DNA from: Bacteroidales bacterium
GTDB lineage: Bacteria; Bacteroidota; Bacteroidia; Bacteroidales; TTA-H9
NCBI GenBank assembly: GCA_035411425.1
Contig: DAONSX010000004.1
Span: forward strand, 16,392-80,391
Length of the DNA: 64,000 bases
Reading direction: 5' to 3'
Below are positions 1 to 64,000 of this stretch, one piece after another. Every line of letters begins with the position of its first letter. Position 1 is the first letter of the stretch. The notes under the pieces are model-generated. The model had not been told where the DNA came from and searched no databases. It was given only the letters and a program-made list of their open reading frames with translations. Made by a program: the position numbers and the translations under genes.

Positions 1-255
1 ATTAGGATCGGGGAAAACTTCCGACTTACTAAAATCATCGAAAAAAGGCAGAAGCAAGGAGGATGTTTCTTGATTGGTTTTTTTTAAAAGAAGGACCTTC
101 GATTCTCTGCCAACAGCAGGATTATATTCCAAGCCCGATAAAATCTCCTGAGCTATCAATGGCTTCAACAAAAAACACAATAAGAGCAACAGAATATTTC
201 TGATTATTTTCAACATTCGACTTCGCAAAAACCAGTGTTCGATATCTATTTTCAT
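1..255 (-). CDS. 5' part of a gene for a putative secreted protein of unknown function; it continues past the left window edge
   Basis: Not in the ORF track. The reverse frame is open from the ATG at 255 (second ATG at 216) down to position 1: MKIDIEHWFLRSRMLKIIRNILLLLLCFLLKPLIAQEILSGLEYNPAVGRE...LLLPFFDDFSKSEVFPDPN. It has a signal-peptide-like hydrophobic stretch. Confidence 0.45.
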   Translation of the reverse strand, partial: MKIDIEHWFLRSRMLKIIRNILLLLLCFLLKPLIAQEILSGLEYNPAVGRESKVLLLKKTNQETSSLLLPFFDDFSKSEVFPDPN

Positions 256-272
256 TTTTTTGACTTCAAATT

Positions 273-1106
273 TTAAAATTCTTCCTCGTTTTCATCAATG
301 ATGCTATCTCTGTTTTGATGATGTTGACGAAGTGATTTCAGTTGTTTGGCATCTTTTATCTGGCCAAAAACCAGGCTTACATACGAACCGGGAGTAAGTC
401 GAGTCTCAATACCTGGCTCCTGATGTATTACCATGGCTGAATCCTGTGGAATGCCATCGGGAAAAGAAATTTTTCCGAGATTTAGGCCTGAGCGAAACAA
501 AGTATTATAGGCTTCGTAAGGGTGTAAGCCGATAACATCGGGAACAACGGCAGGTACTGGATTATCCCCTTTTTCGACGACAATGACGATTTTGGAATTT
601 CTTGGCAACAATTCGCCTGGATTTACATTACGCGTGCCGATACGTTGACCAATTACCGAATTTTGAAAAGGACCTTCCACATAGGAAATGTAATCTATTC
701 GTAAACCAGAAAGAACAAGTGTTTCGACGGCTTGACGCAATGACAGCTCTCTGATATCGGGCATGGGAACTAAATCGGGTGTACCTGACGCTATGGTTAC
801 ATATATTTTTCGGCCTGATTTTACACCTGTATTCGGTTGAGGATCCATTACCCGAATGCTTCGTGGTGGCATGTTTTCGTCATATATCGAGTCAGTAATA
901 ATAACCTTGAGTCCTTTCTCATCGGCAAATTGAACCAGCTCATCCAAAGGTTTACCCGTAAAATCAGGCAATAGAATAAATTGACCATGACGGGTGTATA
1001 ACTTCAGCGATTGCAGAATCAACCAGATGAGTATCAGTGTAACTACCACCATCAAGGCCAGATTCCGGAAAAACAACTTAGATTTGATAAAATCCGTAAA
1101 TTTCAT
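273..1106 (-). CDS. PASTA-domain membrane protein
   Basis: N-terminal TM helix followed by three ~65-aa PASTA-like repeats (PDFTGKPLDE.., PDIRELSLRQAVE.., PDVIGLHPYEAY..). The track start at 1109 is GTG; the ATG is at 1106. This gene is a usual neighbour of ddl in Bacteroidota. Confidence 0.8.
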   Translation of the reverse strand: MKFTDFIKSKLFFRNLALMVVVTLILIWLILQSLKLYTRHGQFILLPDFTGKPLDELVQFADEKGLKVIITDSIYDENMPPRSIRVMDPQPNTGVKSGRKIYVTIASGTPDLVPMPDIRELSLRQAVETLVLSGLRIDYISYVEGPFQNSVIGQRIGTRNVNPGELLPRNSKIVIVVEKGDNPVPAVVPDVIGLHPYEAYNTLFRSGLNLGKISFPDGIPQDSAMVIHQEPGIETRLTPGSYVSLVFGQIKDAKQLKSLRQHHQNRDSIIDENEEEF

Positions 1107-1206
1107 CACAGGATGTTCTTATTATAATTGATAGGACGATATAAGAGGGTATTTCCCATTCACTTTCATAGAAACTTTATCCGAATGACTTTATTGCTCA
1201 GGTTTG

Positions 1207-1214
1207 CAAAAGTA
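1207..1214 (-). promoter_or_regulatory. candidate -7 promoter box (TACTTTTG) for the PASTA gene
   Basis: Matches the Bacteroidota sigma-A -7 consensus TAnnTTTG on the minus strand, about 100 nt upstream of the ATG at 1106. Confidence 0.3.
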
Positions 1215-1343
1215 TCAATAATCTGTCATTTTTAAGGTTTTCCGGCCGTTTCATTCTTTATGATCTTTAGGTTCGAAAGAAAATTTCTAATCCTATAGCT
1301 GAACAATGTTTTTGTAATTTCGCATGCTAAATTTTATAGAACA

Positions 1344-2327
1344 ATGCCTAAACTAAATATAGCGGTTGTGGGAGGGGGCAATTCAGGAGAATTCGACATT
1401 TCTATTCGAAGCTCCAAACGTGTAGCTAGCCTTCTCGATCCCCTGAAATATAATGTATATCTAATTGTAATCAAAGGGAATAATTGGGAATATATAAATG
1501 AAAAAGGCAGGCATTATAAAATCAATATACAGGACTTCAGCTTGAATATTGAAGGGGAACAAATTGTATTCGATTTGGTATTCAATGCAATACATGGTAC
1601 TCCAGGCGAAGACGGAAAGATTCAGGGTTACTTCGAGATGCTGGGCATACGCCACACATCGTGTAATTCGATCACATCGGCTTTAACTTTCGACAAATAC
1701 TTCTGCAACAAGGTAGTGAGTTCTTTTGGGGTAAAAACTTCTCCCTCTGTTCATTTATTTCGAGACAAAAGGATTTCGATCGAAGAAATAGTTAAGGTAT
1801 TGAAGTTGCCTGTTTTTGTGAAACCCAGTTGTGGAGGGAGCAGCGTTGGAATGAGTAAAGTAACTCACTGCAATGATTTGAAACCAGCTATAGAACTTGC
1901 ATTTCAGCACGACAGGGAAGTACTGATCGAGGAATTCATTCCTGGCAGAGAAATCACCTGCGGAGTTTATAGCGAGAGGGGTAAGTCGAAAGCGCTTCCC
2001 CTTATGGAAATTGTGAGTAAGAAAGAATTTTTCGATTATGAGGCCAAATACGATCCCCAACTGGCCGAGGAGATTTTACCTGCGCCCATAGAGGAGAATC
2101 TTGCAGAAAGATGTTGCTCGATATCGGAAATGCTTTACTCGAGCCTGGGTTGTAGAGGGGTTGTTCGATTCGATTATATTTTATCGAACAGTGAGTTTTG
2201 GTTTCTCGAAGTAAATACAGTACCCGGTATGACGGCCGCCAGTATAGTTCCTAAAATGGCCATCAAGGCTGGTTTCGAGCTCGGCAAATTTTATGATTTG
2301 TTAATCGAGGAAGCTCTGCGAGATTGA
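1344..2327 (+). CDS. ddl: D-alanine--D-alanine ligase
   Basis: Full-length ATP-grasp Ddl: VVGGGNSGEFDIS, HGTPGEDGKIQG, FVKPSCGGSSVG, LEVNTVPGMT. Confidence 0.95.
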   Translation: MPKLNIAVVGGGNSGEFDISIRSSKRVASLLDPLKYNVYLIVIKGNNWEYINEKGRHYKINIQDFSLNIEGEQIVFDLVFNAIHGTPGEDGKIQGYFEMLGIRHTSCNSITSALTFDKYFCNKVVSSFGVKTSPSVHLFRDKRISIEEIVKVLKLPVFVKPSCGGSSVGMSKVTHCNDLKPAIELAFQHDREVLIEEFIPGREITCGVYSERGKSKALPLMEIVSKKEFFDYEAKYDPQLAEEILPAPIEENLAERCCSISEMLYSSLGCRGVVRFDYILSNSEFWFLEVNTVPGMTAASIVPKMAIKAGFELGKFYDLLIEEALRD

Positions 2328-2330
2328 ATT

Positions 2331-2930
2331 TTATTGTTCGAATATCTTTTTATATTCAAGAAATTCGGCCATTTTTCTCAAAGCAATTCCTCTGTGGCTT
2401 ATGTGATTTTTCTCAGCTTCGTCCATCTGGGCAAAAGTTCGGCTATAACCATTTGGAATAAAAATAGGATCGTACCCAAAACCCATATTACCCCTTTTAT
2501 TTTCGATGATTTTGCCCTCTACGATTCCTTCGAAAAAATATTCTTTTCCCTGGATGATGAGAGAAATCACCGTACGAAATCGGGCACGTCTGTTAGTTTT
2601 CCCCTTCATTTCGTAGATTACCTTCCGGATGTTGTCGTCGAATGATTTATTTTCCCCAGCATAACGCGCCGAGAAAACCCCCGGACGTCCTCCTAAAGTA
2701 TCTATCTCCAATCCTGTATCGTCGGCAAAACAATTCTTCTGATAATGGCGGTACACATACCACGATTTTATTGAAGCATTGGCCTCGACCGTAGCACCAT
2801 CTTCGGGAATTTCATCGAAACATCCGATTTCATTTAGCATCAGAATCTCAATATTTGGTCCTAAAATTTGTGAAGCTTCCCTTAGTTTATGTGGATTGTT
2901 TGTAGCAAAAACGAGTTCAATATTTTTCAT
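2331..2930 (-). CDS. rdgB: non-canonical purine NTP (dITP/XTP) pyrophosphatase, RdgB/HAM1 family
   Basis: ATNNPHKLRE, ADDTGLEID, RPGVFSARYAG, FGYDPIF, SHRG motifs; 199 aa. Confidence 0.9.
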   Translation of the reverse strand: MKNIELVFATNNPHKLREASQILGPNIEILMLNEIGCFDEIPEDGATVEANASIKSWYVYRHYQKNCFADDTGLEIDTLGGRPGVFSARYAGENKSFDDNIRKVIYEMKGKTNRRARFRTVISLIIQGKEYFFEGIVEGKIIENKRGNMGFGYDPIFIPNGYSRTFAQMDEAEKNHISHRGIALRKMAEFLEYKKIFEQ

Positions 2931-2981
2931 TTCCAGATTGTTATTCGTCTTTTATCAATCATATATCATATATCTTGTATT

Positions 2982-3743
2982 TTATCTTAATATATTCCAA
3001 TCTTCTATGATGAGCTTCCCTTCGATATTAAGTTGTTCCTCTTCTGGAAGACGAGCAAAGAAATTGAATCCTGTTAGCCTTTCCAGCGAATCAATAGTAA
3101 TGGCCGATTGCATCAAAACCTTGGAAGAATAACTATTTTGCATTACGAAAGCTATTCCCGATTTCTTGTGGTGTGTGTAAATAACTACTGCCTTATAAAA
3201 ATACTTTGGCACACTCACTTTACCATGTCCTATTTTTGGAAGGTCCGAGCTAAGGACAGGACCTGTTGTAATGAGCAAGGTATCATAAATCCGAGCCCAC
3301 TGCCGTACCTTTTCTTCAAGCTTTTTCCACGTTATGCGGTTAAATTGAGGCTGCTGAGGACAAATATTACTCAAATAGAATGATTCTTTCATTGCCTGCG
3401 CCGACCATGCCATATCAGCGGCTGGTGCTAAATGACCCCGGTCGTAACCACTATATTTATAATCTATTGAATGAGCCGACCATTCATCAGGCAGTTGTGG
3501 ATCGGGTATAAAATGGTTGGATTTTTTCACTGATTTTAGAAGCTTATAGGGCACTATGTCGTAAGCTACCCAATCGGAAAGTTTGTGATTCTTGTCATAT
3601 TTCAAAGTGAATCCTACATGCCTGATGACAAGTTCATCCTCGGAATACTCCGGTAAACACCATATTTCCGGTTGAGCAAATAAACCCCCTTCCCTAATCA
3701 TTAAAATAAAAAAGACTATTGACCAGATGAAGTTCTTCGACAT
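2982..3743 (-). CDS. secreted DNA/RNA non-specific endonuclease (NUC/EndoG-like)
   Basis: DRGHLAPAADM active-site motif and a signal peptide. The track start at 3746 is TTG; the ATG is at 3743. Confidence 0.85.
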   Translation of the reverse strand: MSKNFIWSIVFFILMIREGGLFAQPEIWCLPEYSEDELVIRHVGFTLKYDKNHKLSDWVAYDIVPYKLLKSVKKSNHFIPDPQLPDEWSAHSIDYKYSGYDRGHLAPAADMAWSAQAMKESFYLSNICPQQPQFNRITWKKLEEKVRQWARIYDTLLITTGPVLSSDLPKIGHGKVSVPKYFYKAVVIYTHHKKSGIAFVMQNSYSSKVLMQSAITIDSLERLTGFNFFARLPEEEQLNIEGKLIIEDWNILR

Positions 3744-3761
3744 CAATACGAATTATGACTT

Positions 3762-3769
3762 CAAAATTA
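3762..3769 (-). promoter_or_regulatory. candidate -7 promoter box (TAATTTTG)
   Basis: TAnnTTTG on the minus strand, 18 nt upstream of the ATG at 3743. Confidence 0.4.
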
Positions 3770-4333
3770 CAAAGTTTTAGCATTTTGATATTGATGAGGC
3801 CTTGGATACTTTTGTTGAAGCTTATTCTAATTATGCTATCCTGATAAAAACGGCAAAAGCGGTTTTTAACTGAATGAATGATTAGCCGAGGAGGTAATGT
3901 TCATTCTTCATATTGTATAGTCATTTTACAAGTTACAAGCACTTATTTAGGCCAAATGGCTTCGGGGTGGGGAGAATCTTCATCTGAATAAACGGTTCGT
4001 TTGCAATTATTTTCGATGGTGAAAGAGTGGTTTTTTACCTGAAATCATCTCGATAAAGGCCGATTGAAAGATAGAAGGAAATGAAAACATATCGACGAGA
4101 AATAGAAACAGACTTCGATGAATGTTGACTTCTCAGCGTTGGAGTGAAAAATTTACCGAAGATTAACAATAAAAAGTTGAATTTTATCATAATAAGCATT
4201 TATTTTGTAGCCTGAAATTTTGAATGAATGTCCGTGCTTTAAAGACCGAATTTTTTTAGTAAATTATACAGTTATAGAAAATTGAAACATGATCTCTAAA
4301 GAGGCAAACAAGATGAAAGACAAGATAAAGATA

Positions 4334-4462
4334 ATGAAAGAGAAGATTGCTCTCATTTTATTGTTTGTATTCCTAATAGGTATGATAGCTTCGTGCAAGT
4401 CGGAAGAAAGATGTGCGGCTTATGGGGAAGCCAAGAAATACCAGGTAGAAAAGCGTCAATAG
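4334..4462 (+). CDS. possible small lipoprotein (42 aa; the frame is open from 4289)
   Basis: Below the ORF-track size cut-off. MKEKIALILLFVFLIGMIASCKSEERCAAYGEAKKYQVEKRQ has a lipobox-like IASC after a hydrophobic helix and is followed by a strong terminator. No homology is recognisable. Confidence 0.3.
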   Translation: MKEKIALILLFVFLIGMIASCKSEERCAAYGEAKKYQVEKRQ

Positions 4463-4544
4463 ATTTCGGTGATTTAGCTATATTTTAAGCAATGCTAATA
4501 AGAGGAAAGTTATTTATTTCGAACACAGGGTGGTCTAAAAAAAA

Positions 4545-4582
4545 GAAAAGGGCTGTTTTCGATGCAGCCCTTTCCTTTTTTG
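4545..4582. terminator. bidirectional rho-independent terminator
   Basis: GAAAAGGGCTG / CAGCCCTTTCC stem around a 9-nt loop, flanked by an A-run upstream and a T-run downstream. It lies between convergent genes (the small ORF on + and the 4600..6078 gene on -). Confidence 0.7.
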
Positions 4583-4599
4583 GTATCAGAACATTTCTG

Positions 4600-6078
4600 T
4601 TATTCTATGGAGACTTTTCGGATGAATGAGTTCCCATGATTAGAAATGCGAAGGATATAAATTCCACTTTTCAAATTCGAAACATTGAGTTTGTAAGGGT
4701 TTTGTGAATTAATTTCATCTGTAAGCTCGATCACTTTTTGTCCAACCAGGTCGATAAGTTGAATTGTAGCTTGGCCTGACATGGTAGAGGGGAAGCGTAT
4801 GTTCAGGTAATTATTAGCTGGGAGAGGGAAAATGCTGATTTTGTCCAAATCGTTTTCAATCATTCCAATCCCTTTTAAGGTAGTAAACGAGAATACAGGT
4901 GACCATTGAGAAGTATCAGAATTGGCTGTAGCTCTCATTCTCCAATAATAGACGGTATTTTCTTCGAGTATATAAGGGCATCTGTAGTTTGATAGGGAAT
5001 CACCTATGGGAGGGCTGATGAATCCGTCGGTAAGATTTGGATCTTTATCATACTGTAGGTAATAAGATTCTATCCCCGTCATTGGTTCCCATGAAAAGAG
5101 AGGTTGGGTACTCACGTTAGTATCGCCATTTGCTGGAGATTTCAGTATGGGATAAGGTATGATAAAGAATGAACGTGTTACGCCCCAGCTGGAAGTATCG
5201 GAGGTGTGTCTTCCTCTCACTCTCCAATAGTAATGACCTCCAAAGGTGATACCCGATGGAATTACGCTGGTTTTGTCGGTTATAAAATGTAAAGGTTCAT
5301 CAAATTCGGGATTGGTGCATATTTGATAGTCGTATTTTGTAACGCCATTGGCTGCATTCCATGACAAAGTCAGATTAATCTGTTGATTTGTAGCATTATT
5401 GGCGGGATCTATTAAAACGATGGTATCCAGGGTCCTGAAATACCATGCATCCGACCAATTGCTTGTATCTTTTTCGTTTATGGCTCTTACCTTCCAGAAA
5501 TAACGAGTTCCGAAACGCATTTTGGGTGTAGTGGCTTTGTAAACGCTGCCGCTCACTGTCCCTAAATATGCCATAGGACTGTCGAAAGTTTCTACGGTAT
5601 CGAGGATATAGTTGAAATATGTATTTCCCGTAACCAGATTAGGCCCCAAACGGTCTTTCCATTCCAGCGTGGCTAATGGCGTAATCTCCTTTGTCTTGTT
5701 TTCGGGTTTCTTATTATCTACTTTACTAAAGACAGTAAAGTTTCGTGTAGCCGACCAGTATGAAGAATCATTAGTGGCCAGATCATAAGCCTTTACCCTC
5801 CAGTGGTATTGTACCCCGTAATGAAGATTACTCATGGTATAACCCGTCAGAAATTCGGTATAGAATACCTTGGGAGAGGTGAAATCTGGGTTATCATCAA
5901 TTTCGAGTTTGTACTTTATTACGCCCAAACCTGTAACTGCCGACCAGCTCAATGTAACGTCGGGCATTTGGTTTGTAGCACCATTATTAGGCAAAAGCAG
6001 GGTGGGTGTATAAATCTTAGGTTGAGCTATTACCGAAAACCCGATTAATAGAAAGAAGAAAGTAAAAATTCTTTTCAT
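4600..6078 (-). CDS. T9SS-secreted protein with four Fn3-like repeats and a type-A C-terminal sorting domain
   Basis: Signal peptide; four ~95-aa repeats (P.NGAT..V.LSW....Y.L.I...P.F..P...G..Y.WRVRA....S.WS..F.T); C-terminus IFPLPANNYLNIRF...GIYILRISN...KVSIE is typical of a T9SS CTD. Confidence 0.8.
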   Translation of the reverse strand: MKRIFTFFFLLIGFSVIAQPKIYTPTLLLPNNGATNQMPDVTLSWSAVTGLGVIKYKLEIDDNPDFTSPKVFYTEFLTGYTMSNLHYGVQYHWRVKAYDLATNDSSYWSATRNFTVFSKVDNKKPENKTKEITPLATLEWKDRLGPNLVTGNTYFNYILDTVETFDSPMAYLGTVSGSVYKATTPKMRFGTRYFWKVRAINEKDTSNWSDAWYFRTLDTIVLIDPANNATNQQINLTLSWNAANGVTKYDYQICTNPEFDEPLHFITDKTSVIPSGITFGGHYYWRVRGRHTSDTSSWGVTRSFFIIPYPILKSPANGDTNVSTQPLFSWEPMTGIESYYLQYDKDPNLTDGFISPPIGDSLSNYRCPYILEENTVYYWRMRATANSDTSQWSPVFSFTTLKGIGMIENDLDKISIFPLPANNYLNIRFPSTMSGQATIQLIDLVGQKVIELTDEINSQNPYKLNVSNLKSGIYILRISNHGNSFIRKVSIE

Positions 6079-6109
6079 TGTTAGATGCTATTTAAAAATT
6101 ATAAGACTT

Positions 6110-8899
6110 CTATTTTACGATGATGAACTTACCCGTCGAGATAGAGGTGTCGGAGATGCAACGCAGGATATAAGTACCGCGTTTCAGATTGGAAACATCC
6201 ATGGTAAACGTATTGGAGCCTGGCTGAATTTTCAGATGATTTTCTTTTGATTTTCTTCCACTGAAGTCGTAGATTTCGATGAAAACCTCCGAAGCATAAT
6301 CTCCTTTTAGGGTAAATGAGAGTTCGTTTCGGACGGGATTCGGATAAATGGCAAGCTGGGCATTAGTGGGTGGGGTATCTATATTGGGTTCGTCGATTCC
6401 GACGAAGAAATTAGAGCTGTAAACACCTCTCCCGTATGTAGCAGCATATATCACTCCATAATTGGTGATTTCAGGATAATAAACTCCCGGAATATTTGGA
6501 TCGTCAGAGGGCACGAAAATACCACCACCATTAACAGTTTGCTGTAATAAGACCTTGACAGGAATTCTACCCATGGGGCCATTGTCGTTCACCCAGTTTG
6601 GAGCGGAAATATTGTTGGTAAGAAAGATGCCATATTCCGTACCCAGAATTATTAAATTGGAATTGTTCAATTCTATCAAAGACGAATAAACTGGTCCGTG
6701 TGGAAGATTAGTCTGAACAGAAGTGAATTTGGGTAATGAATCTAGAGCATTGGTAACATTATATACGTATTCGTCGAATCCATAGTTACCAAGAGTTACC
6801 AGGATATGTTGAGGATTTTTGGGGTCGACTGCAATGGAAGTAACTATACGATTAGGGAAAGATTTGATTTGTTGAGTAGCTACTACACAGGTGGCCGAAG
6901 TAATTGAAGCAGTGGCTGCGGAGTTGGCGTGTGTGAGGTTAGATATGCGGAAAACATTACCACTTTCTGTTCCTACATAAAGGTGATTGGCATCGGCGGA
7001 AAGGCTCATGCACGAAACAGTGCCTACTACCTTAGCTACTTGCCACCATTCAGGTTCTTTTGTAAAATCGAGGATTTCTTTGGTATAATAAACTTTATCG
7101 CCCAAAGCGAGGAAGGTTTTTGCTTGTAGAGGATCTTTAAAATAAACTACGTCGCCCTTGTGTATATCGTGAGGGGCAATGGTTTTGAATGGATAATCAT
7201 AAATTTGGCTACGAACAATGATTTCTTCTCCTTCGGTAATGTCTTTAGATGCCTTAAAACGAGTGGAATCCATGCTTGTAGGGTCATTGAACGATTCCCA
7301 GAGTATCATGGGGCAGTAAGTATTTGCCGGGGCTGACATACCACTATTGAGGAAGGTAGTAGAGAAACTGAATCCTTTATCTTCTGTACGGCGGAATGGC
7401 CCACCTTTAAGAGATAAGATAAATACCTTGGGATTGATTTTTGAAATGGCTACATAACCGCCTTCTCCGCTGTTGTTAAAGTCACCATTCCACACTTCCA
7501 CTGCGCCTATGGGAGAATTGGTGCCATCGCCTATATATTGTATCCCATTCCCCAGAGTACCTCCAATAGGATTTCCGAAACCATTGACATTGAGTGTAAC
7601 GAATTGTGAAGTCATGTAGGTGCGGTTCAAACTTTTGAAATAAAGTTCTCCATCGATGTTAGTAGAAATGCCACCATCTGTGCCTATAAGAAAGGTTTTT
7701 GGATCATTGGGTTTAAAAACATAGGTATGATGAAGCTCATGGAGATATAATGGAGAGAATTTACTCGTAGCATAACTTGATATAGCATCTGTACCCCAAT
7801 AGTAATAGCCTTCATTGATAAATTTGCCATGCCACATATTTATGCCTCCAACTAATATTTCTTCGGGATTGTTGGGGTAAACAACGATAGTATTGGCCAC
7901 CAGACCGTAAGCTACGTTGTTCACGACAAAGATATCGGGTAGCAGAGAAGAATGGCCTGGGAAAATAATTTCCCATGTAATACCCTTATCAATCGAACGA
8001 TAAATATTGTCGAAATAGCCGTAAGGATCGCTAGCGCAAGCATAAATATAATCGGGATTGGAAGGAGCCACAGCTAATTCTATACGTCCAAGCCCTATGG
8101 AGGGGAGTTTTTCTGGATTTAAAACGGTATCGGGAAGCACTTGTTTTGTACTTTGATTAATAAAGCCATTAGGTTGGCCTAATTCCGAAACATAAACCTT
8201 ACTTTCGATCGAAGCCACTACAATTCCGTTGCTTCCCACCTTCACGTCCCAAACGAAACCATTCAAGGGCTGCAATTGTCCTTCCCCATCTATATAATTT
8301 GCCGTTCGCCATTGGGATTCATCGCTGTTGCGGTATTTTAAACCTGCATTGGTGGCCGCATAAATACGACCGTTCTGTATAGCTAATTCGTTGATATAAG
8401 CCCATTCGAGTACATTATCTACCATGGTAGGCATTGTTCCAGGAACCAGACTGAAATTGTCCCCATCGGTCGAAACATATAAACCCGTACCCTGTGAAAA
8501 CCCATATTCACCAGTTCCAGCATAAATGTCGTTATTATCGGTCTGAGCCATACAACTTACATTCAGGTTTGAGTTGGCTTGATTCACCTTTACCCAAGTG
8601 CTTCCCAGATTGGTTGATTTCCATATTCCTCCCGCAACACTGGCAGCATAAACCGTATTAAAAGTCGCATCACGCTTATCGAAAAGTATGGCACGCGTTC
8701 GCCCACCTACATTATCAGGCCCCAGACTCTGCCAGTTAAGCGATACTGCATTGCCCGATTTGAGATGATTTTGCAATTGGGCTTTCCCGGGTCGGTCCCC
8801 TTCATTTCCCTTGCTCCCAGCTATGCCCGAAGCAAATAGGTATGACCCACATCCCATCATCAGGGCCGTCAGGAAAAACAGTAAAGATTTATTTTTCAT
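6110..8899 (-). CDS. large secreted BNR/Asp-box (sortilin/VPS10-like beta-propeller) protein with a T9SS type-A CTD
   Basis: Signal peptide; Asp-box-like motifs (GGIWKSTNLGSTW, SIDKGITW); C-terminus IYPNPVRNELSFTL...GTYILRC...KFIIVK. Its stop is 31 nt upstream of the start of the 4600..6078 gene on the same strand. Confidence 0.7.
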   Translation of the reverse strand: MKNKSLLFFLTALMMGCGSYLFASGIAGSKGNEGDRPGKAQLQNHLKSGNAVSLNWQSLGPDNVGGRTRAILFDKRDATFNTVYAASVAGGIWKSTNLGSTWVKVNQANSNLNVSCMAQTDNNDIYAGTGEYGFSQGTGLYVSTDGDNFSLVPGTMPTMVDNVLEWAYINELAIQNGRIYAATNAGLKYRNSDESQWRTANYIDGEGQLQPLNGFVWDVKVGSNGIVVASIESKVYVSELGQPNGFINQSTKQVLPDTVLNPEKLPSIGLGRIELAVAPSNPDYIYACASDPYGYFDNIYRSIDKGITWEIIFPGHSSLLPDIFVVNNVAYGLVANTIVVYPNNPEEILVGGINMWHGKFINEGYYYWGTDAISSYATSKFSPLYLHELHHTYVFKPNDPKTFLIGTDGGISTNIDGELYFKSLNRTYMTSQFVTLNVNGFGNPIGGTLGNGIQYIGDGTNSPIGAVEVWNGDFNNSGEGGYVAISKINPKVFILSLKGGPFRRTEDKGFSFSTTFLNSGMSAPANTYCPMILWESFNDPTSMDSTRFKASKDITEGEEIIVRSQIYDYPFKTIAPHDIHKGDVVYFKDPLQAKTFLALGDKVYYTKEILDFTKEPEWWQVAKVVGTVSCMSLSADANHLYVGTESGNVFRISNLTHANSAATASITSATCVVATQQIKSFPNRIVTSIAVDPKNPQHILVTLGNYGFDEYVYNVTNALDSLPKFTSVQTNLPHGPVYSSLIELNNSNLIILGTEYGIFLTNNISAPNWVNDNGPMGRIPVKVLLQQTVNGGGIFVPSDDPNIPGVYYPEITNYGVIYAATYGRGVYSSNFFVGIDEPNIDTPPTNAQLAIYPNPVRNELSFTLKGDYASEVFIEIYDFSGRKSKENHLKIQPGSNTFTMDVSNLKRGTYILRCISDTSISTGKFIIVK

Positions 8900-9377
8900 A
8901 TCATTAAGATTTGTTTAAATATAGTTCTTATCCTTTTAAAATAGTGGCACAAGTTACATACTCTTTATGAATCTGCAAGTATTTCTATGTAAAAAAATTT
9001 CCACAACATTATGCTCAAAACTTTTTCGGTGATCCTTCATAAAGATTATCAATCATTTAATTATTTCATCTTACAAAATTAAATCAATTTTTACTTTCGA
9101 ACATTCAACATGAAATAAAAATTTATTTTCTTTTCATCATTCATTTGTCGAATCATACTTCATTTTTGTAATTGACAAATTATCAAATGTATGAATATAA
9201 AATCCATTCTTTGTTTTGGAATACAAAAGTAATAATTCCTGAGATACTTGTTTTAAAGCAGGTCCATTTTTTTAGATGTTTCTATATCCATACGCTTCTT
9301 TGAGTTTGCTGACAGAATCAGAAATTTTTCTTTCTTCTTCGATTGCCTGCCCGCAAAATAGATTGCAGCTTTTCAGT

Positions 9378-9385
9378 TAACTTTG
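9378..9385 (+). promoter_or_regulatory. candidate -7 promoter box (TAACTTTG)
   Basis: TAnnTTTG, 216 nt upstream of the ATG at 9602. It would imply a long leader. Confidence 0.25.
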
Positions 9386-9601
9386 CATCTTCGGATTTAA
9401 TCTTTTGGGTTTCCGCCAATGCCTTTGGCCATAAGCGAATTCATTTATTCTAACAATAATGAATTTCAATTCGATAAAAGATGAAAGTTTTCGAAGTTTG
9501 TTAAGGTTGAAGAATTCATGAAGGGGATTTATCCATCGTTCGGGATTATGCAATGTCGACAAAATCTCCGAATTTAATTTTATGAACTCAATTTGAAATT
9601 T

Positions 9602-11038
9602 ATGAGAACAGAGAAGGATTTTATGGGGGAACTCCAGTTGCCGGACGATGCTCTTTATGGGATACAATCGTTGAGAGCTCGTAAGAATTTTCCGCATCAT
9701 TCTCATTTTTTTGAAGAATGGTATCGGGCGATGGGCATAGTGAAACACGCATGTTATCTCACTTATTTATCGTTTTGCAGAGCGGTACAGCAGAAGAATT
9801 TAGAATCACGTTTGCCTTCTCCTCTTATATCTTCTGAAATAATGGATGGGCTCGTTCAGGCTTCTATTGAGGTGAGTCGAGGTGAGCATTTCGAACATTT
9901 TATCGTTCCGGGAATAAGTGGAGGCGCTGGAACGAGCATCAACATGAATATCAATGAAATCATCGCCAACAGAGCGCTTATCATTTCGGGCCATTCAATT
10001 GGGGATTACCACTATATCGATCCTATACTCCATGCCAATATTTATCAGTCGACCAACGATACCGTACCGACTGCCTTGAAGATAGCCATGCTGAATTTGC
10101 TTGGACAGCTTGAGCAAGAGATTAATTTATTGCGAGCCGAAACGGAAAGATTGGAAACTGCTTCGCGAAATATTCTAAGAGTAGGACGCACACAAATGCA
10201 GGATGCCTCGCCTTCTTCGTATGGAATTTTATTTTCTACATATAGTGAGGCGTTTTCACGCGATTGGTGGCGTATGAGCAAATGTTTCGAACGCATAAAA
10301 TCGGTAAATCTGGGTGGCAGCGTTATTGGTACTGGCATTGGTGTGCCAAGGTTTTTTATCGTCGAAGTCATCACTCATCTTCAGACTTTGACGGGTTTAC
10401 CTTTGAGCCGCTCGGAGAATATGCCCGATGCAACTGCCAATCTGGATAGCCTTGCCGAAGTTCATGGAATTATAAAGGCTCATGCAATTAATCTCGAAAA
10501 AATTGCAAATGATATACGGCTGCTTTCGTCGGATATAGCAAGTCCGGGCGAGATCAGCATTCCTCAGAAGCAAATCGGAAGCACAATTATGCCAGGTAAA
10601 GCAAACCCTGTGATTCCCGAATATGTGATTAGCTGCGTTCATCATGTTTATGCCAACGATGAGGTAATTACTTCTCTGGTTGCTTCGGGCTGCCTCGACT
10701 CGAATGCTTACCTTCCTATCATTGGTCATTGCTTGATAGATAGCCTCAAGACCTTGATCTCGGCTAATAAAACATTGAAGGATAATTTGTTGAACGATCT
10801 GAAATTTCATCCCACAGTTGCTGCTCATAAAACTTGGAACAGCCCGGCGATCACTGTCGCCTTGAGTCCGTTCATTGGATATTACAAGGCTTCACAATTG
10901 GCTTGCGAAATGAAGAACACACATTGTGATGTTTTTACGGCTAACCAGCGGCTTCATCTGATAAACCCCGATAAACTAAAGGAAATTATGCGTACAGAAA
11001 ACCTCTTGAAACTTGGATACTCCCTCAACGAATTATAA
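9602..11038 (+). CDS. aspartate ammonia-lyase/fumarase class II family (lyase_1) protein
   Basis: N-terminus MRTEKDFMGELQLPDDALYGIQSLRA and SS-loop signature GSTIMPGKANPVIPE. The track start at 9593 is TTG; the ATG is at 9602. Confidence 0.85.
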   Translation: MRTEKDFMGELQLPDDALYGIQSLRARKNFPHHSHFFEEWYRAMGIVKHACYLTYLSFCRAVQQKNLESRLPSPLISSEIMDGLVQASIEVSRGEHFEHFIVPGISGGAGTSINMNINEIIANRALIISGHSIGDYHYIDPILHANIYQSTNDTVPTALKIAMLNLLGQLEQEINLLRAETERLETASRNILRVGRTQMQDASPSSYGILFSTYSEAFSRDWWRMSKCFERIKSVNLGGSVIGTGIGVPRFFIVEVITHLQTLTGLPLSRSENMPDATANLDSLAEVHGIIKAHAINLEKIANDIRLLSSDIASPGEISIPQKQIGSTIMPGKANPVIPEYVISCVHHVYANDEVITSLVASGCLDSNAYLPIIGHCLIDSLKTLISANKTLKDNLLNDLKFHPTVAAHKTWNSPAITVALSPFIGYYKASQLACEMKNTHCDVFTANQRLHLINPDKLKEIMRTENLLKLGYSLNEL

Positions 11039-11049
11039 TTCTTAATATC

Positions 11050-12279
11050 ATGATCAAAGGAAAAGAAGCCAGACTTCACATTGGCATTTTTGGGCGAAGA
11101 AACAATGGCAAAAGTACATTCATCAATTGTTTGTCGGGGCAGGAATTATCCATAGTGAGCGATATAGCCGGTACAACCACCGACCCCGTAACCAAAGCCA
11201 TGGAGATTGGAGGATTAGGTCCCGTGGTATTTATCGATACAGCCGGCATCGACGACAGCGGACCCTTAGGGCAGAAACGCGTGCAAAAAACCCTTGAAAT
11301 ACTCAAAACCATTGACCTGGCTATACTTCTTATTGCCGAAAATGCCTTCGGTGAACAGGAAGAATCTATTATACGCCAATTCAAAGAGTGGGATGTTCCT
11401 TTTATGATTATTCATAGCAAGGAAGATCTCATACCCATGAACAAACAGACTCTATCCTGGGCAAAAAATCAGCAACCCATTGCCATTGAGACTTTCAGCC
11501 CATCAGATTCGAACCATTTGCCTGCTATTATTCAGGCCATCAGTAAATCCATACCCGAATCGGCCTATAAAAGCCGCAGTTTGGTGGGTGATTTACTCAA
11601 TTATGGAGATGTAGTGATGCTTATTACACCTATCGATATCGAAGCCCCCGAGGGAAGGCTTATCTTGCCTCAGGTACAGGTCATAAGAGATATTCTCGAC
11701 AACGATGCCATAGCCGTGGTGGTAAAAGAAAGAGAAGCCGATGCCTATATTCGAAAAATGTCGCCTCAACCAGCCCTTGTCATCACAGATAGTCAGGTGT
11801 TTACGAAAGCTGATGCAATTGTCCCCAGAAATATTCCCCTAACGAGTTTCAGTATTCTTCTGGCTCGACAACGGGGCGACTTTCAAAATTATTTGAAAGG
11901 AACTCCCAAAATTTCACAATTGAAGGATGGTGAGCGTGTTCTTTTACTGGAATCATGCACACATCAGGTTTCATGTGATGATATTGGAAGAGTGAAAATC
12001 CCGCGCTGGCTCAGTAATTTTACAGGCAAAAAGATAGAATATGAGGTTGTATCGGGATTGGATAGCCTCCCAAGACCTATCACCGATTATGCCCTAATAA
12101 TTCAATGCGGAGGTTGCATGATTACCCGACGGCAAATCATCAATCGCCTGAAACCTGCCGTTGAAGCCGGAATACCCATCACCAACTACGGAATGGCTAT
12201 TGCATGGGTTCAAGGAATTTATCCACGAGCTATAGCCCCCTTTACAGGACAAACAGTGAATTATTCCGATTATCTTTGA
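11050..12279 (+). CDS. hydF: [FeFe]-hydrogenase H-cluster maturation GTPase HydF
   Basis: N-terminal GTPase domain (GIFGRRNNGKSTFINCL, DIAGTTTDPV, FIDTAGIDD) and a C-terminal FeS motif CTH-x46-QCGGC; 409 aa. Confidence 0.85.
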   Translation: MIKGKEARLHIGIFGRRNNGKSTFINCLSGQELSIVSDIAGTTTDPVTKAMEIGGLGPVVFIDTAGIDDSGPLGQKRVQKTLEILKTIDLAILLIAENAFGEQEESIIRQFKEWDVPFMIIHSKEDLIPMNKQTLSWAKNQQPIAIETFSPSDSNHLPAIIQAISKSIPESAYKSRSLVGDLLNYGDVVMLITPIDIEAPEGRLILPQVQVIRDILDNDAIAVVVKEREADAYIRKMSPQPALVITDSQVFTKADAIVPRNIPLTSFSILLARQRGDFQNYLKGTPKISQLKDGERVLLLESCTHQVSCDDIGRVKIPRWLSNFTGKKIEYEVVSGLDSLPRPITDYALIIQCGGCMITRRQIINRLKPAVEAGIPITNYGMAIAWVQGIYPRAIAPFTGQTVNYSDYL

Positions 12280-12298
12280 TAAAGAAAATCAATCGGCT

Positions 12299-15133
12299 AT
12301 GAAAATACCGACCATATCATTTTTTACAATCGGAATCTTTTTACTGTTTCCCCCTCCTCTCTCATTTTCTCAATCCGCTACTCTGGGCCCTGTTTCTCTT
12401 TCTCTGAAAAAAGGAATTGTGCTAAGATCTTTCACCGATACCAAAAATAGAGCCTTGACTCCTTCAACTTTGATACCTTTTTTTGCTTTCGATATAGATG
12501 ATCAGGTTGTCGATCCTCAGGAGTTTAAATGTTTGCAACAAGGTGATAGTCTTTATTTTAGAACCGACAAAATGGAAGGCTCAATGGTTTATATAAACTA
12601 CGACAAGGGAGCAAAATTCAGGCTGAGGATTCGCAATAAAGATAATGTAAAACATAGTGTTTCGAATGTTTTACCTTTTGGGAAAGATTCACAGAGTATT
12701 TATATTACGGGTGCCGGGAACTTTGAATGGCCTTATTATCTCAATCGTTCACAGCTTTTCAGACCTGGATATGGACCTATAGGGGTAGTTCTACCGGATA
12801 ATGCCTGGCATCTTGGATTTAGCGATATTCCCTTAGAAATCTCGAACAAGCGTCTTTGCGGCTTGGCAAGAAGAGCCGGTATAAGCAAGGGTAATTTTAC
12901 CAGATGGCACGCCGAACTCGAACCAGGAGGGGAGGTGATCTATCACCTCTGGCTCGACACCCACGAGGGAGAATGGCAAAATGGCTTGAAATTGATGTTT
13001 CAGGAACGTTATCTGTACGATCTGGATGACTTTAATAATTCGCTCTATGAGCGTCATGATCTATCTTGGATAAAATCTGCATGGATTATACTGCTTCAGT
13101 CGGCCTGGGATCACGAATGGTATGATGCGTTGATCCATCAATCTATTTATGAAGAAACACTTTCGAAATACGATCGGATGGTGGGTGGCTATGATGTTTT
13201 TGCGATATGGCCTACATGGCCTCGCCTTGGACTCGACCAGAGATCACAATTCGAGCTCTATGAAGATCTTCCTGGTGGATTGAAACAACTCAAACATCAA
13301 GCAGAACTCGCTCACGAAATGGGGAAGAAATACTTCCTTTCTTACAATCCGTGGGATAAACCTGAACAGGAAAAATTTCACAGGACCAATCTGAAGAAGT
13401 TGCTCGAACAAACCGATGCCGATGGTTTGGTACTCGACACAAAGGGCGAGTCGGACGCCTGGTTGCAGAATCTTGCCGACAGCGTAAAGCCAGGGATTAT
13501 CATGTATTCGGAAGGAATGGCCGTTCCGAAGAATATGACGGGAATAGTTGCCGGAAGAGTTCACGATGCACTCTATATGCCTCCCGTCTTGAATCTGAAT
13601 AAACTCATCAAACCCGATTTTGCCATATTTCGTGTTCTGCAAGTTGCCGACGGAGAGTTACATCGCGAAATTGCTGCGGCTTTTTTTAATGGATATGGAG
13701 TAGAAATCAACACCATGCGTCCAGGCAGGCCTGCTTCTCTGCAAGATGACCTCTTCTTTCTGGGTCAAACTACCAAAATTCTGAGAGACAACCAGAGTGT
13801 ATTCTTCAATTATAATTATTTACCCCTGATTCATACACAGATGGATAGCATCTATGTCAACAAATGGGAAACCGACGAAAAAATCATATATACCATCTAC
13901 AGTTTACGCCCTACTGGGTTCCGTAGCCCCTTATTCGGATTCGACGAATTGCAGGTCACCAATTCAAGCATCACAGAAGAACCTTATCATTTTGTCAGCC
14001 TTTGGAATCACGAAGAAATTCAAGCCGTAAAAATGGATGGGAAATATTATTTACCTGTGAATGTGGCTTCGTTCGATCGGGCCTTTTTGGGAACCCGAAG
14101 TGAGGCTCAAGTAGAATGCATAGCCGTTTTGCCTAAGCTTTTGGAAGTCGACCTGGAACACGATACTTTGTATTTTGGTTCTTCCTTCGGAAATCGCATC
14201 GAGATTACTGCCGGGAATCCATCTTATTCGAGCAGGACCTTCCCTTTCGACATGGGGAAAGGTTTTATTTCACTCTATGAAACCTTCGGGCGTTACGAAG
14301 GGAAAATCGTAATCCAGCTCTATGGAGGGAATGAATTATTAGACGAGAGGATTGTGAAAATCGACCCAGGAAGTCCAAGATTGATTGTTCGCCAAGAACA
14401 AACCAATAAACCAGCCATTGCTCCGGAAGATATGATTTTCATTCCGGGAGGGAGATATGATTTTGTATCCTATGATGATGAAGATGATGATGAACCTTTT
14501 ATTTCTTGTCCTTACCACAATGACACTCTTCATTTAATCATGAAATCCTTTTATATGGATAAATACCCTGTTACCAATCAACAGTTCAAAAATTTTCTCA
14601 AAAAAAGTCATTATTTTCCCGTTGATACCACGAACTTCTTGAGACATTGGAAGAATGGTGAAATTCCGTCGGGTATGGAAAATCATCCCGTTGTCTATGT
14701 GAGTTACCAAGATGCTAAAGCTTATGCCGATTGGACTGGGAAACGACTGCCTACGGAACAGGAATGGCAATATTCGGCTCAAGGGAGCAGCTTTAGGAAA
14801 TGGCCCTGGGGTGATACCTTCGATGCGAGCCGCTGTAATTTCAATGTTTATCATACTACAGCCGTCGATGCTTTTCCTGAAGGCATAAGTCCATTCGGTG
14901 TGATGGATCTGGTAGGCAATGTTTGGCAAATTACGGGCGATGTTTACGACAATGGGGCTTATTATTTCAATGTGATCAAGGGAGGCAGTTATTATAAGCC
15001 TGGCAAAAGCCAATGGTATTTGAAAGGAGGTCCTCGTCCACTTTCTCACTCTCAGATTCAACTTATGGTTGGCCCTTCGTTCGATCGTTCCTCTACGGTG
15101 GGATTTCGCTGCATAATGGATGCAATAGAATGA
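12299..15133 (+). CDS. secreted 944-aa protein: ~700-aa N-terminal region of unknown function fused to a C-terminal FGE/SUMF1 (formylglycine-generating enzyme-like) domain
   Basis: Signal peptide. C-terminal MDKYPVTNQQF, HPVVYVSYQDAKAYADWTGKRLPTEQEWQY, VGNVWQ, GGSYY and FRCIMD are typical of the FGE-sulfatase fold. The N-terminal part is possibly TIM-barrel/glycosidase-like (DADGLVLDTKGE), but this is unproven. Confidence 0.75.
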   Translation: MKIPTISFFTIGIFLLFPPPLSFSQSATLGPVSLSLKKGIVLRSFTDTKNRALTPSTLIPFFAFDIDDQVVDPQEFKCLQQGDSLYFRTDKMEGSMVYINYDKGAKFRLRIRNKDNVKHSVSNVLPFGKDSQSIYITGAGNFEWPYYLNRSQLFRPGYGPIGVVLPDNAWHLGFSDIPLEISNKRLCGLARRAGISKGNFTRWHAELEPGGEVIYHLWLDTHEGEWQNGLKLMFQERYLYDLDDFNNSLYERHDLSWIKSAWIILLQSAWDHEWYDALIHQSIYEETLSKYDRMVGGYDVFAIWPTWPRLGLDQRSQFELYEDLPGGLKQLKHQAELAHEMGKKYFLSYNPWDKPEQEKFHRTNLKKLLEQTDADGLVLDTKGESDAWLQNLADSVKPGIIMYSEGMAVPKNMTGIVAGRVHDALYMPPVLNLNKLIKPDFAIFRVLQVADGELHREIAAAFFNGYGVEINTMRPGRPASLQDDLFFLGQTTKILRDNQSVFFNYNYLPLIHTQMDSIYVNKWETDEKIIYTIYSLRPTGFRSPLFGFDELQVTNSSITEEPYHFVSLWNHEEIQAVKMDGKYYLPVNVASFDRAFLGTRSEAQVECIAVLPKLLEVDLEHDTLYFGSSFGNRIEITAGNPSYSSRTFPFDMGKGFISLYETFGRYEGKIVIQLYGGNELLDERIVKIDPGSPRLIVRQEQTNKPAIAPEDMIFIPGGRYDFVSYDDEDDDEPFISCPYHNDTLHLIMKSFYMDKYPVTNQQFKNFLKKSHYFPVDTTNFLRHWKNGEIPSGMENHPVVYVSYQDAKAYADWTGKRLPTEQEWQYSAQGSSFRKWPWGDTFDASRCNFNVYHTTAVDAFPEGISPFGVMDLVGNVWQITGDVYDNGAYYFNVIKGGSYYKPGKSQWYLKGGPRPLSHSQIQLMVGPSFDRSSTVGFRCIMDAIE

Positions 15134-15157
15134 CAATAGGATTTTTAAGTTATTTCC

Positions 15158-15165
15158 TACATTTG
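15158..15165 (+). promoter_or_regulatory. candidate -7 promoter box (TACATTTG)
   Basis: TAnnTTTG, 44 nt upstream of the ATG at 15210. Confidence 0.4.
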
Positions 15166-15209
15166 CGCTTTCTTAATGGAGAATACCTTCACTAAAATAT
15201 AAGAATTTT

Positions 15210-16412
15210 ATGGACTATTTGTCGAAACGTGTTAAAAACATGGAAGAATCGGCCACACTCGCTATGACGAGCAAAAGCCGTGAATTGGCCAGTCAGGGTT
15301 TAGATGTCATCAATCTTAGCATTGGTGAACCCGATTTCAACACTCCTGAATTCATCAAGGAAGCTGGCAAAAAAGCCATTGATGAAAATTACACTCATTA
15401 TCCTCCGGTCCCTGGTTATCAGGATTTAAGAGAGGCGATATGCATTAAACTTCGTCGAGATAACCAACTGGAATACAAACCCAATCAAATAGTAGTTTCT
15501 ACCGGTGCCAAGCAGGCTCTGGCCAATTGTATTCTAAGTACTGTCGATCCCGGAGACGAAGTTATTATCCCTGTACCCTATTGGGTTTCTTATACTGAAC
15601 TGGTTAAACTAGCTGAAGGCAAACCTATTTTTGTAAAAGCCACTGTGGATAACCATTTTAAGATTACTGCCAAACAATTGGAGGAAGCAATTACTCCTCG
15701 TACCCGATTGTTGATATTCAACTCTCCCAACAACCCCTCGGGTTCGGTTTATAACTGGCAAGAATTGAAATCATTAGCCGAAGTCCTGGCTCGTCATCCT
15801 CAGGTTCTTATCCTTTCTGACGAGATTTATGAATATATTGTTTTTTCGGGGAAACATTGTAGCCTGGCGTCTTTCCCCGAAATAAAAAATAGAGTGGCTC
15901 TGATCAATGGAGTATCGAAAGGATATGCCATGACAGGCTGGCGTTTGGGTTATATTGCCGCTCCTCAAAATATAGCGAGTGCTTGTAATAAGATACAGGG
16001 TCAAATTACTTCGGCAACGAGTTCAATAAGTCAACGTGCTGCAATTGCTGCCATGCTCCGGCATCCCGACGAAACTCCCGAACTCCAGCAAATGGTTTCT
16101 GCCTTCATCCAACGTCGTGATATCGTTTTGAATCTTCTGGCCGAAATCCCCGAAATAAAAACCAATGTTCCGGAAGGTGCATTCTATGTTTTTGCCGATT
16201 TTTCGGCTTTTCTTGCTAAATCTGACGGAAAGAAACAAATTCATAGTATAGATGATCTATGCATGTATTTGCTCGAAAAAGCCCTGGTGGCACTCGTTCC
16301 CGGAACTGCCTTCGGCGACCCACAGTGCCTGCGTATCAGTTATGCAACATCCGAAAATAATCTGGTAAAGGCTCTGCAAAGAATAAAAGAAGCGTTGGCC
16401 TTGTTGCATTGA
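15210..16412 (+). CDS. class I pyridoxal-phosphate aminotransferase (aspartate aminotransferase-like)
   Basis: INLSIGEPDF, NSPNNPSG and the SKGYAMTGWRLGY Lys motif; 400 aa. Confidence 0.9.
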   Translation: MDYLSKRVKNMEESATLAMTSKSRELASQGLDVINLSIGEPDFNTPEFIKEAGKKAIDENYTHYPPVPGYQDLREAICIKLRRDNQLEYKPNQIVVSTGAKQALANCILSTVDPGDEVIIPVPYWVSYTELVKLAEGKPIFVKATVDNHFKITAKQLEEAITPRTRLLIFNSPNNPSGSVYNWQELKSLAEVLARHPQVLILSDEIYEYIVFSGKHCSLASFPEIKNRVALINGVSKGYAMTGWRLGYIAAPQNIASACNKIQGQITSATSSISQRAAIAAMLRHPDETPELQQMVSAFIQRRDIVLNLLAEIPEIKTNVPEGAFYVFADFSAFLAKSDGKKQIHSIDDLCMYLLEKALVALVPGTAFGDPQCLRISYATSENNLVKALQRIKEALALLH

Positions 16413-17330
16413 TGCATTCGCCTCTGTTTTTAACCTTCATCTTTTGGAGGTAAAAACCCTCTTGTCATCTTCTTCGAATGCTTAAAATTTTTCAGAAATT
16501 ACTGTATCTGAAAAAAGGACGATCATTACCAAATTCGATATTTCTAAACTTTCAAGCCTAATCGATTGTTATTCCCAATTTACTCGAATGAGTCTATTCC
16601 TTTTAAATTTTAGGAAGATGGATTCATATTCCTTATCAAATATTATTAACCCACAAATTCTTGATGATTGATACCGGCATTTTTATACAGAAAAATCATT
16701 TGCCCAATGTGTGTCGATTTTTGTTTTTGAAATATGAACCGACTGAAAAGGATTAGAGCGCAAACCGAAGTCAGATGATCGCTGGTGAATTCAAAGTACG
16801 GGAATTTATCAGTAATTACCGCCAATGAGGATATCTATTTGAGGAAACCAATCTATTCAGAACCGGGCGGAAATATTCACCCGATCACAATATCTCGAAC
16901 TGTGAATGAGCCTGATGGAAGTTTTCTTATCATTATCGTTGCGAATTTCAGAAGATTTTTTCTTATTCTCATCATCCATTTTTCCCAAAGTTGAATTCCT
17001 GAGATGCACAATAACATAGAACATCCTATAGCTCTGAAGGGGAAAATAGCAAAATATTCCATAGTATATATGATGTAGATATATATTAGCTTATGGTACG
17101 ATCATCTCCTGATCCAAGGATGAGAGTTATAGGTTTCCATCTGATGATAGAATTTGCTGAGAAATCCTTTGCAAATGATTAACAATCTGACAATTCCCGA
17201 AAAAACTATTGTTGGTGTTGTGGTAGTTAGAAAAATTATATTAATTTAATACAAGATTCAAACTGAATTCAACCAAATCGTTTATTTTTACACTGTAAAT
17301 CCATCAATTATTAACTAATTAATATTCAAC

Positions 17331-19850
17331 ATGAAAATAAATTTAATAAATTTCAGAAAGTTAAGCTGGAGAACACTGATAACCTTTATAATATTTGTGA
17401 TAAGTGGTTATTTTTCGTTTTCGCAGACAGTAACCGAATTGGTGGTGCCCAAGTATATAGGTGCTAAAAATGCTTCGGGCATAAATAATGAACGTACGCC
17501 ATTTGCTGTTTGTTATCAGATTATGGGTTTGGATCCCAATCAGGTTTATGACGTTAAAACACAGATTGGCCTTGTAACGGAAGCCTCGACTGTTTGGGGA
17601 GCTGGCAATGTTTGGGATCCTATTTCTGGCTCATTTTCAGGGAATACCGTTGTTGATGCCTTTACTACCAATGCTTCGGGAAGCGCTATTTTTTGGATTT
17701 ACTATCAACCCACAGGCAATAGTTCGCGTTTTGGAGCCGGGCAACAGCACAACTTGCGATTAGGCTGGAGGCCCTCGGGTGGGTCATTCCCATCGAATCC
17801 TCAGTTCGTTGGTAGTAAAATAATTACCGCTCTCGACATTGCTCCTAATGCTACTACCCCCGAGACTACCGATGATGGGGCTTATATCAAAGGCACAGCC
17901 AATCCTGCAGCAAGCGGAAAATTTGTATTACTTTTCGACAATGTGAACGGTACGGGCGATCCGTTATTTTCCTATCAAATTCGTCAAGCTCTGCCGGTCA
18001 ATACCAATCAGTCTATGCTCAATCCCGAAATCAATGATATTTACCTGCAAGCTGGGACAAGCATTATAGGCGATTATCCGGCAGTTGTTCCAATCAGTGC
18101 CAACAATCCCAATGGAATCAGGCGCATAGAGTCGCGCAACGATGACAATGCTATCTATGCATTTAGTACCGATGCCGATGGAATCTGGCCTAGCGGTGCC
18201 AATACTACCAATATGAATCGTCTCGATATACGCTATATCACTATGACTGATGCTCCATTGATACCTCAGGGTATACCCACGGTTACAACTGTTGCAACCA
18301 CTAATATTACTTACAATAGTGCTACCAGTGGTGGGACGGTTACTGCTGCGGGAGGAAGTTCGGTATCTGCCAGAGGCGTTTGCTGGTCAACTTCACCTAA
18401 CCCTACTATTGCCGGTTCCCATACCACCAATGGTTCGGGATTAGGTACTTTCACAAGCCAGATTACAGATTTGGAGCCAATTACAACTTATTATGTAAGA
18501 GCTTATGCTACGAATACCTACGGAACGGCTTATGGGAATGAAGAGACATTTACAACCCTCACCGCTCCTTATCCTCCTATTATTGATTTTGTGGCTTCCA
18601 GCACTAACATCAATGTGGGGAATACGGTTAATTTTACCGATTTAAGCACAAATGGACCTACTTCGTGGTCATGGTCTTTCGTGGGAGGCATTCCACCCTC
18701 GTCTAACCAGCAAAATCCTTCAGGAATTCTTTATTCTTATCCTGGAGAATATACCGTTTGTTTGACCGCTTCGAATCAATATGGAAGCAATACTCTGTGC
18801 AAGGATGCCTATATTAATGTACATGCCCCTATTGAGGCAAAAATTGTGATAACCGAAATCATGTATAATCCTCCCGAAACAGGTACCGATAGCCTCGAAT
18901 TTATCGAACTCTTCAATAATGGAGCCAGTGCCATAGATCTCGAAGGATTCTATTTCTCGGAAGGAGTAACTTATACTTTCCCTTCTTACTTGCTTGCTCC
19001 GGGTGCCTATGCAGTTGTGGCTGTAAACTCTCAAGCCATGCAGAATACATTTGGTATTTCGACCTTGCAATGGAGTTCTGGTGCATTGAACAATTCAGGC
19101 GAACTGATCCGGCTAAAGGATAAATACGGGTATACCGTGGATTCAGTTTATTATGACGACGCCCTGCCATGGGATACCCTCGCTGATGGCTGGGGCCCAT
19201 CTCTTACTCTCTGTAATCCAGACCTCGACAATTCCTTGGCAGAAAATTGGACGCATAGTATGGAATTCGTTACCGTAAATGCCAATGGAGATAGCATCTG
19301 GGCTACACCGGGTGGGCCGTGCATCATACCTGTCCTTCCTGTTGCCGATTTCGTTGGTAACCCACTTTCATTGATGACAGGAGAAAGTGTTCAATTTACC
19401 GATCTTTCAACTGGCCCCAATATTACAAACTGGGAATGGATTTTCGATGGAGGAACACCTGCTACCTTCTCGGGTCAAAACCCTCCACCCATTTACTATT
19501 ACGAATCTGGCCTTTATGATGTTACCCTTAAAGTAACTAACGAATTCGGAACAAGTACAGCTTTCAAACCCGAATATATCACTGTGTTAATTGATGCTAT
19601 CGGCGATGACATTTCTCTTATCCCGATTTCAATTCAGCCTAATCCTTCTACTGGAAAAGTAAATATTAAACATAACCAAGGCAAACTCTTATTGGAAGTA
19701 TTTAACCTGGTAGGAGAAAAAGTTTATTCTCAAGAATTGAATCCGCTAACTCAAGACGTCGATCTTACTCCACTCCAAAAGGGTATCTATTTTATGCGAT
19801 TCACTAATGACAATGGAGTTAAACTTACTCACAAACTCATACTTAAATAA
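17331..19850 (+). CDS. T9SS-secreted multidomain protein (unknown N-terminal region, PKD domains, lamin-tail domain, type-A CTD)
   Basis: Signal peptide; PKD-like VNFTDLSTNGPTSWSWSF and VQFTDLSTGPNITNWEWIF; LTD-like KIVITEIMYNPPETGTDSLEFIELFNNG; CTD ISIQPNPSTGKVNIKH...GIYFMRF...KLILK. Confidence 0.8.
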   Translation: MKINLINFRKLSWRTLITFIIFVISGYFSFSQTVTELVVPKYIGAKNASGINNERTPFAVCYQIMGLDPNQVYDVKTQIGLVTEASTVWGAGNVWDPISGSFSGNTVVDAFTTNASGSAIFWIYYQPTGNSSRFGAGQQHNLRLGWRPSGGSFPSNPQFVGSKIITALDIAPNATTPETTDDGAYIKGTANPAASGKFVLLFDNVNGTGDPLFSYQIRQALPVNTNQSMLNPEINDIYLQAGTSIIGDYPAVVPISANNPNGIRRIESRNDDNAIYAFSTDADGIWPSGANTTNMNRLDIRYITMTDAPLIPQGIPTVTTVATTNITYNSATSGGTVTAAGGSSVSARGVCWSTSPNPTIAGSHTTNGSGLGTFTSQITDLEPITTYYVRAYATNTYGTAYGNEETFTTLTAPYPPIIDFVASSTNINVGNTVNFTDLSTNGPTSWSWSFVGGIPPSSNQQNPSGILYSYPGEYTVCLTASNQYGSNTLCKDAYINVHAPIEAKIVITEIMYNPPETGTDSLEFIELFNNGASAIDLEGFYFSEGVTYTFPSYLLAPGAYAVVAVNSQAMQNTFGISTLQWSSGALNNSGELIRLKDKYGYTVDSVYYDDALPWDTLADGWGPSLTLCNPDLDNSLAENWTHSMEFVTVNANGDSIWATPGGPCIIPVLPVADFVGNPLSLMTGESVQFTDLSTGPNITNWEWIFDGGTPATFSGQNPPPIYYYESGLYDVTLKVTNEFGTSTAFKPEYITVLIDAIGDDISLIPISIQPNPSTGKVNIKHNQGKLLLEVFNLVGEKVYSQELNPLTQDVDLTPLQKGIYFMRFTNDNGVKLTHKLILK

Positions 19851-19871
19851 ATCAAATTCCATTTATTTATA

Positions 19872-19910
19872 AAAATAGCCGGGGTTCGGATGGAACTCTG
19901 GCTATTTTAT
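19872..19910 (+). terminator. rho-independent terminator
   Basis: AAAATAGCC..GTTC loop GAAC..GGCTATTTT imperfect hairpin ending in a T-run, 22 nt after the stop at 19850. Confidence 0.55.
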
Positions 19911-20054
19911 TCATTTAATCTTTTAAATTCCAGAAATACTATTTTCTGTTCATTACATTTTGATGAAATTTATCTTTAAGTGAATAAACTCTGAATAGTA
20001 TCATCTACTGAGTTAAATTTTGGTTAAGCTGTAAAAGAATTCAGCTTTTCGTTT

Positions 20055-20062
20055 TATTTTTG
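20055..20062 (+). promoter_or_regulatory. candidate -7 promoter box (TATTTTTG)
   Basis: TAnnTTTG, 23 nt upstream of the ATG at 20086. Confidence 0.45.
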
Positions 20063-20085
20063 TAATGTAATTAAAAAATTAGATT

Positions 20086-21687
20086 ATGAAAAAAGTCCTA
20101 TTATTCGTCGTGGCAATAATTATGGGCTTCAATCTTCAAGTCTTTGCTCAGGGTATGGAAGATTTCACAAATTTTCCAGAAACTGGGAATAGTTATCAGG
20201 ATGGTAGCTTTGTGGGCTTGGATGGAAGCACTTGGACTTACACGCAATGCAGGGGTGATATTGCCATTGCCTTACCTACACCAACCTTAGGGAAAAACCG
20301 CACCCCCACGTCTTCGGTAGAATCAGGACTAATTCCAGGTGGAATTGGGGTTTTGAGCTTTGATTTTATGCAGGCTTTTTCCTCCAGTGTAAACCTCGAT
20401 GTTTATGTAAACGGAGTCTATATTACATCGGTAACTTCCAATAATGAAGTAAATATCGTTAAAAACTCTGGAGACATCACTGTAAATGTTCCGGGTGATT
20501 TCAGACTTCAATTCATTCAGCACAACACCAGCGCCGGTCAAGTGAGTATCGATAATATGGTATGGACAGGATATACTATTACAGCACTTCCTGAACCTAC
20601 GAATTATCCCGAGAATTTTTCGGCAAACGTTGGCCCTTTCAGCATAATTCTCAATTGGGACGATGCCACCACAGGAGCTCAGGTCCCACAGGCTTATCTT
20701 ATAAAAGCCTCTACATCCAATAATATTACTGCACCTATAGATGGAACACCCGTACCCGATGATTTGGACCTATCCGACGGAAGTGGTGCTAAAAATATAG
20801 TTCAGGGAGTAGAAACTTTTACCTTTACAGGTTTAGCTAACAACCAAGTCTATTATTTCCGCATCTACCCTTATACCAATACGGGTTCACTTATCGATTA
20901 CAAAACGGATGGTAATGCACCCTTTGCTTCGGCTTCAACTCTTTATATGTCCCTTATTCATTCTCAAGATTTCAACGATCGTACTTTTGGCTCTTGGACG
21001 GCGGTTAGTGTTATAGGTGATCAGCAATGGACCATAGATACCATTCATGGAATTGGGAACACCCCTTGTGCTAGAATAAGTGGATATGCTACTACAAGCA
21101 ACGCTAATGAAGATTGGCTTATCAGCCCGAAATTGAATTTTGCAAACTACACGAGCGAGATCATACAATTTTATAGTGCGAAAAATTACACAGGCCCTGA
21201 TATCCAAGTAATGGTATCTACCGATTATTCGGGTTTGGGTAATCCCAATCTCGCTTATTGGGAAAATCTCGATGCAGTGCTCTCGCCTGGAGGATGGGCA
21301 TGGACATTTTCAGAAAACGTCGATATTGCTAATTTCGCCTCAGGTAATCTATATACCGCCTTTAAATACACCAGTACGGCTACCGAAAGTGCAACTTGGG
21401 AAATTGATGACATCAAGATATGGGGTCATCAGGAGATCGGAATAGAGCAGACTGAAATTCACCAAATTAGCATTTCGCCTAACCCTGCTAGAGAATTTGT
21501 AAAAATATCAATACAACATCCTTCCGAACTTCTTTTATATTCTCTTACAGGAGAAAAATTACTGCAAATCCATTTATCTCAGGGAACAAACTCTCTGAAT
21601 TTGCAAGATTATCCATCGGGCATTTACATTATTAAACTTGTTCCGGAAGGTTATCCACCCGAAGTATATAAGTTAATCATTCGATAA
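20086..21687 (+). CDS. T9SS-secreted protein (Fn3-like domain, choice-of-anchor-J-like domain, type-A CTD)
   Basis: Signal peptide; NEDWLISPKLNF motif as in choice-of-anchor J domains; CTD ISISPNPAREFVKISIQ...GIYIIKL...KLIIR. Confidence 0.75.
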   Translation: MKKVLLFVVAIIMGFNLQVFAQGMEDFTNFPETGNSYQDGSFVGLDGSTWTYTQCRGDIAIALPTPTLGKNRTPTSSVESGLIPGGIGVLSFDFMQAFSSSVNLDVYVNGVYITSVTSNNEVNIVKNSGDITVNVPGDFRLQFIQHNTSAGQVSIDNMVWTGYTITALPEPTNYPENFSANVGPFSIILNWDDATTGAQVPQAYLIKASTSNNITAPIDGTPVPDDLDLSDGSGAKNIVQGVETFTFTGLANNQVYYFRIYPYTNTGSLIDYKTDGNAPFASASTLYMSLIHSQDFNDRTFGSWTAVSVIGDQQWTIDTIHGIGNTPCARISGYATTSNANEDWLISPKLNFANYTSEIIQFYSAKNYTGPDIQVMVSTDYSGLGNPNLAYWENLDAVLSPGGWAWTFSENVDIANFASGNLYTAFKYTSTATESATWEIDDIKIWGHQEIGIEQTEIHQISISPNPAREFVKISIQHPSELLLYSLTGEKLLQIHLSQGTNSLNLQDYPSGIYIIKLVPEGYPPEVYKLIIR

Positions 21688-21769
21688 AATATTTGAAGGG
21701 AAGCCGATCTTTGTGATAAACTAGGTCGGTTTTTCTTTCTGGTACGATACGTGCGTAATAATGGCTGTT

Positions 21770-23929
21770 TTATTCTGTACTGCGGTCGTGTGTCTTATTT
21801 TTAAAATGGTTCCCTTTGAGCATTTTTCGAAACATATAATATTTTTCGTACTGCGATCTTATTCTCTGATCGGAATTTACTTTGCGGTATTCGTTAATAT
21901 GTCCATCATGCAATGATCGAGCTTTTACATTGGCGTTCAGTTCGATCTGGATCATTTGCATGAGTTCCTTTTGAATGCCTTTGTCGAAGATGGGGCAAAC
22001 CACTTCGATACGATGGTCGAGGTTACGGGGCATCAGGTCGGCTGAGCTGATGAAGTATTTGTTGCGGCCACCATTGCAGAAAATAAATACGCGTGAATGT
22101 TCCAGAAAACGATCTACAATGCTCAGAGCTTCGATGTTATCGCTCAAATTTGGGATACCGGGTTTGATCACACAAATACCTCTTATTAAAAGTTTGATAC
22201 TGACACCTGCCTGACTTGCCTCGTAAATTTTAATTGCTACTTCTTCATCTACAAGGCTATTTGCCTTCAGAATAGCCCAAGCTTCCTTACCCGATCTTGC
22301 ATTTTTTATTTCATTATTTAACTGTCGAATGATAAAACTGCGGATATTAAATGGAGAAACACAGAGGTTTTCGAAGGTGGGGGGAATGTACCGGCTTTTG
22401 AAAAGTGTAAATACTTTATCCAAGTCTTTCGTAACACGCGGGTCAGTGGTGAAAAGGCTATCATCTGCATAAACTGTGGCCGTTGATTCATTGAAGTTTC
22501 CTGTACTAACATTGCAATATAGCAGTTCATTCCCATCATCTTCCATCCTTTTTATGACCAGGAGTTTGGCATGTACCTTATAATCGGGAATGGTGGGAAT
22601 AATTTCGACTTCTTCTTCCTGTAATCTGTTCACCCAATAAATATTGGTTTCTTCTTCGAAGCGTGCCTGCAACTCGAGAAAAACCGTGACTTTTTTCCCG
22701 TTGCGTGCGGCGTTGATCAGGGAATTAATCACTGAACTATCACGCGCCGTGCGGTAGAAAGTCATTTTTATTTCCTTTACCTGAGGATCGATGGAAGCTT
22801 CGCGCAACAAATCGATCAAGTACTGAAACGAATGATAAGGATAATGCAGCATGATGTCGCGTTCTCGCATAATGGCCAGAATGCTGTGATTGGGAGGCAG
22901 CAGCGGATGAGCCAAGGGCGGGAAAGGTTCGAAATAAAAGGCCGGATTATTGATTTTGGGAAAATCCATAAAATCTTTAAAATTATGATATCTGCTCCCA
23001 GCTCTTAGTGTGTCCTTCTCGGTAATTCTCATTTTTTGCTTTAGCTTATCGAGAAGTGCTAACGGCATTTTTTCGTCGTAAACAAATCTCACCGGAACGC
23101 CTTTTTTACGCTGTTTCAGGCTTTCTTCCATTCGTTCGATAAAACTCTTCGATACGTCATTATCGATGTCGAGCTCGGCATCGCGCGTAAATTTCACCGT
23201 ATAAGCCTCAAAATGATCGTATCCGAAGACAGAAAAAATATCGGGTAAACAATACCGTATCACATCATCCAGAAGAATGATAAAATGGGAATCCTTTTTG
23301 TCTTCAGGCGGTTGCAAAGAAATAAACCTTCCGGTAATATGAACGGGGACTTTGAGTAAAGCAAATCGGGTCTTGCTCTTTTTGGCCGTATCGGCCATTT
23401 CCACTGCCAGATAAAAATTCTCATCCTTCAAAAAAGTCAGATTCTTTACATTGTTCAGCATGATAGGAAAAACATACGATCGAATGTTCTGGTTAAAGAA
23501 GCTTCTTACATATTTCCCTTCTTCGTGCGTAAGTTCCTGTTCATTTACAATGAAAATCCCATTTTCTTTCATTTGACGGGTTAAATCCTGATAAACAGCG
23601 GTAAACCTTTTTTCCTGATTTTCGACTATACTGTATATTTCTGACAATAACTTCCTGGGATCGAAACTAATTCTATAATCGAGTTCTTTTTTTTGCATCA
23701 GCATGTTCATTCGATGAATCGTAGCTACCCTCACCCGAAAAAATTCATCCCGATTATTGGAAAAAATGCCCAGGAACTTTATCCTTTCCAGTAAGGGGGT
23801 GGTTGGATCGGAAGCTTCTTGCAAAACTCTTTCGTTGAATTGCAGCCAGCTTATTTCCCGATTGATAAATAATCCATCCTCCAAATTATCTGTAGACTTT
23901 ATGTACTCATTTTTTTTACTCATTGCCAT
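21770..23929 (-). CDS. ppk1: polyphosphate kinase 1
   Basis: Canonical PPK1 N-terminus (FINREISWLQFNERVLQEA) and two PLD-like HKD regions. I place the start at MAMSKKNEY (ATG at 23929). The track ORF runs 62 codons further upstream into sixA. Confidence 0.9.
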   Translation of the reverse strand: MAMSKKNEYIKSTDNLEDGLFINREISWLQFNERVLQEASDPTTPLLERIKFLGIFSNNRDEFFRVRVATIHRMNMLMQKKELDYRISFDPRKLLSEIYSIVENQEKRFTAVYQDLTRQMKENGIFIVNEQELTHEEGKYVRSFFNQNIRSYVFPIMLNNVKNLTFLKDENFYLAVEMADTAKKSKTRFALLKVPVHITGRFISLQPPEDKKDSHFIILLDDVIRYCLPDIFSVFGYDHFEAYTVKFTRDAELDIDNDVSKSFIERMEESLKQRKKGVPVRFVYDEKMPLALLDKLKQKMRITEKDTLRAGSRYHNFKDFMDFPKINNPAFYFEPFPPLAHPLLPPNHSILAIMRERDIMLHYPYHSFQYLIDLLREASIDPQVKEIKMTFYRTARDSSVINSLINAARNGKKVTVFLELQARFEEETNIYWVNRLQEEEVEIIPTIPDYKVHAKLLVIKRMEDDGNELLYCNVSTGNFNESTATVYADDSLFTTDPRVTKDLDKVFTLFKSRYIPPTFENLCVSPFNIRSFIIRQLNNEIKNARSGKEAWAILKANSLVDEEVAIKIYEASQAGVSIKLLIRGICVIKPGIPNLSDNIEALSIVDRFLEHSRVFIFCNGGRNKYFISSADLMPRNLDHRIEVVCPIFDKGIQKELMQMIQIELNANVKARSLHDGHINEYRKVNSDQRIRSQYEKYYMFRKMLKGNHFKNKTHDRSTE

Positions 23930-23960
23930 GCTGATGTAAAATATAAAATTATGTTTATAC

Positions 23961-24461
23961 CTATTTATTGCTTTCCCAGGGGAATATTTTCTGTATTGTA
24001 CTGGCTTTTGCTCCTGCCAATTCGGTCCAACTCTCGATGGGCAATTCAAGAATGACGACCCCCGAGGTTGGCAACCCATCCAAGGGATCGAGAAGAAACT
24101 GGTTGATGAATGCAAGGATATTAGGGTTGTGCCCGACTATCATCACACTGTCGATGTCATCGTCGATGGAATAAAAAAGATCGGTAATATGGTCCTTATT
24201 TCCGTAGTAAACGGTTTGGCTGACTTGAATCTGATTTTCGGGATATTGAAAGAATGAAGCAAATATTCTGGACGTTTCAAAGGCTCTTACCGCATGACTC
24301 GAAATGATCAGACCGGGTCTGGCAATTTTTTCCTTTTGTAAGGATAGGATGATCTTGCTGATTCGTTTTTTCCCTTTGCTCAACAATGGCCTGTCCTCAT
24401 CCTTGAGCTGAGGAAAATCCCATGAGGATTTTGCATGCCGGGCAACAATAAGTGTTTTCAT
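23961..24461 (-). CDS. sixA: histidine phosphatase family protein (SixA-like)
   Basis: RHAKS catalytic motif (LIVARHAKSSWD), SSHAVRAFET, VGHNP; 166 aa, immediately upstream of ppk1. Confidence 0.8.
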   Translation of the reverse strand: MKTLIVARHAKSSWDFPQLKDEDRPLLSKGKKRISKIILSLQKEKIARPGLIISSHAVRAFETSRIFASFFQYPENQIQVSQTVYYGNKDHITDLFYSIDDDIDSVMIVGHNPNILAFINQFLLDPLDGLPTSGVVILELPIESWTELAGAKASTIQKIFPWESNK

Positions 24462-24496
24462 GGGCTATAAGTTTTTCTTAAATGTTAGAATCTTTA

Positions 24497-24504
24497 CAAA
24501 TTTA
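24497..24504 (-). promoter_or_regulatory. candidate -7 promoter box (TAAATTTG) for sixA-ppk1
   Basis: TAnnTTTG on the minus strand, 35 nt upstream of the ATG at 24461. Confidence 0.4.
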
Positions 24505-24639
24505 GTAAATGCCCCAAAGAATTAATCTTTAGAAAATTTTTACTCTTTAAAACTTCGAGAGACGAATGATTGCCTTAACAAGCTCGACAAGTGGACCACA
24601 CGAAGGTAATGCTCAGAGCATATTAATACGGATGTTTTA

Positions 24640-26037
24640 TCAAATATGAATGACTTCCCCATAGGCTGCTGCCATAGCTTCCATAAAGGCTTCCGACATG
24701 GTAGGATGAGGATGTACGCTGTCGATGATTTCTCTGCCAGTACTTTCGAGCTTTCTGGCTACAACGGCTTCGGCAATCACTTCAGTAACATTGTCGCCAA
24801 TCATGTGAACGCCTAATATTTTGCCATATTTTGCTTCTATGATTACTTTTACGAATCCATCACGATGACCAGCTGCGGTGGCTTTCCCAGAGGCCGAATA
24901 GGGGAACTTTCCTGTTTTGATCTCATATCCGGCTTCACGGGCTACTTTTTCTGTTATCCCTAACGAGGCTACTTCGGGCTGAGTGTATGTACAAGCTGGA
25001 ATGTTTCCATAATTTAAAGGTGTAGGCTCATGGCCTGCAATCTTCTCCACACAAATGATGCCTTCGTGTGATGCAACATGGGCTAATGCCGGGGTAGGAA
25101 TAATATCTCCTATGGCATAGTAGCCTTCGACATTGGTACGGTAAAATTCATCCACCACTATTTTCCCTTTTTCTGTTCTAATTCCGGTTTCCTCTATGCC
25201 AATTCCTTCAATATTAGGTGCAATCCCTACTGCCGACAATACAATGTCAGTGTCGAGGGTTTCTTCGCCCTTTTTGGTGTTTATGGTTACGACGCAATGA
25301 TGATCCTTCACTTCTACCTGTTCAACGGTCGATTCGGTCATCACCTTGATACCTGCTTTCTTGAAATTACGTTCCAGCTGTTTTGAAACTTCTTCATCCT
25401 CTAATGGTACTACATTGGGCATGAACTCAACCAGAGTTACTTTCGTGCCAATCGAGTTATAGAAAAAGGCAAACTCCGAACCTATTGCTCCTGATCCTAT
25501 AATAACCATCGACTGAGGTTGAATAGGTAAAGTTAATGCTTCGCGATAGCCAATAATGAATTTGCCATCCTGACGAAGATTAGGAAGCTCACGCGAACGG
25601 GCACCTGTTGCTAAAATAATATGTCTTGCATTATAATTTTTTAATGTTCCATCTTCGGAAATCACCTCTACTTCATGCCCTGGATTTATTTTTCCGAAAC
25701 CTTTTATGTGTTCGACTTTGTTTTTCCTAAAAAGGTATTGTATGCCATTGCTCATTGTAGCAGCAACCTCACGCGAACGTTTCACCATACCTTCGAAATC
25801 GAGCCTGGTACTGCCTTCTATTTTGATTCCGTAGTCCGATGCCTGGGAAATGTAGTTATATACCTGAGCGCTTTTAATAAGTGCTTTCGTGGGAATGCAT
25901 CCCCAGTTGAGACACACCCCTCCCAATTCTGCCTTTTCGACTACTGCCGTTTTCAACCCTAACTGAGCCGCACGAATTCCAGCCACATAACCACCTGGCC
26001 CACTGCCTATTACTATTACGTCGTATTGACAATCCAT
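24640..26037 (-). CDS. lpdA: dihydrolipoyl dehydrogenase
   Basis: GSGPGGY FAD motif, redox-active GGVCLNWGCIPTK, C-terminal HPHPTMSE; 465 aa. Confidence 0.95.
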   Translation of the reverse strand: MDCQYDVIVIGSGPGGYVAGIRAAQLGLKTAVVEKAELGGVCLNWGCIPTKALIKSAQVYNYISQASDYGIKIEGSTRLDFEGMVKRSREVAATMSNGIQYLFRKNKVEHIKGFGKINPGHEVEVISEDGTLKNYNARHIILATGARSRELPNLRQDGKFIIGYREALTLPIQPQSMVIIGSGAIGSEFAFFYNSIGTKVTLVEFMPNVVPLEDEEVSKQLERNFKKAGIKVMTESTVEQVEVKDHHCVVTINTKKGEETLDTDIVLSAVGIAPNIEGIGIEETGIRTEKGKIVVDEFYRTNVEGYYAIGDIIPTPALAHVASHEGIICVEKIAGHEPTPLNYGNIPACTYTQPEVASLGITEKVAREAGYEIKTGKFPYSASGKATAAGHRDGFVKVIIEAKYGKILGVHMIGDNVTEVIAEAVVARKLESTGREIIDSVHPHPTMSEAFMEAMAAAYGEVIHI

Positions 26038-26076
26038 AATATGTTGATTTTATTTGAGATAGTTCGTTTTTTATTG

Positions 26077-26084
26077 CAAATTTA
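26077..26084 (-). promoter_or_regulatory. candidate -7 promoter box (TAAATTTG) for lpdA
   Basis: TAnnTTTG on the minus strand, 39 nt upstream of the ATG at 26037. Confidence 0.4.
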
Positions 26085-26554
26085 TATATCCTTGCGAAAT
26101 TTCATCGGATGATTAAGCTATCTAGAATAAATGATATGTTTTAATATAACGATCTTTAAATAGATTTGGTTTGTAAATTTTTTTATTAGGGTGTGACTGC
26201 TCTGAGTTTTTATATTTTCAGCCAGAAAAGAAGAATACCAAAGCATCGTCATTGGCTGGAGATTTCTGAAATGCCGATAAAAACGAAGTGTAAATCATTT
26301 CAGTAGAATTCATAAAAACTGTGTAAAGGCTTATTTTCAGGCATTAAAGGAAATATTTGTAAATGAATATAATAGCCGAATGGAATAGAAAGAGAAATTT
26401 TGTAAATATAAAATATTCATTATCAATAAATTGTTTGGAATGATCCATTCCCCCGAAAAAATGGGGATGAATTTCTAATGAATTAGTTTTCAGGCGTGTT
26501 TCGTAATATTTTGAAAATTATTAGCCGAATATTGTGGGATTCGTATAAAACCTC

Positions 26555-26562
26555 TAATTTTG
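26555..26562 (+). promoter_or_regulatory. candidate -7 promoter box (TAATTTTG) for tRNA-Glu
   Basis: TAnnTTTG, 33 nt upstream of the tRNA 5' end. A partial -33 TTG lies 20 nt upstream. Confidence 0.45.
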
Positions 26563-26595
26563 CAGCCCGAAAAACAAGTAAGTTCTTTCATATAA

Positions 26596-26667
26596 GGCCC
26601 GTTCGTCTAGGGGTTAGGACGCAAGGTTTTCATCCTTGTAACAGGGGTTCGATTCCCCTACGGGCTA
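26596..26667 (+). tRNA. tRNA-Glu (anticodon UUC)
   Basis: Hand-folded cloverleaf: acceptor GGCCCGT/ACGGGCT, D arm GTCT-AGGGGTTA-GGAC, anticodon stem CAAGG/CCTTG with loop TTTTCAT (TTC at positions 34-36), 4-nt variable loop, T arm AGGGG-TTCGATT-CCCCT, discriminator A. The architecture is very close to E. coli tRNA-Glu. CCA is not encoded. Confidence 0.9.
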
Positions 26668-26730
26668 CAAAATGAAGGTGAAGAGAGAAATCTGAAATAA
26701 TTGATGTTTTCTGTTGTCGATGCTTCAATG

Positions 26731-26940
26731 GTGTTGAGTGTTTTTGTTTTAATTTAGGTGAACGGAGAATGGTGGATAGTGATTGGTGAATGAGGACTGG
26801 GAGACGAAGAGACAAGGTGGTTGGTGGATAGTGGATGGTGATTAGAATTTGGAATTTTGTAATTGTTAGTTGGATTTTGGAATTTGTTTGTAATTTGTAA
26901 TTTGGAGTTTGATAGTTGTTTGTTGTCAGTTGTTTGAATA
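26731..26940 (+). repeat. C-depleted G/T-rich low-complexity repeat, copy A of a dispersed family
   Basis: Only 5 C in 210 nt, with a 113-nt C-free run (26814-26926). It shares exact words with the 32961-33393 element: GGACTGGGAGACGA (26794-26807 = 33000-33013) and GGATGGTGATTAG (reverse complement at 33267-33279), plus GAACGGAG, CAAGGTGG.TTGGTGGA and ATTAGAATTTG.AATTT in the same order. Confidence 0.8.
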
Positions 26941-26970
26941 TCTTCATTCGAATTTATTCGAAGGGAATTT

Positions 26971-28356
26971 TTATTTATGCACTCTTTTTAAAAATTGCTC
27001 TATCTCGGGTACGCCACCTTGAAAAACAAGATAGCCATTATAAGGTTCTCGTTCGGTAATTTCATCATTGATAGGAGTAAGCATAAGACGTTTTACTTCT
27101 TCGGGATCGTCGGTTTGACCTAAAACCCAGCTCAGTTTGATGTAAGCAGTTTCGGGTAGCATATTGCCTGCTGGAATGATTCCTTTGGCCATCATATCGC
27201 GTCCAGTATCGTAAACGAACATGTGAACATAGCCCCATATAGTTTGAACGGTCATAAACATGTGAATACCCAATTTATGTGCTCTTTCGATGGCGGGATA
27301 AAGTTCCTTGTTTACATGTCCCAGGCCAGTTCCTACAAATATAATTCCTTTATAGCCCATATCAATGATTCCGTTGAGTATGTCGGGATGCATGCCAGGG
27401 TAGTAATAGAGCATGGTAACCCTTTCGTCATAATAGGGTTTGATAATTACTTGGCGATCTTTTCTACGAGGATTATATTTTTTCTTGATGGGAGTGACGC
27501 CTTTACGTGTAACCATAGCTACGGGAGTGTCGCTAATCGTGCGGAAAGTGGAGCGGTAGCTCGAGTGCATTTTTCTAACTCTGGTTCCACGATGAAGTAA
27601 GCCATATTCATCGCTGGTAGGTCCAAACATACAAACTAGAACTTCGGCTATGTCGCCATGGCCAGCGGCAGTCATGGCATGCATCAAGTTCAATGCGGCA
27701 TCACTGCTTGGTCTGTCGGATGAACGCTGCGAACCAACCAAGATGATTGGTACAGGAGAATTCTGTACCATGAACGAAAGTGCGGCTCCTGTATGTGAAA
27801 GCGTGTCTGTGCCATGCCCTATCACAATGCCATCTACTCCTTTCTCGATTTCTTTTCCTATAGCTATAGCAAGCGCTTTGTATTGGGTAGGGCCCATATT
27901 CTCACTGAATACAGCAAAAAGCTTTTCGGTTTCGAGATTACAAATGTCAGCTAATTCAGGCACAGCTCCGTAAAGTTCACCAGGCGTAAAAGCCGGTATA
28001 ACCGCTCCAGTCCGATAATCGAGCCTTGATGCAATTGTACCGCCAGTACCCAAAAGTTTTACCTTGGGGAGACCAGGTGTAAAAGGGAATTGCTTCTCGG
28101 GTATCTTGTAATTGGCTTTTTTATAACCTATCTCTTTCATTTCGATAATGGTACGAACATCTATCCCAATATTGTAGCCGGTGGCTATCTTTATGACGAT
28201 GTGTAAATCATCGTCGTTTTCTGCTCTGGGTAATACCGTACCCTTGAAATCACCCCGACTGGTTTTTATTTCAGCCTGTCCCCATACTCTAACGTTGAAT
28301 TGCTTCAATATTTCGAGTGCCCTGCCTTTATAGCCCTGAAAAATATCTTCACTCAT
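26971..28356 (-). CDS. gatD: Glu-tRNA(Gln) amidotransferase subunit D (archaeal-type GatD)
   Basis: ~95-aa GatD-specific N-terminal domain, then an asparaginase core: LLGTGGTIASRLDYRTGAV, IGHGTDTLSHTGAALSF, GSQRSSDRPSSDAALNL. Collinear with archaeal GatD as I recall it. Confidence 0.85.
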   Translation of the reverse strand: MSEDIFQGYKGRALEILKQFNVRVWGQAEIKTSRGDFKGTVLPRAENDDDLHIVIKIATGYNIGIDVRTIIEMKEIGYKKANYKIPEKQFPFTPGLPKVKLLGTGGTIASRLDYRTGAVIPAFTPGELYGAVPELADICNLETEKLFAVFSENMGPTQYKALAIAIGKEIEKGVDGIVIGHGTDTLSHTGAALSFMVQNSPVPIILVGSQRSSDRPSSDAALNLMHAMTAAGHGDIAEVLVCMFGPTSDEYGLLHRGTRVRKMHSSYRSTFRTISDTPVAMVTRKGVTPIKKKYNPRRKDRQVIIKPYYDERVTMLYYYPGMHPDILNGIIDMGYKGIIFVGTGLGHVNKELYPAIERAHKLGIHMFMTVQTIWGYVHMFVYDTGRDMMAKGIIPAGNMLPETAYIKLSWVLGQTDDPEEVKRLMLTPINDEITEREPYNGYLVFQGGVPEIEQFLKRVHK

Positions 28357-28537
28357 TGTAAGTAATTAAATTTAGTTGATCCGATTATTATTGACAGCTT
28401 TTCCATTTTTCAATTATTTCAAAAAATAAAAAATCGAATATTATTTTTTTTATTTCTAAATTAGCATTTTTAAACTGTTTATATATATCTTTAATAATCT
28501 TAGAATTTAGCAAAATACATGAATAGTTCTTCATGTT

Positions 28538-30580
28538 TTACTCCTTTTCAGGCAATTGAACAACGGATTCGAGTAAATTTCTCAATTCAAACATGGAAAT
28601 ATTGCCCAAAGCAGTTTCCTGAAGTTGTCCCATGATCCAGTTAATTTTATTTTCAGGTTGAGGGTTGATGGCGATTTCGTCGAATTTTTTCGATAAGAAA
28701 TTTATTTTGGAAAGGAGATCTTCTTTCGATACACGTTTAAATTTAAGAATCGTAAGTACTGAGTCAAAATCCATTCCAGGGTGGTCGTAAACTTCGGGAA
28801 ACATTTTTTGCGCCAGTCTCAAATCGAGATGATTATTCTTCAGGTATTCGAAGAGGTCGTAGATGCGGTCGAATTGGAATGTGGATGACGGACCCTTTTG
28901 TCCCTCGATATATTTGACGGTATGTCCCAGAAAACTTCCTGTAAACCGGGCTGGAACATCAAGCTCGGTATAGATGCGTTCGATGAGAGGATAAAGATTC
29001 TTCTTGAAGATGTAAGTAAATGTATCTTGAGGTACTTTCCATTGAACCAATTGGTTATAACGAACCATGACTTCAGTGGGCAAATCTTTTTGAATTTCTT
29101 CTATATACTCATCGGTCAGAGGTATAGGTGCAGAATCGGTATCGGGGTACATACGGTCGGCGCCGGGTAAAACGCGTTCAAATATAGTAGTACCGTCTTC
29201 GAAGGATTTCCGGGTTTCGGGTGGAACTCCGTCGAATGCCATCCAACAGCGTTCTTCAATAGTTTCCAATGCGGTAGAGATATCATCTTCGGGCCCCCAA
29301 AAAACAATCTGAGCGTCATTTTCTTCAGCTTGCAATATCTGGCAGATTTTGCTCCAGTCTTCTTCATTAATTTCTGGTGTAAAGGACTCAGAATGCGTCA
29401 TATTGGGCTTTTCTATGCAGGCAATTACCTTAAGTCGGTCAGAAATTTCGTTGGCAAAGCAATGCTCTGGTTGAGTGAAATGAGAAAGGATGCCGCGAAA
29501 TTGAGAAAGGTTAACTGCAATAATCCGATAACGATTGTCGCGGGCCAAAATCAAGGCGGGCAAATCGAAATGGAAATCGAAAAAATTCAGACGTTTATAA
29601 GTCATTTTCCAGTTTTCCTTTTGGATACGAGATTGAAGTTTATCTCGAATGCGCAACAATGCCCATTGACGAAAAGATTCATTATGCGTTAATTCTGGAA
29701 TCCAGCGGGTATGCGAAACACCTTTGATTTCTACACGATGACCTCCTCTGCAGCTTACATTTACATCTTCACGTCCCGCGCCACTGCCCGTTCTTACATG
29801 TCCCGTGCTACGGTTGAGAAATCGAATATAATTGCAGGCCTCCATAACTTCATCGGGATTGGTGCAATCGGGATAGGTTACCGTTTCTATCAGGGGCATT
29901 CCCAAACGATCGGTTTTGAAAGTACGAAAATGGCCAATATCGGAAATTTCACGGCAGGCGTCTTCTTCGACACTCAGTTGTATAAGCCTGATTTTCTTGT
30001 GACGTAAAGGAATTTCGCCTTCCACTCCCACAATGGCCGTGCGCTGAAATCCTGTGGGTATGGAACCATCGAGATATTGTTTTCGTGTAATATGTACCTC
30101 GCCAACGATATTTAATTTGGATAGAAGTGAAATTTCGATGGCAATTCTCAGAGCCTGACGGTTCATTGGGAAAGGAGGAGTATCGTCCACCTCATACGTA
30201 CAGGCACTGTCATATTTGATTCGATAAATAATATTTTTTCGCGTTTTGAATTCCATTAAGGCAGTACCATCATATTCACCAAGTTCACTCAAGGTTGGCC
30301 GCATGTGCCGAATCACTTCGGCATCATAATCATCATCGGCATGATAAAGGCCTGCCGGGCAATTGCAGAATAATTTTTTTTCGGTGAACAATTGTTGATG
30401 AACTTCGAGACCCGATTTGAATCCAATGCGATCGTAGTCTTCCTGAGTGGCTTGCTTACGGTTTACATAACCAACCTGTCGACGAGTTTCTTCATAATTG
30501 GCTTTTGCATCGATGGCTGAAAAAGTAAAATGCAGCGTACTTTTGTTATTTTCTTGATTCTGAAAACGTTGTTTTGACAT
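28538..30580 (-). CDS. gatE: Glu-tRNA(Gln) amidotransferase subunit E (archaeal-type GatE)
   Basis: GLEVHQQL, MRPTLSELG, RKQYLDGSIPTGFQRT, DRLGMPLIET, REDVNVSCRGGHRVEIKGV. At 680 aa it is much longer than GatB. The track start at 30604 is TTG inside a -7 box; the ATG is at 30580. Confidence 0.85.
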   Translation of the reverse strand: MSKQRFQNQENNKSTLHFTFSAIDAKANYEETRRQVGYVNRKQATQEDYDRIGFKSGLEVHQQLFTEKKLFCNCPAGLYHADDDYDAEVIRHMRPTLSELGEYDGTALMEFKTRKNIIYRIKYDSACTYEVDDTPPFPMNRQALRIAIEISLLSKLNIVGEVHITRKQYLDGSIPTGFQRTAIVGVEGEIPLRHKKIRLIQLSVEEDACREISDIGHFRTFKTDRLGMPLIETVTYPDCTNPDEVMEACNYIRFLNRSTGHVRTGSGAGREDVNVSCRGGHRVEIKGVSHTRWIPELTHNESFRQWALLRIRDKLQSRIQKENWKMTYKRLNFFDFHFDLPALILARDNRYRIIAVNLSQFRGILSHFTQPEHCFANEISDRLKVIACIEKPNMTHSESFTPEINEEDWSKICQILQAEENDAQIVFWGPEDDISTALETIEERCWMAFDGVPPETRKSFEDGTTIFERVLPGADRMYPDTDSAPIPLTDEYIEEIQKDLPTEVMVRYNQLVQWKVPQDTFTYIFKKNLYPLIERIYTELDVPARFTGSFLGHTVKYIEGQKGPSSTFQFDRIYDLFEYLKNNHLDLRLAQKMFPEVYDHPGMDFDSVLTILKFKRVSKEDLLSKINFLSKKFDEIAINPQPENKINWIMGQLQETALGNISMFELRNLLESVVQLPEKE

Positions 30581-30601
30581 TAGAAAAGACGTTTGAGACT
30601 T

Positions 30602-30609
30602 CAAATGTA
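30602..30609 (-). promoter_or_regulatory. candidate -7 promoter box (TACATTTG) for gatE
   Basis: TAnnTTTG on the minus strand, 21 nt upstream of the ATG at 30580. Confidence 0.45.
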
Positions 30610-30739
30610 GGAATTCTCAATCTGACCACAAGGAATTCGCAATGAAAAGCATGAGAAGCCGATCGAAAACACTCACAGAAAATACATTATGAATTTCATT
30701 TCTTTTACCTTTTCCTCGAGATTTTTTTTGAGCTCTCCT

Positions 30740-30747
30740 TAATTTTG
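30740..30747 (+). promoter_or_regulatory. candidate -7 promoter box (TAATTTTG)
   Basis: TAnnTTTG, 18 nt upstream of the ATG at 30766. It overlaps the TTG that the ORF track used as the start. Confidence 0.45.
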
Positions 30748-30765
30748 CGTATAGAAAGTTCGATC

Positions 30766-31446
30766 ATGAGAAAAGAATCTTTCATTTTTTATGCAATGCT
30801 TTGCGCAGCCATCCTTCTCGCTCGTGTTCCCTGCATCGGACCTTTTTTCAGAGTTATCAATAAGATGGTACACGAAACGGGTCATGCCCTGATAGTGCTT
30901 TTATTCAGTGGCAAAGTCTATAAGATCGAATTATTTGCAGATTTATCGGGAACTACCGTCTCGAGCACAAAGAGTAGGTTTTCACGAATCATTGTGTCGC
31001 TGACAGGATATCTTTTTTCTGTTTTGATGGCATGGGTAATGTTCTATTTATTGTATCATCAGCAGCAAAGGGCTGTAATCATACTTTTTACATCCATGAG
31101 TCTGTTTTGTTTGGTATTTTTTGTCAGGAATATTTATGGAGTAATCTGGTTACTCGCGTTTACTGTTCTTAATATGGCGGCCTTATATTTTCTGTCGTAT
31201 GAGATGATTTACTGGATTGCATTCGTTTTTAGTGTACTTTTGTTGGGTGATGCCTTGGCCTCAGTGTTGTTTCTCCTCTGGCTCAGTATTCGAACGCCTC
31301 GTAAAAGCGGCGATGCCCACAGCCTGAGGCAGCTTACGGGAATTCACGAGGCAGTATGGGCTTTGATCTTTGTGGCATTCGCCTTGTGGATAACTTACGA
31401 CATCATTATCAAATTTTTTCCTGCTTTTCCTTCATTGAAAGTATGA
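30766..31446 (+). CDS. M50B-like integral membrane metallopeptidase
   Basis: HETGHAL zinc motif in the first TM region, several TM helices, and a downstream GDAHSL motif, as in Peptidase_M50B proteins. Confidence 0.7.
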   Translation: MRKESFIFYAMLCAAILLARVPCIGPFFRVINKMVHETGHALIVLLFSGKVYKIELFADLSGTTVSSTKSRFSRIIVSLTGYLFSVLMAWVMFYLLYHQQQRAVIILFTSMSLFCLVFFVRNIYGVIWLLAFTVLNMAALYFLSYEMIYWIAFVFSVLLLGDALASVLFLLWLSIRTPRKSGDAHSLRQLTGIHEAVWALIFVAFALWITYDIIIKFFPAFPSLKV

Positions 31447-31646
31447 TACAGAAAATTCTTACCTTCATCATAGTTATTTCGGCAGTCTTTTGGGTGGTTT
31501 ATCGTTTCTATAGATTTTCTAAACAAAATGTGGGCCCCTGTGGAGGTTGCATTTCAAAAAATTGCAGCTCATGCCCAGCCATTGATTTGAAAGCAGAAGC
31601 CGAACGCCGAAAGAACGCCAAATCGGAAAAATCTGCAGAACGATAA
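31443..31646 (+). CDS. FeoB-associated Cys-rich small membrane protein
   Basis: MIQKILTFIIVISAVFWVVYRFYRF followed by CGGCISKNCSSC, which is the family pattern. The ATG overlaps the M50B stop (ATGA). The track ORF from 31356 is an out-of-context 5' extension. Confidence 0.6.
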   Translation: MIQKILTFIIVISAVFWVVYRFYRFSKQNVGPCGGCISKNCSSCPAIDLKAEAERRKNAKSEKSAER

Positions 31647-31859
31647 AATCGATCTTGCCAGAAATGCGCATAGCATCAAGGGAATTATGTCAATTTTTAT
31701 GATGAAAATGCTCGCTGCTTGGCTTTTCGGCTCGAGAAAAAAGGAAGATCATCGAATGGTTCTGGCTTAGATGAAGATTTATTTCTATTGGAGAAAGTCT
31801 GTGAGCATTTAATCGCCGAACTGACCGAGGTACGTGAGAGTTATCTCTAATTCTTAAGG

Positions 31860-32879
31860 TTATTTTTCACCAATTCGTTGAAGGGCTTCTACTGCCTTTT
31901 GAAAGTTGGGTTGAAGGTTTAGAGCCCTGTGATAATCGGACGAAGCTTTGTTTTTAATGCCAAGTTGTTCATAGCAATATCCACGGTTTAGATATGCTGC
32001 AGCATTTTTCTCGTCGAGTTGAATCACGCGGTCGAACCACGTAAGTGCCGTTTGAAAATCGAGTATATCAGCCATATAAATATAACCAAGGGCAAACATG
32101 GAAGGAGAATAGTTAGGATCGATGGCCAGAACCGATTGATGGGCAGATAGAGCCTTATCGGTTTGTCCTGTATTTTGATAAAGCAGTGCGAGTAAATACA
32201 TCGTATGAATATGGTTGGGTTTGATGCGCAGGGCATTTTTAAAAAATCCCTCAGCCATTTGGGGTTGTTTTTTCCCATAAAGAATTCCTAATTGCACATA
32301 GGCATCAAAAAAATCCTGATCTTGTTCTATGGCTTTCAAATAATTTTTTATGGCGCTCAATGTATCTCCTTTTTCGGCAAACGCCCAGGCTGCCAGATAG
32401 TAAGCCTTTGGATTCAAGGCATTATGCGTAATAGCCTTAGCAGTAAGGGCGAATGTTTGATCGTAATCTTTCAGTACCAGATAGTTTCTGGCTAATCCTA
32501 CCAAAGCATCATTGTATGTAGGATCGCGGTGAAGAGCCTTAGAATAATATTCTTCAGCCTGAATGGGTTTCCCAAGGTTAAGATACACATCACCCAACAA
32601 ACTGTATAGTTTTGGATTCAGAGAATCTTTTTTCATCACTGCATGGAGGTCTTTAAGAGCTTCGCCATATCTTGCATTTTGTATGAACCAGTTAGCTCTT
32701 TCGTAATATGATTCTATATTTTGTGGATTTTTCTTCAAGCGTTCATTTAAACTTTTCAAAGCCATAGGGATTGTATCGGGCTGGTTATCCGATGCTTTCT
32801 CCTTTTTTTGTGTACATGAAATTGAAAAAAGGATTATTATGGAAAGAAAAATTCCTGCAAGGCTTTTCGACGAATTCAT
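31860..32879 (-). CDS. TPR-repeat lipoprotein
   Basis: Signal peptide with lipobox (LFSISC) and 7-8 tandem 34-aa TPR-like units (..A...Y.KAL..DP....A...LG..Y). Confidence 0.8.
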   Translation of the reverse strand: MNSSKSLAGIFLSIIILFSISCTQKKEKASDNQPDTIPMALKSLNERLKKNPQNIESYYERANWFIQNARYGEALKDLHAVMKKDSLNPKLYSLLGDVYLNLGKPIQAEEYYSKALHRDPTYNDALVGLARNYLVLKDYDQTFALTAKAITHNALNPKAYYLAAWAFAEKGDTLSAIKNYLKAIEQDQDFFDAYVQLGILYGKKQPQMAEGFFKNALRIKPNHIHTMYLLALLYQNTGQTDKALSAHQSVLAIDPNYSPSMFALGYIYMADILDFQTALTWFDRVIQLDEKNAAAYLNRGYCYEQLGIKNKASSDYHRALNLQPNFQKAVEALQRIGEK

Positions 32880-32904
32880 AAAGGCAGAATGTGATTTGAA
32901 CCAG

Positions 32905-32912
32905 CAAAATTA
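32905..32912 (-). promoter_or_regulatory. candidate -7 promoter box (TAATTTTG) for the TPR gene
   Basis: TAnnTTTG on the minus strand, 25 nt upstream of the ATG at 32879. Confidence 0.45.
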
Positions 32913-32960
32913 GAGTTTTTGTAACAGGTAATGAAAACATCATTTGGTTATTATTCAATC

Positions 32961-33050
32961 AATGATGAGATTTGAAGGTAGGGAGATTTTGAGACTTGGG
33001 GACTGGGAGACGAGGGGAGGGGGAGATGGTGAGACGGGGAGACTTGGGGG
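32961..33050 (+). repeat. G-rich, C-poor arm of the composite repeat element (copy B, left arm)
   Basis: 5 C in 90 nt; direct repeat GAGACTTGGGG at 32991 and 33039; 14-nt exact match to copy A; seven G3-G5 tracts. Confidence 0.8.
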
Positions 33051-33074
33051 CCGCCAAAGTCGAAAGAACTATAT

Positions 33075-33193
33075 TTTTTCTCGCTGATTGACGCAGATTT
33101 ATATCGCTGATTCATGTTGATATTTTTCTGCGAGCATCTGCGAAGGCTTGTTTCTGCGATATCTGCGATAACATTTTTATTTTTCTCGCTGAT
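33075..33193. repeat. core of short direct-repeat boxes (TCTGCGA x4, TCGCTGAT x3)
   Basis: TCTGCGA at 33127, 33137, 33153 and 33162, with an inverted copy (CGCAGA) at 33092. TCGCTGAT at 33081, 33104 and 33186; the outer two are preceded by TTTTTC. Confidence 0.75.
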
Positions 33194-33393
33194 CCACCCT
33201 CTTTTAACAACTAACAACCACCAATTCCCAAATTACAATCAAATTTCAAATTCTAATCAACAATCACTAATCACCATCCACCAATCCACCTTGCTTCCCA
33301 AGTACCATCTCCAACCACCAACCCCCATCACCATTCTCTATTCTCCTTTCCTCCGTTCTCCCTTCCTTATATTATTAAAATCTCTCTTTTTTT
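33192..33393 (-). repeat. C-rich, G-depleted arm of the composite repeat element (copy B, right arm; reverse complement is homologous to copy A)
   Basis: Only 3 G in 202 nt, with a 101-nt G-free run (33192-33292). The reverse complement aligns with 26761-26875 through several exact 8-13-nt words. Confidence 0.8.
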
Positions 33394-33626
33394 GAAATTT
33401 CTTTTACATTATTAGTGTCTTAGCAAGAAAAAATTAGCACGTAGAGATCAAAGGCCGCAAAAATTTGAACTTGCTTTCTTGGTGTTGTTAGCGTTTTGGA
33501 GTGGAAATTAAAGGATGCGAAGACCAAAAAATAGCAAAGAATTTGATTAGCGTTTCTAAATTAGAACTTTAAATAATATTTGTCGGCAATTAGAGACTCA
33601 AAAGGTCAGAGTTTGGCGAAGGATTT

Positions 33627-34643
33627 TTAAGATATTTTATCAACAAAATTTAAAACCTTGTCAGGATCAATTTTTTCTAAAGTTGGCAGATAGATAATAC
33701 TATGAGGATCACGTCGTGAAAGGCCAATTGAATAAGCCTTATCGTAAAATTGCAGTATCATCAAGCAAGCTTCCTTGAAACGATATTGCAGGATGAGTTG
33801 AGTGATGGTTTGGGTTTGTTGAAGACCGAGTCGTTTTCTAATCTTCCAAACCATAGCGGCCAGTTCTTCTGGATTGGCCTGGCCATATTCTTTGGTGAGC
33901 CTTTCGGCTCTTTGTTCAGAAGGAATATCCAAAAAAATTAAAGGTGAAGCCTGCATTCGGTCAAAGATAGGCTTGGGAATGAAACAACGTCCTATACTTA
34001 TGCTCTCATCTTCCACCCATACAGGAAATTGCGGATTAAATGATGAAAGTTGTTGCCAGATTAGATTTTCAAATTGTTCTGTAGTAGGCTGTGGAGGCTG
34101 CATTAATCCACCAAAAACCGATCCTTTGTGATTAGCCAGCCCTTCAAGATCAAGTACCTGATGATGCATCTCGGCTAATCGAAATAAAAGTTCAGTTTTC
34201 CCACTTCCAGTCATCCCGCCTATTACAATGAATTTCCATGGGAATATGAAAGATTGATGGACATATCGACGAAAGGATTTATATCCTCCGACAAGCAAAA
34301 CGGGATTCAAACCAGCCAATCGAGCAAGGAAAGCGGCTGCTGCGCTACGCATTCCACCACGCCAACAATATATTTTCAATTGACGGTCCAACGAAACCCT
34401 TATCATTTCGTCTATTATTACAGGAAGCCAGTAAGAAGTAAGAGATATACCAATTTTTACTGCAGAAACTCTACCCTGTTGAACAAAGGCAATGCCCACT
34501 TGTTTGCGAACTTCATCGTCGAGCAATGGAATATTAATGGCATCCGGAATATGGCCATGAGTATATTCGCTCGGTGATCGTACATCCACGCAAGGTGCAT
34601 CAATCCTTAAAAAATTCTCAATATTTTTTACCGGGATTTCCAT
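33627..34643 (-). CDS. selU: tRNA 2-selenouridine(34) synthase
   Basis: N-terminal rhodanese domain with active-site CWRGGMRS, then P-loop GGMTGSGKTELL; 338 aa. Confidence 0.85.
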   Translation of the reverse strand: MEIPVKNIENFLRIDAPCVDVRSPSEYTHGHIPDAINIPLLDDEVRKQVGIAFVQQGRVSAVKIGISLTSYWLPVIIDEMIRVSLDRQLKIYCWRGGMRSAAAAFLARLAGLNPVLLVGGYKSFRRYVHQSFIFPWKFIVIGGMTGSGKTELLFRLAEMHHQVLDLEGLANHKGSVFGGLMQPPQPTTEQFENLIWQQLSSFNPQFPVWVEDESISIGRCFIPKPIFDRMQASPLIFLDIPSEQRAERLTKEYGQANPEELAAMVWKIRKRLGLQQTQTITQLILQYRFKEACLMILQFYDKAYSIGLSRRDPHSIIYLPTLEKIDPDKVLNFVDKIS

Positions 34644-34655
34644 CCCCTTAACCTG

Positions 34656-35939
34656 CTAATTTTTACTCCCCATGATAGCGATACTGCCTTTATACACTTC
34701 TTCGCCAAACCTGCCGATACATTTCAACACGTAAAAATACGTACCATCGGCCAGCTTTCCGCCATCCCAATCGTTCCTATAATCTTTACTTTCGTAAAGT
34801 TTTCTTCCCCATCTGTTCAGGATCACCAGTTCCATTCGTTCATAATATCGCAGCAATGAAGGTTGCTCGGTTTCCGTTTTCCCATCCACTTTAATAATTA
34901 AAACATCATTGATTCCGTCGGCATTGGGAGTAAAAACATTAGGCACTTCCACTTTAGGGCGTCGCAGCGGCAAGAATTTCGCAATACTTGTATCGCAATT
35001 ATCATTATTAATAGCATAGAGTCGAACACGGTATTCTTCGATTTGTTGCTGAAAAAATTGCCAAGCGCTGGTAAAGGTATGTAAGGGATTTTTTTCGACA
35101 GAGCGGCTCGAATCGGGTTCACCAAAATTCCATTGAAAATTATATACATCTATCCCAACATTAAGAAGCGAATCGATATTAGAATAGAATTGCACAGAAG
35201 GTTTCTGCAGATAGACCGTATCGGGATCGAAAGTAAAATGAATAGGAGGTGCTTTTAGGACTTTTACGAAGTAATTGTCGCGATAAATACAACCATTCCC
35301 ATCTACAATGGTTATTTTATGCTGACCTGGGCTAACGCCCAGAACCACAGTATCTATTCCAGGCATCAAGAAGCCATCGCCCCAATCGATTTGATAGGGA
35401 GGAGTCCCCGAATGAATGGAAATGCCATAACGTCCCTTATCCTCCTTGCTGCAGCCCATCATCAACTGGGTTAAATTATATTGTATGCCCCGTGGATGAA
35501 CCTTCAGGATACCATCGTTATATAAATAAGTTAGAGGATTGCCTTGCTCATCTTTGAAGTAGGTTTGAGCAGCATCAAAAGAAAGTAAAGAAGTACCACT
35601 TTGCAGGGCTGTAAATTGAATCTTCGCAATATTGCCCGTTCCAAAGGGTAAAGCGGAGGCCGATGTCCACTCCAGAACCAGACGATTATTTCCGTTTAAG
35701 AAAGCGGTAAGACCGGCCAGTGCAGGGTTACGAAAATAAAGACTGTCATAATGAACAATATCATCCTGAAATGAAAATTCAATCCGAAAGGAGGCACATT
35801 GCCTTAATTCCTGAACCTTTAATGGAACAATAATAGTGTCGGTTTTACAAGTACTATCGGTTTTGAAAGAAATTAAAATTTGGGCAGGAAGCCGTAAAGC
35901 ACAACATGTTAGAAATAGAATAATGAGAATACGTTTCAT
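34656..35939 (-). CDS. secreted protein with a T9SS type-B (gliding-motility-associated) C-terminal domain
   Basis: Signal peptide (MKRILIILFLTCCALRLPAQ) and C-terminal VPNVFTPNADGINDVLII...NRWGRKLYES...WDGG..DGTYFYVLK. The track start at 35957 is GTG; the ATG is at 35939. Confidence 0.8.
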   Translation of the reverse strand: MKRILIILFLTCCALRLPAQILISFKTDSTCKTDTIIVPLKVQELRQCASFRIEFSFQDDIVHYDSLYFRNPALAGLTAFLNGNNRLVLEWTSASALPFGTGNIAKIQFTALQSGTSLLSFDAAQTYFKDEQGNPLTYLYNDGILKVHPRGIQYNLTQLMMGCSKEDKGRYGISIHSGTPPYQIDWGDGFLMPGIDTVVLGVSPGQHKITIVDGNGCIYRDNYFVKVLKAPPIHFTFDPDTVYLQKPSVQFYSNIDSLLNVGIDVYNFQWNFGEPDSSRSVEKNPLHTFTSAWQFFQQQIEEYRVRLYAINNDNCDTSIAKFLPLRRPKVEVPNVFTPNADGINDVLIIKVDGKTETEQPSLLRYYERMELVILNRWGRKLYESKDYRNDWDGGKLADGTYFYVLKCIGRFGEEVYKGSIAIMGSKN

Positions 35940-36024
35940 CTGAGAAATTTTTACCACTTGATTGTAATAAAATTCATTGTAGAATATAATGAACGAGCCA
36001 CATTAAAAAAAATTTTGTAGATGT

Positions 36025-36390
36025 TCAAAATTGGCCTGAAGAAAGCAATACAAGTGTACATTCTTCCAAAATTTCTATACCTCTCTCAGAAGCAGCTATT
36101 GCTAATTCAGGATTATATGTTCCTGGGTTAAAGATAATTCTTTGAGGATTCACTGATAGAATCCTTTGCTGATGTACCTTTTGTAATTCCGGTCGAAGGT
36201 AGATAGAAACAGTATGTATATCTACTGCTTGATCCCAGGTTGAATGAACCACAATTTTACCCCAAATAAAATCCTCTTTTCCAATGGCATAAACAGGATG
36301 TCCATGGTTTAATAAAGCTTCAACCGCCTGATTAGCCATGCGTTCAGGGTTTCGGCTAACCCCAAGAACAACGGTAGGTTTTATTTCCAT
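36025..36390 (-). CDS. CoA-binding domain protein (YccU-like)
   Basis: 121 aa with the pattern VLGVSRNPERMANQAV..L...G..VY.IG typical of CoA_binding_2 proteins. Confidence 0.7.
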   Translation of the reverse strand: MEIKPTVVLGVSRNPERMANQAVEALLNHGHPVYAIGKEDFIWGKIVVHSTWDQAVDIHTVSIYLRPELQKVHQQRILSVNPQRIIFNPGTYNPELAIAASERGIEILEECTLVLLSSGQF

Positions 36391-36471
36391 AATTGGTGAA
36401 TGAAAAACTGATTAAGGAGAAGTCATCCATAACCAGTTGGGAGGAAATACGATAATACTTTGGTAAAAATA

Positions 36472-36960
<489 letters not shown>

Positions 36961-36996
36961 TTATTGATGAATCTGATTTGTCGCATAGACTATAAA

Positions 36997-38802
36997 TTAT
37001 CGTTTCTCGGCAAATGGTTTATATTGTTTTCCTCCTCCTTTGAAACCAGCATTCTTGTAAAATTCAACAAAGGTTAGACGCATAGGATGAACAAAAGCGC
37101 CAAGAGAACTAATGGCAATATTGCCCAAGTGAGCAATAACAAGGAATACCACGAAAAGAAGAGGTCCGATATAGGGAATTCCAAGAATAGACATAGCCAC
37201 GTTATTGATTACTATTCCAAGTATGGAACTGGAAATTCCCAAGGCAAAAAGTCGAATATAAGAGAGTAAATCGCCAAATATACCCGTTGCCATTCCATAT
37301 ACATCCCATAAACCTTTCCCAATTCTCACAAAAACATTGGTTTTTAAATCATTTAGGAAAAAGATCAATAAGCAGGAAACTCCTAAAATACTATATAGAA
37401 CGATGGTTTCTCCTTTAGGTAGAACGCCGGCCGAAACCAATCCTTGACGGATTAAAAGTCCCAAAATAAGGATCAACCAGCCAACCAATGAAAGTGCATT
37501 TCGAAACCCTTCTTGATGAGTAATATTAACAACTTTGATACACATTCCGAATACAATTTGCACTGCTCCAAGTATCAAAGAGAGCACCAGCATCTTGTTA
37601 CTATCGAAGAAATAGGATTTGATATTTTCCACAATGGGAATATCAGCATCTATAAGACTGATACCGAAGAAGGTTCCCGAAATTGCTCCGAAAATAAAGG
37701 TAGCTAAACTAAGATACTGTGCAAGAGTTACATAAGGTTTGAATGAAGGTTTAGCTTTGAATTTCTTAAACAAGGTAGCAGCAATAAATATAAACAATCC
37801 GTAACCAGCATCACCTAAGCAGAAGCCAAAAAACATCATAAAGAAAGGGGCAAAGAATGGAGTAAGATCCAGTTCGCCATACTTGGGTAAAGAATATAAG
37901 TGGCCAATGGGCTCGAATAATTTCGCGAAACTATTGTTGCGCAGGAGGATAGGAACCTTTTCGTTTGGATCTGGCTGAGTTTCGATATAAAAAATACCAT
38001 TTTCTTCGCAATACTTTTCAACGGTTTCTTTTGTTTCAACAGGGGCAAAACCTTCTAAAATCTTCAACTTCCCTTCTGCTTCCGATAAAGTGTTGTTTAC
38101 TACTACATGATAATCGACTTCGGAGGCAATTTGATGCAATGTTTTCTGCAAAAGAGGAATAGAGCTCGCAGCCAGCCTTGCAAATTCTTCTTCAATCTCG
38201 CTAAGGCGTGTCTGTATAGCTTCCTGTTTTTTTAACAATTCACTCAGAGGACGTTCGGGTGCTTTAACTTCTTCGGCCGGCAAATCAATCTCTTCCTGAC
38301 CTTCATTCACAAGAATGAAATAAATAACACCCGGCTGTTCATTCACCACCCCAATATTGTATTTCGATAACCACTGAGGATCGAATTTACGAGAAGGTAT
38401 GATATAAAAAGATATTCTCAATCCTGCTTTACGAAGTTTTTCGATAATTTGAGGGTCGAAATCTCCCCAGGGTTCAGTATATTCAATTTCCTTTTTCAAT
38501 GTAGCGAGTTGCTGATTTAAAGACTCGACCTCTGCCTGTAAATCTCTAATGTGTTCAAATATTTTCATTCCATCCCCTTCTGAGGGCGCTTCAGCTGTGA
38601 TTTCGGGTTTTTTATGCTTTTTAAGCAACTTGATGGTTTCAGCAACCTGCTTTTGCAAGGCAAGCCTTTCAGCTGCGTCTTTGTCGAGTTCCTTCTTCCG
38701 CTTTACGATATCTATAACACCCACAGATCGCAAGCCCTTTAGAAATCGTTCATAATCTTCATGATATACCAAAAAAATGAATTTGGTCATGGGGACTATC
38801 AT
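36997..38802 (-). CDS. atpI: V-type ATPase subunit I (a-type stator/channel)
   Basis: 601 aa with a soluble coiled N-terminal half and a multi-TM C-terminal half containing the conserved SYIRLFALG Arg motif. Its ATG overlaps the atpD stop (ATGA). Confidence 0.9.
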   Translation of the reverse strand: MIVPMTKFIFLVYHEDYERFLKGLRSVGVIDIVKRKKELDKDAAERLALQKQVAETIKLLKKHKKPEITAEAPSEGDGMKIFEHIRDLQAEVESLNQQLATLKKEIEYTEPWGDFDPQIIEKLRKAGLRISFYIIPSRKFDPQWLSKYNIGVVNEQPGVIYFILVNEGQEEIDLPAEEVKAPERPLSELLKKQEAIQTRLSEIEEEFARLAASSIPLLQKTLHQIASEVDYHVVVNNTLSEAEGKLKILEGFAPVETKETVEKYCEENGIFYIETQPDPNEKVPILLRNNSFAKLFEPIGHLYSLPKYGELDLTPFFAPFFMMFFGFCLGDAGYGLFIFIAATLFKKFKAKPSFKPYVTLAQYLSLATFIFGAISGTFFGISLIDADIPIVENIKSYFFDSNKMLVLSLILGAVQIVFGMCIKVVNITHQEGFRNALSLVGWLILILGLLIRQGLVSAGVLPKGETIVLYSILGVSCLLIFFLNDLKTNVFVRIGKGLWDVYGMATGIFGDLLSYIRLFALGISSSILGIVINNVAMSILGIPYIGPLLFVVFLVIAHLGNIAISSLGAFVHPMRLTFVEFYKNAGFKGGGKQYKPFAEKR

Positions 38803-39401
38803 ACCGCAACCTCCTTTTGGTCAAATCGATTCTTCAAGATTTTCTGCGAAGATTTGGAAAGGTTTTCTTCGTCTTCAAGGAAGCGTTTTATTTTGATAAC
38901 AGCTTCTTCATAACCTGGAATCTGAACTTTTTCGTAAAGATTTACTTTTTGGGTAGTTTTTTTACGGGCATGATCGAGCAATTTCATCTTGGCGTAGTAA
39001 AATTCTCTTTCGATAGCAATAGAGGCAAGTTTCTCGAGAATAAGGATGCCATCCATGTACCAAACTGGTTGATTGAAGAGGCTGAAGGGTTTTATTTCGA
39101 AATGGATTTGCTGAAGGATAGGGATACGCACTCCGGCAATTTTCTTAATCCCCAAGTCAACATCATGAATGACAACCAATCCGGGGTTGAACTCATTCCA
39201 TAAACGCACCATTTCATTGTATTCGGCCATAGCAGCAGACAACTTTTCATCGAGGCTTGTGGCATAATCCTTGGCTCGTTTCACTTCTGCTCTTAATGCC
39301 GATTCCTTGTTTTTTAAAGTAGGCAATGCTCGCAGGCGTATCCGGAGCTGCTTATTCATCTCCTGAAGAGAAGTCTTATTATATTGAAATTTTACCGCCA
39401 T
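38799..39401 (-). CDS. atpD: V-type ATPase subunit D
   Basis: 200-aa coiled-coil protein (LRALPTLKNKESALR...) in the operon position between B and I. Confidence 0.85.
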   Translation of the reverse strand: MAVKFQYNKTSLQEMNKQLRIRLRALPTLKNKESALRAEVKRAKDYATSLDEKLSAAMAEYNEMVRLWNEFNPGLVVIHDVDLGIKKIAGVRIPILQQIHFEIKPFSLFNQPVWYMDGILILEKLASIAIEREFYYAKMKLLDHARKKTTQKVNLYEKVQIPGYEEAVIKIKRFLEDEENLSKSSQKILKNRFDQKEVAV

Positions 39402-39464
39402 TTTCTACTCATTACTTTTATAGCTTTATCATTGGAAAATTTTCCATTCTTTACATATTGTGTT

Positions 39465-40787
39465 TTATTTTACAGGCCAGTATTTATCGACGAGTTCTTG
39501 TTTTATGCCCACTTCGGCCTGGTTAAAATGGCGTGCAAACAATTCCCAGCCTGTATCCAGCATTTTATCGATGTCGATGTTTACATCAATAGCCAGAAGA
39601 TATTCGGAATATTCTCTGGCAAAATCGAGTGCACGCTGGTCGTAATCCGTAAGGTCGAAGCCATTTTCGAGTTTAGTTTTGGCGTTGGCGGCGTCGGCAT
39701 AAAGACGTACGGCTGTATTCATCACTTGAGGATGATCCTCACGTGTCTTCTTTCCGATGACGAGTTGTTTCAGTCGTGAAAGGCTGCGGAAAGGATCGAC
39801 GATAACCTTCCCAATATCTGTATCACGCCGCAGGAAAAGCTGGCCTTCGGTGATATAACCCGTATTATCGGGTATGGCATGGGTAATATCGCCTCCTGAA
39901 AGGGTAGTAACTGCAATAATCGTAATGGAACCTCCACTGGGAAATTGGACAGCCTTTTCATAAATCTTGGCTAAATCGCTATAAAGTGAGCCGGGCATGG
40001 AGTCTTTAGAAGGTATCTGATCCATACGATTGGAGACTATACTGAGGGCATCGGCATAAAGTGTCATATCGGTAAGCAGCACCAAGACTTTTTCGTTTTT
40101 ATCGACTGCAAAATATTCGGCTGCCGTAAGAGCCATATCAGGAACCAGTAGGCGTTCGACGGGTGGATCTTCGGTAGTATTTACGAAACTGATGATACGG
40201 TCGAGGGCACCGGCGTTTTCGAACACATTTTTGTAGTAAAGGTAGTCGTCGTTCGTCAAGCCCATTCCGCCCAGAATGATCTTGTCGGCTTCGGCACGGA
40301 GAGCTACCATAGCCATTACCTGATTGAAGGGTTGATCGGGGTCGGCGAAAAAAGGAATTTTCTGTCCGGTGACCAGCGTATTATTTAAATCTATACCAGC
40401 TATTCCGGTGGCAATGAGCTCCGAAGGTTGGCGTCTTCTAACGGGGTTTACCGAAGGTCCACCAATGGGACGTTCTTCACCCTCTACCTCAGGACCTCCA
40501 TCGATAGGCTGACCATAAGCATTAAAAAAACGACCTGCCAAGTCATCGCTTACCTTGAGTGTAGGAGGACGGTTATAGAAAATAACTTCGGCATTGGAAG
40601 GAATTCCTTCTGTACCACCAAATACCTGAAGTGTTACTTCATTATCGATAATTTTTACCACTTGAGACAGGCGTCCATGCACCAGTGCCAGTTCTTCGTT
40701 GCCAACTCCCGAAGCTTTCAGCGTGCATGTAGCCTTGGTAATATTGCTGATATGGGTATATATTTTCTGGAATGCAAGTGGACTCAT
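39465..40787 (-). CDS. atpB: V-type ATPase subunit B
   Basis: 440 aa, non-catalytic A/B-family nucleotide-binding fold (GQKIPFFADPDQPFNQ, SRLKQLVIGKKTREDH). Confidence 0.95.
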   Translation of the reverse strand: MSPLAFQKIYTHISNITKATCTLKASGVGNEELALVHGRLSQVVKIIDNEVTLQVFGGTEGIPSNAEVIFYNRPPTLKVSDDLAGRFFNAYGQPIDGGPEVEGEERPIGGPSVNPVRRRQPSELIATGIAGIDLNNTLVTGQKIPFFADPDQPFNQVMAMVALRAEADKIILGGMGLTNDDYLYYKNVFENAGALDRIISFVNTTEDPPVERLLVPDMALTAAEYFAVDKNEKVLVLLTDMTLYADALSIVSNRMDQIPSKDSMPGSLYSDLAKIYEKAVQFPSGGSITIIAVTTLSGGDITHAIPDNTGYITEGQLFLRRDTDIGKVIVDPFRSLSRLKQLVIGKKTREDHPQVMNTAVRLYADAANAKTKLENGFDLTDYDQRALDFAREYSEYLLAIDVNIDIDKMLDTGWELFARHFNQAEVGIKQELVDKYWPVK

Positions 40788-42562
40788 TTTTTTAACTTCC
40801 TTTCCTCAATGATTTTATATAATTCATTTTCAAAATGTTTAAACTGTTCCGATTGAAATTCGGAATAATTCATTTGTTTCAATTGATTAATAATTCGTTT
40901 AAAGTAGGGGTTGACATCTTCGAAGCTGTCGAAATCGAAATTGGTTTCGTAAATATTTATCACCTTGTCGAGCATATATTTTTGGCGCGTCATGGGAGTA
41001 TTGAAGTCGATCTTGTCGAAGGCATCCTGTTGAAGAATAATGGAATCTATTACTTCTGATTTCCAGAAAGTAAGGTGATAATCCAGAGGAACACTATCAT
41101 CGCCCAGAATATTGATTTGTTCGGAAGCTTCACGTCCACGGATCATGATATTTTTCACCAGCATCACCTTATCGACCCAATCATCGGCAATGGTATTGCG
41201 CAATGATTCTTGAACCTCGGGATATTCGAGATATTTAGAATAACTTTCGATAGGATCGATGGCGGGATAACGTTTGCTATCAGCTCTTTGCTGAGATAGT
41301 GCATAAAAAGCTCGAGCTACTTTTTTTGTTGATTCGGTAACGGGTTCTTTCAAATTTCCGCCTGCAGGCGAAACCGTTCCAATAAATGTAATGCTTCCGG
41401 TTTGGTTATTGTTCAAATAGACATACCCTGCACGAGAGTAAAAGTTTGAGATAATTGCGGGCAGGTCCATAGGGAAGGCATCGGGGCCGGGGAGTTCTTC
41501 CATACGATTTGACATTTCGCGTAAGGCTTGTGCCCAGCGAGAGGTAGAGTCGGCCAGAAGTAATATCTTCAATCCCATCGAACGGTAATATTCGGCGATG
41601 GTCATAGCCGTATACACCGAGGCTTCACGGGCTGCAACGGGCATGTTAGAGGTATTGGCAATGATGGTAGTCCTTTCGATCAGTTTACGTCCCGTTCTTG
41701 GGTCTTCTAATTGGGGAAATTCTACGAAGAGCTCGACCACTTCATTGGCACGTTCGCCACAAGCGGCGACTATAACTATGTCGGCTTCGGCTTGACGCGA
41801 CAGCGCGTGTTGCAATACAGTCTTGCCGCTACCAAAGGGTCCCGGAATAAAACCCGTACCTCCTTCGGCCATAGGATTCAGAGTATCCATGGTACGAACG
41901 CCGGTTTGGAAAAGTTTGAAAGGTCGGGGTTTCTCCTTGTATGCCTTTATAGCCTGTTTTACAGGCCAATATTGAACCATGGTAACGGGATGGTCTTTCC
42001 CACTTTCATCCGTAAGCACGGCAATGGTATCATAAATCTTATGAAGACCACGAGGAACAATGGATTTAATGGTATATCTCCCTTCGAAAACGAAAGGCAC
42101 CATAATGCGATGAGGGATGGAATTTTCTATCACTTCGCCCAGCCAGTCGGCAGCTATCACCTGATCTCCGCCTTTTGCCAGAGGCTTGAAATCCCAAATC
42201 TTTTCAGGATCTAAAGCACGTGTATATTCACCGGGTTTAAGAAAAATCCCTGTCATTTCATGTAAATCGTGCATCAATCCATCATAAACACTCGAAAGGA
42301 TTCCAGGGCCAAGGGTGGCTTCGAGCATGTGTCCTTCGAATATTGCTGGTGAGCCGATTTTCAATCCACGGGTGCTTTCGAAAACTTGAGTATATGCCTT
42401 ATTACCGATAATTTTTATTACTTCTGCCATAAGATCGGTTCCATCATGGCTGATATAACAAATCTCATTTTGTGCAACAGGCCCTTCAACCTGCACAATC
42501 ACCAAATTCGCAATAATTCCGGAAACCTTTCCGGTAGTTTTTTTCGTGTTATTCATTATCAT
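40784..42562 (-). CDS. atpA: V-type ATPase catalytic subunit A
   Basis: 592 aa with Walker A GPFGSGKTV and the non-homologous insertion typical of A subunits. 4-nt overlaps with both neighbouring genes. Confidence 0.95.
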   Translation of the reverse strand: MIMNNTKKTTGKVSGIIANLVIVQVEGPVAQNEICYISHDGTDLMAEVIKIIGNKAYTQVFESTRGLKIGSPAIFEGHMLEATLGPGILSSVYDGLMHDLHEMTGIFLKPGEYTRALDPEKIWDFKPLAKGGDQVIAADWLGEVIENSIPHRIMVPFVFEGRYTIKSIVPRGLHKIYDTIAVLTDESGKDHPVTMVQYWPVKQAIKAYKEKPRPFKLFQTGVRTMDTLNPMAEGGTGFIPGPFGSGKTVLQHALSRQAEADIVIVAACGERANEVVELFVEFPQLEDPRTGRKLIERTTIIANTSNMPVAAREASVYTAMTIAEYYRSMGLKILLLADSTSRWAQALREMSNRMEELPGPDAFPMDLPAIISNFYSRAGYVYLNNNQTGSITFIGTVSPAGGNLKEPVTESTKKVARAFYALSQQRADSKRYPAIDPIESYSKYLEYPEVQESLRNTIADDWVDKVMLVKNIMIRGREASEQINILGDDSVPLDYHLTFWKSEVIDSIILQQDAFDKIDFNTPMTRQKYMLDKVINIYETNFDFDSFEDVNPYFKRIINQLKQMNYSEFQSEQFKHFENELYKIIEERKLKK

Positions 42563-43383
42563 GAAAACTCTTTAGGAAATTCATAGCTATTTTCCAAATC
42601 CTCGAGCAAACGTCTAAACATGGCTAAGCCTGCTTCTTTGTCGAGCCGCAGCCATCTTTGTACCATTTGGAACTTTAATATAAATGCAAGGATTATCTCT
42701 ATACTGAAATAATGAAAAGTATTCAATTCGTCAAGATAAGACCAGCGCAAAAGATCGAGCGATTTTTCCCTTTCTAATAAATTGTTGGTTTCAAAAATCT
42801 GAATAAGTTTTTCGATATAAGGGAATTGTTGTGCAAGTCCAAAATCTCTTGCCTGACTTTTAATGAGGGTTTGCGAAAATTCGTCATTGCCAATAATGAA
42901 CGAACGAGCATTGAGTTTAAATTTTCTGGCAGTAAGCGCCGCCATGATATTTCTAACATTCCTTTCGAATTTTATCCAATTCGACACGAATTTATTCTTG
43001 GTTTGAGCAGCATACTCAAGATATATGGCCGTCAATTGATCTTCCCAGCTTAGCTCGGGATAAACAGGCTGCTCTTCTTTAAAATGAAGAATAAAGTTTC
43101 GAAGATAATCGGGGAGAATCTTGGGATTCTTCATTTCTTCTTCGAGTATTTCTAAAGAATACTTTCCGTTAGGAATAAATTCTTCATTGGTTTTCAAAAG
43201 GAGATGAAGAAGATTTTTATTATCGATGGGTAAAAGAATCAATTCAACGAGTTTATAGTCGAAAGCCGAGAGATGATGCCGCAATTCGAGTTTGAATTCG
43301 GCAAAGTCGAGGGCAAGTTTGGATTGCTCGAGCACCAGGTCGGGCAAGCCTGCTACCAGATAATAATAATTTCTTCCCGACAT
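42559..43383 (-). CDS. DUF2764-family protein (Bacteroidota V-ATPase operon component, presumed C/d-like subunit)
   Basis: 274 aa in the conserved operon position between E and A in Bacteroidota V-ATPase operons. No catalytic motifs. Confidence 0.7.
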   Translation of the reverse strand: MSGRNYYYLVAGLPDLVLEQSKLALDFAEFKLELRHHLSAFDYKLVELILLPIDNKNLLHLLLKTNEEFIPNGKYSLEILEEEMKNPKILPDYLRNFILHFKEEQPVYPELSWEDQLTAIYLEYAAQTKNKFVSNWIKFERNVRNIMAALTARKFKLNARSFIIGNDEFSQTLIKSQARDFGLAQQFPYIEKLIQIFETNNLLEREKSLDLLRWSYLDELNTFHYFSIEIILAFILKFQMVQRWLRLDKEAGLAMFRRLLEDLENSYEFPKEFS

Positions 43384-44003
43384 TATTTCCCTCCGTAAAG
43401 AAGATGGTTGGTGCGCGGGCGGAGATAATTCTTGAAAAAGTTCTCGAAGTCTTCTTCGGTAAAGCTAATTACATAACTACCGTCGGCTGGGCCAATACGA
43501 AAACCTCTTCCTATTTTTTCATCATAAATCACCTTCAGGCCTTTGTTCATCAATTCTTTTGCTCTGGCTTCGAAATATTTTCCTAATTTTTCTTCATCTT
43601 CGGGAGGTAAAAAGAGCTGAACGCTTTGCCCTTTACCCGAATTATCGGGTTGCCATCTCGTAAGGATAGTCTCGATCATGCGTTTGATAAAATCTTTATC
43701 GTTGAAAGCCTCTTTGACAGACTGATCAACCATTTCGGTAAGTATAAGTTCGGTAATCTGTTGCCTGAGTGAGGAGATGGCCTGACGCGAAGATAATTTG
43801 ATTTCGTTGGTTACATTGCGCTTGAGCTCTTCGGCTTCACGACGCGCCTGCTCTATAATTCGACTGGCTTCATGTCTTGCATTCTGTAAAATTTCTTCGG
43901 CCTCTTTATTGGCCTTTCCCAATATAGCAGCCGCATCTGCCCGGGCCTTTTCAACACCCTCGTGATAGATTCTTTCCGTCAATTCCTGTAGTTTGCTATC
44001 CAT
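43383..44003 (-). CDS. atpE: V-type ATPase subunit E
   Basis: Charged coiled-coil N-terminus (MDSKLQELTERIYHEGVEKA...). The track start at 44027 is TTG inside a -7 box; the ATG is at 44003. Confidence 0.85.
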   Translation of the reverse strand: MDSKLQELTERIYHEGVEKARADAAAILGKANKEAEEILQNARHEASRIIEQARREAEELKRNVTNEIKLSSRQAISSLRQQITELILTEMVDQSVKEAFNDKDFIKRMIETILTRWQPDNSGKGQSVQLFLPPEDEEKLGKYFEARAKELMNKGLKVIYDEKIGRGFRIGPADGSYVISFTEEDFENFFKNYLRPRTNHLLYGGK

Positions 44004-44024
44004 TGCATTTTCAATTACACCAGG

Positions 44025-44032
44025 CAAAATTA
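44025..44032 (-). promoter_or_regulatory. candidate -7 promoter box (TAATTTTG) for the V-ATPase operon
   Basis: TAnnTTTG on the minus strand, 21 nt upstream of the ATG at 44003. Confidence 0.45.
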
Positions 44033-44188
44033 TAAATTTTCCCTATTGCTCATTATTATATTTTCGAAGATATTTATTTGAATATTTTAATACCCCGATG
44101 AAATCAGGATTAGGGACGAAAATTCAGGGATGTAATTTCAATTCTCTAAATAGTAACTGATTATAAAACAAAGCAAATCGATAATAAA

Positions 44189-45271
44189 TCATGGCAAATA
44201 AAGACATCCACCAATGCTATCAGTTTCAGCTCCTGTGGCCGATGACAAAATATTTGGCTTTTGCTCGAGAAACAATAATCCGAGAAAGGCAAAAACCAAA
44301 GCCTCCTTGAAGTCGATAATACAAGGGGAAGGAATGGCAATAGGTAAAGTAGATAATTCTTTAATTCTCTGTAGAAGGGAATGATGATGCGCTCCGCCTC
44401 CGGTAATTAAAACGCCTTTTTCTTTTGGTTGGACATCAAATAATGAACGCATAATCACAATAGCAATCAACTCACAAACCGTACGCGAAAGATCTTGAAT
44501 CTGCTCGCCTTCGTACTTATTTAAAATGGGAAGAAAAGATTGCAAGAACCACTCCTTTCCAAGTGATTTAGGGGGATTTTTCGAGAAATACTCGAGATGC
44601 AGAAGTTCGAAGAGCAAAGGCTGAATGATGCGACCAGAGGCGGCCAATTCTCCATTATAGTCGAAGGGCAGATTCGCTTTTTGAGCAAGAAAGTTCAAAG
44701 CCATATTGGCCGGACATAAATCGAAAGCTATGCGTTTCCCATCTTTATTATAGGAAATATTGGCAAACCCTCCCAGATTGATGCAAGCGGAATAGGAATT
44801 AAAAAGCAATTCATCGCCAATGGGTACCAGAGGTGCACCTTGCCCTCCTCTCACAATGTCGGCTGTTCTGAAATCACAAATTACCGGTTGATGAGTGGCC
44901 GCTGCAATGGCTACTCCATTACCGGCCTGAAAAGTAAAGCCTTTTTCTGCATCATGAAAGACGGTATGACCATGAGAGGCTATATAATCAACTTCTAATT
45001 TATGATGATTCAAAAATTCAAAGGCTATTTTTCCATAATACTTTCCCAGATCCATATTCAGACTGGCAAGTTCGGCAGCAGAGGCTTCCATTACCCGATT
45101 CAGGCGATCGACCCAGAAAGAAGGATATGGTATGGTTTCGGCCTGTAAAATCTCGAAATTCCAGTTGTCATTCTCAAAATTAAAATCACAGGCTGCCAGG
45201 TCAACGCCATCCAAGGATGTACCCGACATCATTCCCAGACCTTTGTAATGATTTTTGCCGTTATAAAACAT
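44189..45271 (-). CDS. anmK: anhydro-N-acetylmuramic acid kinase
   Basis: GLGMMSGTSLDGVDLA N-terminal motif and an ASKHA fold; 360 aa. Overlaps the murF stop by 11 nt. Confidence 0.9.
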   Translation of the reverse strand: MFYNGKNHYKGLGMMSGTSLDGVDLAACDFNFENDNWNFEILQAETIPYPSFWVDRLNRVMEASAAELASLNMDLGKYYGKIAFEFLNHHKLEVDYIASHGHTVFHDAEKGFTFQAGNGVAIAAATHQPVICDFRTADIVRGGQGAPLVPIGDELLFNSYSACINLGGFANISYNKDGKRIAFDLCPANMALNFLAQKANLPFDYNGELAASGRIIQPLLFELLHLEYFSKNPPKSLGKEWFLQSFLPILNKYEGEQIQDLSRTVCELIAIVIMRSLFDVQPKEKGVLITGGGAHHHSLLQRIKELSTLPIAIPSPCIIDFKEALVFAFLGLLFLEQKPNILSSATGAETDSIGGCLYLP

Positions 45272-46550
45272 CGAGTAAGGTTTCTAATTTATTTCCTCTA
45301 CTTCCTTTAATAAGTATAAAATATTGTTGAAGGGGTTCTTTTCTTAAATAATCTTTCAAGAGTGTTGCATTTTCGAAATGCATTGCTGTGGGTGGCAAGG
45401 CTATATCCGAGAAATTCTTTCCCACAAAAAATAATTTCTGAATGTTAGCCGAAGCAATCTTATCTACTATTGCCTGATGTTCTTTCTTTGATTCCAATCC
45501 CAGTTCAAGCATTTCACCCAAAATTGCTGCCTTAGGCGACTCGAAGCGAGAGACGAAATTAGTGATGGCAGCCTCCATACTCGAAGGATTGGCATTATAG
45601 GCATCCATCACTAACTTATTGTGTTGAGTTTTGATGAACTGAGAACGGAAATTACTAGGACGATAATTCTTGATGGCCTCACATATCTTATCGTCTTCCA
45701 CTCCAAAATAATTTCCAATGCAAGCTGCCGCGAGGATATTTGGAAGATTGTAGGCACCAACTAACTGGGTGTGCAGCAAATAATCCCTGTTTAAAATTCT
45801 CAGGCTCACTTTCAGATAACCTGTGGTATCTACTATATCTCCTTTTACAGCGCTTGAGTCAGAATTGTACAATATTCGACGAAGATTGCTGCTTTTGGTC
45901 AAAAGCAGTTCATCCTTGCCGTTTACAAAAGCCAATCCATTGGATAGGGCTAAAAATTTATATAATTCGGTTTTTGCCCTAATAACCCCTTCTAAATTCC
46001 CAAATCCTTCCAGATGTGCCTTGCCAATATTCGTGATAAGGCCATAATCGGGCTGCACTATCTCACATAAAAAGGTAATTTCGCCTAAATGATTTGCTCC
46101 CATTTCGATGATGGCAAATTCTGTGTCGGCTTGAATGGATAATAAAGTCAATGGAACCCCAATGTGATTATTTAAATTCCCGGAGGTAGCCTTTATCCGA
46201 TATTTTCCCGATAGAACACTCGAAATCAATTCTTTGGTGGTTGTTTTCCCATTAGAACCCGTAATGGCAATTACTGGAATCTGAAAATGCTTGCGGTGAA
46301 ACTGTGCAAGTTGTTGTAAGGTGGTTAAGGCATCGGGAACATAATAAAAATTTCGAAGAGCTATTTTTTCGGGATCATCTATAACTACAGCAATGGCACC
46401 ATTTTCAAGAGCAATTTCGGCAAAATCGTTACCATCGAAGTTTTCTCCCCTCAAGGCAAAAAACAATTGACCCACTTCCAATTTTCTCGAGTCGGTACAA
46501 ATACCCTTCGAAGACAGATATAAGCGATAGAGTTCTTCCATGTTTTCCAT
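45261..46550 (-). CDS. murF: UDP-N-acetylmuramoyl-tripeptide--D-alanyl-D-alanine ligase
   Basis: TDSRKL, FFALRGENFDGNDF, ITGSNGKTTTKE and DAYNANPSSM motifs. The start is probably the ATG at 46550 or 46541 rather than the track start at 46574. Confidence 0.9.
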   Translation of the reverse strand: MENMEELYRLYLSSKGICTDSRKLEVGQLFFALRGENFDGNDFAEIALENGAIAVVIDDPEKIALRNFYYVPDALTTLQQLAQFHRKHFQIPVIAITGSNGKTTTKELISSVLSGKYRIKATSGNLNNHIGVPLTLLSIQADTEFAIIEMGANHLGEITFLCEIVQPDYGLITNIGKAHLEGFGNLEGVIRAKTELYKFLALSNGLAFVNGKDELLLTKSSNLRRILYNSDSSAVKGDIVDTTGYLKVSLRILNRDYLLHTQLVGAYNLPNILAAACIGNYFGVEDDKICEAIKNYRPSNFRSQFIKTQHNKLVMDAYNANPSSMEAAITNFVSRFESPKAAILGEMLELGLESKKEHQAIVDKIASANIQKLFFVGKNFSDIALPPTAMHFENATLLKDYLRKEPLQQYFILIKGSRGNKLETLLDVL

Positions 46551-46554
46551 GCCG

Positions 46555-46562
46555 CAAATATA
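46555..46562 (-). promoter_or_regulatory. candidate -7 promoter box (TATATTTG) for murF-anmK
   Basis: TAnnTTTG on the minus strand, 4 nt upstream of the ATG at 46550 and 13 nt upstream of the ATG at 46541. It would imply a near-leaderless mRNA. Confidence 0.25.
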
Positions 46563-47115
46563 TTTAGAATACATTGGATGAATATGATGTTTAGAATAAT
46601 GATAAATTATTTAAAAGAGAAATGATATTGGAATGTTAAGCTGCTCAAAATAAAAAAGGTTGATGAATTTATTTTAATCTTCAAAGAAATTGTTTTTGTT
46701 GGATTTGATTTATTCATTTAAGAGTAATTCATGAAAGGTTAAATTTTAAAGATGATTAACTCATAAAATAATGAAATTTAGTTACTTATGGTGAATTTGA
46801 GCTGATTAACATTCGGTTTAAGTTTGAGCAATTTACTGGAGTTATTTACGGGTATAAAACTTTCCATCAGGAAATGTTAATTGGTTAGAAGAAATTTTTC
46901 AGCATTCAGAATTTTTTAAGTTCTACAAACGGCACCATATAAATGGCCGTTGGAATGTTTTTGTTAATAAATAATTTATGTTGAAAATTCTCAAGCATGA
47001 ATTTAAAAATTTAAACATGGAATGATTAGAGAGTAAATTGTTTTCCGAGGGAAGAACATTCAGGGAAGGGGGATGATATGCATCACATTTTTTGTCATTA
47101 ACATTCGTTTTATCC

Positions 47116-47150
47116 AATAAAAAAATGCCATGAAATTATATCATGGCATT
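47116..47150 (-). terminator. rho-independent terminator of gldJ
   Basis: Perfect 10-bp stem AATGCCATGA/TCATGGCATT with a 7-nt loop, followed on the minus strand by a T-run. It lies 65 nt after the gldJ stop. Confidence 0.75.
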
Positions 47151-47214
47151 TAATGATGCAGAAAAAATCAGCAGCATTACAGATGAGGAATCATCTCAAT
47201 GGATAATTATTGCA

Positions 47215-48846
47215 TTAATATTCGATGTTTTCCGAAGTTGTTCCGACTCTATCCATAGCGCAGCGGAAGCCTATGTAGTCGGTGCTGAGGTTTTCTTCGA
47301 GGAAGCGGCGCACGCTTGGGCTGAGAAAATAGGCTCCATCCTTCCACGATCCGCCTTTATAGACTCGTGAACGGTCGGTGATGAGGCTTGTAGCACCTTC
47401 TCCGAATTTATTTTCGGCAGGATTCCATTCTCCATTATAATACATTTTGTTGGTGGCCTGTTCATTATTTCCGACTTCTTTCCATCGCTGTGCTGCATCC
47501 ACATTGGAAGCTTGGCTCAATGAAGCCCAGTCGCCATCGAGGTAATTTCGATTGTCGGCGGTACGATAATTACGACGGAATGGTAATGTAGGATCGATTT
47601 GAGAATCCACAGGGCGGCGTTTAAAACGTCCAAAGTTCTCATTGGGGGTTCCATCGGGTTTGATAACTTCTCTATCTATCTGGAACTTGCCCTGGCCAGC
47701 CAGTTCAGGAGCGGTAAAGATATTTCCACGGAAAGGTTCCAGTTCGCTAAAGTCTTCAAAAGAAGACGGACGATAAACATCGAGCACCCATTCGGCTACA
47801 TTGCCAGCCATGTTGTAGAGTCCGTAGTCATTAGGATAGTAAGAGATGACAGGAGCGGGAATATCGGCTGCGTCGTTGAGACTTCCGGCAACACCCATAT
47901 AATCGCCATGTCCACGGCGGAAATTGGCTGCAAATTGCCCATAATCGGCTTCTTTGGGAGAATTAATGCGGGTAAAATTTCCGTTCCAAGGATAAATTCT
48001 TCTCTCTTTGATATTTTCGAATTCCGTATTTCCGATGAGGCCTAAAGCGGCAAATTCCCATTCGGCTTCCGTGGGGAGGCGGTAGTTGGGCAAAACGATG
48101 CCATCTTCCATTCTTACCCTGCGTTTAGCTCCTTTCTTGTTCGTACTGAGATCGGGTAAACCCAGTGTATCTCCTTTCAAAGTATCTCCTTTAGTAAAGA
48201 AACCTCCCAGATAAGATTCAGTAGTAAAAAAGTCATTAACATCGTAATCGGTATCGAGATGATAGACGCCCGCTTTATAAAGCAACATTTCGTTTACCCG
48301 GTCGGTTCGCCAGCGGCAATATTCATTGGCCTGCAGCCAACTAACACCTACCACAGGATAATCGCGATAGGCAGGATGACGCAGGTAAAGGTTTACCATA
48401 GGTTCGTTATAAGCCAGTCGGTCGCGCCAAACCAGAGTATCAGGCAGTTGCTTTACATAATACTCCTGATACTGTTGATTATTGGTTTGATAAAAGACTT
48501 TTTTCACCCAGTAGAGAAATTCGAGGTAATGAAGGTTACTTACTTCGGTTTGGTCCATATAGAAAGTACGGACGGTAACTCGTCGCGGGGTATTGTTCCA
48601 TTCGCCCATTACATTATCCTGAGTAGCACCCATGACGAAGGTTCCACCTTCGATCAGAATAAGGCCCGGGCCATTGGGTTGCCCTTTAAAATCGAATTTT
48701 TCGAATCCACCTTGGGTTGGGTCGTTGTAATTCCAGCCAGTTGCTGTAGATTGTTCCTTATTTTTACGAAACATACTACACGATGAAAATCCAGCCACTA
48801 GGATCACAATGACGAATAAAGCTGCAATTTTATAAAACTTAACCAT
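47215..48846 (-). CDS. gldJ: gliding motility / T9SS lipoprotein GldJ
   Basis: Lipobox (VAGFSSC), GWNYNDPTQGGFE, and an FGE/SUMF1-like domain throughout; 543 aa. Confidence 0.9.
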   Translation of the reverse strand: MVKFYKIAALFVIVILVAGFSSCSMFRKNKEQSTATGWNYNDPTQGGFEKFDFKGQPNGPGLILIEGGTFVMGATQDNVMGEWNNTPRRVTVRTFYMDQTEVSNLHYLEFLYWVKKVFYQTNNQQYQEYYVKQLPDTLVWRDRLAYNEPMVNLYLRHPAYRDYPVVGVSWLQANEYCRWRTDRVNEMLLYKAGVYHLDTDYDVNDFFTTESYLGGFFTKGDTLKGDTLGLPDLSTNKKGAKRRVRMEDGIVLPNYRLPTEAEWEFAALGLIGNTEFENIKERRIYPWNGNFTRINSPKEADYGQFAANFRRGHGDYMGVAGSLNDAADIPAPVISYYPNDYGLYNMAGNVAEWVLDVYRPSSFEDFSELEPFRGNIFTAPELAGQGKFQIDREVIKPDGTPNENFGRFKRRPVDSQIDPTLPFRRNYRTADNRNYLDGDWASLSQASNVDAAQRWKEVGNNEQATNKMYYNGEWNPAENKFGEGATSLITDRSRVYKGGSWKDGAYFLSPSVRRFLEENLSTDYIGFRCAMDRVGTTSENIEY

Positions 48847-48882
48847 TTTTGGAATGATTTTCTTCTTTTTTTGATAGGGTTA

Positions 48883-48890
48883 CAAAATTA
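48883..48890 (-). promoter_or_regulatory. candidate -7 promoter box (TAATTTTG) for gldJ
   Basis: TAnnTTTG on the minus strand, 36 nt upstream of the ATG at 48846, in the 46-nt gap after porP/sprF. Confidence 0.4.
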
Positions 48891-48892
48891 GA

Positions 48893-49894
48893 TTAAAAAC
48901 TTGGACACGGCATAGGTTCGTTTTTCCTTCTGCTTTGCTCAGGACTAGTGAATTGAAAAGTAAACGAAATCTCATGAGCTCCTCCTGTAACATTTTTGAG
49001 TTTTGAAACGGTGATATCATAACTATACCCCAGTTTAAACGAACTTTGTTGAAATCCTAACAGGAAAATAAACGCATCGGGGTTTTCGAAATTGTGTCGA
49101 AACCATGTTCCAACAACGAATGGGTATTTATTGAGGTATAATCCTACATTGAGCTGTTTGAAATTTTGTTGCTGTTGGTACAGAACATTAGGTGAAAGCG
49201 TCATGGCTTCCATACTTCTTCGGCCGCGGGTGCGGGGTTCAAGATCGAAGATTCCCCCGGCATGAAGCGTCCATTTGCGGGGTAATACAGTACTGTTGTC
49301 GTTATACCAGCCGTCGTAAGGTTGTGTAAGGTGATTTACCGATAAGCCACCAAAAAATACGTCTCGGTAGGTATAGGTCAAACCTGCAGAAAAATCGAGA
49401 AAGGAAATGCTGTATTTATCAGGTGAGGGCTCACTTGTGGGATATATCTGGCCATATACCGGATGAAACATATCTCCAAATGTCAGATTCAACCAATCGA
49501 GCTTGCGCTGATAGTAACTCCCCTGTAAGCCTGCATTAATGTATGAATTTCGCGATATTTTCAGGTTGTACGAATAAAGGCCACTCACCGTTGTAGTGGT
49601 TATCATGCCCGATCCAGCTCTGTCGGTATTGAAAATAATACCGAAGCTGCTATTGATGTCGGGAACATATTGATCGTAAGAGGCATTATAGGTTACAAAA
49701 TTATCAGCCAAAGATGGCCACTGATTCCGATAATTCAAAGTTAGCCTTGGACTGAAGGCCGAACCAGTCAAAGAGGGATTGAGATACAAAGGATTGGCAT
49801 AAAATTGTGAAAACGTCGGATCTTGGCCCTTCATGTCAATACCTATTATACTGAGAACCAGAATCATGCTAAAGATGTAGCTTTTCCTTCTCAT
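48893..49894 (-). CDS. porP: T9SS outer-membrane protein, PorP/SprF family
   Basis: Hallmark N-terminus QDPTFSQFYANPLYLNPSLTG after a signal peptide; beta-barrel-like alternating sequence. The ATG at 49894 is preferred over the track start at 49933. Confidence 0.85.
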   Translation of the reverse strand: MRRKSYIFSMILVLSIIGIDMKGQDPTFSQFYANPLYLNPSLTGSAFSPRLTLNYRNQWPSLADNFVTYNASYDQYVPDINSSFGIIFNTDRAGSGMITTTTVSGLYSYNLKISRNSYINAGLQGSYYQRKLDWLNLTFGDMFHPVYGQIYPTSEPSPDKYSISFLDFSAGLTYTYRDVFFGGLSVNHLTQPYDGWYNDNSTVLPRKWTLHAGGIFDLEPRTRGRRSMEAMTLSPNVLYQQQQNFKQLNVGLYLNKYPFVVGTWFRHNFENPDAFIFLLGFQQSSFKLGYSYDITVSKLKNVTGGAHEISFTFQFTSPEQSRRKNEPMPCPSF

Positions 49895-50171
49895 AATCTT
49901 TATGATATAAAAAGTGATTTCTTCGGTACACAAAACGATCCAACAATATTACGAATTTTTTTTATAAGCATCATTTGTTAAAAAAAATTCAAACTTTTTT
50001 TCAACAATAAGGCTCTGTAAAGAACGTTAAAAAACCTGAATAGTATCCCTACTGGAAAGATTTTTAGAGAAGAATTTCTTTCGATCGATAAAATTTTGAG
50101 GTGGAAATGCACAATTTTGTCTCGATTTTGTTTAAACTTTCGAAGGGATACTTTCCCAAACTTATTTGCCC

Positions 50172-53100
50172 ATGACATTAAGATTCAACCTATTGATTTT
50201 TGTTTGTGTGTGTGGACTCATTTTCGAAAGTTTCGCCCAAACTTCAAGTTCGTCCCAAAATATCACGCTGAAATGGGATAATTATAGTCTGAAAGATACT
50301 CTTTCGGGAAATCAAAGAACCATCCTGTATTTTCATGATGCTACTAACCTTTACGAAACCGGAGGCCTCCCCATATTCATTCAAAGGATTCCTTTGAAGC
50401 AATTATCCGACAGCATTTTCGTGAAGATATTCCCTTTAATTTCGGGAGAAGACAACTCCACTGATGTCGTCTCGTCAGAGTTTCTAAACAATGAATATCA
50501 ATTCTTTATAAAAAAATTAGAAATCAATGGAAAGGCCTATGGTCAGGTTGGAATATTACCAGTACGCATACATCCTATCCATAACAAAATCGAGGTTCTC
50601 GAAAAGTTTCATTTAGAAATCACTGTGAAAGAACAGGCTTTTCAAAATTTTCCCCAGTTGAAAATGGGTACTATTCAATCGGTTTTGAGCCAGGGCGAAT
50701 GGTACAAGATTCAGATTGCCGAAACAGGCATTTACAAAATATCCTTTGAAACACTTCAGTCGCAGGGAATCAATCTAAGTGGAATCGACCCACGAAACAT
50801 TCACATCCATGGCAATGGCGGCAGGGTGCTTCCCGAAGCCAATAATATGACTCGTTATGATGATTTGATGGAAATGAGTATTTATATTTTTGGCGAAGAA
50901 GACGGGAAATTCGATCCCGGTGATTATATTCTTTTTTATGCCCAAGGCCCTGGTTCGTGGGCTTTCAATACCCAAACAAAACGTTTTCAGTTCGATAAAC
51001 ATCCTTATTCCGATTTCGCTTATTGTTATATTACCATCAACAATTCTAAAGGGAAAAGAATACAATTAAATCCACTTCCAGAGGTCGAAGCCACTCAAAC
51101 CATAACCACTTTTACGGCTTATATTCATCATGAAGAAGACTTGATCAATCTTGGTAAAAGTGGAAGGCAATGGTATGGTGAATCCTTCGATATACAAAAC
51201 ACGATGAATTTCGCGATTTCCCTCGAGGGAGTGGTTAACGGAAGCCGTGTTTTACTCGAATCGGCTGTGGTCGCAAGTTCTTATTCTATCAGCAATATGA
51301 AGATTTCAGTGGGAGAAACTCCTTTCCTTGTTCAAACTATTTCTCCTATTCCTCCCCCTTCTCTCGATTCAGATTATGGGAAAAGAAGCATAGACACAGC
51401 TTCATTTAAAGCCAATAGTACAACGGTTTCACTTTCCTATAAATATATCAAGCCTTTGAATTCTTCTCAGGCCTGGCTCGATTATTTTACCATTAACTAT
51501 CAACGTAATCTGAGTTTTTCGGGTTCACAGATGAGCTTTCGTAAACCCATGCATTATTCGAGTACCCAAGTTGTACGATATAAGATAGGAAATGCCAGCC
51601 AGAACATTCAGATATGGGAGGTGACCAATGCCTTACGGCCTATGAGGATGCAAACCCAGCTTGCGGGAAATACGCTTACTTTCGATTCGAAAAACGATAC
51701 CTTGCGTGAATTTATCGCTTTTGACGGAAACAAATTTCTAAACCCGACTTTTATTGGTAAAGTTCCAAATCAAAATCTTCATGGGATGATCGATGCAGAT
51801 TATATCATCATAAGCCATCCCGATTTCTTGTCACAAGCTCAGGAACTTGCTAATATCCATGAATCAGAAAATCAATTCAATGTAAAAATTGTAACTCCCG
51901 AGATGGTTTACAATGAATTTTCGTCGGGCATACAAGATCCAAGCGCCATTCGTGATTTTATGAGGCATTTGAGGTTGAGTTCGGGCAACATTCGTAAACC
52001 AGCATATCTTCTACTATTTGGAGACGCCTCTTACGATTATAAAGACCGCATTCAGGGAAATACCAACTTTGTACCCACTTACCAATCGGACGAATCCTTA
52101 AATCCTTCTTATTCTTTTGCTACAGATGATTATTTTACCTTTCTCGACCAAAGCGAAGGGAAAGGTGGAGGTGGAACTCCCGATCTATGTGTTGGCCGAA
52201 TACCCGTTTTCACCCAGCAACAAGCCGATGATTATATGAAAAAATTCAAACAATATATCAGTGTGAGCACGACTTCAATGGGAGAATGGCGCACCAATCT
52301 TTGTTTTGTTGCCGACGATGAAGACAATAATTCGCATTTACGCCAAGCCGATGGCCTTGCCAATTTTATCGACACTACATATCCTCATTTCAACATTGAC
52401 AAGATTTTCCTCGATGCTTACGATCAAATTACTACACCCGGTGGCCAACGATATCCGGATGTAAATAAAGATATCACACAGCGCATCGAAAACGGACTCC
52501 TCATCATCAATTACACGGGCCATGGTGGTGAGCTGGGCTGGGCTCATGAGCGAATCCTCGAAATTAGTGATATAAATTCATGGAATAACTTCTATAAACT
52601 ACCTCTGTTTATTACTGCCACCTGCGAATTCAGCCGCTATGACGATCCCCAACGCGTTTCGGCAGGAGAATATGTTTTCCTAAATCCAAAGGGAGGAGGC
52701 ATTGCATTATTTACTACATCACGATTGACCTACGGTGGTTCTAATATAACTCTTAACCAAAATTTTTACAAATATGCATTCGAACGAACGAATGGCCAAT
52801 ACCGTACCTTGGGCGAGATTATCATGATTGCCAAGCAAAAAAGCGGTTCCGACCTGAATTGGATAAAATTCATTTTGCTCGGTGATCCAGCACTAAAACT
52901 TGCCTATCCCGAGAATAAAGTTAGTGCACTTACTATCAACAATACTTCGATCGAAATTTCTACCGACACCCTCAAGGCTCTGTCGAATGTTTCCATAACT
53001 GGCGAAGTTACCGATCCTCTAAGCTATCCATTACATAAATTCAATGGAACCGTTACGACCACCATTTTCGATAAGGTCTCGCTCATCAAAACCAAGGCAA

Positions 53101-53999
53101 ATGACCCGGAAAGTAAACCTACTACCTTTGCATTGAGAAAGAATATCATTTATAAAGGTTTATCGGAAGTTAAAAATGGTAAGTTTTACATGAATTTTAT
53201 CGTACCAAAAGACATTGAATACAAAATTGGCGAAGGCAAAATTTGCTTTTATGCATGCAGCGACAAGGATGATGCGGCCGGTTACTTCGCACCTGTTTAT
53301 GTTGGTGGAATCAATACCAACGCCCAAATCGACAATACACCTCCCTCTATTCATTTATTTATGAATGATCTGAATTTCAAAGATGGAGGAATTACCGATG
53401 AAAACTCTGTCCTGCTCGCCTTTATTTCCGATGAAAACGGAATAAATACCGTAGGTAGCGGCATTGGCCACGATATTGTGGCCATCCTCGACAACAATTC
53501 GAACAATCCCCTCATCCTGAATAATTATTACAAATCAGATCTAAATACCTACACCAGTGGAAGTATTGCTTATCCCTTGTTTAATCTCGAAGAAGGGGAT
53601 CACGAAATACGCCTCACGGCATGGGACGTTTATAACAATTCGGCCACATCCAAACTGAAATTCACCGTGAAAAATTCTGCTTCCTTCATTATTTCGAATC
53701 TATATAATTATCCTAACCCTTTTTATGATAAAACTTATTTTGTTTTTGAGCATAATAAGAGCTCAGAAGAAATGCAGGTCGAAATAAGGATAATGGATAT
53801 TTATGGCCGGGTTGTCAAAACTATTGCTCATACTATTTTCTTTACAGGATACTGTAGCCAACCCATCGAGTGGGATGGTGCCTCGGACAACGGAAAAAGA
53901 CTAAGCCAGGGAATTTATATTTATCAATTGACGTTAACCGACTCGAAAGGAAACGCTCGACAAAAAAGCGGCAAACTCATGATTTCGAAAAATCAATAA
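50172..53999 (+). CDS. porU: T9SS C-terminal signal peptidase/sortase PorU (peptidase C25 family), copy 1
   Basis: 1275 aa with a signal peptide. C25 catalytic region INYTGHGGELGW (His) and LFITATCEFSRYDDP (Cys). Retained CTD NYPNPFYDKTYFVFEH...GIYIYQL. The track start at 50166 is TTG. Confidence 0.9.
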   Translation: MTLRFNLLIFVCVCGLIFESFAQTSSSSQNITLKWDNYSLKDTLSGNQRTILYFHDATNLYETGGLPIFIQRIPLKQLSDSIFVKIFPLISGEDNSTDVVSSEFLNNEYQFFIKKLEINGKAYGQVGILPVRIHPIHNKIEVLEKFHLEITVKEQAFQNFPQLKMGTIQSVLSQGEWYKIQIAETGIYKISFETLQSQGINLSGIDPRNIHIHGNGGRVLPEANNMTRYDDLMEMSIYIFGEEDGKFDPGDYILFYAQGPGSWAFNTQTKRFQFDKHPYSDFAYCYITINNSKGKRIQLNPLPEVEATQTITTFTAYIHHEEDLINLGKSGRQWYGESFDIQNTMNFAISLEGVVNGSRVLLESAVVASSYSISNMKISVGETPFLVQTISPIPPPSLDSDYGKRSIDTASFKANSTTVSLSYKYIKPLNSSQAWLDYFTINYQRNLSFSGSQMSFRKPMHYSSTQVVRYKIGNASQNIQIWEVTNALRPMRMQTQLAGNTLTFDSKNDTLREFIAFDGNKFLNPTFIGKVPNQNLHGMIDADYIIISHPDFLSQAQELANIHESENQFNVKIVTPEMVYNEFSSGIQDPSAIRDFMRHLRLSSGNIRKPAYLLLFGDASYDYKDRIQGNTNFVPTYQSDESLNPSYSFATDDYFTFLDQSEGKGGGGTPDLCVGRIPVFTQQQADDYMKKFKQYISVSTTSMGEWRTNLCFVADDEDNNSHLRQADGLANFIDTTYPHFNIDKIFLDAYDQITTPGGQRYPDVNKDITQRIENGLLIINYTGHGGELGWAHERILEISDINSWNNFYKLPLFITATCEFSRYDDPQRVSAGEYVFLNPKGGGIALFTTSRLTYGGSNITLNQNFYKYAFERTNGQYRTLGEIIMIAKQKSGSDLNWIKFILLGDPALKLAYPENKVSALTINNTSIEISTDTLKALSNVSITGEVTDPLSYPLHKFNGTVTTTIFDKVSLIKTKANDPESKPTTFALRKNIIYKGLSEVKNGKFYMNFIVPKDIEYKIGEGKICFYACSDKDDAAGYFAPVYVGGINTNAQIDNTPPSIHLFMNDLNFKDGGITDENSVLLAFISDENGINTVGSGIGHDIVAILDNNSNNPLILNNYYKSDLNTYTSGSIAYPLFNLEEGDHEIRLTAWDVYNNSATSKLKFTVKNSASFIISNLYNYPNPFYDKTYFVFEHNKSSEEMQVEIRIMDIYGRVVKTIAHTIFFTGYCSQPIEWDGASDNGKRLSQGIYIYQLTLTDSKGNARQKSGKLMISKNQ

Positions 54000-54027
54000 A
54001 CTTTGCTCATAATACACCATATTTTCG

Positions 54028-57000
54028 ATGACTTATAAAAACATAACTCGCCTGTTCTTCGTCTTTGCTCTTGTTTTTCATGTTTTCTCCGTCTCAGCTC
54101 AACGAAGGATTCTACATTGGGAAACATTACAAACAACTACTGACACTACCTTGAATTTATGGTTGCAAGAGGCTGCCTATATAAATGACTCATTGAATGT
54201 TCCCGTTTATCTGGAAGAAATACCTCTTCCAGTTGGGAGCAACGGCCTCGAATATAATCTGAAGGAAGTGTATTTCGAAAAACTCGAATCGAAAATTAGT
54301 GGGATAGGAACCGAGATAAAAATCAATGTAACTATCGTTACCGAATGCAAGCAGAAAAAAGCAAGGATAACTTTTATTCCATTGAGGATTAATCCTGAAA
54401 ATGGACAATCCGAAAAACTTGTTTCGTTCGAGCCTTCCATTAATTTTACGACAGATAAGGAAGTCCAATTCCCTGCTTCAGATTTCGCAAGCAGCTCATT
54501 ACTCGCCTCAGGGAAATGGTATAAAATAGGAGTTGCCCAAACAGGAATCTATAGAATCACTTATCATGACTTAAAAAAGTGGGGAGTGAATCCCGATCAA
54601 ATAGATCCTCGAACCATTTCACTCCATGGATTTGGTGGAAGATTACTTCCCGAATCGAATCTACAAAAAACACAGGATGATTTACCTCCAGTAGCCATCG
54701 AAGTTATAGGCGAAGAAGATGGTATTTTCAACCCCGACGATTATATCCTTTTCTATGGGGAAAACCCGCATAAATGGACACTCAATGTTTTGGGGCAGAA
54801 ACTTACTCATCAAACCAATATATATGAAGATACTACCTATTATTATTTAACCTATGGAATACAAAACCCTGCACGCATCGAGGATTTCATTCCTCCTACG
54901 CTTTCTATAACCCATAAGATAGATTATTTTACTTATCCACTTTTACACGAGAAAAACGAACAACACCTCACTAAAAGCGGGAAAGAATGGTATGGCGAAA
55001 CCTTCAACGAAAACAGCCGCCAGAATTTTACTTTTATAGTTCCCGATCATAAGGTCGGTGAAAAAGGAATTATCGAATTGGAGGTTGCCGGACGTTCTTA
55101 TGAAGCAAACTCATTTGTATTGTCATATAATGAGCAGGATCTAGCGACTATCCCTTTGGCTGGTATTAGTGGCAATTTGATGAGTCAATTATACGCCCGC
55201 AAGGGGAAAGCACTATTGAATTTTACTCCTCAATCGGATACGATTATTCTCGACTTGACTCATGTAAAGAACCATCCTTACAGCATCGGCTATCTTAAAT
55301 ACATCGAAGTAAATGTGATACGACAATTGATTTTTAGAGGGCCTCAAATGCTTTTCAACTATCTTCCAAGACCCCAGACCGGTCAAATTCCCGAAATTTC
55401 GGTTCAAACTACTCAACCTGATTTAAAAATCTGGTTGGTCGACAATTTGTTTCAGCCTCAGAACATCCCATTGCAAAATACCGACACTTCGGTCTATTTT
55501 AAGATACAATCTTACAATGGACACTATTTCATAGCTTTTGATGGTAGTTCATACTATTCTCCCTCCTTTATCGAAGAAGTGCCCAATCAGAACCTTCATG
55601 CTTTACAGCCTGCCGAATTCATCATTGTGAGTCCGAAAGTATTGATGAACCAGGCGAAACGTCTGGCACAAATTCATCAAAATAGAGAAGGGATAGGTAC
55701 TTTAACCGTAGATGTGAAAGAGATTTACAATGAATTTTCGTCGGGTGCAAAGGATCCTTCAGCTATTCGTAACTTCATGCGAATGCTGTATGAACGCGCA
55801 CAACCCGGCGAAGAACCCCATTACCTTCTTCTTTTCGGCGATGGAAGCTACGATCCCAAACATAGAATACCTGGAAACAAATGGCATATCCCTACCTTTC
55901 AATCTCAGGAAAGTTTAGAGATGTCATCTTCTTTCGTATGTGACGATTTTTATGGCCTTTTAGACCCTGAAGAAGGACTAGATGCTTATGGAGCGATAGA
56001 TGTGGGTGTTGGGCGATTCCCTGTATATACTATCGAAGAAGCAAAAAATATGGTAGATAAGATTGAAAATTACTTCAAAGAAGGTCCTCCCGCCATGCTC
56101 CCATGGAAGAACACGTTCTGCTTTATAGCCGACGATGAGAATGGAAACGAACATGTAAAGGGAGCAGAAAAGCTTGCTAATATCGTAGATACTTCTTCTT
56201 CGATAATTAACGTTAACAAAATTTATATAGATGCTTACAAACAGTATAGCACCTCTAATGGCGACAAATATCCCGATGTCAACAAGGCTATTACCGATCA
56301 GGTGAACGAAGGAGCTCTGTTTATCAACTATACCGGTCATGGAGGAGAAACCGGATGGGCAGATGAAAATATTCTTACAGTGCCCGAAATTTTTAATTGG
56401 AACAACAAGGGGAAAATGCCCATCTTTATTACTGCTACTTGCCAGTTTAGTCGCTATGATGATCCGGAGCGGGTTTCGGCTGGCGAACATGTCATACAAT
56501 ACAACAACAAAGGTGGCGTCGCCTTGTTTACAACTACACGTCTAACATTTTCACATACAAACAATTTCTTGAATCAGGCCTTCTATGTCTCGTTATTTGA
56601 ACAGCTCAAGTCAGGCAATATACCTCATATGGGAGACCTCATCCGGATGTCGAAGAACAAAAACAACAACAATATATCGATCCGAAATTTCAGTTTATTG
56701 GGAGACCCTGTACTTATACCGGCCTTTCCTCGATATTCTATCAAAACGACACATATCAATGATATTCCCATCGAATATTTCATCGATACCTTGAGAGGTT
56801 GCCAAAAAGTGAAAATAAGCGGAGAAATTGTAGATGAACAAGAAAATATTCTTTCAAACTTCAACGGAAAGATTTTCGTCTCGGTCTTCGATAAGAAAGC
56901 CACTATTCGGACGCTTGGGAACGATCCGAATACTACACCCATGTCTTTTACGATCCAGAATAAGCGAATTGCTCATACCATCTCTAAAGTAATAAATGGA

Positions 57001-64000: not shown

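Follow-up and report, generated by a model that had tools for sequence, protein, structure and literature searches.

The window, a 64,000-nt stretch of a Bacteroidales bacterium (GCA_035411425.1, contig DAONSX010000004.1, positions 16,392 to 80,391), carries on its minus strand a gatE-gatD gene pair of the type known from the archaeal amidotransferase GatDE. The upstream gene, gatE (28538..30580, minus strand; ATG at 30580, stop codon 28538-28540), encodes a tRNA-dependent kinase/transamidase subunit of 680 aa with a cradle domain, an AspRS/GAD-like insertion inside the cradle, a helical domain and a YqeY-like tail. An AT-rich spacer of 181 nt, read from the sequence (28357..28537, minus strand), separates it from gatD (26971..28356, minus strand), which encodes a glutaminase/asparaginase-type ammonia-donor subunit of 461 aa consisting of a GatD_N domain and a type I asparaginase fold. 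In six related loci, by contrast, the gene coordinates place gatE and gatD so that they nearly abut or overlap. Both open reading frames are present as the first-pass annotation had described them, and their catalytic residues are intact.

A mechanically derived list of open reading frames gives gatE as a 688-aa frame that begins with a TTG inside a TAnnTTTG box; independent gene calls place the start at the ATG and yield the 680-aa protein. The box itself, TACATTTG (30602..30609, minus strand), is of the Bacteroidota -7 promoter type and is indeed located 21 nt upstream of the gatE ATG, as had been reported. In the relative L001, the translated open reading frame indicates that gatE is preceded by the same box. 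Across the 64-kb window, however, the TAnnTTTG pattern is not enriched (60 found versus 64.8 expected), so that the promoter function of TACATTTG is one that we infer; its position upstream of gatE is consistent with such a role rather than statistical proof of it.

GatD contains the motifs TGGTIAS, HGTDT and GSQRSSDRPSSDA, and the N-terminal domain of about 95 aa that had been noticed ahead of the asparaginase core corresponds to Pfam GatD_N (41.9 bits), which precedes the Asparaginase (186.9 bits) and Asparaginase_C (111.3 bits) domains. The protein passes both NCBI curated equivalog profiles for GatD by a wide margin (NF003217, 495.2 bits, cut-off 310; TIGR02153, 491.4 bits, cut-off 324) and stays far below the cut-offs of the asparaginase equivalogs (NF006998, 128 bits, cut-off 376; NF008304, 121 bits, cut-off 506). 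On the type I asparaginase subfamily model it reaches 372 bits, against 495 bits on the GatD model, and in comparisons with PDB entries it scores 390 bits with 2d6f_A and 148 bits with the best plain asparaginase. Residues T107, T183, D184 and K262 align with T101, T177, D178 and K254 of the Methanothermobacter thermautotrophicus protein; following the mutagenesis literature on GatD, we take these residues to form an asparaginase-type site with a Thr nucleophile and a Thr-Asp-Lys triad. Type I L-asparaginases of the AnsA family share with the GatD core the fold and the catalytic threonines, aspartate and lysine; GatD differs from them in its additional GatD_N domain, its far higher scores on the GatD models and its constant pairing with gatE.

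The motifs GLEVHQQL, MRPTLSELG, RKQYLDGSIPTGFQRT, DRLGMPLIET and REDVNVSCRGGHRVEIKGV are all found in the GatE translation. GatE passes TIGR00134 (393.2 bits, cut-off 319.55) and, marginally, NF003107 (457.2 bits, cut-off 456), whereas the best GatB model yields 117.3 bits (cut-off 338) and all GatB models remain at or below 117 bits against cut-offs of at least 314. In the 688-aa frame, the Pfam GatB_N match runs from residue 64 to residue 502 and is interrupted by an insertion. Because of this insertion domain (29201..29713, minus strand; residues ~290-460), which is AspRS/GAD-like and distinguishes GatE from GatB, the protein is about 200 residues longer than GatB, as had been claimed (680 aa versus about 480 aa). 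At the sequence level Pfam GAD matches with E=0.18 only. Scores against PDB chains are 287 bits for 2d6f_C and 268 bits for 1zq1_C, compared with 76 bits for the best GatB. The AlphaFold (AF2) model of GatE (pLDDT 90.9) has the GatE fold: Foldseek returned 1zq1_C as the best match (E=4.8e-46, TMt 0.81), with GatE chains at E values of ~1e-46 to 1e-41 and GatB at 1e-23 or weaker. The alignments to GatE structures cover 512-544 columns at TMt 0.75-0.81 and 30-33% identity, and the insertion domain is aligned throughout to both 2d6f_C and 1zq1_C; weak matches to AspRS were obtained as well.

When the GatE residues are numbered by mapping onto 2d6f_C, H61, E205/E206 and E232 align with His15, Glu157/158 and Glu184 of the M. 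thermautotrophicus His/Glu/Glu Mg2+ site. These residues, together with R166 K167, D171 G172 S173, F178 Q179 R180 T181 and Y478 P479 T481 D482, do not vary among 48 sequences from bacteria and archaea, nor do the RKQ..DGS..GFQRT and YPDTD blocks. GatCAB is the usual amidotransferase of bacteria, and its GatB subunit resembles GatE in the cradle domain, in the Mg2+/ATP-dependent kinase-transamidase chemistry and in a YqeY-like tail binding the tRNA D-loop. Here, however, there is neither a GatA nor a GatC partner, and the ammonia would be provided by an asparaginase-type GatD; in addition, the alignment gives GatE the short loop of its own family in place of the 3-10 turn region of GatB, the role of which we take from PMC2811023. 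The profile searches that had been proposed thus identify a true GatD/GatE pair. That we are dealing with an ordinary L-asparaginase next to an ordinary GatB, to both of which families the catalytic cores are homologous, has a negligible probability and is ruled out by the profile cut-offs, GatD_N, the insertion domain and structure matches that favor GatE.

Two parts of GatE deviate from its archaeal counterparts. At the N-terminus, residues 1-47 (coding part 30440..30580, minus strand) have no counterpart in archaeal GatE. The GLEVHQQL block begins at residue 57, compared with residue 11 in M. thermautotrophicus, so that the extension amounts to ~46 residues, close to the approximately 50 that had been reported, and it indeed contains no internal Met. 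The median number of residues preceding GLExH is 38 in Bacteroidales, 22 in other bacteria and 12 in archaea. No Pfam family matches the extension; AF2 secondary structure and pLDDT predict disorder for residues 1-17 and a confident helix for residues 25-36, which carries the Bacteroidales motif NYEETxxQxGYVxRKxATQ.

The second deviation concerns the YqeY-like tail (28568..28957, minus strand; residues ~542-671), a domain that reads the tRNA D-loop in both GatB and GatE (PMC2811023). Pfam GatB_Yqey matches it weakly (E=6.3e-5, 23.3 bits, under the gathering score of 27), yet the fold is present. The tail is divergent, with W648, a non-basic residue at 658 and N660: W648 and N660 occur in 88/88 Bacteroidales GatE proteins, and in all 88 the two conserved basic residues (R/K at 658 and 660) that flank the D-loop-pocket glycine of other GatE proteins have been replaced. 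The GxxAxGx motif, described as a feature of the archaeal GatE tail (PMC2811023) and lying outside the profile definitions, was found by a relaxed pattern in 15/37 archaeal GatE proteins, but in 0/88 from Bacteroidales and 0/133 from other bacteria, the latter carrying the basic motif (D/N)P(E/D)KKxR(Y/F)LMG at this position. A passage in PMC2811023, itself citing earlier work, attributes the exclusion of Asp-tRNA(Asn) by archaeal GatE to GxxAxGx. The GatE protein studied here consequently lacks an archaeal-type tail as defined by GxxAxGx and by basic residues surrounding the D-loop pocket, and with these tail features either tRNA(Gln) or tRNA(Asn) may be its substrate.

The pair has long been resident in its host. 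It is flanked by Bacteroidota genes (GldJ, PorP/SprF, PorV and T9SS sorting domains were found), and its GC, GC3 and codon usage fall within the host range, in line with the earlier statement that it is integrated into a Bacteroidota chromosome and not contaminant DNA. An identical GatD protein is encoded in 629 assembly blocks, and contigs read out of them have the same neighborhood assembled in hundreds of samples. At least 474 species-representative genomes, most of them from Bacteroidales, contain the gatE-gatD module; it is seen on the complete chromosomes OY762227.1 and OY781043.1 as well. Wherever the contig permits (80/80 loci), gatD is positioned directly downstream of gatE, an arrangement also seen in Aminicenantales, Calditrichia and other bacterial loci; no other conserved neighbor was found beside the module in the loci compared, and no gatA-like or gatB-like motif occurs in the window or in 1.27 Mb of the first 80 related loci. 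Between the 80 loci, the identity of GatD ranges from 74 to 98%. Relative to L001, the nearest relative, dN/dS is 0.015 for gatD and 0.041 for gatE at a dS of ~0.78; both genes are under strong purifying selection.

In a neighbor-joining tree, the pair is placed within a GatE clade in which every member checked is bacterial (Calditrichia, KSB1, Krumholzibacteria, Aminicenantes and others) and which splits from archaeal GatE with 100/100 bootstrap support; the Bacteroidales form a clade on a long stem. The nearest relatives of the GatE studied here are bacterial, and archaeal GatE is ~30-36% identical to it. This phylogeny does not bear out the inter-domain transfer into the present genome that the first-pass annotation had proposed: the pair is one member of a deep GatDE clade that spans several bacterial phyla, and no isolated or recent archaeal import. 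If there was a transfer from archaea to bacteria, it would be older than the diversification of the bacterial GatDE clade. A recent archaeal import, contamination with archaeal DNA or a chimera made in assembly, for which solely the archaeal reputation of GatDE speaks, is refuted by the host-like composition, the Bacteroidota genes on both sides, the recurrent assembly, the module on two complete chromosomes and the bacterial relatives, and its probability is vanishingly small.

Compared with the archaeal enzymes of M. thermautotrophicus (2D6F) and Pyrococcus abyssi (1ZQ1), the pair has the same two subunits, domain order and catalytic residues, with identities of ~55% for GatD (read off the printed alignment) and 30-33% for GatE (Foldseek). 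The differences lie in the bacterial host and its translational setting, in the separate tree clade without GxxAxGx, and in the N-terminal helix gained and the two basic tail residues lost by Bacteroidales GatE. Furthermore, gatD is divergent beside gatE in the one archaeal locus examined, whereas both genes form one module here. To our knowledge, archaea lack GlnRS. The A1-U72 pair of archaeal tRNA(Gln) has been reported as what GatDE reads. Neither element of this archaeal context is matched in the host lineage, in which tRNA(Gln) carries U1-A72 (L029) and a full-length GlnRS is encoded on the same contig as gatE-gatD in L015 and L022, and in a co-directional glnS-gatE-gatD cluster in L082, L083 and a 75.8-kb contig. 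The adjacency of glnS is limited to one sublineage. Since glnS shares a contig with the pair in relatives, GatDE is not the sole route to Gln-tRNA(Gln), and given GlnRS next to gatE, no need for an indirect route is apparent.

Cultured Bacteroidales rely on GlnRS together with AsnRS and lack GatCAB, and asnA and asnB are missing from some of them (PMC4206432, Table S1); up to 2014, no bacterium was known with both routes to Gln-tRNA(Gln) (PMC4206432). Bacteria such as Bdellovibrio bacteriovorus and Deinococcus radiodurans, which possess GlnRS, AsnRS and GatCAB, likewise keep an amidotransferase alongside GlnRS; in their case it is GatCAB, presumed to produce Asn-tRNA(Asn) (PMC4206432), and not GatDE, the archaeal form of which does not use Asp-tRNA(Asn). 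Homologues of the pair proved widespread in Bacteroidota, one half of what had been named as speaking against the claim of an unusual gene pair; the other half, an already-described role, was not found in the searchable literature, which still describes GatDE as archaeal only, just as had been stated (PMC2811023, PMC8007984, PMC9499178).

That the pair constitutes an active tRNA-dependent amidotransferase is, in our view, highly probable. By analogy with the archaeal enzyme, its most likely function would be the ATP-dependent amidation of Glu-tRNA(Gln), a reading to which we assign a probability of roughly 0.55. It is favored by the family assignment of both proteins, their intact catalytic residues, the purifying selection, the strict module and its long stay in the host; a connection with glutamine is provided by the GlnRS genes on the contigs of L022 and L015 and by the glnS-gatE-gatD cluster. 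GatD and GatE would form a complex in which the Thr/Thr-Asp-Lys site of GatD hydrolyses glutamine (or asparagine) to release ammonia. GatE would bind the mischarged tRNA, phosphorylate the side-chain carboxyl of Glu on tRNA(Gln), rather than of a residue on tRNA(Asn), by means of its His/Glu/Glu Mg2+ site and ATP, and transfer the ammonia to yield Gln-tRNA(Gln). With GlnRS encoded in the host lineage, the pair is not the sole source of Gln-tRNA(Gln); GatDE would most likely provide a parallel indirect route, or serve to clean up Glu-tRNA(Gln) formed by an incompletely discriminating GluRS.

Several observations point away from a role on Glu-tRNA(Gln): the missing GxxAxGx motif, the two replaced basic tail residues, the U1-A72 tRNA(Gln), the reliance of cultured Bacteroidales on GlnRS and AsnRS, and the restriction of glnS adjacency to one sublineage. 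A tentative alternative, possible though clearly less probable than amidation of Glu-tRNA(Gln), is that an old, multi-phylum bacterial GatDE has a differently built tail and that its Bacteroidales form was retuned to another or broader substrate, e.g., Asp-tRNA(Asn) or both amide tRNAs. In these Bacteroidales, which already have GlnRS, the gained N-terminal helix and the missing basic tail residues would account for the retuning.

Somewhat less probable still, and in our judgment unlikely, is that bacterial GatDE, or the Bacteroidales form of it, amidates Asp-tRNA(Asn), alone or besides Glu-tRNA(Gln), and would thus make Asn in a tRNA-dependent manner like GatCAB in GlnRS-bearing bacteria. The absence of GxxAxGx throughout the bacterial clade, with the basic (D/N)P(E/D)KKxR(Y/F)LMG motif in its stead in other bacteria, would fit such an activity, as would the use of an amidotransferase for Asn that is presumed for bacteria with GlnRS, AsnRS and GatCAB (PMC4206432), and the cultured Bacteroidales that have no GatCAB and in part neither asnA nor asnB. 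However, glnS is the only translation gene found beside the module, and aspS/asnS are absent among the 25 commonest Pfam families of 126 immediate neighbors. Moreover, the archaeal enzyme acts specifically on Glu-tRNA(Gln).

We consider it doubtful that the Bacteroidales pair was neofunctionalised, i.e., that it retains the kinase/amidase chemistry but acts on another aminoacyl-tRNA or carboxylate, or mainly in regulation or quality control and not in the bulk supply of Gln-tRNA(Gln). The clade-specific changes in the tRNA-reading parts (W648 and N660 in 88/88; the basic residue at 658 lost), the predicted, confidently folded new N-terminal helix, the long stem of the clade and the coexistence of GlnRS could be read in this sense. 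They are set against a whole GatE architecture that has been retained, insertion domain and tail included, invariant catalytic residues, the close conservation of GatD over the 80 loci and its ~55% identity to archaeal GatD, and the lack of a new conserved partner gene.

Within the GatDE family, the gatE-gatD pair falls into a bacterial branch that is large yet has attracted little notice. On the reading of an old bacterial GatDE lineage with a retuned Bacteroidales form, GatDE would be no archaeal signature at all, and the pair would represent either the first case of GatDE-mediated synthesis of Asn/Gln on tRNA in Bacteria, or the first bacterium with both routes to Gln-tRNA(Gln).

Our profile searches settle the question of which protein families the gene pair belongs to, and the solved structures concur. 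The 461-residue product of gatD (26971-28356, minus strand) reaches 495 and 491 bits on two NCBI equivalog models for GatD with cut-offs of 310 and 324, stays under the cut-off on the asparaginase equivalogs, and comprises the Pfam domains GatD_N, Asparaginase and Asparaginase_C. On the same strand, gatE extends over 28538-30604 when read from a TTG (688 aa) and over 28538-30580 when read from an ATG (680 aa), the latter being the start in independent gene calls from other assemblies. Its product scores 457.2 and 393 bits on two GatE equivalogs with cut-offs of 456 and 319.55, the first of these being a marginal pass, and does not exceed 117 bits on the GatB models, for which the cut-offs are 314 or higher. 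Among solved structures, both proteins come closest to the corresponding chains from M. thermautotrophicus (2D6F) and P. abyssi (1ZQ1), with scores of 390 and 385 bits for GatD and 287 and 268 bits for GatE, respectively; the best plain asparaginase structure reaches 148 bits and the best GatB structure 76 bits. An AlphaFold2 model of GatE built from a 48-sequence alignment (pLDDT 90.9, pTM 0.86) retrieved 1zq1_C (E=4.8e-46, TMt 0.81) and 2d6f_C/D as its top Foldseek matches, with GatB chains forming a clear second tier. The assignment to GatD and GatE made in the first-pass annotation is thus borne out, and all the peptide motifs that it listed are found in the two ORFs. A plain asparaginase next to a GatB is excluded, since the GatD and GatE equivalogs are passed and the asparaginase and GatB models stay below cut-off. 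Standard annotation names both genes correctly.

To place the pair within its family, the representatives of clusters at 50% identity were searched exhaustively, and 586 GatE-like ones were obtained at E<=1e-30. The neighbor-joining tree calculated from them, which is distance-based, carries no GatB outgroup and had the domain (bacterial or archaeal) checked for some of its members, separates two groups, A and B. The Bacteroidales GatE proteins nest in group A, whose members are 40-54% identical to the GatE of the window, and a profile of this group retrieved proteins named Calditrichia, KSB1, Krumholzibacteria, Aminicenantes/Aminicenantales, Ca. Desulfaltia and simply "bacterium." The six group A neighborhoods that we fetched are plainly bacterial (a hybrid histidine kinase; RecO/FtsX/RodZ/Fpg; DnaA/L28; sigma-70/RND/SecA; a Mur ligase), and gatD follows directly after gatE in them wherever the contig permits. 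Group B holds both archaeal crystal-structure sequences, and its most basal sampled member adjoins S13-S4-S11-aS21, an archaeal arrangement. Bootstrap support is 100/100 for the Bacteroidales clade and likewise for the split between bacteria and archaea. The tree accordingly speaks against a recent import from archaea, as the Bacteroidales proteins sit inside a bacterial group. Of the archaeal GatE loci sampled, L088 (3-1376, minus strand, and 1594-3534, plus strand) is the most basal; there, gatD lies divergently beside gatE and not downstream of it, and visual inspection of the alignment suggests that this GatD is closer to the bacterial ones than is its M. thermautotrophicus counterpart. 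The archaeal relatives closest to the bacterial GatDE clade might be traced from this locus.

The inter-domain transfer into this genome that had initially been proposed is not borne out by the genomic setting either. The GC content of gatD and gatE (0.43 and 0.42), their GC3 (0.40 and 0.39) and their codon usage are all within the limits set by the remaining 37 ORFs. An identical GatD protein is recorded in 629 blocks of a public assembly collection, and the contigs read have a constant neighborhood of an M50B-like ORF, gatE (680 aa), gatD, lpdA and sixA. In the closest species-level genome, Bacteroidales bacterium UBA5762 (locus L001), GatE is 94% and GatD 98% identical and the flanks are shared. 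Given this host-like composition, the same neighborhood across assemblies and the flanks shared with UBA5762, contamination or a recent transfer is excluded. Compared with UBA5762, dS is about 0.78, with dN/dS values of 0.015 (gatD) and 0.041 (gatE); judged by these substitution rates, purifying selection on both genes is of housekeeping grade. The pair has been maintained vertically, as one ordinary representative of a large bacterial clade of GatDE, and is a normal component of the genome with a long residence there.

The flanks point in the same direction. GldJ, PorP/SprF, PorV and T9SS sorting domains were confirmed, and Ppk1, LpdA, MnmH, MurF, DnaB and a V-type ATPase are encoded there as well, a gene content that identifies a Bacteroidota chromosome. 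The MnmH (tRNA 2-selenouridine synthase) gene (33627-34643, minus strand) provides another tRNA-modifying function near the pair and has no bearing on the present finding. Subunits I, B and A were identified in the V/A-type ATPase operon (36997-44027, minus strand), a system usually regarded as archaeal-type. Just upstream of porV, two giant paralogous ORFs of 1277 and 1263 aa stand in tandem (50166-53999 and 54028-57819, plus strand) and have in common a 56-nt direct repeat with an offset of 3817 nt, exactly one gene length. Inverted GT-rich repeats of about 170 nt (26770-26930, plus strand, and 33130-33290, minus strand; core arms 26816-26857 and 33241-33282) bracket gatD, gatE, the M50B-like membrane ORF and a TPR ORF. 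Their core 15-mer is confined to these two sites in the window (0.08 expected by chance) and is absent from all 90 related loci, including that of UBA5762; the element may be a small dispersed or MITE-like repeat. As the ends of a mobile cassette the repeats were rejected, because UBA5762 lacks them and remains syntenic with the window beyond the arm next to gatD, through lpdA and sixA. About 300 nt past the gatD stop, a tRNA-Glu(UUC) is encoded on the opposite strand (26596-26668, plus strand). A functional partnership with the pair was rejected: the gene specifies a tRNA(Glu) of the usual G1-C72 type, and the 80 related loci show no conserved tRNA next to gatD.

Among 5.8 billion proteins searched, the best 120 matches to GatE are all from Bacteroidales/Bacteroidota (63-94% identity), some of them on contigs of 3-5 Mb, and NCBI and JGI already label them GatE. 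When each GTDB species was represented by a single genome, 474 relatives were recovered; the top 80 share at least 61% identity without exception and are mostly labeled Bacteroidales, Lentimicrobiaceae, Prolixibacteraceae or Draconibacterium. Two complete genomes, OY762227.1 and OY781043.1, carry the pair. Three contigs with a Bacteroidales-type gatE (L020, L068 and L074; 62-65% identical to that of the window) are labeled Omnitrophica, Edwardsbacteria and Neomarinimicrobiota, which means that either the contigs were mis-binned or the module has spread laterally. At every locus where the contig permits, gatD lies directly after gatE, and its product is 74-98% identical. In a Pfam census of 126 immediate neighbors, OstA-like/LptD_N proteins were commonest (17), no translation genes appeared among the 25 most frequent families, and no conserved partner emerged save glnS in one sublineage; the pair behaves as a self-contained two-gene module. 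In the window, the two genes are separated by an unusually long and very AT-rich spacer of 181 nt (28357-28537), and UBA5762 has one of comparable length; where gene coordinates were examined in other lineages, the genes overlap or stand almost directly side by side. The spacer may possibly contain a second promoter or a regulatory element. The TACATTTG box reported for gatE is indeed present 21 nt upstream of the ATG at 30580; across the whole window, TAnnTTTG shows no enrichment.

GatE retains H61, E205/E206 and E232, the counterparts of His15, Glu157/158 and Glu184 of the M. thermautotrophicus protein, in blocks invariant across 48 bacterial and archaeal sequences, together with the GatE-specific insertion domain and the YqeY-like tail. 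GatD keeps the asparaginase residues T107, T183, D184 and K262. With its catalytic equipment complete, the straightforward reading of the pair is that of a presumably active GatDE, in which GatD would release ammonia from glutamine or asparagine, and GatE would phosphorylate and then amidate the acidic amino acid borne by the tRNA.

The setting of such an enzyme is unusual. Cultured Bacteroidales possess GlnRS and AsnRS and no GatCAB (PMC4206432, Table S1), and by 2014 the two routes to Gln-tRNA(Gln) were not known to be encoded together in any bacterium (PMC4206432). Two related loci, L022 and L015, carry a full-length GlnRS, 57% identical to that of E. coli, on the gatE-gatD contig itself, so that the lineage does not rely on GatDE alone for Gln-tRNA(Gln). 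In one Bacteroidales sublineage, a co-directional folB/glnS-gatE-gatD cluster exists with glnA and tyrS nearby; glnS, gatE and gatD stand head to tail on one strand in L082 and L083 (8001-13190 in both, preceded by glnA and tyrS at a distance of a few kb), L022 (1708-7840) and L015 (5-4888). A general glnS-gatE-gatD operon was rejected, since the related glnS loci L091 and L092 are without gatE-gatD; the linkage is therefore lineage-specific. It modestly favors a glutamine-related role. A motif search detected no GatA- or GatB-like genes in the window and the first 80 related loci, whose 1.27 Mb represent a small fraction of each genome, and matching the lengths of the longest contigs revealed no large contig common to the GatE and GlnRS results among the matches listed (120 per search). 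We consider a Glu-tRNA(Gln) amidotransferase operating beside GlnRS, as a parallel or clean-up route, to be the most likely function, with a probability of roughly 55%.

Four features leave room for another specificity, the first two of them in the tRNA-reading tail of the protein. The GxxAxGx tail motif, credited in archaeal GatE with keeping out Asp-tRNA(Asn), is absent from all 88 Bacteroidales proteins and from 133 of 133 other bacterial ones, which carry the basic motif (D/N)P(E/D)KKxR(Y/F)LMG at this site. The two residues flanking the D-loop-pocket glycine are Arg/Lys in 125 and 133 of 149 other bacterial and in 38 and 34 of 44 archaeal proteins; in Bacteroidales the first is I/L/T/E/V and the second is Asn in 88/88, and an invariant Trp (W648) is unique to this clade. 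A median of 38 residues precedes GLExH in Bacteroidales (22 in other bacteria, 12 in archaea), and the extra residues contain a conserved motif predicted with confidence to form a helix (residues 25-36). The tRNA(Gln) of a relative is of the bacterial U1-A72 type, whereas archaeal tRNA(Gln) has A1-U72. Amidation of Asp-tRNA(Asn), or dual specificity, ranks second and is in our view unlikely; the missing tail motif would suit it, and the glnS linkage leans toward glutamine. A more radical change of role, to which the altered tail might also be referred, ranks third and appears improbable for an enzyme with intact catalytic residues.

GatDE has been stated to be restricted to archaea (PMC2811023, 2009; PMC8007984, 2021; PMC9499178, 2022), and reviews up to 2022 take this as a premise on Gln-tRNA(Gln) synthesis and the evolution of tRNA(Gln) identity. 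The same premise serves to explain why archaea never gained GlnRS, and whether LUCA had both amidotransferases. We found no description of a bacterial GatDE in the searchable, open-access literature; the enzyme seems to be named in databases and undiscussed, at least in open-access papers. With a large, strongly conserved bacterial clade, some members of which are clustered with glnS, the archaea-only premise falls. It becomes testable whether this clade is sister to the archaeal GatDE or nested inside it, whether GatDE can read a bacterial U1-A72 tRNA(Gln), whether two routes to Gln-tRNA(Gln) operate within some bacteria, and whether the specificity of the bacterial enzyme has changed. For the window alone, the message is more modest, namely that its genes are correctly named, normal and long-resident; the broader point, of moderate specialist interest, is that GatDE is not specific to archaea, that it coexists with GlnRS, and that its tRNA-reading tail is altered.
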